This document shows, piece by piece, positions 1 to 64,000 of a stretch of DNA of 64,000 nt. The stretch's first letter is position 1, and the number at the start of each line of letters is the position of its first letter. The notes below the pieces were generated by a model. That model worked only from the letters and a program-made list of their open reading frames with translations. It had not been told where the DNA came from and ran no database searches. The DNA is from Pristiophorus japonicus. Lineage: Eukaryota. The translations under genes were made by a program, and so were the position numbers. The DNA lies in assembly GCF_044704955.1 (NCBI RefSeq), contig NC_091980.1:130324001-130388000 (forward strand). The letters run 5' to 3'.

Positions 1-3
1 CAG

Positions 4-5863
<5,860 letters not shown>

Positions 5864-6429
5864 TGCTTCTGATCAGTACTCTTGTTTATACAATATGTGT
5901 GAGACTCTGTCCTACATAGAATGATGGCTTTGTACAGGCTGAGACCTGGGCTCTTGCTGTGAAATGTAATCAACTGTAAATAAACTGTTCAATATTGGAC
6001 TGGGTTTTGTCTCCTTGCAATTAGTGGTTGCTTATTTTCCATTTACTGTAACTTGTTTGCAGCACAAGTATTGCACTAGGCTATGCAACAATCATACATT
6101 GGCCTCCTGTGCTGTAACCACTCAGCTGGCTCTCCAAGAGCACTTCAGCTCGTCCTACTCCCTTGCATTTTCCCTGTTGCCCTGCAATGTTTTTCCTTCA
6201 TGTACTTGTTCAATCCTATGATTGAAAATGTCTTCACCACCCTCTCGGACAGTGCAATCCAGATATTAACCACTCATTGCATAAAAGTTTATCCTCACGT
6301 CAGCTGTGGTTCTTCTGCCAATTGTCTTAAATTTGTGTCTGCTGGTTCTCGTCCCTTCTACCAGTGTTAATAGTCCTATAATTTTGCTCGTTGCTGGGGT
6401 AATTTCAATATATTGACAGTTATATTCAT

Positions 6430-8380
6430 AAAAACATAAGAGCAGTCGTTGTCCATTTTGGTTCTGTAAAGACTGCACCACCATTAAATATGATCATAAC
6501 TAATCCTTTACCACCACCATGTTCATGCTTTTACCCCATAGCCCTTGATGCCTTTTGTATCAAGGTATCTTACATCCTTAAATATATTCAGCAATTGGGC
6601 TCCACTGCCTTTTGTAGTCAATAGTTCCCCAGTTTCCCCATCCTGAGTGAAAACATATTTATTATATGTGCGCTAAATTTCCTACAGCATATTCTGAGCC
6701 TGTGACTTTTTATTCTCAACTTCCCAGCAAAGGGCTACTTCCTCCCCACATCCAATCTCTCCAAACCAGTCTGAATTTTATGATTTAATAAGATCCCCTT
6801 TCAATCTTCTGGTGAATACAGGCCTGGTCAAGCTATTCTCTCATCATACGACAATCTTTCCATCCAAGGAATCAGTCTGGTGGAACTTCGCTGCGCTCTT
6901 AAGGAGACCCAAAACTGTGCACAATACACCAGGTGTAGTTTCACCAAGGCCATGTATAATTGTAGTAAGACATTCTTGCTCCTGTACTGTGGAAAAATTG
7001 TAAATATTAAATTTGGTTTCTTCCTCCAAATCTATTAAGAAATGTGATTAGTTGGGGCCCAAGCAGCGATCCCTGTGGTATCCCACTAGTCACAACTCAC
7101 CACCCAGGAAAAGACCTGTTTATTCCGACTGTTTTCTATCAATTAACCAATTTTCAATCCATAGTATATTACCCCCAATCCCATGTGCTTTAATTTTGCA
7201 CACTAACCTCTTGTGGGACTTTATCAAAGGCCTTCTGAAAATCCAAATACACGACATCCACCGGTTCTCCCTTATCTAATCTCAGTTACATCCTCGAAAA
7301 AAACTCCAGTAGGTTTGTCAAACACAATTTTCTTTTCATAAATCCATATTGACTTTGTCTAATCCCGTTGATAGTTTCTAAGTGTCCCTTTTTCACATTC
7401 TACTAATGTTAGGCTAACCGGGCTGCAGTTACCTGTTTTCTTTCTCCTTCCTTTTTAAAATAGTGGGGTTACATTTGCCACTCTCCATTCTGCAGCAACT
7501 GTTCCATAATCTGTAGAAATTTGGACGATGATAACCAATGCAACCACTATTTCCATGGCTACCACTTTTATTCCTCTGGGATGCAGATTATCAGGCCCTG
7601 GGGATTTATCAGCTTTCAGTCCCATTAGTTTCTCCAGCACTATTTTCTGACTAATAATCATTACCTTTAATTTCTCTTGCTCACGAGATCCTTAGTTCCC
7701 TAGCATTTCTGTGATGTTATTTGTGTCCTCTTCTGTAAAGACAGAACCAAAGTATTTAATTGTTCTGCCATTTCCTTGTTCCCCATTATAAATTATCCCA
7801 TTTGTGACTGAAAAGGACCTACATTTGTCTTCACTAATCTTTTTCTTTTTACAGACTGGGAGAAACTTTTACAGTCGGTTTTTATGATCCTTGCAAGTTT
7901 AGTCTCACTATTTTCCTCCTCTTAAACAATCTCTTGGTCCTTTTTTGCTGAATACTAAATTGCTCCCAATCCTCAGGAGTGCTACTTGTTCTGGCAACTT
8001 TGTATGACTCCTCTTTGGATCTAATACTATCCTTATATTCTTGTGTAAACCATGGTTGGGCCACTTTTCCTTTTGTGTTTTTGCAGCAGAAAGGAATGTA
8101 TAATTGTTGCAATTCATGCACTCGTTACTTAAATGTTAGCCATTGACTATCCACCATCATGCCTTTGAATGACTCTTCCCAATCTATCATAGCCATTCCT
8201 CATACCTTCACAGTTTCCTCTGTTTAGATTTAGGACCTAGTTTTGGATTGGACAACTTCACTTTCAATCTTCATAAAGAATTCAATTATGTTATGATCAT
8301 TCTTCCCTAAAGGACCCCGCACAAAAAGACTATTAATTAACCCCTTCTCATTGTACAATACCCAATCTACGATAGGTATT
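6430..8380 (-). mobile_element. Degraded CR1-type LINE (ends approximate)
   Basis: ORF2 remnants such as KLMGLKADKSPGPDNLHPR...WRVANVTPLF; multiple stops; paralog at about 37050-39010. Confidence 0.85.
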
Positions 8381-8417
8381 CAGACATGTTGAAGATCTAA
8401 TTTCAATTGTACGTATA

Positions 8418-8622
8418 TGTAACGACTCAAAAATCTGGTTCCTGTAAACTCACTCAGGTGCAACATCATCCATCTTTATTCCAGCCCAAGAGTGCCAGTG
8501 TGACAAAGACACCCAGCTTATATACAGGTGATCAAGCACACATGCCACGTGTGTCCAGCCCGATGATCTCCGACCGCGGCGCCCTCTGGTGTCTTGTGAC
8601 TCCCAAGCATTAAGGCATAAGA
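8418..8622 (-). mobile_element. Solo LTR, about 205 bp
   Basis: Starts TGT and is flanked by 5-bp TSD GTATA (8413-8417, 8623-8627). TATATAA and AATAAA are on the - strand. Right end reads GA rather than CA. Paralog at 39049-39245 has the same TSD. Confidence 0.7.
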
Positions 8623-8975
8623 GTATATCTTGCAAATTCTATTCATGCATTTCAATCTAGCTTTGCAACGCTGTAATACAACAAGTGAAAATGTTCACGT
8701 TTGTTCAGCCACATAAGGCAGTGAGACCACAGGTACATTTTAGTGTCTTAAAGGAGGCAGAGAGGTTTACATAATAACATGCTATGCCATTTGGCACCTC
8801 GAGCCTGTTCCGCCATTCAGTAAAATCATGACTGGTCTGATCTTGGTCTCAATACTTTCCTGCCTGTTCCCCATAACCCTTGACTCCGCTATTGTTCAAA
8901 AATCTATCTATCTCCACCTTAAATGTATTCAATGACCCTGCCTCCACACACGCGCACACACACACAGACACACAA

Positions 8976-9226
8976 AGTACTGAGTGAATGCCGCACTGTC
9001 AGAGGGGCAGTACTGAGGGAGTGCCGCACTGTCAGAGGGGCAGTACTGAGGGAGTGCCGCACTGTCAGAAGGGCAGGACTGAGGGAGCGCCGCACTGTCA
9101 GAGGGGCAGGACTGAGGGAGCGCCGCACTGTCAGAGGGACAATACTCACAGGATTCTGCACTATCGGAGGGGCAGCACTAAGGGATTGCCACACTGTCTG
9201 AAGGGCAGTACTGAGGGATTGTTGTA
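8976..9226. repeat. 33-bp minisatellite (AGTACTGAGGGAGTGCCGCACTGTCAGAGGGGC), 7 copies plus a partial, after a (CA)n tract
   Basis: Units counted directly at 33-bp spacing from 8976. Confidence 0.9.
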
Positions 9227-9479
9227 CAGACTCATGTTTGATTCAGGTGGGTCAACTGTGCTCATTGGTGGCATCTCCCCCGAAAGGGTAGTGCCTGTGG
9301 TGTGATTGGTGGCTCTGGATCTGAATCACTGCCGCACTCTCTGCCTCATCTAAAGCAGAGTTTTAATCCAAGGGAACACCTCTCATCAGCTCATCCAGGA
9401 CTGAACCACTTCTGCACTGAAATCAGACGTCACGGCTTTGGATCTCTGGGATACACCAGCATGAAAGGTCAATGACCAG

Positions 9480-10290
9480 AGGGGAGAGATGAGGACGATT
9501 ATTTTAACATAGGGAGTTGTTGTGATCCGGAACGCACTGCCTGAAAGGGTGGTGGAATCAGATTCAACAGTAACTTTGAAGAGGGAATTGCATATACACT
9601 TGACAAAAGTTGCAGGGCTCTGGGGAAGGAGCTGAGGAGTGGGACGAATTGGATCGCTCTTACAAAGTGCCTGCACAGGCACGATGGGCCGAATGGCCTC
9701 TTTCTGTGCTGATAGAATCGATGATGAGCCAGACAGTTAGAGCATATCTGAGCCTCATCATTTCAATCAGATTTAAATATTCATCATTTCAATCAGATTT
9801 AAATATTCTTTCGAGTCACTGAAAACCGACTGTAAAAGGACTCGTCTAACACATCAAATTGAGGGGCAGGAAAAGACCAGCTGGTCCATCAAGCCTGCCC
9901 CAAAACATGCCGGAGCAAATCATAGAATGATAGAATGGGTACAGCACAGAGGGAGGCCATTCGGCCTGTCGAGCACGTGCCGGCTCTCTTCGAGAGCACT
10001 TCAGCTAGTCCCACTCCCCCGCCCTTCCCCTGCAACCCTGCTATTAATTTTTCCTTCAGGTACTTATCCAATTCTCTTTTGAAAGCCACGATTGAGTCTA
10101 CCTCCACCACCCTCTCGGGCATTGCATTCCAGATCCCAACCATTCGCTGTGGAAACATGTTGACTTTGGTTCTTTTGCCAGTCACTTTAAATCTGTGTCC
10201 TCTGGTTCTCGACCCTTCTGCCAATGGGAACAGTTCCTGTCTATCGATTCTGTCCAGACACCTCATGATTTTGAATCCCTCTATCAAATG
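9480..10290. mobile_element. Two oppositely oriented CR1 3'-end/SINE fragments (about 9480-9720 on +, about 9920-10290 on -)
   Basis: Typical CR1 3'-end peptide TRGHRFK...RVVGIWNAMPERVV and a CATAGAAT tail. Also present at about 39985-40795. Confidence 0.65.
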
Positions 10291-10754
10291 GAGATGTGGG
10301 TGACAATGTGTTCAGTAATGTTCACTCCCTCTCATTCTCACTCAATATATTGAATTTTACCAGACATCATTCCATGAGAATAAAAATGAAAGATTGTTGA
10401 TGCCCCCATGTAGCCAATCCTCAGACACATGCCCATTCTCTGTATTCGAACTGGGGGCAGTTCACACCACCCACAGGATGGAATTCCCATTCCACTGGCC
10501 AATGCTTGGTTTGTAAATGCACCAAGACGACTTGATTGCTTTGAATATTGTCTCAGTGCCACAGAAACTTGCAAGTAACAAACTTCGCCAGATTATGAAA
10601 AACCCCTTTGGCGAAAGTAGAAAATTATAATTTCATTCAAGTGAGAGCGTTAAACAACGGCACACTTTTAGATTTGAAGACGTTCAAGGAACCCAAAGGC
10701 AGTGACATCACCAAGACTGATCTCCCCCAGACCCCTCCTACAAATCCCCTCTCC

Positions 10755-10870
10755 TTTGTTAATTGGTGCCTCAATTCAGGGAAGATTCCTGATTGGCTCT
10801 GAGGGATTGTCAATCATCATTGGTGATGTCATACCCTGTTTGAATGCAGCTGTTCCAATAGTATAAATAC
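10755..10870 (+). promoter_or_regulatory. Ferritin B1 promoter: inverted CCAAT boxes and TATA
   Basis: ATTGG at about 10762 and 10792; TATAAA at 10862-10867, 76 bp before the ATG. Same layout upstream of the other copies. Confidence 0.7.
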
Positions 10871-10937
10871 AGGAGCTTGCACAAGACAGTGTGAGTTTCA
10901 GAACTGTGTAGGTGATAGTGAAATATAGATAGTGAAG

Positions 10938-13531
<2,594 letters not shown>

Positions 13532-15294
13532 ACTGACTGGGATCAAGCTTATTGTGTTTAGTACTTGCATTTATATAATCAGGCCCATATACTGTAGGGA
13601 ATGAAGGCTTGTGACTTTGTGCAAAAAGAGCTGAAACCCACAACAGTAAATAAACTGTTCAACATTGGGCTGTGTTTTGTCACCTTGTAAATTTGAGTGG
13701 TTACTTATTTTTCATTTAACATAACTTGATTTCCATCAAACAAGAATTACACTGACCTGTGCAACATTTATATGGGATTCAGTCCTATGAAATGTGTTTT
13801 CCCCTTGTGTAATGTCTATGTATTGACTGGGCCATTCAGGCACCTGTTATAAGATCTAAAATGTTCAATGGTGTGTTTGGACAACTGACAGTCCCATGGG
13901 ATATTGGCCCAGTGACCAAAAGTCTGGTCAGAGGTATGTATTGAGAAGGTAGAGATGTTTAGGAAGGCATGTCTAGAGCTTGGGACTGATAAGCTGTATG
14001 CAATGCTCTGCCTTTGTACAAATGACAATTCAATCCAACAAGATGTAACATCTGCTTAACTCAGGGCCAATTTGCCAGTAATTCATTGTTGCACCATTTC
14101 AGTCCAATGAAGGAAAAAGTCCTGGATTAGCTTCCTATTTAGTCTATCTGCCTCGTGAACGAACAGCAGTTTGTATTCACTAGCTGCAACAGATCCTCTT
14201 CAGTTATGCAGGTCGTTCAGTAATGGGACTCACCACTGCTGCTTTAGGCTTGCTGTTAAGCTTTGTAGGCAGAAAAGCAATATCTCAGCACACTGAACTC
14301 TGGGCACTAGAATTGGGTGAGGAGGGAAAGCAACAGCTGTCATCAGCTTGCTGTCATAGCTTCAGTGCTTCGTGTGGATACCCAAGTCGTTCTTGGACAG
14401 CTTCTCTTCCGTCTGCTCCCCTAATGGTTGAATAACTTGCCAACACAACCTCCATTCAAACATGAATAAGGTATTGCAAGACTAACGATACTCCAACAAC
14501 ATTTAATACTTGGGGAAGGTGTAAATGTATTTAATTCCATAAAGCAAAAGGAACAAGATGTTAAACCCATTTCTGGCCACAATGCAGAAGTACTCAATTT
14601 ATAAGCCCATCAATTTTTTATTTTTTTTGTTAGTAATGAAATTCACAGTGGTACTATCACCCTGGATTAGATCTCCATTTCTCTCCTCCGTGGCTATGAA
14701 TAGATACAAATGGTATTGCTGCAGCTCCAATAATCCAGTATTTACTCGTTATTTTTAGTAATTTAACTGTGTTGAGTGCAATTAAATAGCCATGTACAGA
14801 CATTCCAGGTTAATGTCTTGGCAACACTCCAGCGCCTTTTGGCTATCGATGTTACAAAATGTCATATATTGATGAGCCACAGTTCCACGAGTCGGCCTGG
14901 GTTTGCGTGCTGATGAGTTTGATAGCTTCATGTATCAACAAATCTCCAGCTCACTCGATGTGAAACTTTACAGGTGCTCGTGTTTTAAGAATTACTTACA
15001 ATTTACAGCACAGGAAAAAGACCATTTGGGCCAACTGGGCCATGCTGTGGTTTATGTTCCATGTGAAACTTGTCCCACCCTACTTCATCTAGACCTATTA
15101 GCATATCCTTCTATTCCTTTCTCCTTGTGTTTATCAAGCTTTCCCTTAAATGCATCTATGCTCTTTGCATTCAGAGTTATTACTGCGGGTAGCTCAGTAA
15201 ACGCACCGCTGCTGCTGTGGATTTTCTGTTAAGCTGTGTGGGTAAAGAAGTGAGTAACAGCTATAAAGATCCGCAATGTTTGAGCTCGAGGACA

Positions 15295-17650
15295 GCATTT
15301 ATTGTCCGTCACTAATTGCCTTTGAGAAGGTGCTGGTCAGCCATCTTCTGGAACCGCTGCAGTCTTGTGGTGAAGGTACTCCAACAGTGCTTTTAGGGAG
15401 GGTTTTCCTGGATTTTGCCGCAGTGACGAAAAAGGAATGGTGATATATTTCCAAGTCAGGTTGGTGTGTAACGTGGAGGTGAACTTGCAGGCAGTAGTAT
15501 TCCCAAACTTCTGCTGCCCTTGTCCTGCTAATTGCTAGAGCTCGTGGGATGGCTTGTGCTGCTGAAAAAGCCTTGGCGAGTTGCTGCAGTGCATCTTGTC
15601 GATGGTACACACTGCAGCCATGGTGCACCGATGGTGGAAGCAGTGAATGTGGAAGGTGGTGGATGGGGTGCCAATCAAGCGGCCTGCTTTGTCCTGGATG
15701 GTGTCGAGCTTCTTGATGATTGCTGAAGCTGCACTCAGCCAGTCAAGTGGAGAGTATTCCACCACACTCCTGACTTGTGCCTTGTCGATGCTGGAAAGAC
15801 GTTAGGTGTCAGGAGGTGAGACACTCACCGCAAAATACCAAGCCTCTGGCCTGTTCTTATTACCAGACTTTTTATGCGGCTGGGCGGGTTCAGTTTCTGA
15901 TCAGCGATGACCCCCAGGGGTTAATGCTGGGGAATTCAGCGGCAGTGAATGTTAAGGGCAGGTGGTTAGACTCTCGCTTTTTGCAGATAGCCATTGCCTG
16001 GCACTTGTGTGGAGCCATTGTTACTTGCCCATTATCAGCCCCACACTGAATGTCATCCAGGTCTTGCTGCATGTGGGCATGGACTGCTTCATTTTCTGAT
16101 GTCTTGCAAATGGAACAGAACACTGTGTAATCATCAGCAAACATTCCCACTTCTGGCCTTTATGATGGAGGGAAGTTCATTGATGAAGCAGCTTAAGATA
16201 GTTGGGCCAAGGACACTGTCCTGAGGTATTCCTGCAGAGATGTCCTGGGGCTGAGATGATTGACCTCCAACAACCACTTCCTTTGTGCTAGATATGAGTC
16301 CAGCTCATCGAGAGTTTTCGATATTCACATCGACTTCCATTTTGCAAGGGCTACTTGATGCCGCACTCCATCAGATGCTGCCTTGCTGTGAAAGGTAGTC
16401 ACTCTCACCTCACCTGCAATTCAGCTCCTTTGTACATGTTTGGACCAAGGCTGCAACGAGATCAGGAGCTGAGTGGTCCTGGCACAACCCAAACTGGGCA
16501 TCGGTGAGCAGATTATTGTCGACAAAATCTTTCCTCACTTTGCTGATGATTGAGTGTAGACTGATGGGGTGGTAATTGGCCTGAATGGATTTGTCCTGCT
16601 TTTTCTGGAGAGGACGTACCAGAGCAGTTTTTCACATTGTTGGGTAGATGCCAGTGTCTCTGTACTGGAACAGCTTGGCTAGAGGTGTGGCCATGAATTT
16701 ACAGATTGTGGTGCAATACAATTCTGCAGTTGCTGATGACCCACAGTGCCTCATAGATGCCCAGTTTTGAGCTGCGAGATCTGTTTTGAATCTATTCCAT
16801 TTAACACTGTGGTCAAGCCACTCACCACGAAGGAGGGTGTCCTCAGTGTGAAGACAAGACTTTGTCTCCACAAGGACTGTATGGTGGTCACTGCTACCAA
16901 TGCTGTCATGGACAGATGAATCTGTGACAGGTAGATTGCTGTGGACAAGATCAGTAGGTTTTTCCCTTGTGTTGATTCTCTCACCATCTGTCGGAAGCCC
17001 AATCTGGATGCTATGTCCTTCCGGACTCAGCCCGCTTGCTCAGTGCTACCGAGCCCCTCTTGCTGATGGACATTGAAGCCGATTGCTATATCAGTGCTTC
17101 TTCCAAGTGGCCTTCAAAATGGAGGTGTACTGATTCATCAGCTGAGCGCGGGTGGTAGGTGGTAATCAGCAGGAGTTTCCGTGTCCAAGCTTGACCTAAA
17201 CCCATGAGACTTGATAGGGTCCAGATTAAATGTTCAGGACTCCTACCGCTACTCCCTCCCGACTGTATACCACTGAGCCGCCACTTCTGGTGTGTCTGCC
17301 CTTCTGGTGGGACAGGACATACGCAGGGATGGTGAAGGAGGAATCTGGGACATTGGCTGAAAGGTATGATTCTGTGATTATGACTATGTCAGCTGTTGCT
17401 TGACTAACCTGTGAGACAGCTCTCCCCATTTAGGCACAAGATACCAGATGTTAGTGAGGAGGACTTTGCAGGGTCGACTGGGCTGGTTGTACCATTGTCA
17501 TGTCAGAAGCCGGTGCCGAGGTCAATGCCGGGTTGTCCATCCTGTTTTATTCTAATTAATGTTTCTCGTAGCGGTTTGTTACAACTGATCGGCTTGCTTG
17601 GCCATTTCAGAGGGCAGTTAAGACTCAACCACATTGCTTTGGGTTTGGAG
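15295..17650 (-). mobile_element. Degraded non-LTR retrotransposon (CR1/L2-group LINE)
   Basis: RT motif GMFADD (15890-16150) and endonuclease remnant DIVIITESYL (17226-17429). The paralog at about 47045-58130 is split by the ERV. Confidence 0.75.
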
Positions 17651-18112
17651 TCATATCGGCCAGATTTCCTTCCCGAAGGACATTACTGAAGCAGATTGGT
17701 TTTTATGACAATCCGATAGCTCCCTGGGCAACATTACTGATACTAGCTTTTTATTCCAGATTTTAATTTAATTAACTGAATTTCAATTCCCCAGCTGCCG
17801 TGTTGGGACTTTGGATCATTAGTCCAGGCCTCTGAATTACTCGTCCAGTAACATAACCACGATGTTACCGCACTCTTTGCATCTCTCAATGGCACTTTTG
17901 GAGTATAGATGTCACCACAATTCATACATTGATGAGTCACAATTCTACAAGTCATGTTGGGTTTTGCGTGCTGATGAGTTTCATGGCTTCATGTTTCAGA
18001 TAAAACAAATTCTTCAGCTCACTCGATGTGAAAAACTTTACAGATGTCCTTGTTTTAAGAATTACATAGAATTTACAGCACAGAAAAAGGCCATTCAGCC
18101 TGGCAAATTACA

Positions 18113-18243
18113 GTGGTGAGCGGTCCTTCTTGAACGTAAAATGTATCTAGGATGAGGTGAGGAAACGAATGAGACAAGATCGATTTAATAGTCTTTCAAT
18201 CATGAGCATGGAGAGCGAAGTACTGAGAGGACTTGACTTCACA
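18113..18243 (+). mobile_element. hAT transposase C-terminal dimerisation-domain fragment
   Basis: Reads GERSF...RMRQDRFNSLSIMSMESEVLRGLDF, resembling the hATC ERxFS...RL..L motif. Paralog at about 58600-58725. Confidence 0.55.
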
Positions 18244-18549
18244 CACTGAGCCTCCTCCCAACTTCATTTAACCCTATCAGCATATCCTGCCAATCCTTCC
18301 GCCCTCATGTGTTTATCCAGCTTCACCTTAAACGCGTCTATGCTTTTTGTCTCAACTATTCCTTTTGATAGCGAGTTAAACATTCTGAACACTCTCTGAG
18401 TAAAGAAGTTTCTTTGAAGTCTCTCTTAGATTATTAATTATAACTTTCTATATAATTCTACGGAGATCAGAACTTTGCACCATACTCCAAGTGTTGTCTA
18501 GCCAATGTTCGATATAAACTTAACATGCTGCACAGGGATGTGGTTCAGT

Positions 18550-19999
18550 TCACCTCAACCGTGTTCTCCCTGTGGCCGAGGAGCTCCGTCCGGAGTCACA
18601 GTGCGTATTTCGTCCCCTACGGGTAACAACGGACATGATCTTTGCAGCACGCCAATTGCAGGAAAAATGCAGGGAGCAGCGCATTTATACATGGCATTTT
18701 TCGATCTTATAAAGGCCTTTGAGACTGTCGACCGTGAGGGTTTATGGAGCGTCCTCCCTCCATTTTGGATACCCCCAAAAGTTTACCAACATCCTTCGCC
18801 TGCTCCACGTCGACATGCGGGGTCAAACAGGGCTGCTTCATCGCTCCAACGCTTTTCTCAATCTTCCTCGCTGCCAACTCCACCTTACTGTCAACAAGCT
18901 TCCTGCTGGAGTGGAACTAAACTACAGAATCAGTGGGAAGCAGTTTAACCTATGCCCTCTCCAGACCAGGTCCAAGACCACCCAAACCTCTGTCGTTGAA
19001 CTGCAGTATGCGGACGACGCCTGCGTCTGCGCACATTCTAAGGCTGAACTCCTGGATTTAGTCGATGTAGTCACTGAGGCATATGAAATCATGGGCCTTG
19101 CACTTAACATCCATAAGGGAAAGTGCCTCCATCAGCCTGTCTTCGCCGCACAGCACGGCCCCCCAGACATCAAGATTCACTGCGTGGCTCTCGACAATGT
19201 GGACCACTTCCTATACCGTGGGTGCCTCCTGTCAACAAAGGCAGACATCGATGCGGAGATTCAATATCGCCTCCAGTGCGCCAGTGCAGCCTTCGGCTGC
19301 CTGAGGAAAGGAGTGTTCGAAGACCAGGCCCTCAAACCTACCACCAAGCTCCCGCTCTACAGGACTATAGTAATACACACCCTACTGTATGGATCAGAGG
19401 CATGGACGACTTGCAGAAGGCACATCTAGTTGCTGGAGATATATCACCAAAGATGCCTCCCTAAGATCCTGTAAATTCCCTGGGAGGACAGATGCACCAA
19501 CATCAGTGTCCTCACGCAGGCTAACATCCCCAGCATTGAAGCACTAACCACATGTGATCAGCTTTGCTGGGCAGGCCACTTAGTCCACATGCCAGACATG
19601 AGACTCTCTAAGCAACTGCTCTATGCGGAACTCCTTTATGGCAAACGAGCCAAAGTTAAGCAGCGGAAACGTTACAAGGACACCCTCAAAACCTCTCTGA
19701 TGAAGTGCGACAGCACCACTGATGCCTGGGAGACCCTGGCCGAAGACCATCCTAGTTGGAAAAAGTGTATCCGGGAGGGCGTTGAGCTCTTCGAATCTCA
19801 ACGCTGCGAGCATGAAGAGGTCAGGCAGTGGAAGGAAGGTGTGGTAAATCAGTGACACCCACCCCCTTCCCCCGACGAATATCTGTCCCATCTGTGACAG
19901 GGTCTGTGGCTTTCATGTTGGACTGTTCAGCCGCCAACGAACTCACTTTAGGAGTGAAAGCAAGTCTTCCTCGATGCTGAGTGACTGCCTATGATGATG
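18550..19999 (+). mobile_element. 5'-truncated degraded RTE-clade LINE
   Basis: AFFDLIKAFETVDREGLW, LQYADD, RLSKQLLYAEL..GKR..QRKRYKDTLK, C-terminal C2H2-like motif, (ATG)n tail. Confidence 0.85.
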
Positions 20000-20069
20000 G
20001 GTTCAGCTGCAGGTATTCCTCGCACTGAGCTCAGAACTGCGCCAATGGTTAACACTCATCTGTGCCTTT

Positions 20070-20450
20070 TTATCTCTAGAATTGACTATTTCAATGCTCT
20101 CCTGCTGGCCTTACATGCTCCATAAACTTAAGCTTATCCAAAACTCTGCTGCCCGTATCCTAACACACACCTAGTCCCACTCACCCATGACCCCTGTGCT
20201 TGTGGACCATCATTGGCTCCCGGTCTGACAGTGCCTCAAATTCAAGATTCTTATCCTTGTATTAAAATCCCACCATGGCCCTTCCCTCACCTCTTTTCAC
20301 AGCACATTAATAATATCGGTGCTGTTTCCTGCTCTCACAATAAACTGGAACATTTAATTCACTATGTTCCCAATTTCCACCCTTCACTCACCTTCACATG
20401 GTCAATTTCTGTCACTTCACTTCCCTTTCTCGACTTCTCTGTCTATCGTC
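20070..20450 (+). mobile_element. Adjacent L2-like (about 20070-20290) and Penelope-like (about 20300-20450) fragments
   Basis: SRIDYFNALL...LIQNSAARIL is L2-like; NFHPSLTFTWSISVTSLPFLD is Penelope RT-like. Repeated at about 60595-60970. Confidence 0.55.
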
Positions 20451-21019
20451 TCAGTCTATCAGACAAATATCCAATGAGTTGTTTGGATGTTGCTTCAAAC
20501 CCGCAGATACCTGCAAATGATCAACCCACTGAACAATCCAGAACTATTTAAAAGACACTGACTCGCAAACAACAGAGCATTCAATGAATCATTCAAGGTG
20601 GCCATTAACTGGTCCAGGCAGAGCACGGTCGATGGGGTGTTCTCTCTGTCTGCCTGCCTCTCTTCTGCAGCTATATCCGTGCCCGGGTATCCCTGGATTG
20701 GGAGCACGCGGTGTCTGCCGGTATGCTTGAGGCTTTCCGTCATCGGAGGGCACCAGAGGGAGGGGAGCGCAGCGTGGATACAGGGAAATATTGTAAAATT
20801 TTTAAAGTTTTTATGTTAGTTTTGTCATAATGTGGGTCTGAAAGTTTATTCCCCCTTATAAAGGGAGCAGTTATGGTTTAAGTGTTTCCGATAGCTGAAT
20901 TCAACATTCCAATTAATTAGCCCAAAGAATAGAGAATCCAATTAAACCTGTGACTCTGGATATTTGAACTGTGTTTGAGGAAAGCTAGGACAATTGAGAC
21001 CCTCATTGAGTTGTCAGCC

Positions 21020-21182
21020 AATGATGCTCATTCTTCAAAGATCTGACTGGCTCTGGGAGTCCATCTCCCTCCTTCCTTTACTTGATTGGTGCTCTGAGAA
21101 GATGCAACTTCTGATTGGGTATTGATGACTGTCACTCATCATCAAGAATGCCACACCCTGGATTATCCCTCAGTATAAATAT
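21020..21182 (+). promoter_or_regulatory. Ferritin A2 promoter
   Basis: CCAAT/ATTGG boxes and TATAAA at 21174-21179. The paralog has TATAAA at 61682-61687. Confidence 0.65.
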
Positions 21183-22137
21183 AGGTGTTTGAGATTGACA
21201 AAATGTTACCTTTGCACTTCTACAAAGTTTTTACTTTGGAAAAATAAAATATTAAGATGGCTTCTCAAGTGCGTCAGAATTACCACCAGGACTGTGAGGA
21301 TGCTGTCAACAAGCAGATCAACATGGAGCTTTCTTTCTCCTATGTTTATCTCTCTATGGTGAGTTTTGTGTTTTTTGCCACTTTCCAATGGAGACTATGT
21401 AATGTGAATTTATGAAATCCTGTGCTGGACACAGCTCACCTCTTGCTCTGTTTCTGTCCACCCCGTCCTGAATCTATGCTGTGAATTCACTTTTAAAGCT
21501 ATAATATGATACAATTTATCTTTATCTTTATTTGTTAACAAATTCTCTCTGTTCCTTGTATCATCTGATTATCTTGATTCTTTCTTTTTCCTGGAATCTT
21601 GAGCTTGATTAAGTTTATTTGGAATACATTCTGCACACAATGCAAGGAGTTCAGAATTAGTATCCTCATTCTAAATCACTGTATGGATTGTCCTTACCTT
21701 GCTGGTTCAATGGGTGGTGTCATAAAAATAAATCTAGGCCATTTAGGAGGGAAGTCAGGAAGTATTCTTTCCTGCCAGTGTGGTGAAAATCTGAAACACT
21801 TTCTTTCCCAGCCATCCCTCACCTCCACAGGGGGAGGATGGGAGGAAAGTGTTACAAATGTTTCTGCTTCCCTCCTGTTCCTAGTGTTTCTAACCTCCTT
21901 AATTTTAAGTACCAGATTGTATCCTTTCTTTCCTCTAACTTTTAGCACAAATAAAGCAAAAAGTTCATCACTTGTCTACAATGGACTCTTCCTTAACCCC
22001 TGTGATCTTCACCAAGCACCTCAAATTCTGAGGGGTTTTCATAACACTTTTTTTCTGTGGTCTCTGCTTCTCCGCTACTGTGCCAAATTAATGCTGCTTG
22101 TGGTAGTTTTAGTTCCTTGACATGATTGTAGCCAGTA

Positions 22138-25100
22138 TGTTAGCATGAATGTTTTCTCAGAAGAATCACTCAACACTCAGTTGGTTCCAATGCCAATGCG
22201 GCCTTTATTTTGGCATGCGGGGAGGAAGCCTCAGAACTGGATCCAGGCACTTCTCTCCGACGAACAAAGAAACTCATTGATATTTATGTTTTACAATAGT
22301 TCTTTACAGTTACTCAGCCCACTTCGGCTGGTCACAATCCAATCATAACGATTTTCGATTACATATAGGTTTCTTTAACCCAATAGAATTCCCCATATAC
22401 CTCAGGGGCTGTATGTTCGGTTTGTCAGCTCGGGCTGATTAATGATCTCGTTGTGAGGCAGGTTCTCCCATTATCTCTGTTCCTCGTGGCTCGGCTGTGT
22501 GAATTCACTGATTATACCAGTGTACTATAATGGTTCATTTATAATTATCTTGTATCCAAGGCATTCCTGGTAGTGGGCCTCACTAGGTCATTGCTCGGTC
22601 AGCCCCAGTTCATTACTTGACTAATTGAGTACCCATCATGCCTGGGCAGCCATTTTATGTGTGGCCACTTTAAACTTGAGTTTAGATATATTCAGCAGGT
22701 GCCTAATGCCGACAACAATTCCCCCCCCCCTCCCCCTTAACTGACCGTCCTACTTTTAGATTTTGTGCACGGCCTGGTACTCCCTGCCTCAATGTGCTGG
22801 CGAGTCATGTGGTTTCAGGAGTCCCGGTTGCTTAAATCAAATTAACAAAGGCCAAATCCTCCTGCCCCTTTATTAGACAGGCTTGTTTAGTATTTGGGGA
22901 CCGGTCATGGGTCCCTCTTCGTCGTGCTTGGTGCCTGCATGCCTGGCAGGCCATTCTGCCCCATGTTAATTCTAAGATCAATTGTATCCCGACCAGTATG
23001 TGAAATTATTCGAATCCAAGGATGGATGTTCACATTTATTCCCCACTCCCAGACCTTTCTCCACCAACTCTGACTTTGTAAGTCTACTTCGATATCATCT
23101 TTCAGTACTTTGATTTTAGTTTGCAGTTAGTGGTAGAGCTTTACGATTGACCCACCCTGAGCCTCACTTCTCGTAATACTTCGGTTAGATGTGGGATCGG
23201 GACCTGCTCTGGCTCGTCATAATCCTGCAAACGATCGTGGAGCTGATCGGTTACATCAATAACTTCAGGCTTCCGGTGCCTAACCTGGGTGATATGCGCT
23301 TGCCCGATTGTGACAGGTCGTAGCGGCGCAAAGCAAATGTTCGGCTGTGGTATCGGGCACTGCAGGTCATTATACCGGTATGAACGCTCTGTGGTAGAGA
23401 CGCAGTATCTTCCCTTCCCTCTGTAACCTACCCTCGCGAAGTGCCTGTGTGCGGGCACTATTTCTAGTACACACCCATCGGTTCGGTTAAACCCGCACTC
23501 GTCTAGCTCATCTTGGCCTACCGGGTGAGGGCTTACTGCGATCTCCCCCTTTGCTTGCATTCTGTTAGGGAGATCCTGGTTTCTCCTCATCTCAGTCCCA
23601 AATGGCCGACCCCTTACCCTGAGACTGTGACTCCTGGTTCTAGACTCCCCAGCCCGGAGGGGAAACAGCCTCCCAGTATCTAAGCTGAATTATATATGTC
23701 GTATGTCTTTTCGACGAACGGCGGATGTGCTGGTCAGATAGTAACGTATGGAGACATTTTTCCGTATTACTCCGATATTCTCTAGTTGGTACAGGGGGAA
23801 CGGCCCTGAGTCCGGCGTGGCGATAGGATCATCAGGACTATCCCTATCCCAGTATTGCTACCCATCTGGCAATCTGGAATTGCTGGGTGTACTCTGGTCA
23901 GTCCCTTCAGAGTACAATTATCCTTTGTCCCCCTCTGCTTAGCCAACTGAGCTAAATGTGAACTGTCTATCCAATCGGGTACTTCCCCGCGTTGGATCTG
24001 GTTGAGATTGTGGCGGATCTGTCCCACCATCCACAGACCATAAGCGTGACAGAGTTGCCCCAGTCTTTGCTTTCCTGTATCTTCTTTTTCTCTATCAATG
24101 AGGTGATTGATGGTTTTGGCGTGAGCTTCCAGGACTCAGATGCCATCCAACTGGATTTTGGCACCCTCCTTTCCTAGGTTGTACATTGTACATTTTCTTT
24201 GACTCTTCTGTATAGTATTCCGGCATCTGTATGCCTGAAATATTGATCAGGACAGACACAATTTCATGTTTAACATTCTCATACAATAATTCCCCTTTGT
24301 TGTACATTACAATCCCATTTTCTGATCCCTTAGTAGTTATGGGACAAGGCAGTTCCTCGGGCAATGTAGTGGTTCTTATGGGGCGGAGTGGCTGAGAAGC
24401 ATACATACAATGATATTGCAGCTGACCCCACCTCCTCGTAGTACCCACACAGCCCCACTCTCTTTTTGCAGATGCCTGATTTCTGGGACTGTCCCGGAGG
24501 TGTGCAAATTATGCCGAAAGTACATTCATTGGGCCCTTTGACATCCCTCCGTTTAATGCAGCTGCTCCTTATACCCGTGGAGCACTGTACACATACCCGG
24601 TTCTTATTAGGATTCACTTGTAACCATGCATTAAAATAAGTCCTGTCCTTGCTCCAGTCCTTGGCTGCTGGGATGCACATTCCATCCGTTAAATTAAACG
24701 ACTCCATAGTTCATGTAGTTTATTTCCTGAGTGCGCTGCAATCTGTTGGTATCATCCAGTGTTTGCGTGGGTCTTGAGGTTCCCAGTATCATGAGTCCCC
24801 AGAGTCGAAGTCACCACTGTGGTCCCATCTTGGTGAGTGTTTTATCTGAAAATTTTAAACCGATAGCCTGGTTGTCACCAGGTGTTAGGTTCTGGTCTAC
24901 TTGTGTCGTTGTCACTCTGTGGAATCGGAGGTAAGGATTAGGTTAACCATATTCTTTATAGTCGTACCATCTCTATCACTTCATGTCCCTGTCTGGGCTG
25001 CTGTCGGTTTTGCGTATGAGCCTGCTGTGCTCGAGCCTGCACGATGACCCATCTAAATATTATCCAAACTCCAATCAACATCAATGCCACCATTATTCCT

Positions 25101-28100
25101 CCAAACATCGCTGTCTGCTTTACCGTTGGGTTGGGTTTGTGGACTACACCTACCCACCGTGGGGTACATTGGCTCTATTGCCATAGGTGATGGTGCTATG
25201 GCTGTGCACTGCACTATCCATCTAGTCCTGTTTTTAAAACATCTCTTCCAGCCTGTTTATCTTAGCATTTAACTCTTGACCAGCTAGTTCTGTTTTATTT
25301 TAATTCTGAATATTCCACCATTTCCTCTGTCAGGTGAGTCTTCTTTATTTTATTAAGAAATCCAAATTAATAATGTCCAGTATAAAACAGCTGTCAATGG
25401 AAAGGGTTAACTGCTTTACAGGTTTGTAAGAAAGCCTGATGTCATTACGTGACTTCATGTAATCATCCGAAAAAAAATTTTTTTCAAGTCTTTGTGCCTT
25501 AAACTTGCTTAGAAATTAGGAATCTGTTAAACAGCATAAATCATTAGTAACGTGGTCATCATAAAAAATCTTCTCATTGGGAAAGACAGCATTTTAGATT
25601 AAACTCCAATTTTTTCTTAACTTCTAATTCAAGTACTTGCCAAATAATTTTTTTAAATTGATTTAAGACGAGACCACACATTTTTAATAGCTATTTTGTT
25701 TACTGAAATTCATTTTTTTATATTTTTTATTTCTCTCAGCACAAAATGTAAACATCTGTGCCAGTTCCATTTTCTATAAGAATTTAAAATTTCAGTAAGA
25801 TTCTCTAATTCCCAGTTTTTTTTTCTTTCTGTGCTGAGTTCGCATAGCTTGGGTCTTTTCTCCTCGTTCTCTTCAAAACCCTCCTGCTTGTTTAGACTGT
25901 TCGGGACTTTTCTTGATAAACACTGTCCATTTTGGAAATCTTTTCAAAGTGCATTGAAACTTTCTCATAATTTAAAATCTTTATCGATGTAGAGTGTCTT
26001 TTACCTCTTCCAGTTTTTTCTTTTTCTAATTAAACCAATATCTTTTTCACAGCAAACATCAACCAGTATTTAGTAAGTTTAGTCTTTTTCCATCACAAAC
26101 ATTTTTTTTTTAGCACTTATTTAGCACGTTACATCATTTTTTTTTTCAGATCTCCTTTCTTCAAATTTAGGTTTTGTATTCTACACGGAGGGCTCGTGAC
26201 TCCACAAATTTGTTAATTTAAAATCATTTGTTTACTTTCAAAGTGTCGTCTTTATCTTTTTCTTTTCTCCATGACTAGAATGGAGTCCAGCAATTAGGTT
26301 TCGAGGGCTGCTTTTTGTGATCTCAAAATGCTCCAATTTCAAAGTCGTTAAAATGTCTCTTCTAAACTGCTAAAGCTTGCTGTTTTCAACATTTTTCAAA
26401 AGTCCCTTTTACACCTTTGCAGATAGTTCGCCACTCGCCCAGGAGTTTGACCTGATCCCTGAAGGTATTTCTAGATTGTTTCCAAACCTTTTAATTTTAT
26501 CTCATTTTTTCCTTTAAGAGATCAGATTTAATAATTTTTTTTTTTTGAATCCACCTCAGTATTTTGCTGTGCCTTCTCTGAATATCTCAAAATCCTAATG
26601 TAAATCTTTATTTAAAACCTTTTTTGAGCTAGAATTTTTTTTTTTAAAAAGGCATTCTTTATCTCATTCCTAGACTAAATTTATGTCTTTCAACCCAATG
26701 TAATCAATCATTGCATGTTTTCTTTTGACAAGTAAGTGAGCGTGTCAAATAAATTATTTTTTTTAAACCACCGGGACTATGTATTTTTTATCTTTTGCTC
26801 AACAAACCTATCCTTTGTACATTTCCTAGCTCTGTAACTTATCATCCAAATAAATCCACACCTGCGTTTCTAACTTAAAATGTCTTAAAACTTCCCACAT
26901 ACAGGATAACACTACAAAGGGTTTTAAAAAAAAAAACTTTCACTCTGTTTAGAAAAGTGGGTGGAGCTAAAATAAACAGACACTTGCATTCCTCTTCCAA
27001 CCAGGCTTTTGGAAACATGAAAACATAAAAAAATTCATTCGGCAGTCAAGAAATCACAAGGACTCAACAACATACATTCACAAGTCTCTCCATTCAACAA
27101 GCTTAATTTTTTTTTTGGCCAGCTCTATTCTTGGATCCATACTTCACTTAAGATTAAAAAAAAATAAAAAAAAACCTGATAGTGATTATTTCTTACATGT
27201 TGATTTACTTCCTGTTTGTTTTACGTGGGCTCGCAGTATCAAAACTACAGCCTTTTCATTTTTGTCTTTCTTTTCCTTCTCCCACCATTCCGCTGGTCTG
27301 CTGGCAGGTCCTGAGGATCCCACCCTACTCGAATCATTTTCTCGATTTTGTTTTTCCGCCAGGTGGTGGGTAAGGGACCCTTCTGGTCCCCACTCGGTTA
27401 TTTGTTTTATTGGCCATACCTGGGTAGGACTAGAACCATTAGGAATCTACTCTCGGAGGTCCGCTTTCTACCTAGCGTAACTTGTAGTAGACCGTCTCCT
27501 GGCTACTCTCAGGTCACAAGTTCTGCTGTTGCACAAACTTATTCAATTCTTAAAACGCGTTTAAGCAATTCCCGCAGTGCTCTACGTATCCTTAACGACT
27601 ACCTACCACCGCTCTGCCCGTTGGTCAGACCCTGTTCACAGGTTTGGATTCCGTTAGCTGCTGTACACCGCTTGGTTCTACTCCGGGGTATATTTCAAAT
27701 TACACTAATGGGTCCGGAAGATGTCTTTCAGTATCATGATCCCACAGTCCAAGTGTGTTCCCGGCACCTACTTAGTTCCTGGCTGCCACGTGGGACTAAA
27801 GTCCTCTTAATTCAGGCTCAGGCTAGGTGTTTGAGATATTGGACTGTCTCCTCATGTTTATCTTCCAGCATCCACCTTCCGCACCAGTTATAAAATTTTG
27901 TTTAAGGTATACACACCCGGTTTCTCCAAGAGCGCCACTATTAGCGTGAATGTGTTCTCCCAAGAATCACAACACTGAGTCGGTTCCAACGCCAATGTGG
28001 CCTTTATTTTGCATGTTGGGAGGAAGCCTCACGACTGGATCCAGGCATTTCTCTCCGACGAATAAAGAAACTCATCGATATTTATATGTTTTACAATAGT

Positions 28101-28517
28101 GCTTTACAGTTAGCCCACTTTGGCTGGTCACAATCCAATCATAACGATTATAGATTACATATAGGTTTCTTTAACCCAATAGAATTCCCCATATACCTCA
28201 GGGGCTGTATGTTTGGTTTTGTCAGCTTGGGCTGATTAATGACCTCGTTATGTGAGGCAGGATCTCTCCTTATCTCTGTTCCTCGTGGCTCGGCTGTGTG
28301 AAGTCACTGATTATACCAGTGTACTATAATGGTTTGTTATAATTATCTTGTTTCCAAGGCATTCCTGGTAGTGGGCCTCACTACGTCATTGCTCGGTCAG
28401 CCCCAGTTCATTACTTGACTAATTGAGTACCCATCATGCCTGGGCAGCCATTTTATGTGTGGCCACTTTAAGCATATGAGTTTGGATATATTCAGCAGGT
28501 CCCTAATGCCTACAACA
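22138..28517 (-). mobile_element. Non-autonomous ERV-like LTR element (env remnant, no recognisable gag-pol) in intron 1 of A2
   Basis: LTRs 22138-22717 and 27939-28517; 5-bp TSD CAGTA; G-rich PPT at about 22721-22738; PBS-like TGGCGCTC... at about 27920-27937. Empty site GCCAGTAAAACTC at about 62677-62689 in the paralogous intron. Confidence 0.9.
22900..24828 (-). pseudogene. env: Decayed class I fusion (env) gene, foamy-Env/F-protein-like
   Basis: Cys-rich fragments, then GQIRHNLNQIQRGEVPDWIDS, PLYQLENIGVI, ECGFNRTDGCVLE..GKGRYCVST, a heptad LTEVLREVRLRV, a Trp-rich WWRKVWEWG and a hydrophobic TM-like segment. Frameshifted and interrupted by a CR1 fragment (about 23580-23682). Confidence 0.65.
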
Positions 28518-28919
28518 CAGTAAAACTCAGCTAGCTTTTCTCTTTTTTTTTTTTTATATACAATATGAATTCTGCACTGTGACTCGATCTCTAGTTTAGG
28601 AAGTTGCTTTGACTGCCAATACTGCCTCTCAATTAGCCTATACAAAATGTATTTGGGTTAATAAAGTAGTATTATTAGAGCATGCTACTGGTGACCAGGG
28701 TATAAATTTTGTGGCAACTCCTTCACTAATTTCCAGAGCCAAAATGAATATAGGGTGCCAAGATTAAGATTCCAGTTTTAAGCATGTTCAATCAAAGCTG
28801 AATTGGTGATTATGGAGTGATGCAGCACAGGAGGCCATTCAGCCCATTGTGCCTTGCTGAATGTTGGGTGGAGCGAAACAACTGTTTCCATAGCCTGCAA
28901 ATTTTTCTAAATCACGCAA

Positions 28920-30260
28920 GAGGATGAGACTGGGGAATTAGTAATGGGCAACATAGAGATGGCAGAAAATCTGAACAAATATCTTGTATCTGTTTTGACA
29001 GTAGAGGACAGGAACAACATTCCAATGGTGGATAGTCAAGGGGCTATAGAGGGGAGGTACTTAATGCAGTAACAATCACCTGATGAGGTAGGACTCACTA
29101 AGATAATTGGGCTAAAGGCAGATAAATGGTCCTGAAGGCTTGCATCCTAGGGTCTTGAGAAGTAGCGGCAGGGATTGTGGATGCATTGGTTGTAATTTAC
29201 CACAATTCCCTGGATTCTGGGGAGGTCCCAGCAGATTGGAAAGATGCAAATGTAATGCCCCTATATTTTTTATTATTTTTGAAAAGTCGGAAACTATAGA
29301 CCAGTTTGCCTAATATCTGATTGGAAAAATGTTGGTGTCCATTATTAACATAGCAGCAGGGACATTTGGAGAAGCAAAATTTGATCGGGTAGAGTCTGCA
29401 TGGATTTATGAAGGGGAAGTCGTGTTTGATATATTTGCTGGCATTCTTTGAGGATGTAATGAACAGGGTTGATGGTGAACCAGTGGCTGTGGTGTATTTG
29501 GACTTCCAGAAGGCATTTGACAAGGTGCCACAAAATTACTGCACAAGATGAAAGTTCACAGGCTTTGGGGGTAATATACTAGCATGGATAGAGGATTGGC
29601 TAAAGAACCGAGTCAGGAAAAATGGTTCATTCTCTGGTTGGCAACCAGTATCTAGTAGAGTGCTGCAGGGATTAGTGCTGGGACCCCAACATATATTACA
29701 CTCTGTCCCTCCATCCAAGTCTGTAACGTAGCCTAGTTTGTTGTTCCTCCCAACTTTGTCAGTAATGTGTGAGAACACACATCTGCAAAAGGACATCGGC
29801 AGGCTAAGTGAGTGGGCAAAAATTTGACTGTTGGAAAGTGAGGTCATGCACTTTAGCAGAAAAAAAAATCAGAGCAAATTTTTATTTTAAATGAAGCAAG
29901 ATTGCAAAGTGCCACAGTACAGCGGAGTGGAGTGGAGTGGAGTTATTGAAATGTATAAGATTGAGGGGGCTTGACTGCGTGGATACAGAGAGGATGTTCC
30001 TGCTGATGGGGGAGACTACAACTAGAGGCATGATCTTAGAATAAGGGGCTGCCCATATAGAACTGAGAAAGTTCTTAAGGGTTGTCAATCTGTGGAATTT
30101 GCTGAGCTGTGGAAAGCTGAGACATTGAATAAATTTAAGACTGTAATACAGTTTCTTAAATGCTAAGGGATTATGTGGGGATAAGTCCATGATCAGATCA
30201 GCCATAATATTAAATGGTGGAACAGGCTCTGAGCTGTGTGGTCTACTCATGTTCATATTT
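28920..30260 (+). mobile_element. Degraded CR1-type LINE in intron 1 of type A genes
   Basis: Remnants reading W..ANV.PL, HGFMKGKSC and VYLDFQKAFDKVP. Paralog at 63060-64000. Confidence 0.8.
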
Positions 30261-31125
30261 CTCATAAGTTTCCCTATGGCTGGAGCTGAAATTATCCAAT
30301 GTCTTTACCAGGTTAGTAGAGTAGGTGCTAGTTTCCATAACTATACATTCAAGTTCAGTGAGACTGAGCCCTTAAAGCAAGAAAAATGAGTTTGACTTCA
30401 TGTACAGTGCCCATGATGATGGGTGTGCCATGCAATAATCAACTACTCTTCTGATCCCTCCGCAGTCCTTCTACTTTGACCGGGATGATGTTGCCCTGCG
30501 TCACTTTGCTGAGTTCTTCAAGAAGCAGTCACATGAGGAATGTGAGCGTGCTGAGAAACTGATGGAATTCCAGAATCAGCGTGGAGGTCGAATCATCTAG
30601 GCAGACATCAAGGTTTGGCTCCATAAACGAGGGGCCTTCTGTTTGGTTCCCCTTAGACTGATTGTTCACAATACATTGTAAAGGAGTTTGTTCCAATTTA
30701 CAGCACAGGAACCAGCCATTCGGACAAACTGGTCCATGCTGATCAGGCTTCAGACATTGTCCTCCCACCTTGCTTTATCCAGCAACATATCGTTCTATTC
30801 CTTTTTCCCTCATGTACTTATTTAGTTTCCCCTCAAATACATTTATGCTATTCACCTCATAAATTTGACACCGGTAGTTGACTTAATGCAGTAATTCAAT
30901 ATTCTAACACATTGGTTCATGGTAACCTAGACTTCTGATTGCAATTTTTCCATCCCTAATTTCCTTCAATACTGTCCTATTTCCAAACCTGTTTTTATTG
31001 CTTGTACTATTACATATGTGCCACCAGAGGGCACTGCAGTCAAACTTGCAGCTGACCTGTACAGGTGTGCCAGGCCCAGTATAAAAGGCAGGCCAACAGG
31101 TGATCCTCACCATGGAGTTCCATTA

Positions 31126-34100
31126 TGTAAAGTCCTGTCCCCTCAGTACAGCTTCTCACAAGGCAAGTAGTGAAGTCAAGGTCACTCTGGACCTGCACCT
31201 TTATTTCACAGCTCTGGAATGCTGCACTTGTGTGAGACCTGTCCTTGTATAACCTGTCTCTCGCAAGTGCACCCCTGGTGGTCAGGTATGCTGGTGCTTA
31301 CAGGTCATATCTTAGTCATGTATAGTATGTTAGGATACAGTTATATATAATGTAAGATACATGACATCACCCTCCCCCAAGGTCTTATTTTCTTTATAGC
31401 TTCAGTCTCTCGTGTGGAGCGTTTGAGTTGTGGTTCAGTTGTTTGCCTTGGTGTCTGTATCTTTGGGTGTGGTTGCTGGTATCTCGCCAGGGCTGTCTGT
31501 TTAAATTGGTGTTGTTGTTGTTGACTCGCCTGGGCTGTCTGTTGCAATGGTGCTTTCCTCAGGTTGTTCCCTCTCTGTCCACCAGGTGTGATGCGACTTC
31601 CACATTATAGTCTGCCTCTGGTTCTGCAGTGTTGTTGGTAAATCTGCTTTTTACTTGGTCTACATGCCTCTGGCAGGTTTTGCCATTGTCCACTTGTACT
31701 ACCAGTAGCCTGTTTCCTTCCTTGCCCATTACTGTCCCTGCAAGCCATTTGGGACCCCTGCCATAGTTTAGTACAATCACTTTGTCCCCTATCTCATTCC
31801 ATCTCCCCCTCGAATTTCTGTCATGGTACTCGGTCAGCTTACAGCGCTTTGCCTCAATGATTTCGTGGATGTCTGGGAGGATTAATGAGAGCCTTGTTTT
31901 TAAAGTCAATTTCATCAACAGTTGCACGGGGGGATCCCAGTCAGTGAGTGCGGACGAGATCTGTATGCCAGCAGCAGTCGTCGCAACAGGCTACCCTGCA
32001 GCGTGGGACCTTGGATATTAAGCATGCCTTGTTTAATGATTTGCATTGCTCTCTCCGCCTGGCCTTTGGAGGCTGGCTTGAACGGTGCTGTCTTGACGTG
32101 ATTTATGCCGTGGTCAATTATAAAAGCTTGGAATTCTGCGCTGGTGAAGCACGGACCATTGTCACTGACCAATATGTCAGGGATTCCGTGCATTGCAAAC
32201 ATGGTTGCGAGGCTCTCCAGTGGTGGAGGTTGTGATCGAGTTTAAAATGGTGCATTCAATCCACTTTGAAAATGCATCTACAACTACGAGGAACATTTTG
32301 CCCATGAATGGGCCCACATAGTCTACGTACACCCGTGACCATGGTTTGGTAGGCCAGGGGCTCAGGGGAGCCTCCCTGGAGGCATTGCTGAGTTGGGAAC
32401 AAATGGTGCACCTTCGGATGCAGAGCTCCAAGTCTGCATCAATACCAGCCCACCAGACGTGGGATCTGGCTGTGGCCTTCATAACGATCCCTGGGTGCTC
32501 GCGGTGGAGCTCCCGGACAAATGCCTCTCTGCCTCGCAGAGGCATGACTACTCGGCTGCCTCACATCAGGCAGTCTGCTTGTAGTGATAGCTCATGCATG
32601 CGCCTGTGAAAGGGTTTTAATTCCTCGGGGCAGGCATTGCGAGCCTCTGCCCAGTCACCGGTGAGGACATATCTTTTTACTAAGGATAATGTGGGGTCGC
32701 TGTTCGTCTAGGCTCTGATTTGGAAAGCTGTCATGGGCGAACCTGTGGACTCAAAGGCATTGATTGCCTTGACAATCTCTCAGTCCTGTTCGTGAGACCC
32801 TTCTGTGGTCACCAGGGGTAGCCTGCTGAGCACGTCGGCACAGTTGTCTGTGCCTTATGGTATAGTCGTAGGACGCCAGTATGAGTGGCCACTGTTGAAT
32901 TCGTGCTGAGGCTTTGGCGTTTATTGCCTTGCTCTTGGATAGGAGGGACGTGAGGGGCTTGTGGTCGGTTCCTAACGCGAACTTGGCCCCGAAAAGGTAT
33001 TGGTCTATCTTTTTGACACCGTACATGCATGCGAGCACCTCCTTCTCTACCATTCCGTACCCGTGCTCCACCTGCAAAAGTGACCTGGAGACATAAGCTA
33101 TGGGTTGTAATTTGCCTGCACTATTGACCTGTTGCAAAACGCACCCAACCCCAATAGCTGATGCATCGCATGTGAGAACTAACTTTTTACTTGCGTCAGA
33201 GAAAGTCAAAACACTGTTGGAACACAGAAGGTTGTGTGCCTTATTGAAGGCAAGTTCCTGGGCATCCCCCCAAAACTTATCGCACCCCTTCCTGAATAGC
33301 ATGTGGAGAGGCTCCAGCAGCATGCTCAAGTTCTGCATAAAGTTCCCAAAATAATTGAGTAGCCCGAGAAAGGCGTGCAGTTCTGAGACATTCCGGGGCC
33401 TGGGTGCCAGGCGAATTGCTTCTGTATTGGACTCTGTTGGGCGGATTCCAGCAGCGGCCTAATCCTTCTGCCCAAAAATTCAACCTCGGGTGAGAAACAG
33501 GCACTTTGATTTCTTGACTCGTCTGCCTACCCGATCCAACCGCTTTAGTACTTCCTCCAAATTACGGAGATGGGAGTCTGTGTCCTGCCAGTGATAAGTA
33601 TGTCTTGAAATACAACCGTCCTTGGGATGGACTTGAGCAGACTCTCCCTATTGCGTTGGAATATGGCAGCTGCTGACCTGCCAAATGGGAATCGATTGTA
33701 CATGAAAAGGCCTCTGTGTTGATGGTGGTGAGTAGCTTGGATTCCTCGGTCAATTCTTGTCATACGCAGATGAGGTCTAGTTTTGAGAAGTTTACCTCCA
33801 GCCAATGTGGCAAATAAGTCCTCTGCTCTGTGCAGCAGGTACTGGTCCTGTTGGGAGACTCTGTTCATGGTCGACTCGTAGTCCCCACAGATTCGTATGG
33901 ATCCATCAGGCTTCATGACTGGGACAATGGGACTTGCCCAGTCGCTAAATTCCACAGGTGATATAATGCCTTCCTGCAGAAGCCTGTCGAGTTCATGTTC
34001 CATCTTTTCCCTCATCACATAGGGTACAGTTCTGGCCTTGTGATGGACAGGTCTAGCATCCTGTGTAATGTAGATTTTGACTTTGGCCCCTTTGAAAGTG

Positions 34101-35765
34101 CCCACACCTGGCTGAAAGAGATATTCAAATCACTTTATAACTGTTGAGCAGGAGGCCCGTCCCTCTAATGATATGGCATGGACATCATCCCATTTCCAGT
34201 TTAGTTTTGCCAGCCAGCTTCTCCCCAACATTGCAGGGGAGTCTCCGGGGACAATCCACAGGGGAAGTTTGTTCACTGTCTCTTTGTGTGTGACAGAGCA
34301 TGCTGCTGCCAAGGACTGGTATGATTTCTTTGGTATAGGTCCTTAGTTTGGTGTCAAACCTTGAGTTTTGGTCTGTCTCTTTTTTTTAAGCGGCCACAGT
34401 TGTTGAAATTGTTGAGCACACGTGAGATTGATTCGCTCCTGTATCCAGCTCCATGTTGACAGGTATTCTGTTGAGTAGGACCCTCATCATTATAGGAGGC
34501 ATCCTGTTGTAGGAGCAGCGGCCATTGATCGTGTTGACCCGCTGCACATCGGTGTCCCAGGTACTGTCCCTCCTTCTGGTCCGCTTTCCGACCCATACGA
34601 TTCGTATATCAGCCAAGCTGGGTTTTTTTTGCACATGCTGGCCAAATGCCCTATATATTCACAGTTCCTGCAAACAGCCTGCTGAAATCGACAACCCCTT
34701 GACGAGTGCCCACCCCCTCACCTCCAGCACAGACCGCTTCCATTGTTCCCAAAGAATGAGCTGTCTGGCTGATCTCTTGAACTTCTCCTCAGTTTGTAGT
34801 TGATTGCTTGCATTGTGGGTTGATGAGGTGTGAATGGCTGTTCCTGTGGCCCTTGATGGTTTCTGGCGCCGCTGCCTGCTGTCGAGAGCCTGTTCTCCCG
34901 GTTTTGTCTGTGTGGGGGTAGCAGCTTGTTTACTGCTGTGACCACCACCTTCTGATATTTTGTTAGTTGTTGTACCTGCATTTTAAATCAACCTCGTTTC
35001 TTGCCCCTACCAAGAATGTCTGCAACCAGTGCTGCTGCCTCTAAGGTCAGGTTCTTGGTCTCTGAGCTTTCAGAGTATGCCTGCATGGCCTCTTCCTTCA
35101 ATGAAAGTCTCTCAGCATTTCTCTCCTCAGTTCATCTGAGAACTCACATAAATGAGCCAACCTCTGAAGTTCCACCATGAAGTCGGGTATGCTCTGGCCC
35201 ACATAGCATCTGTAGTTGTAGAACCTGTGTCCGGCCATGTGTAGGCTGCTCGCTGGCTTCAGGTGGTCTCTTACCAGTGTGCTCAATTCTTCAAATGACT
35301 TGCTGCTTTCACGGGTGCTAGCAGATCCTTCATAAAAGCGTATGTTTTCGAGCCACAGCTGGTCGAGATGGGCTCTTGTCTGCTTTGTCATCTCCTAACC
35401 AGTCTTTGGTTACAAGGCATTGCTGGACCCTTTCTGTAAATTCCTCCCAATTGTCTCCAGCATTGTACTTTTCATCTGATCTGTTTGCCATTCTGTGGAT
35501 TCTGTAATCCTGTAACTTATCACCACTAAAGTCCTGTCCCCTCAGTACAGACTCACACAAGGCATGTTGTGAAGTCCAGGTCACTCTGGACCTGGACCTT
35601 TATTTCACAGCTCTGGAATGCTGCACTTGCCTGAGACCTGTCCTTGTGTACCTGTCTCTTGCAAGTGCACCCCTGGTGCTAAGGTATGCTGGTGGTTACA
35701 GGTCATATCTTATTATTCATGTATAGCATGTTAGGATAGTTATATATAATGTAAGATACATGACA
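31126..35765 (-). mobile_element. Degraded Ty3/Gypsy element, duplicate of 666-5154, in intron 2 of A2
   Basis: LTRs 31126-31366 and about 35527-35765; flanks CATTA/CATAA; RT ICGDY..VVFQD; RNase H LTCDAS; integrase remnants. Confidence 0.93.
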
Positions 35766-36238
35766 CATAAAATGGACTATGGTCACTACAGTTGAAGTAC
35801 AATACATTGCCTCGTGGAGTCATTATCAGAGCATCTAAAGACAAAAAATATTTGTTTGTTTAACCTGACTTTCCTCTTCAGAAAGCAGAGCAGGATGAGT
35901 GGAGCAATGGCCTGGAGGCCATGCAGAGAGCTCTGCAGATGGAGATGAATGTGAACCAGAGTCTGTTGGATTTGCACAAACTCTCCACTGGGAGCACTGA
36001 CCCTCATGTAAGTTCCTAATTCTTCAATGTGGGCTTTTAGGTAAGTTGCTGTCCTTGAACTTAATTTAAAAAGATCTCTCTGCCCAATAGCTTTGTGTTG
36101 GTCTATATTTTGGGGTAGATATTGTAAATGTCTCTGTTCCCAGCACCTTTTTTGTATAGCAAGTTTTCATCTAAATGATGCAGTAATTCCATCAATTTCA
36201 ATTGCACCACTGAACTATCCTCAATCCAAGAGGATTAA

Positions 36239-36478
<240 letters not shown>

Positions 36479-37049
36479 TGATCAGTACTCGTGTTTATAC
36501 AATGTGTGTGATACTCTGTCCTACATAGAATGGTGGCTTTGTACAGGCTGAGACCTGGGCTCTTGATGTGAAATGTAATCAACTGTAAATAAACTGTTCA
36601 ATATTGAGCTGGGTTTTTTCTCTTTGCAAGTTACTGGTTGCTTATTTTCCATTTACCATAACTTGCAGCACAAGTATTGCACTCGGTTATGCAACAATCA
36701 TACATTGGCCCTCTGTGCTGTAACCACTCAGCCTGTTGAGCCTCTGCTGGCTCTCCAAGAGCACTTCAGCTCATCCTACTCCCTTGCATTTTCCCTGTAG
36801 CCTGCAATGTTTTTCCTTCATGTCCCTGTTCAATCCTATGATTGAAACTGGCTTCACCACCCCCTCGGGCAGTGCAATCCAGATATTATCCACTCACTGC
36901 ATAAAAGTTTATCCTCATGTCAGCTGTAGTTCTTCTGCCAATTGTCTTAAATTTGTGTCTGCTGGTTGTCGTCCCTGCTGTCAGTGCAAACAGTCCTATA
37001 ATTTTTTGCTTTGCTGGAATAATTTCAATATATTGACATTCCTATTCAC

Positions 37050-39010
37050 AAAAACATAAATCGGAGCAGTAGTAACCCATTTGGACATGTGAAGCCTGCA
37101 CCGCCATTCAATATGATCATTACTGATCCTTTACCACCACCATGTTCATGCTTTTACCCCATAGCCCTTGATGCCTTTTGTATCAAGATATCTCACATCA
37201 TCCTTAAATATATTCAGCAATTGGGCTCCATTGCCTCCTGTAGTCAACAGTTCCCCAGCTTCTCTATCCTGAGTGAAAACATTTCTCATCTCAGCGCTAA
37301 ATTTCCTACCCCGTATCCTGAGCCTGTGACCTTTTGTTCTCAACTTCCCAGCCAGGGGGTACTTCCTCCCCACATCCAGTCTCCAAACCAGTCTGAATTT
37401 TATGATTCATTAAGATCCCCTTTCACTCTTCTGGTGAATACAGGCCTGGTCAACCCATTCTCTCTTCACACGACAATCTTTCCATCCAAGGAATCAGTCT
37501 GGTGGAACTTCGCTGCGCTCTTTCTTGGTTAAAGAGACCCAAAACTGTGCACAATACACCAGGTGTCATTTCACCAAGGCTGTGTATAATTGTTGTAAGA
37601 CATCCTTGCTTCTGTACAGTGGAAAAAAATTGTAAATATTACATTTGGTTTCTTCCTCCTCCAAATCTATTTATATACGTGACCAGCTGGGGCCCAAGCA
37701 CTGATCCCTGTGGTATCCCACTCGTCACTGCCCACCACCCAGGAAAAGATCTGTTTATTCCGACTCTGTTTTCTATCAATTAACCAATTTTCAATCCATG
37801 GCAGTATATTGCCCCCAATCCCATGTGCTTTAATTTTGCTCACTAACCTCTTGTGGGACTTTATCAAAGGCCTTCTGACAATCCAAATACACTACATCCA
37901 CTCGTTCTCCCTTATCTAATCTCAGTTACATCCTCAAAAAAGAAACTCCAGTAGGTTTGTCAAACACCATTTTCATTTCATAAATCCATATTGACTTTGT
38001 CTAATCGTGTTGATATTGTCTCAGTGTCCCTTTATCACATTCTACTAATGTTAGGCTAACCGGGCTGCAGTTACTGTTTTGTTTCTCCTCCCTTTTTAAA
38101 AATAGTGGGGTTACATTTGCCACACTCCATTCTGTGGCAACAGTACCATAATCTGTAGAAATTTGGAAGATGATAACCAATGCATCCACTATTTCCATGG
38201 CTACCACTTTTAGTACTCTGGGATGCAGATTATCAGGCCCTGGGGATTTATCAGCTTTCAGTCCCATTAGTTTCTCCAGTACTATTTTCTTACTAATCAT
38301 TCCCTTTAATTTCTCTTGCTCACTCGACCCTTAGTTCCCTAGCATTTCTGGGATGTTATTTGTGTCCTCTTCTGTGAAGACAGAACCAAAGTATTAATTG
38401 TTCTGCCATTTCCTTGTTCCCCATAATTTATCCCATTTGTGACTGAAAAGAACCTACATTTGTGTCTCTTTCTTTTTACATACTGGGAGAAACTTTTACA
38501 GTCGGTTTATATGATCCTTGCAAGTTTAGTCTCCTATACTATTTTCCCCCTCTTAAACAATCTCTTGGTCATTTTTTTGCTGAATACTAAACTGCTCCCA
38601 ATCCTCAGGATTGCTACTTGTTCTGGCAACTTTGTATGACTCCTCTTTGGATCTAATACTAACCTTAATTTCTTGTGTAAACCATGGTTGGGCTACTTTT
38701 CCTTTTGTCTTTGCAGCATAAAGGAATGTATAATTGTTGCAATTTATGCATGCGTTCCTTAAATGTTAGACATTGACAAACCACTATCATGCCTTTTAAT
38801 GAATCTTCCCAATCTGTCATAGCTATTCCTCATACCTTTGTAGTTTCCTTTGTTTCGATTTAGGACCTAGTTTTGGATTGGACAACTTCACTTTCAGTCT
38901 TCATGAAGATTGAAAATCATGTTATGAACATTCTTCCCTAAAGGATCCCGCACAAAAAGACTATTAATTAACCCCTTCTCATTGTACAATACCCAATCTA
39001 CGATAGCTAT
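37050..39010 (-). mobile_element. Degraded CR1-type LINE (paralog of 6430-8380)
   Basis: KLMGLKADKSPGPDNLHPRVLK and HGIGGNILPWIENWL remnants. Confidence 0.85.
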
Positions 39011-39048
39011 TCTGACATGTTGAAGACCTAATTTCACTTGCATGTATA

Positions 39049-39245
39049 TGTAATGACTCAAAAATCTGGTTACTGTAAACTCACTCAGGTGCAACATCAT
39101 CCATCTTTATTCCAGTGCCAGTGTGACAAAGACACTCAGCTTATATACAGGTGATCAAGCACACATGCCACGTGTATACAGCCCGATGATCTCCGACCGC
39201 AGCGCCCTCTGGTGTCTTGTGACTACCAAGCATTAATCCATAAGA
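39049..39245 (-). mobile_element. Solo LTR (paralog of 8418-8622)
   Basis: TSD GTATA at 39044-39048 and 39246-39250. Confidence 0.7.
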
Positions 39246-39579
39246 GTATATCTTGCAAATTCTATTCATGCATTTCAATCGAGCATTGCAATGCTGTAAT
39301 CCAACAATTGAAAATGATCACGTTTGTTCAGCCACATAAGGCAGTGGGACCACAGGTACAATTTGGTGTCTTAAAGGAGGCAGAGAGGTTTACATAACAT
39401 TCGTATGCCATTTGGCACCTCGAGCCTGTAAAATCGTGACTGGTCTGATCTTGGTCTCAACACTTTCCTGCCTGTTCCCCATAACCCTTGACTCCGCTAT
39501 TGTTAAAAAATCTATCTATCTCCACCTTAAATGTATTCAATGACCCTGCCTCCACACACGCACACGCACACAGACACAC

Positions 39580-39732
39580 AGTACTGAGGGAGTGCCGCAC
39601 TGTCAGAGGGGCAGGACTGAGGGAGTGCAGCACTGTTAGAGGGGCAGTACTCACAGGATTCTTCACTGTCGGAGGAGCAGCACTAAGGGATTGCCACACT
39701 GTCTGAAGGGCAGTACTGAGGGATTGTTGTAC
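39580..39732. repeat. 33-bp minisatellite, 4 copies plus a partial
   Basis: Same unit as 8976-9226, three copies fewer. Confidence 0.88.
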
Positions 39733-41442
39733 AGACTCATGTTTGATTCAAGTGGGTCAACTGTGCTCATTGGTGGCATCTCCCCCGAAAGGGTAGTGTC
39801 TGTGGTGTGATTGGTGGCTCCGGATCTGAATCACTGCCGCACTCTCTGCCCCATCTAAAGCAGAGTTTTAATCCAAGGGAACACCTCTCATCAGCTCATC
39901 CAGGACTGAACCACTTCTGCACTGAAACCAGACGTCACGGCTTTGGATCTCCGGGATACACCAGCATGAAAGGTCAATGACCAGAGGGGAGAGATGAGGA
40001 CGATTATTTTAACGCAGCGAGTTGTTGTGATCCGGAACGCGCTGCCTGAAAGGGTGGTTGAATCAGATTCAACAGTAACTTTGAAGAGGGAATTGCATAT
40101 ATACTTGACAAAAGTTGCAGGGCTATGGGGAAGGAGCTGAGGAGTGGGACGAATTGGATCGCTCTGACAAAGTGCCTGCACAGGCACGATGTGCCGAATG
40201 GCCTCTTTCTGTGCTGATAGAATCTATGATGAGCCAGACAGTTAGAGCATATCTGAGCCTCATCATTTCAATCAGATTTAAATATTCATCATTTCAATCA
40301 GATTTAAATATTCTTTCGAGTCACTGAAAACCGATTGTAAAAGGACTCGTCTAACACATCAAATTGAGGGGCAGGAAAAGACCAGCTGGTCCATCAAGCC
40401 TGCCCCAAAACATGCCGGAGCAAATCATAGAATCATAGAATGGTTACAGCACAGAGGGAGGCCATTCGGCCCGTCGAGCCCGTGCCGGCTCTCTTCAAGA
40501 GCACTTCAGCTAGTCCCACTCCCCCGCCCTTCCCCTGCAACCCTGCTATTAATTTTTCCTTCAGGTACTTATCCAATTCCCTTTTGAAAGCCACGATTGA
40601 GTCTACCTCCACCACCCTCTCGGGCATTGCATTCCAGATCCCAACCACTCGCTGTGTAAACATGTCGCCTTTGGTTCTTTTGCCAGTCACATTAAATCTG
40701 TGTCCTCTGGTTCTCGACCCTTTTGCCAATGGGAACTGTTCCTGTCTATCGACTCTGTCCAGACACCTCATGATTTGGAATCCCTCTATCAAATGGAGAT
40801 GTGGGTGACAATGTGTTCAGTCATGTTCATTCCCTCTCATTCTCACTCAATATATTGAATTTTACCAGGCATCATTCCATGAGAATAAAAATGACAGATC
40901 GTTGATGCCCCCATGTAGCCAATCCTCAGACACATGCCCATTCTCTATATTCGAACTGGGGGAAGTTCACACCACCCACAAGATGGAATTCCCATTCCAC
41001 TGGCCAATGCTTGGTTTGTAAATGCACCAAGACGACTTGATTGCTTTGAATATTGTCTCAGTGCCACAGAAACTTGCAAGTAACAAACTTCGCCAGATTG
41101 TGAAAAACTCCTTTGGCGAAAGTAGAAAATTATCATTTCATTCAAGTGAGAGCTTGAAACAACGGCACACTTTCAGATTTGAAGACGTTCAAGGAACCCA
41201 AAGGCAGTGACATCACCAAGACTGATCTTCCCCAGCCCCCTCCGCCGAACCCCCTCTCCTTTGTTAATTGGTGCCTCAATTCAGGGAAGATTCCTGATTG
41301 GCTCTGAGGGATTGTCAATCATCATTGGTGATGTCATACCCTGTTTGAATGCAGCTGTTCCAATAGTATAAATACAGGAGCTTGTGTAAGATAGAGTGAG
41401 TTCTAGAACTGTGTAGGTGATAGTGAAATATAGATAGAGAAG

Positions 41443-45289
<3,847 letters not shown>

Positions 45290-47154
45290 ACTGACTGGGA
45301 TCAAGCTTATTGTGTTTAGTACTTGTATTTATATAATCAGGGAATGAATGCTTGTGACTTTGTACAAAAAGAGCTGAAACCCATAACAGTGAATAAACTG
45401 TTCAACATTGGGCTGTGTTTTGTCACCTTGTAAATTTGAGTGGTTACTTATTTTTCATTTAACATAACTTGGCTTCTATCAAACAAGAATTACACTGACC
45501 TGTGCAACATTTATATGGGATTCAGTCTTATGAAATATGTTTTCCCCCTTGTGTAATGTCTATGTATTGACTGGGCCATTCAGGCACCTGTTATAAGATC
45601 GAAAATGTTCAAGAATGTGTTAGGACAACTGACAGCCCCATGGGATATTGGCCCAGTGACCAAAAGTCTGGTCAGAGGTATGTATTGAGGAGGTACAGAG
45701 ATGTTTAGGAAGGCATATCTAGAGCTTGGGACTGATAAGCTGTATACAATTACCTGTTCCAACGATCTGTTTTTTACAAAGGAGAATTCAATCCAACAAG
45801 ATGTAACATCTGCTAAACGCAGGACCAATTTGCCAGTAATTCATTGTTGCACCATTTCAGTCCAATGAAGGAAAAAGTCCTGGATTAGCTTCCTATTTAG
45901 TCTATCTGCCTCGTGAACGAACAGCAGTTTGTATTCAATCGCTGCAACAGATCCTCTTCAGTTATGCAGGTCGTTCAGTAATGGGACTCATCACTGCTGC
46001 TTTAGGATTGCTGTTAAGCTTTGTAGGCAGAAAAGAAATATCTCAGCACACTGAACTCTTGGCACTGCAATTGGGTGAGGAGGGAAAGCAACAGCTGTCA
46101 TCAGCTTGCTGTCATAGCTTCGTGTGGATACCCTAGTCGTTCTGGGACAGCTTCTCTTCCGTCTGCTCCCCTAATGGTTGAATAACTTGCCAACACAACC
46201 TCCATTCAAACATGAATAAGGTATTGCAAGACTAACGATACTCCAACAACATTTAATACTTGGGGAAGGTGTAAATGTATTTAATTCCACAAAGCAAAAG
46301 GCACAAGATGTTAAACCCATTTCTGGCCACAATGCCTAAGCACTCAATTTATAAGCCTATCAATTTTTTTTTTGTTAGTAATGAAATTCACAATGGTACT
46401 ATCACCCTGGATTAGATTTCTATTTCTCTCCTTCATGGCTATGAATGGATACAAATGGTACTGCTGCTCCAATAATCCAGTGTTTACGAGTTATTTTTAG
46501 GAATTTAACTCAGAACTGTGTTGAGTGCAATTAAATAGCCATGCACAGACATTCCAGGTTAATGTCTTGGCAACACTCAAGCGCCTTTCGGCTATCGATG
46601 TTACAAACTGTCATATATTGATGAGCCACAGTTCCACGAGTCGGCCTGGGTTTGCGTGCTGATGGGTTTGATGGCTTCATGTATCAACAAATCTCTAGCT
46701 CACTCGATGTGAAACTTTACAGGTGCTCGTGTTTTAAGAATTACTTACAATTTACAGCACAGGTAAAAGACCATTTGGGCCAACTGGGCCATGCTGTGGT
46801 TTATGCTCCATGTGAAACTTGTCCCACCCCACTTCATCTAGACCTATTAGCATATCCTTCTATTCCTTTCTCCTTGTGTTTATCTAGCTTTCCCTTAAAT
46901 GCATCTATGCTCTTTGCATTCAGAGTTATTACTGCGTGTAGCTCAGTAAACGCACCGCTGCTGCTGTGGATTTTCTGTTAAGCTGTGTGGGTAAAGAAGT
47001 GAATAACAGCTATAAAGATCCGCAATGTTTGAGCTGAAGGACAGCATTTATTGTCTGTCACTAATTGCCTTTGAGAAGGTGCTGGTCAGCCATCTTCTGG
47101 AACCGCTGCAGTCTTGTGGTGAAGGTACTCCAACAGTGCTTTTCGGGAGGGAGT

Positions 47155-47832
47155 TGTCGAAATCTCGACCTCAGAAAAGAATGACTCCGACACTTACAGC
47201 TCCGATGGAAGTTTCCCTTTTAATTTACTTGCTCGCAAGGGGTAGGTTTCACTCAGTCAAGGGCTAAATGAAACCTCCGCAATGGTACAGCTTCACAAGA
47301 TATTTATACAGTAAAACCCAAGTTCTGGCCTCTCCCTGTGTATTGCTCTGTCTCACAGTCAGTGAATACAGATAAAGAGTTAATTACTATATCCTGGTCC
47401 TGAAATGGTGTCAAGATATTTCCTTTTGTCAGGGTTATCAGAAAGCCAAACGGCCATTACTCCATGAGTCATAGGTAATGGGCTATCACCTGTCTTGTAT
47501 TGTATCAGGATTATCCAATTTCCTGGTCAGTTTACCTGTTTGCTTCAAATGGATGAGGTAAAGGAAAGAGATAATGGCTAGAAGATAAGGGTGGGGTGAC
47601 ATGGAACTCCTGTAGTGTAGACAATAGGAGAGCACCATGGGGGGTTACTTGTCTCAGCATGACTTGTCTCCTAGCTGTCTGATAACCATCAGCCATCTAA
47701 CAGCAGGTTTAGCTGTTCATAATAAGCTGGCTGCTAAAATGCAGAAAGTTCTGGAAGGGCCAGGACTCCATTTTAATCAAAAGGCACACAAATACCGTAT
47801 GGTATCAGCTTAGATAAAAATACATTTCCACA
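47155..47832 (-). repeat. ERV 3' LTR
   Basis: TG...CA with terminal inverted repeat; TATAAATA and ATTAAA on the - strand; PPT adjacent at about 47835-47848. Confidence 0.96.
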
Positions 47833-48453
47833 TTCCCCCATTTTGTCCTTCACAAGGACAACTCAATCCATTCTGATCTTGTACAGTCTCTCCATTTCCA
47901 TTTCTTTTAGTTTCATTACTCACTAGGCATATTATACCCTCAGGATTTCCTATTCTGGGACTAATGCTTAGGAAGGGAGGCTGATGGTTATTATCATAAT
48001 TGGGCTGGTACCATCCCTGGAAGGCTGTAAGTTTATACCCTGCCGACCTCCATTCTGTTTGCTCCTTTGTTTCTGGCCCCTTAGTTAGTTTTGTCCTCTT
48101 TTGCACTGTCAACCATTCGACCATTTCTGATTCGTTAAAGGGGACAGATCTCAGGGGAATACCCCCCTGGAGTGGACAGGTACATGGGAACATATCCAAC
48201 AACTCGACAAGTTTCTTTCTTGAGCATACCTATGACTCAGTGCCATAAATACGTTTACGTGCAATTCCCTTCGGTGGTGGGTCTGTACCCCTGGTGTAAT
48301 CAATAATGCGAAGTAAAACCCTGTCAAGCCCAGCACCATCAGTCCCCATAGTCCATACAGTTCTTTATTCAGTCTTCCTTTTTCTGTTCCTCTGATTCCT
48401 TCGTCCCTTCCTCCTGGTCGGGTGCCCGTTTGCAATGGGATGCGTGGATCCAT
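47810..48453 (-). pseudogene. env: Truncated gamma-type env (leader plus SU N-terminus; TM deleted)
   Basis: ATG overlaps the pol WIHASHCK codons; hydrophobic LYGLWGLMVLGLTGFYFALLI; NLSSCWIC motif; frameshift in a G6 run (48162-48167); runs into the PPT/LTR with no TM subunit. Confidence 0.8.
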
Positions 48454-51400
48454 GTTGGTCTTTCCTTTTCCTTGATTGCAGTATTGGTCGCCAGCAGGAC
48501 CTGGTATGATCCTTCGAATCTTGGCTGTAGACTGCTTTTCCTTTTAAAAATCTTGATGTAAACGAATTCCCCTGGCTCCAGGTTATGACACTTCCCTTCC
48601 GCTGGCTTGACTTGGGCTTCCTTTACCTGTGAATGAAAGCTGGAAATACATTTGGTTAGTGCAATACAATAATTCAACATATTTTCCTCCATTTTGTGGA
48701 TGTCCATCTGTTTTGCAGTAAATGGTGCTGTAAAAGGTAGTCGTTGGGGACGTCCCATAACTATCTCATGTGGTGACAAGCCTGTTGTTCTGTTGGTTGC
48801 AGATCGCATTACCATCAAAGCTAAGGGCAGCAGTTCTGTCCATTTCAGTCCAGTGTCATTGCATAGTTTTGCCAGCTTATTTTTAAGCATTCCATTATAT
48901 CTTTCAACAAGTCCAGCTGATTGTGGATGATAACTGCAATGAAAACGTTGATTAATCTGTAAAGCTTTACACATTTCTCTTATAACAGTTCCCGTGAAAT
49001 GTGACCCGTTATCACTCGAAAGCTTAGCAGGAATTCCGAAGCGCGGTACAATTTCTTTTAACAAACATTTAGCAACAGTAGTGGCATCGGCCTTTTTACA
49101 TGGAAAGGCTTCAATCCATCTAGAGAACACATCTACAATAACTAATACATACTTGAATCCCATACACATAGGTAATTCAATAAAATCCATTTGTAAATGT
49201 ACAAAAGGCCCGACTGGATTTGGGTGGGAGGCAGATTCTACTTTTTCCGTCTTACCCGGATTCATTGTCTGACAGGTAACACAATTTTCACAGATTTGTT
49301 TTGCAATTGCCGAAATACCTGGTGCATACCAAGTTGCCAAAATATAATCTGCCAATCCCCCTTTGCCTGCATGTGTGAATGTATGAACACATCGGGCAAT
49401 CCATGGAAGTAAGGATCTAGGGGCCACCACGCGGCCGTCATGGTGAACCCATATTCCTTCTGGATTTTTATAACATTGATCCTTCGTCCAGGTCACCACC
49501 TCCTCCGTACTGGCCTGTGTCTGAAAGGCCAGCACGTCATTAATAGTGGGTGGCGGGTCTGAGCAATTATTTTTCCTTAGTGGGAACAATGACACCTGCA
49601 TCCCCCCTTTCGACAGAGCTGCTGACTTAGCTGCATTATCAGCTCTGGCATTCCCAAGTGCCACCTCATTCGACTGGCCTGTATGTGCTTGGCATTTGAT
49701 AATGGCAAGTTTTAAGGGGCATTGAATGGCTCGCAGGAGATTTTCCACTTGTTCTGCATTTTTGATAGGGGTTCCTGAAGAAGTCAGGTACCCGCGAATC
49801 TTCCAAATTTGTCCATAGTCATGTGATACCCCAAAAGCATACCTGGAGTCAGTGTAGATATTAACTGTGTGTCCTTCAGCCAGAATACAGGCTCGAGTTA
49901 ACGCAAACAATTCGGCTTGTTGGGCTGAAAAGGAGTCTGGAAGAGAGGCTGTTTCGACAACATTAAACTGAGTTACAATTGCATAAGCCGCTCTAGGTTG
50001 GCCCCTATCATTTCGTAAGGCTGATCCGTCAACATAGTACACTAGCTCAGGGTTACACATTGGTACATCTGTTAGATTGATACATGGTTTAGTCACTAAT
50101 TCGGTTACCATTTCACATGAATGGGGTTCGCCGTCGTCTTCCGTGGGGAGTAGAGTGGCTGGATTTAAGGTAGTACATCTTTTGATGACAAGGTTCGGAT
50201 TTGATAACAGTTCGACCTCGTATTTGGTGGTTCTTGCGGAGGTTAGGTGTTGGGTGGCACATTTAATAAGTAAAATCTCGACAGAGTGTGGGATATATAA
50301 AATGGTCTGATGATTTAGAGTTATTGTCTGAGCCTGTTGCATAGCATAATAAGCTGCTGCCAACGAAGGAAGACATCCTGGTAGTCCGCGTGCCACTGGG
50401 TCTAGTTGGGTACTGAAATACGCTACCGGTCGCTGCCTGTCCCCATGTAACTGAGTCAAAACAGATTGTGCAAAACCCGACTTGTGATGCACAAATAAGT
50501 TGAATAGCTTAGTGTAATCTGGTAATCCCAAGGCGGGTGCTGAAGTGAGGGACTGTTTAAGGTTCTGAAAAGCATTCCGGGATACCTCATTCCAAATCAA
50601 CTTCTCTGGTAGTGCGGGCATGGACATGTCTAACAGTGGTCTAACAATCTCGGAATAACTCATAACCCATTGCCGGCAGTATCCTGTCATGCCGAGGAGG
50701 TGTTTCATTTCTCTCTTGGTTACTGGTAGTGGGGCAGAGCAGATTGCTTTTACTCGGTCTTGTGTCAATTGTCTCGTATCCCTGACCAATTCGTGCCCTA
50801 GATACCGAACCTTTTCTGAGACAAATTGTAACTTTGCCTTTGACACCTTGTGTCCTTTCGAGGCCAGAGCTTTTAATAACACAAGGGAGTCCGTTTCGCA
50901 GGCCAATTTGGAGGGTGAGGCGAGCAATAAGTCGTCAACATACTGCACAAGTGTAGAACCTGCTGGTAAAATTACATCTTCCAGATCCCTCTTTAGGCAC
51001 TGTGAGAATATGGTAGGGCTCTCGGTAAATCCCTGCGGGAGTCTTGTCCACGTATATTGGCGTCCTTTATACGTGAAGGCAAACAGGAATTGAGACTCTG
51101 GGTGAATAGTTATTGAGAAAAATGCTGAACACAGATCAACTACTGTGTAATACGTTGATGATGCCGGAATACTGGCAAGTATAATTGCCGGGTTGGGTAC
51201 CACTGGATAAGTTGGGAATACCGAATGATTCACGGCTCGTAGGTCTTGGACAAATCTCCATTTGTCACTATTGGGCTTCTGCACCGGAAAGATCGGTGTG
51301 TTACATGGACTTCTAGTTGGAACGATTACTCCCTGGGCCAGCAGGGACTTAATGACTGGCTCAATACCTTGTTCTGCGGCTGGGGACAAGGGGTATTGGG

Positions 51401-52511
51401 GCTTCTTGGGGAGCGGGGCGGTTGAATTGATTGCTACCTTATAGGGTTGTGCGGTAAGCATCCTCCCTACTTCATTAGCGTGTGTAGACCATAGTTGTTC
51501 TGGAACTTTAGCAAGAAGCTCTGCTGTGCTTTGTCGTACTGGGAAGCTAGTGGCTGAGAGCATCCTTTCTTCTAAGACAGCATCGAAGTATACTTTCCCA
51601 TTCAACTGGACAGAATAGCCTCCCCCCTTTTCATGTTGCCCCAAAGTTCCATTACGTGTGTGCCATTCCTCTTGTACTGGGGATCCTTGCATTCTTTTAA
51701 CCATCTGTCCTAAATCCTGGGGTTTATGTGTGCCTGCAACCGCAAGGGTGCAGTGTGGAACGCTCCCTTTAACCCTAAACAAGCTCTGACTGTGGGAGGA
51801 TAATTCAACCCCTGCCGCTATCCCTTCGGGTCCGATAAAGATTTTTTCGATCATCAATTGATGTTTCTGGTGCAGGAATGGTTGATAAAAGATTTGTGCT
51901 GTAGCGTCTGATCCCGTTTTGTCACAATATGCTGTGCAGTGTAATGTTTCGTACCACTTGCCCAAGGTTTGAGATTTGAGGTAGTCTGTGATTAACCTTG
52001 TTACACACCAATATGAACCAACCAAATAGGATAGGGTTTTGCTTAGTGTGGGGTCCAAATTTTCCCAGGCATACAATATGGGAGTTGTGGGTTGAAGTAG
52101 TGGATATGCGCCACATTTATCTATGGGGACTCGAACCTCCAGACCAGCTGGGGAACAGAGGATCGTGGCATTCATTTTACATAACAGGTCACGTCCACAC
52201 AGATTCACTGGAACCTCTTTAGACAGTAGGAATGAATGACTATCTTCGTAATCCTCTATTTGTACATTGATAGGGTTGGAGAAAAACATTTGCTGTGCGT
52301 GTCCAGATAGTCCAATCACTGAGGTTTGATTAGTGGAAGTGGGAATTCCCCTCGTATCCTCCCTTGAAAGGACCGAATAGGTGGCACCAGTATCCACTAG
52401 GAATGGGACATCCTTTCCTTGTATTCGTATTTTTACTTCAGGTTCTCCTATGGCATTTAACGAAACGACAGGCAGCTGTTTGTTCGCAGCACTCGGGTCT
52501 GGGATTGGGCG
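48369..52511 (-). CDS. pol: Retroviral pro-pol: protease, 2H-phosphoesterase-like insert, RT, RNase H, integrase; uninterrupted
   Basis: FLVDTGA; LPQGFTESP and YVDD; YVDGS/SAQQAEL/YTDS; HHCC, MDF..D..SDNG..VER and WIHASHCK. Open from the codon after the gag TGA (1380 codons). Confidence 0.97.
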   Translation of the reverse strand, partial: RPIPDPSAANKQLPVVSLNAIGEPEVKIRIQGKDVPFLVDTGATYSVLSREDTRGIPTSTNQTSVIGLSGHAQQMFFSNPINVQIEDYEDSHSFLLSKEVPVNLCGRDLLCKMNATILCSPAGLEVRVPIDKCGAYPLLQPTTPILYAWENLDPTLSKTLSYLVGSYWCVTRLITDYLKSQTLGKWYETLHCTAYCDKTGSDATAQIFYQPFLHQKHQLMIEKIFIGPEGIAAGVELSSHSQSLFRVKGSVPHCTLAVAGTHKPQDLGQMVKRMQGSPVQEEWHTRNGTLGQHEKGGGYSVQLNGKVYFDAVLEERMLSATSFPVRQSTAELLAKVPEQLWSTHANEVGRMLTAQPYKVAINSTAPLPKKPQYPLSPAAEQGIEPVIKSLLAQGVIVPTRSPCNTPIFPVQKPNSDKWRFVQDLRAVNHSVFPTYPVVPNPAIILASIPASSTYYTVVDLCSAFFSITIHPESQFLFAFTYKGRQYTWTRLPQGFTESPTIFSQCLKRDLEDVILPAGSTLVQYVDDLLLASPSKLACETDSLVLLKALASKGHKVSKAKLQFVSEKVRYLGHELVRDTRQLTQDRVKAICSAPLPVTKREMKHLLGMTGYCRQWVMSYSEIVRPLLDMSMPALPEKLIWNEVSRNAFQNLKQSLTSAPALGLPDYTKLFNLFVHHKSGFAQSVLTQLHGDRQRPVAYFSTQLDPVARGLPGCLPSLAAAYYAMQQAQTITLNHQTILYIPHSVEILLIKCATQHLTSARTTKYEVELLSNPNLVIKRCTTLNPATLLPTEDDGEPHSCEMVTELVTKPCINLTDVPMCNPELVYYVDGSALRNDRGQPRAAYAIVTQFNVVETASLPDSFSAQQAELFALTRACILAEGHTVNIYTDSRYAFGVSHDYGQIWKIRGYLTSSGTPIKNAEQVENLLRAIQCPLKLAIIKCQAHTGQSNEVALGNARADNAAKSAALSKGGMQVSLFPLRKNNCSDPPPTINDVLAFQTQASTEEVVTWTKDQCYKNPEGIWVHHDGRVVAPRSLLPWIARCVHTFTHAGKGGLADYILATWYAPGISAIAKQICENCVTCQTMNPGKTEKVESASHPNPVGPFVHLQMDFIELPMCMGFKYVLVIVDVFSRWIEAFPCKKADATTVAKCLLKEIVPRFGIPAKLSSDNGSHFTGTVIREMCKALQINQRFHCSYHPQSAGLVERYNGMLKNKLAKLCNDTGLKWTELLPLALMVMRSATNRTTGLSPHEIVMGRPQRLPFTAPFTAKQMDIHKMEENMLNYCIALTKCISSFHSQVKEAQVKPAEGKCHNLEPGEFVYIKIFKRKSSLQPRFEGSYQVLLATNTAIKEKERPTWIHASHCKRAPDQEEGTKESEEQKKED

Positions 52512-54252
52512 TCATTGATCATTATACGGGCAATTTGGTGGTTGGCCGAATTGCTTTTGATTCTGTGATCCAAATGGATCTTGCACAGAGAAATTAGTCT
52601 GAGGTCTAGCATGTACCTGGACTTGGGTCGCATACTGGTTGGGTTCTGAAGGGGGAGGGTGTGCTCTATTACCTGCCTGTTGAGTCCAATCATGATTTGG
52701 TTGTTGCTGTTTTGCCCGGCAAGTTCTAGCCCAGTGTCCAATCTGTCCACAATTGTGACAGGTATAATATTGTTCCTGCCCTGCACCTCCTCTCCCTCTT
52801 CCCCTGTAATATCCTCCTCTGGCTCGCCCTCTTCCTCTACCCTGGGGTGGGGCGTAGGACGGTGTCACCGGGGTGGGTGTCATTGGAGCTGCTTGTCCTA
52901 CAAACATGGTGACCTTGCTTTTAGATTCTCTATTTCGCTCTTGTATGTCCTTTAACATAGATACAACCTTGGATAGCGATTCCTGTCGCCATCCGAGACA
53001 AACTAGTTTAAAGGGATCTCTGAGTTCGGGCCGTAGCCCGTTTACCACGGCGCTGATCATAGGAGCCTCTACCTCCTCCATTTTCATGCCTGAACATTGG
53101 TTCATGATCTCTCGCACTCTTTCTACATAATCCTCAACATCCTCCTCCTTTCTTTGTGTAGTTTCCATAATTTTGGACCAATTCGTTTTCCTCGGGAACA
53201 CCGAATGTAAGGCTTCCCAACATCTTCCCCAGAACCCCTCTCCTGGCTTCGTGCTGGGATCTGCATCCGGAGCCTCTCGATGGGTTTTAAAATCTTTGAA
53301 TTTTATCTCAAGTTCGGCAAATTTTGTATCCTTTAACCATGCTTTCAGTAAGATTTGACCATCTAATATACTGGGTTCGTGGCACAAGATGATTACTTTT
53401 AACTGGTCTATGGCCTTTTCAATATTGGTTTTGGGGTCTGCCAATCCTTCCACAATTATTCTTAATTCACTTGGTGACCATGGTCGATAAATAGGGACCG
53501 GAGCCCCCCCCGAGAGTGGACTGGGAAAAAGTCTTACTGGGTATACTGATGATGATGGCTCCAGGGCACTGGGCTCTGGTCCACGGGTATGACTTCGTGT
53601 GCCCCCTGCAGGGCCGTCACGGTATTGATTCCCTTGTGACTGACTTATATTTCCTGCAGCCTCACCTGTATTGTTGGGAGCGGGTGTTACCCCGTTTCCC
53701 TGTACTCCGGCCCGAGGATCATCTCCTCCTTGGCCTGGAGCACCCCCCGGGGATGGAACATACGGCGGTGGTCGATGGCTGTAGGGAGTCCAATCCTCAT
53801 CCCAGTCCTCATCCTCATCCTTATCCCAACCCTCAGGAGCCCTGGGTGAGTGTGCCTTTGTCTCTTTAACAACCATAACGGATGGGTGTTTGTTATGTCG
53901 AGGGCGATTCACCTGCTCTACCCGTTCATCCCCCTGCTTTCTCCGTCTAGTACACTGCTTGCTAACTCTTAGGCTCTTCTCGTGTCGTTCCTCAGCTTCC
54001 CTTTTCCAATCTCCAAACGCTGACCAATTCACTTTTTTTTTCTCTTCTATCTGGGTCTCTGTCTATAAGGCATTCTTCTAGACAGGTTATTCTCTCTAAA
54101 TTGAATGAACCATCGGGTGGAAATGGCCTGTTTTCACCCTTAGTCCATTTTACCCATTCTCTTAGGTGGTCAATTGAAGACTGACCACAATTCTGGAGCA
54201 TAAAATGGGCTGGGGTCCCTTTTGGTGGTGGTTCACTTGCTCCAGCCCCCAT
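52512..54252 (-). CDS. gag: Retroviral gag, one frameshift in an A9 run (54033-54041)
   Basis: Myristoylation MGAGAS, matrix FPPDGSF, late domain PPPY, capsid YRPWSPSEL, MHR-like QRKEEDVEDYVERV, RGG tract, single CCHC knuckle CHNCGQIGHWARTC. Confidence 0.93.
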
Positions 54253-55205
54253 TCTGGATGATTTAAGATTTTACCACAGTTTCTGATCTCACAATCCTTT
54301 CGGCCAACCGAGTTCTCTACGCCCACTTCTCCTGGCCGTTACGTGGCCTGAAAAGGCTCTTAATTCGGGCTCAGTCTGGGTGTGTGAGATATGTTGGCAC
54401 GAACCAATCGTAGTTGATCAATCAGTTACTGTTTCTTTTCTTAATCAATCCTTGTGTTTTTTTTTCCGAATCACAATTTTCCCTAGTGACTCTTCCCGTT
54501 TCTCTAATGGCAATGACTCACAAAGGTATTGCACACAACAGTAATACAAGGACAACAAACAATATTCCCGTGAGTACACAAATCATAACCTCTAAACAAA
54601 TTCTCAGTCTGCGTTGTACGCCACTACAGACCGAGTCCTTAACTTATCCTAATAACAGCTGATAAAACTTAAGGTTCCGTACCCAAACTCTTTGATCGAT
54701 TGCGCTCTTTTTTTTTTAATAGTCTTATCACATAAGAACCCCTTCCGAATTAAAAACAATAAAAATCTTATCACATAAGAACCTTCGATCGATTATTAGC
54801 GCTTTCTTTTTTTTTTCTTTTCTTTTAATAGTCTTATCACATAAGAACCCCTTCCGAATTAAAAACAATAAAAATCTTATCATATAAGAACCTGGAACCC
54901 TTTTCGATCGACTAGCGCTTCCTTACCTACTGAAACCTTCCCCGGGCTGTCTCGAGATTTTTTCCAGAACCTGTTCTCTTCTGCTGGCGAGCTGAGAAAG
55001 AAATGGTTATAAAAAAAATACCTTTAACTTTTAAATGCCGAGTCTTGTAGATGCAGTACCTCAGCTGTGGACAACAGATTACATCTGCGATTCAACAGTG
55101 AAGAAACCTCTTGTGAGCAAAGGCTCACCTTGTTTGGCCACCGAAGCCTTTCACTGGAGAGGCACTATGCCTGTATCCGTTTTACTCACAGAACAGAGAG
55201 TATGC

Positions 55206-55223
55206 ATCTCGGTGGAACCTCCA
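55206..55223 (-). promoter_or_regulatory. Primer-binding site complementary to tRNA-Gln(CUG)
   Basis: The + strand reads ATCTCGGTGGAACCTCCA, the 3' 18 nt of vertebrate tRNA-Gln(CUG) including CCA as I recall it. Confidence 0.88.
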
Positions 55224-55228
55224 ATAAC

Positions 55229-55906
55229 TGTCGAAATCTCGACCTCAGAAAAGAATGACTCCGACACTTACAGCTCCGATGGAAGTTTCCCTTTTAATTT
55301 ACTTGCTCGCAAGGGGTAGGTTTCACTCAGTCAAGGGCTAAATGAAACCTCCGCAATGGTACAGCTTCACAAGATATTTATACAGTAAAACCCAAGTTCT
55401 GGCCTCTCCCTGTGTATTGCTCTATCTCACAGTCAGTGAATACAGATAAAGAGTTAATTACTATATCCTGGTCCTGAAATGGTGTCAAGATATTTCCTTT
55501 TGTCAGGGTTATCAGAAAGCCAAACGGCCATTACTCCATGAGTCATAGGTAATGGGCTATCACCTGTCTTGTATTGTATCAGGATTATCCAATTTCCTGG
55601 TCAGTTTACCTGTTTGCTTCAAATGGATGAGGTAAAGGAAAGAGATAATGGCTAGAAGATAAGGGTGGGGTGACATGGAACTCCTGTAGTGTAGACAATA
55701 GGAGAGCACCATGGGGGGTTACTTGTCTCAGCATGACTTGTCTCCTAGCTGTCTGATAACCATCAGCCATCCAACAGCAGGTTTAGCTGTTCATAATAAG
55801 CTGGCTGCTAAAATGCAGAAAGTTCTGGAAGGGCAAGGACTCCATTTTAATCAAAAGGCACACAAATACCGTATGGTATCAGCTTAGATAAAAATACATT
55901 TCCACA
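55229..55906 (-). repeat. ERV 5' LTR
   Basis: 678 bp; 3 substitutions versus 47155-47832 by manual comparison. Confidence 0.96.
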
Positions 55907-55910
55907 GAGT

Positions 55911-58130
55911 TCCTGGATTTTGCCGCAGTGACGAAAAAGGAATGGTGATATAAACCAACCTGACTTGGAAATATAACGTGGAGGTGAACTTGCAGGCGAT
56001 AGTATTCCCAAACTTCTGCTGCCCTTGTCCTTCTAATTGCTAGAGCTCGTGGGATGGCTTGTGCTGCTGAAAAAGCCTTGGCGAGTTGCTGCAGTGCATC
56101 TTGTCGATGGTACACACTGCAGCCATGGTGCACCGGTGGTGGAAGCAGTGAATGTGGAAGGTGGTGGATGGGATGCCAATCAAGCTGCCTCCTTTGTCCT
56201 GGATGGTGTCGAACTTCTTGATGATTGCTGAAACTGCACTCAGCCAGTCAAGTGGAGAGTATTCCACCACACTCCTGACTTGTGCCTTGTCGATGCTGGA
56301 AAGACGTTAGGTGTCAGGAGGTGAGACACTCACCGCAAAATACCCAGCCTCTGGCCTGCTCTTATTACCAGAGTATTTATGTGGCTGGGCGAGTTCAGGT
56401 CCTGATCAGCGATGATCCCCAGGGGTTAATGCTGGGGAATTCAGCGGCAGTGAATGTTAAGGGCAGGTGGTTAGACTCTCGCTTTTTGCAGATAGTCATT
56501 GCCTGGCACTTGTGTGATGCCATTGTTACTTGCCCATTATCAGCCCCACACTGAATGTCATCCAGGTCTTGCTGCATGTGGGCATGGACTGCTTCATTTT
56601 CTGATGTCTTGCAAATGGAACAGAACACTGTGTAATCATCAGCAAACATTCCCACTTCTGGCCTTTATGATGGAGGGAAGTTCATTGATGAAGCAGCTTA
56701 AGATAGTTGGGCCAAGGACACTGTCCTGAGGTATTCCTGCAGAGATGTCCTGGGACTGAGATGATTGACCTCCAACAACCACTTCCTTAGTGCTAGATAT
56801 GAGTCCAGCTCATCGAGAGTTTTCGATATTCGCATCGACTTCAATTTTACAAGGGCTACTTGATGCCGCACTCCATCAGGTGCTGCCTTGCTGTGAAAGG
56901 TAGTCACTCTCACCTCGCCTGTAATTCAGCTCCTTTGTACATGTTTGGACCAAGGCTGCAATGAGATCAAGAGCTGAGTGGTCCTGGCACAACCCAAACT
57001 GGGCATCGGTGAGCAGATTATTGTCGACAAAATCTTCCCTCACTTTGCTGATGATTGAGTGTAGACTGATGGGGCGGTAATTGGCCTGAATGGATTTGTC
57101 TGGCTTTTTCTAGACAGGACGTACCAGAGCAGTTTTTCACATTGTTGGGTAGATGCCAGTGTCTCTGTACTGGAACAGCTTGGCTAGAGGTGTGGCCATG
57201 AATTTACAGATTGTGGTGCAATACAATTCTGCAGTTGCTGATGACACAGTGCCTCATGGATGCCCAGTTTTGAGCTGCGAGATCTGTTTTGAATCTATTC
57301 CATTTAACACTGGTCAAACCACTCACCACAAAGGAGGGTGTCCTCAGTGTGAAGACAAGACTTTGTCTCCACAAGGACTGTGTGGTGGTCACTGCTACCA
57401 ATGCTGTCATGGACAGATGAATCTGTGACAGGTAGATTGCTGTGGATAAGATCAGTAGGTTTTTCCCTTGTGTTGATTCTCTCACCATCTGTCGGAAGCC
57501 CAATCTCGATGCTATGTCTTTCAGGACTCAGCCCGCTTGCTCAGTGCTACCGAGCCCCTCTTGGTGATGGACATTGAAGCCTATTGCTATATCAGTGCTT
57601 CTTCCAAGTGGCCTTCAACATGGAGGTGTACTGATTCATCAGCTGAGGGAGGGCGGTAGGTGGTAATCAGCAGGAGGTTTCCATGTCCAAGCTTGACCTA
57701 AATCCATGAGACTTGATAGGTTCCAGATTAAATGTTCAGGACTCCTACCGCTACTCCCTCCCGACTGTATACCACTGAGCCGCCACTTCTGGTGGGACAG
57801 GACATACGCAGGGATGGTGAAGGAGGAATCTGGGACATTGGCCGAAAGGTATGATTCTGTGCTTATGACTATGTCGGGCTGTTGCTTGACTAACCTGTAG
57901 GACAGCTCTCCCCATTTAGGCACAAGATACCAGATGTTAGTGAGGAGGACTTTGCAGGGTCGACTGGGCTGGGTGTACCATTGTCATGTCAGAAGCCGGT
58001 GCCGAGGTCAATGCCGGGTTGTCCATCCTGTTTTATTCGAATTATTGTTTCTCGTAACGGTTTGTTATAACTGATCGGCTTGCTTGGCCATTTCAGAGGG
58101 CAGTTAAGACTCAACCACATTTTTTTAGGT
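55911..58130 (-). mobile_element. Remainder of the degraded LINE split by the ERV (paralog of 15295-17650)
   Basis: GMFADD (56395-56655) and QQPDIVISTESYL remnants. Confidence 0.75.
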
Positions 58131-59039
58131 TTGGAGTCATATCGGCCAGATTTCCTTCCTGAAGGACATTAGTGAAGCAGATTGGTTTTTATGACAATCC
58201 GACAGCTCCCTGGGCAACATTACTGATACTAGCCTTTTATTCCAGATTTTAATTTAATTAACTGAATTTCAATTCCCCAGCTGCCATGGTGGGACTTTGG
58301 ATTATTAGTCCAGGCCTCTGAATTACTTGTCCAGTAACTTAACCACGATGTTACCGCACTCTTTGCATCTCTCAATGGCACTTTTGGACTATCGATGTCA
58401 CCACAATTCATACATTGATGAGTCACAATTCTACAAGTCATGTTGGGTTTTGCGTGCTGATGAGTTTCACGGCTTCATGTTTCAGATAAAACAAATTCTT
58501 CAGCTCACTCGATGTGAAAAACTTTACAGATGCCCTTGTTTTAAGAATTACATAGAATTTACAGCACAGAAAAATGCCATTCAGCCTGGCAAATTGCAGT
58601 GGTGAGCGGTTCTTCTTGAACGTAAAACGCATCTAGGATGAGGTGAGGAAACGAATGGGACAAGATCGATTTAATTGTCTTTCAATCATGAGCATGGAGA
58701 GCGAAGTACTGAGAGGACTTGATTCACACACTGAGCCTCCTCCCAACTTCATTTAACCCTATCAGCATATCCTGCCAATCCTTCCTCCCTCATGTGTTTA
58801 TTCAGCTTCACCTTAAACACTGTCTATGCTTTTTGTCTCAACTATTCCTTTTGATAGCGAGTTAAAAATTCTGAACACTCTCTGAGTAAAGAAGTTTCTT
58901 TGAAGTCTCTCTTAGATTATTAATTCTAACTTTCTATATAATTCTATGGAGATCAGAACTGTGCGCAATACTCCAAGTGTTGTCTAGCCAAGGTTCTGTA
59001 TAAACTTAACATGCTGCACAGGGATGTGGTTCTGTTCAC

Positions 59040-60522
59040 CTCAACTGTGTTCTCCCTGTGGCCGAGGAGCTCCGTCCGGAGTCACAGTGTGTATTTCGTC
59101 CCCTACGGGTAACAACGGACATGATCTTTGTAGCACGCCAATTGCAGGAAAAATGCAGGGAGCAATGCCAGCCCTTATACATGGCATTTTTTGATCTTAT
59201 AAAGGCCTTTGAGACTGTCGACCGTGAGGGCTTATGGAGCGTCCTCCCTCCATTTTGGATACCCCCAAAAGTTTATCAACATTCTTCGCCTGCTCCACGT
59301 CGACATGCATGCCGTGATCCTAATCAGCGGATTTGTTACAGACCCATTCCACGTCCGAAGCTGGGTCAAACAGGGCTGCTTCATCGCACCAAAGATTTTC
59401 TCAATCTTCCTCGCTGCCAACTCCACCTTACTGTCAACAAGCTTCCTGCTGGAGTGGAACTAAACTACAGAATCAGTGGGAAGCAGTTTAACCTATGCCC
59501 TCTCCAGACCAGTGCAAGACCACCCAAACCTCTGTCGTTGAACTGCAGTATGCGGACGACGCCTGCGTCTGCGCACATTCTGAGGCTGAACTCCAGGATA
59601 TAGTCGATGTCGTCACTGAGGCATATGAAATCATGGGCCTTGCACTTAACATCCATAAGGGAAAGTGCCTCCATCACCTGTCTTCGCCGCACAGCACGGC
59701 CCCCCGGACATCAAGATTCACGGCGTGGCCCTCGACAATGTGGACCACTTCCCATACCGCGGGAGCCTCCTGTCAACAAAGGCAGACATCGATGCGGAGA
59801 TTCAATATCGCCTCCAGTGCGCCAGTGCAGCCTTCAGCTGCCTGAGGAAAGGAATGTTCGAAGACCAGGCCCTCAAACCTACCACCAAGCTCACGCTCTA
59901 CAGGACTACTGTATGGATCATAGGCATGGACGACTTACAGAAGGCACATCTCGTCGCTGGAGATATATCACCAAAGATGCCTCCGTAAGATGCTGTAAAT
60001 TCCCTGGGAGGACAGATGAACCGACATCAGTGTCCTCGCGCAGGCTAACATCCCCAGCATTGAAGCACTAACCACATGCGATCAGCTTTTCTGGGCAGGC
60101 CACTTAGTCCACATGCCAGACATGAGACTCTCTAAGCAACTGCTCTATGAGGAACTCCTTTATGGCAAACGAGCCAAAGTTGAGCAGTGGAAACGTTACA
60201 AGGACACCCTCAAAACCTCTCTGATGAAGTGCGACAGCACCACTGATGCCTGGGAGACCCTGGCCAAAGTCCATCCTAGTTGGAAAAAGTGTATCCGGGA
60301 GGGCGTTGAGCTCTTCGAATCTCAACCCTGCGAGCGTGAAGAGGTCAGGCACAGAAGGAACGTGTGGTATATCAGTGCCACCCACCCACTTCCCCCGACG
60401 AATATCTGTCCCATTTGTGACAGGGTCTGTGGCTTTCATGTTGGACTGTTCAGCCACCAACGAACTCACTTTAGGAGTGAAAGCAAGTCTTCCTCGATGC
60501 TGAGTGACTGCCTATGATGATG
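59040..60522 (+). mobile_element. Degraded RTE-clade LINE (paralog of 18550-19999)
   Basis: DMIFVARQLQEKCREQ, VKQGC, LQYADD, CPICDRVC..H..H, (ATG)n tail. Confidence 0.85.
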
Positions 60523-61764
60523 GGTTCAGCTGCAGGTATTCCTCGCTCTGAGCTCAGAACTGCGCCAATGGTTAACACTCATCTGTGCCTTTTTATCTCT
60601 AGAATTGACTATTTCAATGCTCTCCTGCTGGCCTTACATGCTCCATAAACTTAAGCTTATCCAAAACTCTGCTGCCCGTATCCTAACACACACGTAGTCC
60701 CACTCACCCATGACCCCTGTGCTTGTGGACCATCATTGGCTCCCGGTCTGACAGCGCCTCAAATTCAAGATTCTTATCCTTGTATTAAATCCCACCATGG
60801 CCCCTCCCTCACCTCTTTTCCCAGCACATTGATAATATCGGTGCTGTTTCCTGCTCTCACAATAAACTGGAACATTTAATTCACTATGTTCCCAATTTCC
60901 ACCCTTCACTCACCTTCACATGGTCCATTTCTGTCACTTCACTTCCCTTTCTCGACTTCTCTGTCTATCGCCTCAGTCTATCAGACAAATATCCAATGAG
61001 TTGTTTGGATGTTGCTTCAAACCCGCAGATACCTGCAAATGATCAACCTACTGAACAATCCAGAACTCTTAAAAAGACACTGAATCGCAAACAACAGAGG
61101 ATTCAATGAACCTTTCCAGGTGGCCATTAACTGGTCCAGGCAGAGCACGGTCGATAGGGTGTTCTCTCTGTCTGCCTGCCTTTGTTCCGCGGCTATATCC
61201 GTGCCCGGGTATCCCTGGATTGGGAGCACGCGGTGTCTGCCGGTATGCTTGAGGCTTTCCGTCATCGGAGGGCACCAGAGGGAGGGGAGCGCAGCGTGGA
61301 TACAAGGAAATAATGTAAATTTTTAAAGTTTTTATGCTAGTTGTGTCATAATGTGGATCTGACAGTTTATTCCCCCTTATAAAGGGAGCACTTATGGTTT
61401 AAGTGTTTCCGATAGCTGAATTAAAATGCCCAAAGAATAGAGAATCCAATTAAACCTGTGACTCTGGATATTTGACCTGTGTTTGAGGAAAGTTCGGACA
61501 ATTGAGATCCTCATTGAGATGTCAGCCAATGATGCTCATTCTTCAAAGATCTGATTGGCTCTGGGAGTCCATCTCCCTCCTCCCTTTACTTGATTGGTGC
61601 TCTGAGAAGATACAACTTCTGATTGGGTATTGATGACTGTCACTCATCATCAAGAGTGCCACACCCTGGATTATCCCTCAGTATAAATATTGGAGTTTGA
61701 TATTAGTGAAATGTTATCTTTGTACTTCTAAAAAGTTTTTACTTTGGAAAAATAAAATATTAAG

Positions 61765-61866
61765 ATGGCTTCTCAAGTGTGTCAGAATTACCACAAGGAC
61801 TCTGAGGATGCTGTCAACAAGCAGATCAACATGGAGCTCTATTCCTCCTATGTTTATCTCTCTATG
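61765..61866 (+). CDS. FTH1: Ferritin heavy-chain-like gene, type A copy 3, exon 1 (continues beyond the window)
   Basis: [34 protein letters not shown] followed by GTGAG; TATAAA 61682-61687. Confidence 0.9.
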
Positions 61867-63059
61867 GTGAGTTTTGTATTTTTTGCCACTTTACAATGGA
61901 GACTATGTAATGTGAATTTATGAAATCCTGTGCTGTACCCAGCCCACCTATTTCTCTCTTTCTGCCCACCTTCCCCCAGCCCTGAATCTATGCAGTGAGT
62001 TCACTTTAAAGCTATAATATGATCCAATTTATCTTAATTTGTATTTATTAACAAATTCTCTTTGTTTCTTGCAGCAGCTGTATCATCTGATTATTTTGAT
62101 TCTTTTTTTTCCTGGGATCTTGAGCTTGATGAAGTTTATTTGGAATACATTCTGTACACAATGCAAGGAATTCAGAATTTGTATCCTCATTCTAAATCAC
62201 TGCATGGATTTTCCTTACCTTGCTGGTTCAATGGGTGATGTCATAAAAATAAATCTAGGCCATTTCGGAGGGATGTCAGGAAGTATTCTTTCCCACCAGT
62301 GTGGTGGAAATCTGAAACACTTTCTTTCTCAGCCATCCCTCACCTCCACGGGGAGGATGGGAAGAAAGTGTTATAAATGTTTCTGCTTCCCTCCTGTTCC
62401 TAGTATTTCTTGCCACTAATTTTAAGTACCAGTTTGTATCCTTCTGTCTTTCCTCTAACTTTTTGCAATCATAAAGCAGATAGTTAATCATCAATTGTCT
62501 GTGCTCAGTGGACTCTCCCTTAACCCCTGTGACCTTCACCAAGCACCCTCAAATTCTGAGGGGTTCTCCTAACTTTTATTCTGTGGTCCCTGGTTCTCCT
62601 CTACAATGCTTTGATTTGTGTAGACTGTCAAATTAATGCTGCTTGTGGTAGTTTTAATTCCTTGGCATGAATGCAGCCAGTAAAACTCGGTTAGTTTTTC
62701 TTTTTTTTTTATATATGAATTCTGCATTGGGACTAGATCTAGTTTAGGCAGTTGCTTTTACTGCCTCTCAACTAGCCTGTACAAAATGTATTTGGGTTAA
62801 TAAACAATTATTATTGGAGCATGCTACTGGTGACCAGGGTATAAATCTTGTGGCAATTCCTTCACCTAATTTCCAGAGCTACAATGAATATTGGGTGCCA
62901 AGATTCAGGTTCCAGTCTTAAGCATGTTCAATCAAAGCTGAATTGGTGATTATGGAGTGATGCAGCACAGGAGGCCATTCAGTCCATTGTGCCTTGCTGA
63001 ATGTTGGGTGGAGCGATACAACTGTTTCCATAGCCTGCAAATTTTTCTAAATCACGTAA

Positions 63060-64000
63060 GAGGATGAGACTGGGGAATTAGTAATGGGCAACATAGAGAT
63101 GGCAGAAAATCTGAACAAATATCTTGTGTCTGTTTTGACAGTGGAAGACAATAACATTCCAATGGTGGATAGTCAAGGGGCTATTGGGGGGAGGTACTTA
63201 ATGCAATAACAATCACCTGAGGAAGTAGTACTCAGTAAGATAATTGGGCTCAATTATGTCCTGATGGCTTGCATCCTTGGGCCTTGAGAAGCAGGGATTG
63301 TGGATGTATTGGTTATAATTTACCAAAATTACCTGGATTCTGGGGAGGTCCCAGCAGATTGGAAAGCTGCAAATGTAATGCCCCTTTTTTTTTAAATAAA
63401 AAACTTTTGACCAGTTAGCCTAATATCTGATAGGGAAAATGTTGGAGTCCATTATTAACATCGCAGGGACATTTGGAAAAGCAAAATTTGATCAGGCAGA
63501 GTCGGCATGGATTTGTGAGGGGAAGTCGTGTTTGACAAATTTGCTGGAATTCTTTGAGGATGTAATGAACAGGGTGGATGAAAGTGAACCAGTGGCTGTT
63601 TTGTATTTGGACCTCCAGAAGGTATTTGAGAAGGTGCCACAAAAGATGACTGCACAAGATGAAAGTTCACAGGCTTTGGGGGTAATATATTAGCATTGAT
63701 AGAGGATTGGCTAAAGAACCGAGTCAGGATAAATGGTTCATTCTCTGGTTGGCAACCAGGATCTAGTAGAGTGCCGCAAGGATCAGTGCTGGGACCCCAA
63801 CTATTTACAATCTATATTACATTCTGTCCCTCCTTCCAAGTCGGTTATGTTGCCTAGTTTGTTCCTCCCAACTTTGTATCAGTAATGTGTGAGGAGAACA
63901 CACTTCTGCAGAAGGACATAGGTAGGCTAAGTGAGTGGGCAAAAATTTGACTGTAGGAAAGTGAGGTCATGCACTTTAGCAGAACAAGAATCAAAGAGCA
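63060..64000 (+). mobile_element. Degraded CR1-type LINE (paralog of 28920-30260)
   Basis: GKSCLTNLLEFFEDV...LYLDLQKVFEKVP. Confidence 0.85.

What the first reader, a model, noticed from the sequence alone, without database searches (positions are those of the whole stretch)
22138..28517. Env-only LTR element whose envelope resembles foamy-virus Env or paramyxo-type F rather than gamma-type Env
Seen: LTRs, 5-bp TSD, PBS and PPT but no gag/pol motifs. The env relic has the order helix + VPDWIDS, LMIP..YQLENIG, C..CG....GC..E...F..V...G.G.Y.VST, heptad, Trp-rich segment, TM, with no ISD or CX6CC. From memory this order parallels the spumavirus TM subunit, and lokiretrovirus Envs are described as F-like. 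Inference: a non-autonomous derivative of a foamy-like or loki-like retrovirus, possibly an undescribed lineage mobilised by a helper.
Basis: partly seen in the sequence, partly recalled or inferred. Interest (0 to 1): 0.7.

Follow-up and report, generated by a model that had tools for sequence, protein, structure and literature searches.

The report
Envelope-only satellite of shark retrovirus
This is a broken copy of a widespread, likely shark, retroviral element that kept only its envelope gene, which is predicted to fold like the fusion proteins of RSV and measles; it was likely copied by complete helper retroviruses in the same genome, which are neither foamy viruses nor lokiretroviruses.

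Summary
The anatomy is real: minus-strand element, 580-bp LTRs (94% alike), CAGTA target duplication, polypurine tract, broken env without ISD or CX6CC. Corrections: the primer site is truncated in this copy (the family uses tRNA-Ser), a gag stub survives, and env lacks its furin-site/fusion-peptide stretch and holds a 121-bp host-repeat insert. At least 150 env-bearing relatives exist. A natural relative's Env models (pLDDT 73.5) as pneumo-/paramyxovirus F (Z 10-11.6), then foamy Env (Z 7.8). Complete gag-pol-env proviruses with the same LTR type, primer site and 81-94% identical env DNA are in the genome, some with near-identical LTRs. Their Pol excludes foamy viruses (two trees) and has the retroviral LPQG motif, not the lokiretroviral PFG; it sits among unnamed fish retroviruses near the base of class I, close to snakehead retrovirus by RT identity. 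An A-rich spacer replacing gag/pol persists across old and young defective waves while env tracks the contemporary helper, pointing to recombination. So F-like Env and helper dependence hold; foamy/loki ancestry does not. The scan noted similar shark F-Env proviruses on other DNA before. Interest 0.5.

The parts
22133..22137 (.). Target-site duplication CAGTA (left)
22138..22717 (-). 3' LTR, TGTTG...TAACA
22719..22738 (-). Polypurine tract
22835..23579 (-). env relic, C-terminal part: Cys-rich beta region, heptad 2, Trp-rich segment, TM, tail (frameshifts and stops)
23580..23700 (-). 121-bp insert of an abundant host repeat (likely a CR1-type LINE end; label recalled) inside env; shared with neighbouring segmental duplicates
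23701..24181 (-). env relic, middle: heptad 1 remainder, VPDWIDS, YQLENIG (frameshift near 23830)
24181..24182 (-). Junction of an about 240-bp deletion removing furin site, fusion peptide and start of heptad 1
24182..24929 (-). env relic, N-terminal (surface/F2-like) part, broken by frameshifts
25047..25107 (-). Short remnant of the pol-env intergenic region of the complete provirus
25110..27210 (-). A-rich non-coding spacer in place of gag and pol; absent from 16 of 16 complete proviruses tested, shared with gag-less relatives and in part with other Ser-primed families
27213..27429 (-). gag 5' stub (about first 80 codons, frameshifted)
27430..27932 (-). 5' leader, about 90% identical to the leader of young complete proviruses
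27933..27938 (-). Remnant of the tRNA-Ser primer-binding site (rest deleted in this copy)
27939..28517 (-). 5' LTR
28518..28522 (.). Target-site duplication CAGTA (right)

Best explanation
The element is a decayed copy of an env-only family derived from a complete gag-pol-env retrovirus present in the same genome; its Env is predicted to be an F-type class I fusion protein, and the family was likely copied in trans by the complete proviruses. Mechanism (inferred): the LTR drives a genomic RNA that keeps the leader, tRNA-Ser primer site and polypurine tract; helper Gag packages it, helper Pol reverse-transcribes and integrates it with a 5-bp duplication; co-packaging lets the defective backbone (A-rich spacer in place of gag/pol) swap env, and sometimes pol, with the helper of its time. 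Env of the intact family would be cleaved at RxKR, expose a weakly hydrophobic fusion peptide and refold through heptads 1 and 2 like RSV/paramyxovirus F. The window copy itself is dead: primer site truncated, fusion peptide deleted, env frameshifted and interrupted, then duplicated with its flanks at least five times on the same contig.
For: Shown: family of 6.0-6.9 kb two-LTR elements, at least 150 env matches; 36 of 36 sampled env-only copies have at most 93 gag codons and no pol hit above 60% identity; complete gag-stop-pol-env proviruses share LTR type, Ser PBS and env, and two of them (L275, L277) carry the window subfamily's exact Ser(CGA) junction with LTR identity 97-98%; exact 5-bp TSD in 19 of 38 copies whose ends were called, 6-bp in 0 of 38. 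Fold: model pLDDT 73.5, pTM 0.55; Foldseek top hits RSV F and hPIV3 F, E about 1e-11; VIA-align Z 10.1-11.6 for nine pneumo-/paramyxovirus F chains, 7.7-7.8 for foamy Env. Mosaicism: young env-only and gag-less pol+env copies have env 96-99% identical to young complete proviruses but 92-95% to the older complete copy L276, whereas their leader is closer to L276 (96-97%) than to the young complete ones (93-95%), and their A-rich spacer is 92-94% identical to that of the old env-only wave. Pol: SFV excluded in both trees; Pol tree joins the family to class I at 100/97.
Against: No packaging, replication or fusion was observed; trans-mobilisation is inferred from sequence. The fold is a single-chain prediction with sizeable low-confidence stretches (residues 81-117, 403-427) and high rmsd to post-fusion F; a first model from 10 sequences failed (pLDDT 29). 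No Pfam or PDB sequence hit for Env. The deep placement is unstable: RT-only support for the class I link is 82/51 and SnRV moves between trees; no lokiretrovirus, fish foamy-like, WDSV or CmiERV sequence was in the trees. 19 of 38 TSD calls were not exact (many are mis-called ends). Origin of the A-rich spacer is unknown.
Confidence: 0.8

Rival explanations
1. Non-autonomous derivative of a lokiretrovirus.
For: F-like Env with RxKR site matches the lokiretroviral Env description (PMC7947760); lokiretroviruses have a known single-gene non-autonomous family, gag-only BHIKHARI (10.1101/2024.03.25.586437).
Against: RT motif LPQGF versus PFG in 24 of 24 Loki rows; Pol nests among retroviruses with class I at 100/97; no PF00523 hit whereas Loki-Str Env hits it at 2.2e-7; no Loki reported in the six chondrichthyan genomes listed in that paper.
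Confidence: 0.03
2. Derivative of a foamy or foamy-like virus.
For: Foamy Env structures rank 10-11 in the wide fold search (Z 7.7-7.8); motif order resembles the foamy TM subunit (recalled).
Against: RT 32-36% to SFVs versus 43% to SnRV; SFV excluded in both trees; Gag has two CCHC knuckles, pol follows gag in frame behind a stop, only about 140 bp between env and LTR; no Foamy_virus_ENV Pfam hit.
Confidence: 0.04
3. Env is actively selected in the satellite: the env-only elements supply Env (to env-defective helpers, or to the host as a receptor-blocking factor) rather than carrying it passively.
For: env kept in 36 of 36 sampled gag/pol-less copies over at least two waves; pooled pairwise dN/dS 0.44 among 16 old and 0.20 among 7 younger env-only copies.
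Against: Copies were picked through env searches and partly for long open frames, which biases both numbers; repeated import of env from the helper gives low dN/dS without selection in the satellite; env RNA or splice/export signals could explain retention; env-less derivatives were not searched for.
Confidence: 0.2
4. The env-only copies are independent post-insertion deletions of complete proviruses, never mobile in this form.
For: The window copy and its neighbours on the same contig were multiplied by segmental duplication (same TSD and flanks 93-99% identical).
Against: The same spacer, absent from 16 of 16 complete copies, occurs in dozens of copies with different TSDs on many contigs, some with 99-100% identical LTRs.
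Confidence: 0.02

Closest known systems
Snakehead retrovirus and SnRV-related ERVs (clade Huo of PMC6001957; CmiERV lineage I of elephant shark, PMC4422223)
   Same: Closest named RT (42.7% over 260 aa to P0166, whose RT matches the SnRV row of the Wang and Han supplement); a second family in this genome with 31% identical Env groups with SnRV in the RT tree (92/88).
   Different: The family itself never forms a supported clade with SnRV; the Pol tree puts it next to class I. Simple genome without room for 3' accessory genes; tRNA-Ser primer. SnRV Env was not compared.
Lokiretroviruses (PMC7947760)
   Same: Env of F type with RxKR cleavage, coiled coil and TM; gag-pol-env order.
   Different: RT motif and tree position; Env shows no sequence hit to PF00523; not reported from cartilaginous fish.
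Foamy virus Env (PMC11468914; PDB 8rm0, 8rm1)
   Same: Shared F-type core fold (Z 7.7-7.8).
   Different: Env about 700-760 aa without the large inserted receptor-binding domain; virus is not a spumavirus by Pol, Gag or genome layout.
Pneumo-/paramyxovirus F (RSV, hMPV, hPIV3, NDV)
   Same: Best structural matches, covering model residues 11-405 (Z 10-11.6).
   Different: 8-13% identity; extra N-terminal Cys-rich surface part; carried by a retrovirus.
recKoRV (defective koala retrovirus recombinants; seen only as search listing, and a passage in PMC11905727)
   Same: Defective provirus whose middle is replaced by foreign sequence and which is remobilised by a helper.
   Different: Here the whole env is kept and the backbone persists over several waves; spacer origin unknown.
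BHIKHARI of zebrafish (10.1101/2024.03.25.586437)
   Same: Single-gene non-autonomous ERV family.
   Different: Gag-only and lokiretroviral; this one is env-only.

Membership tests
Lokiretrovirus | RT in the Loki clade, sister to all retroviruses | tested here: not met
   Pol joins class I retroviruses at 100/97; LPQG motif versus PFG in 24 of 24 Loki rows. No Loki sequence was in the tree.
Lokiretrovirus | Env related to paramyxo-/pneumovirus F | tested here: met
   By predicted fold; not by sequence.
Lokiretrovirus | Integrase closest to CGIN1 | not tested
   No integrase tree with CGIN1; 'NYNRIN-like' database labels on hits are automatic names.
Spumaretrovirinae / foamy-like ERV | RT/Pol monophyly with foamy viruses | tested here: not met
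   (simian foamy viruses as anchors; fish foamy-like ERVs compared by eye only)
Spumaretrovirinae / foamy-like ERV | Gag without CCHC zinc knuckles; Pol made separately from Gag; accessory genes after env (features recalled) | tested here: not met
   Two CCHC knuckles, in-frame gag-TGA-pol, about 140 bp from env end to LTR in complete relatives
Spumaretrovirinae / foamy-like ERV | Env with F-type core fold | tested here: met
   Z 7.7-7.8 to 8rm0/8rm1, below the F proteins
Gamma-type Env | ISD and CX6CC in TM (10.1101/2021.11.23.469661) | tested here: not met
   Neither pattern in 3 of 3 proteins; a CXXC (CVQC/CFTC) occurs in the N-terminal part of 2 of 3 but has no CX6CC partner
SnRV-related ERVs (clade Huo) | RT clusters with snakehead retrovirus | tested here: inconclusive
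   Nearest named RT by identity but no supported clade in either tree
Class I ERV (ERV1) | Pol within gamma/epsilon clade; usually 4-bp TSD (PMC4299795) | tested here: inconclusive
   Sister to, not inside, the class I rows (RT-only 82/51); TSD is 5 bp
ERV4 (PMC4299795) | 5-bp TSD, no Gag zinc finger, no GPY/F motif | tested here: not met
   5-bp TSD yes; zinc knuckles and a GPY motif after integrase are present
Class I viral fusion protein, F subtype | Furin site, fusion peptide, HR1, Cys-rich beta domains, HR2, TM; F core fold | tested here: met
   RxKR at 240 and TM near 646-668 in natural copies; fold match. Fusion peptide only weakly hydrophobic; missing in the window copy.
Class I viral fusion protein, F subtype | Trimer formation and membrane fusion activity | not testable with these tools
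   No trimer model or assay was run
Helper-dependent (non-autonomous) ERV | Cis signals kept, gag/pol lost, independent insertions, autonomous partner with shared ends | tested here: met

The most novel reading that the evidence does not exclude
An unnamed shark-and-frog retrovirus lineage branching next to class I carries an F-type Env; with lokiretroviruses, foamy viruses and walleye epsilonretroviruses (BFVD hits) this would make the F fold the ancestral retroviral envelope, later replaced by gamma-type Env. In addition, this shark virus keeps a long-lived env-only satellite that refreshes env from its helper by recombination and may be selected to supply it.
Probability: 0.3. Interest if true: 0.75.

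Novelty: new variant of a known kind. Interest (0 to 1): 0.5.

Why it matters
Wang and Han (PMC7947760) left open whether the F-like Env is ancestral to retroviruses or a lokiretroviral acquisition. A well-preserved, recently active shark family whose Pol sits near class I but whose Env is F-like adds a missing branch that makes this testable, and gives a compact (about 700 aa) Env between RSV F and foamy Env. The env-only satellite is the reverse of the usual trend (ERVs tend to lose env) and offers a dated, multi-wave record of helper-satellite recombination. The window copy itself is only a dead relic.

Tried and rejected
Pfam on 11 window ORFs, 5 family Envs and 35 homologues: no fusion-protein family at cut-off; one weak Baculo_F hit (E 0.001) on a chimeric homologue. 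PDB sequence searches with Env, single or profile: nothing meaningful. First fold from 10 close sequences failed. ESM Atlas was unavailable. IMG/VR scan with Pol: no relative. My interim reading 'lokiretrovirus-like', based on dual RNase H and NYNRIN-like labels, was dropped after motif and tree tests. The second family (L142-L151; Env 31% identical, 1.3-kb LTR, 4-bp TSD, different PBS) was considered as helper and rejected. RNA structure in the A-rich spacer: 5-sequence consensus fold has an unfavourable covariation term (+4.24) and 2 of 82 pairs with double change, so no support; Rfam finds nothing in 22000-28700. RNA runs: no RNA holder was listed. One search queried a flank by mistake and only shows a host repeat.

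Full report
OBSERVATION. The element lies on the minus strand. Two LTRs at 22138-22717 and 27939-28517 align with 536 matches, 36 mismatches and 15 gap columns and are flanked by CAGTA on both sides. A purine tract precedes the 3' LTR. Three things were missed or overstated. The primer site is a five-base remnant followed by a deletion; the family site is the exact 18-nt complement of a host tRNA-Ser(CGA) gene found by pattern and confirmed by ARAGORN. A gag stub survives at 27429-27213. The env has lost about 240 bp at 24182/24181, the stretch holding the RxKR site, fusion peptide and start of heptad 1, and carries a 121-bp insert at 23580-23700 that hits 39 of 116 long loci as a host repeat.

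FAMILY. The LTR search gave 40 scored hits of 2765 candidates; an env piece filled the 150-hit limit. Exact LTR-primer junctions number 222 for the Ser(CGA) form and 311 for a second Ser form (anticodon label recalled; 30 of 30 sampled matched the element). Two-LTR copies are mostly 6.0-6.9 kb. In 36 of 36 env-only copies checked, gag stops by codon 93 and no pol piece above 60% identity is found. An exact 5-bp TSD was read in 19 of 38 copies whose ends the script called (22 with one mismatch allowed; 4-bp exact 5; 6-bp 0); many misses are wrongly called ends, and 4 of 42 loci gave no call. The window copy has duplicates nearby on the same contig with the same TSD and 93-99% identical flanks (L035-L038; L291 partly), so its local multiplication is segmental duplication. 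Its 6.3% LTR difference gives about 15 My at 2.2e-9 or about 150 My at the 2.2e-10 rate assumed in PMC4422223; the age is therefore open. Homologues are named from Mustelus, Heterodontus, Chiloscyllium, Scyliorhinus and Pristiophorus, and more distantly from frogs, hence a likely shark host.

ENVELOPE. Natural open frames of other copies give a protein of about 700-760 aa with RxKR at 240, two heptad regions, a Cys-rich middle, a Trp-rich segment and a TM near 646-668. No CX6CC or ISD pattern occurs in 3 of 3 tested. Sequence searches found no family. A profile search gave 57 relatives; an alignment of 48 rows yielded a model of residues 155-650 with pLDDT 73.5. Foldseek ranks RSV F and hPIV3 F first (E about 1e-11). 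In BFVD the hits are F-type glycoproteins of lispi-, baculo- and paramyxoviruses, with walleye epsilonretrovirus Envs at ranks 8 and 24 and feline foamy Env at 36. VIA-align over 48,161 chains gives Z 10.1-11.6 for nine pneumo-/paramyxovirus F chains (best rmsd 5.3 over 272 residues) and 7.7-7.8 for foamy Env, against 7.6 or less for unrelated helical rows. The fold call is good but rests on a prediction.

PARENT AND HELPER. Following the primer site led to longer relatives: gag-less pol+env copies of 8.8 kb with LTRs 99.7-100% identical (4 loci), and, through a gag search, complete gag-pol-env proviruses of about 9.4 kb. These fall into older groups (LTR identity 93-98%) and a young group (98-100%). 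Two older complete copies carry the window subfamily's own Ser(CGA) junction. The window element is collinear with them: LTR and leader, gag stub, then about 2.1 kb with no match, then a bit of pol-env intergenic DNA and env at 81-94%. Gag has two CCHC knuckles, pol follows in frame behind a TGA, and env ends about 140 bp before the LTR. A second family with 31% identical Env, an Ig-like N-terminal domain, 1.3-kb LTRs and 4-bp TSDs is a cousin, not the helper.

PLACEMENT. RT identity: 42.7% to P0166 (SnRV; matches the published row), 37-42% to gamma-like rows, 32-36% to foamy, 28-33% to gypsy. The RT tree (30 of the 58 rows, chosen to drop long branches and near-duplicates) leaves the family among unnamed fish and shark sequences, weakly joined to class I (82/51), with the second family beside SnRV (92/88) and foamy outside. 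The Pol tree (22 rows, 817 columns) joins it to class I at 100/97 as a sister group, with foamy plus ERV-L-like at 99/97 elsewhere and SnRV unresolved; RNase H and integrase are known to be swapped between lineages (PMC7947760), so this is provisional. All 24 Loki RT rows in that paper's supplement have PFG where this family has LPQG. I read three of four parts of the main text and parts 1, 67 and 68 plus three searches of the supplement; the six cartilaginous genomes found in its table carry no Loki mark. SnRV-related ERVs are known from elephant shark (PMC4422223, first of two parts read) and clade Huo spans all vertebrates (PMC6001957, passages).

MECHANISM. Shown: cis signals kept, gag and pol gone, many independent insertions, same-ended autonomous partners of matching age. 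Inferred: packaging by helper Gag, copying and integration by helper Pol. The segment comparison (54 copies; 2-20 missing per segment) adds a signature of co-packaging: the A-rich spacer is missing from 16 of 16 complete copies, is 100% identical between young env-only and young gag-less copies and 92-94% identical to the old wave, yet the env of young defective copies is 96-99% identical to young complete viruses, and their leader is nearer an older complete copy. The defective backbone thus likely outlived one helper wave and took env (and sometimes pol) from the next. Parts of the spacer recur at 71-91% in other Ser-primed families with unrelated LTRs; no RNA structure support was found. 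Pooled pairwise dN/dS over 310 env codons in 37 copies is 0.44 within old env-only, 0.20 within younger env-only and 0.26 within complete copies; sampling bias and env import make this weak evidence for selection in the satellite.

COMPARISON AND NOVELTY. It works like a helper-dependent defective retrovirus (recKoRV, search listing only; passage in PMC11905727) and mirrors gag-only BHIKHARI (passages). Its Env works, by prediction, like RSV/paramyxovirus F. It fails membership of lokiretroviruses, foamy viruses, ERV4 (PMC4299795, passages) and gamma-type Env (10.1101/2021.11.23.469661, first two of six parts; PMC9967133, passages, which notes that walleye virus Envs lack gamma hallmarks); SnRV-clade membership is inconclusive. 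Other papers seen as passages only: PMC12440569, PMC10435555, PMC12193657, PMC13524379, PMC12583693, PMC12690878. Nine searches found no paper on F-type Env in shark ERVs or an env-only shark family, within the limits given under Tried and rejected. Two earlier notes of this scan describe similar shark F-Env proviruses on other DNA; I saw them after reaching my own reading, and they are not independent support.

VERDICT. Observation largely right, parentage wrong. A dead copy of an env-only satellite of an unnamed, recently active shark retrovirus with an F-type envelope. New variant of a known kind; interest 0.5; 0.75 if the F-type Env proves ancestral.

Noticed in passing
window 47155-55528 (minus strand): A second, unrelated ERV with a 516-aa gag frame (52512-54062) and a 1380-aa pol frame (48369-52511) separated by one stop, flanked by 300-bp direct repeats that are 100% identical; Pol is closest to class I-like fish rows. 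There seems little room for env.
   Followed up: partly
L142-L151, L162-L171: A second young, abundant provirus family (146 of 146 scored RT hits at 97-100%) with F-type Env 31% identical to this one, an Ig-like N-terminal domain, 1.3-kb LTRs, 4-bp TSD and a primer site that looks like tRNA-Arg (recalled); RT groups with SnRV.
   Followed up: partly
L152:1051-3408 (minus): A 786-aa open Env-like frame, 42-45% identical to a bamboo-shark protein (P0027), with no LTR pair or pol seen in the 10-kb stretch; other copies of that Env group are full of stops. Possible co-opted env gene.
   Followed up: partly
L187, L219-L221: Young gag-less pol+env subfamily (about 33 RT hits at 99-100%); pol frames are often split at an A-run, which may be real slippage or an assembly artefact.
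   Followed up: partly
L222-L225, L227, L228, L235: Other tRNA-Ser-primed LTR families with unrelated LTRs share pieces of the A-rich spacer (71-91%) and carry partial pol; a mobile cis module is possible.
   Followed up: partly
G000:C4:130.3-130.83 Mb (L035-L039, L291): The window region is a segmental-duplication cluster carrying at least six copies of this one insertion.
   Followed up: partly
P0037, P0043, P0050, P0069: Frog homologues (Pelodytes, Mantella with 16 near-identical members, Xenopus tropicalis, Bombina) are full-length Env-like proteins with no Pfam family; likely the same undescribed Env type.
   Followed up: no
window 2599-4440, 32751-34129, 18713-19429, 59010-59603: Decayed gypsy-like pol fragments and LINE reverse-transcriptase fragments (labels by eye).
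   Followed up: no
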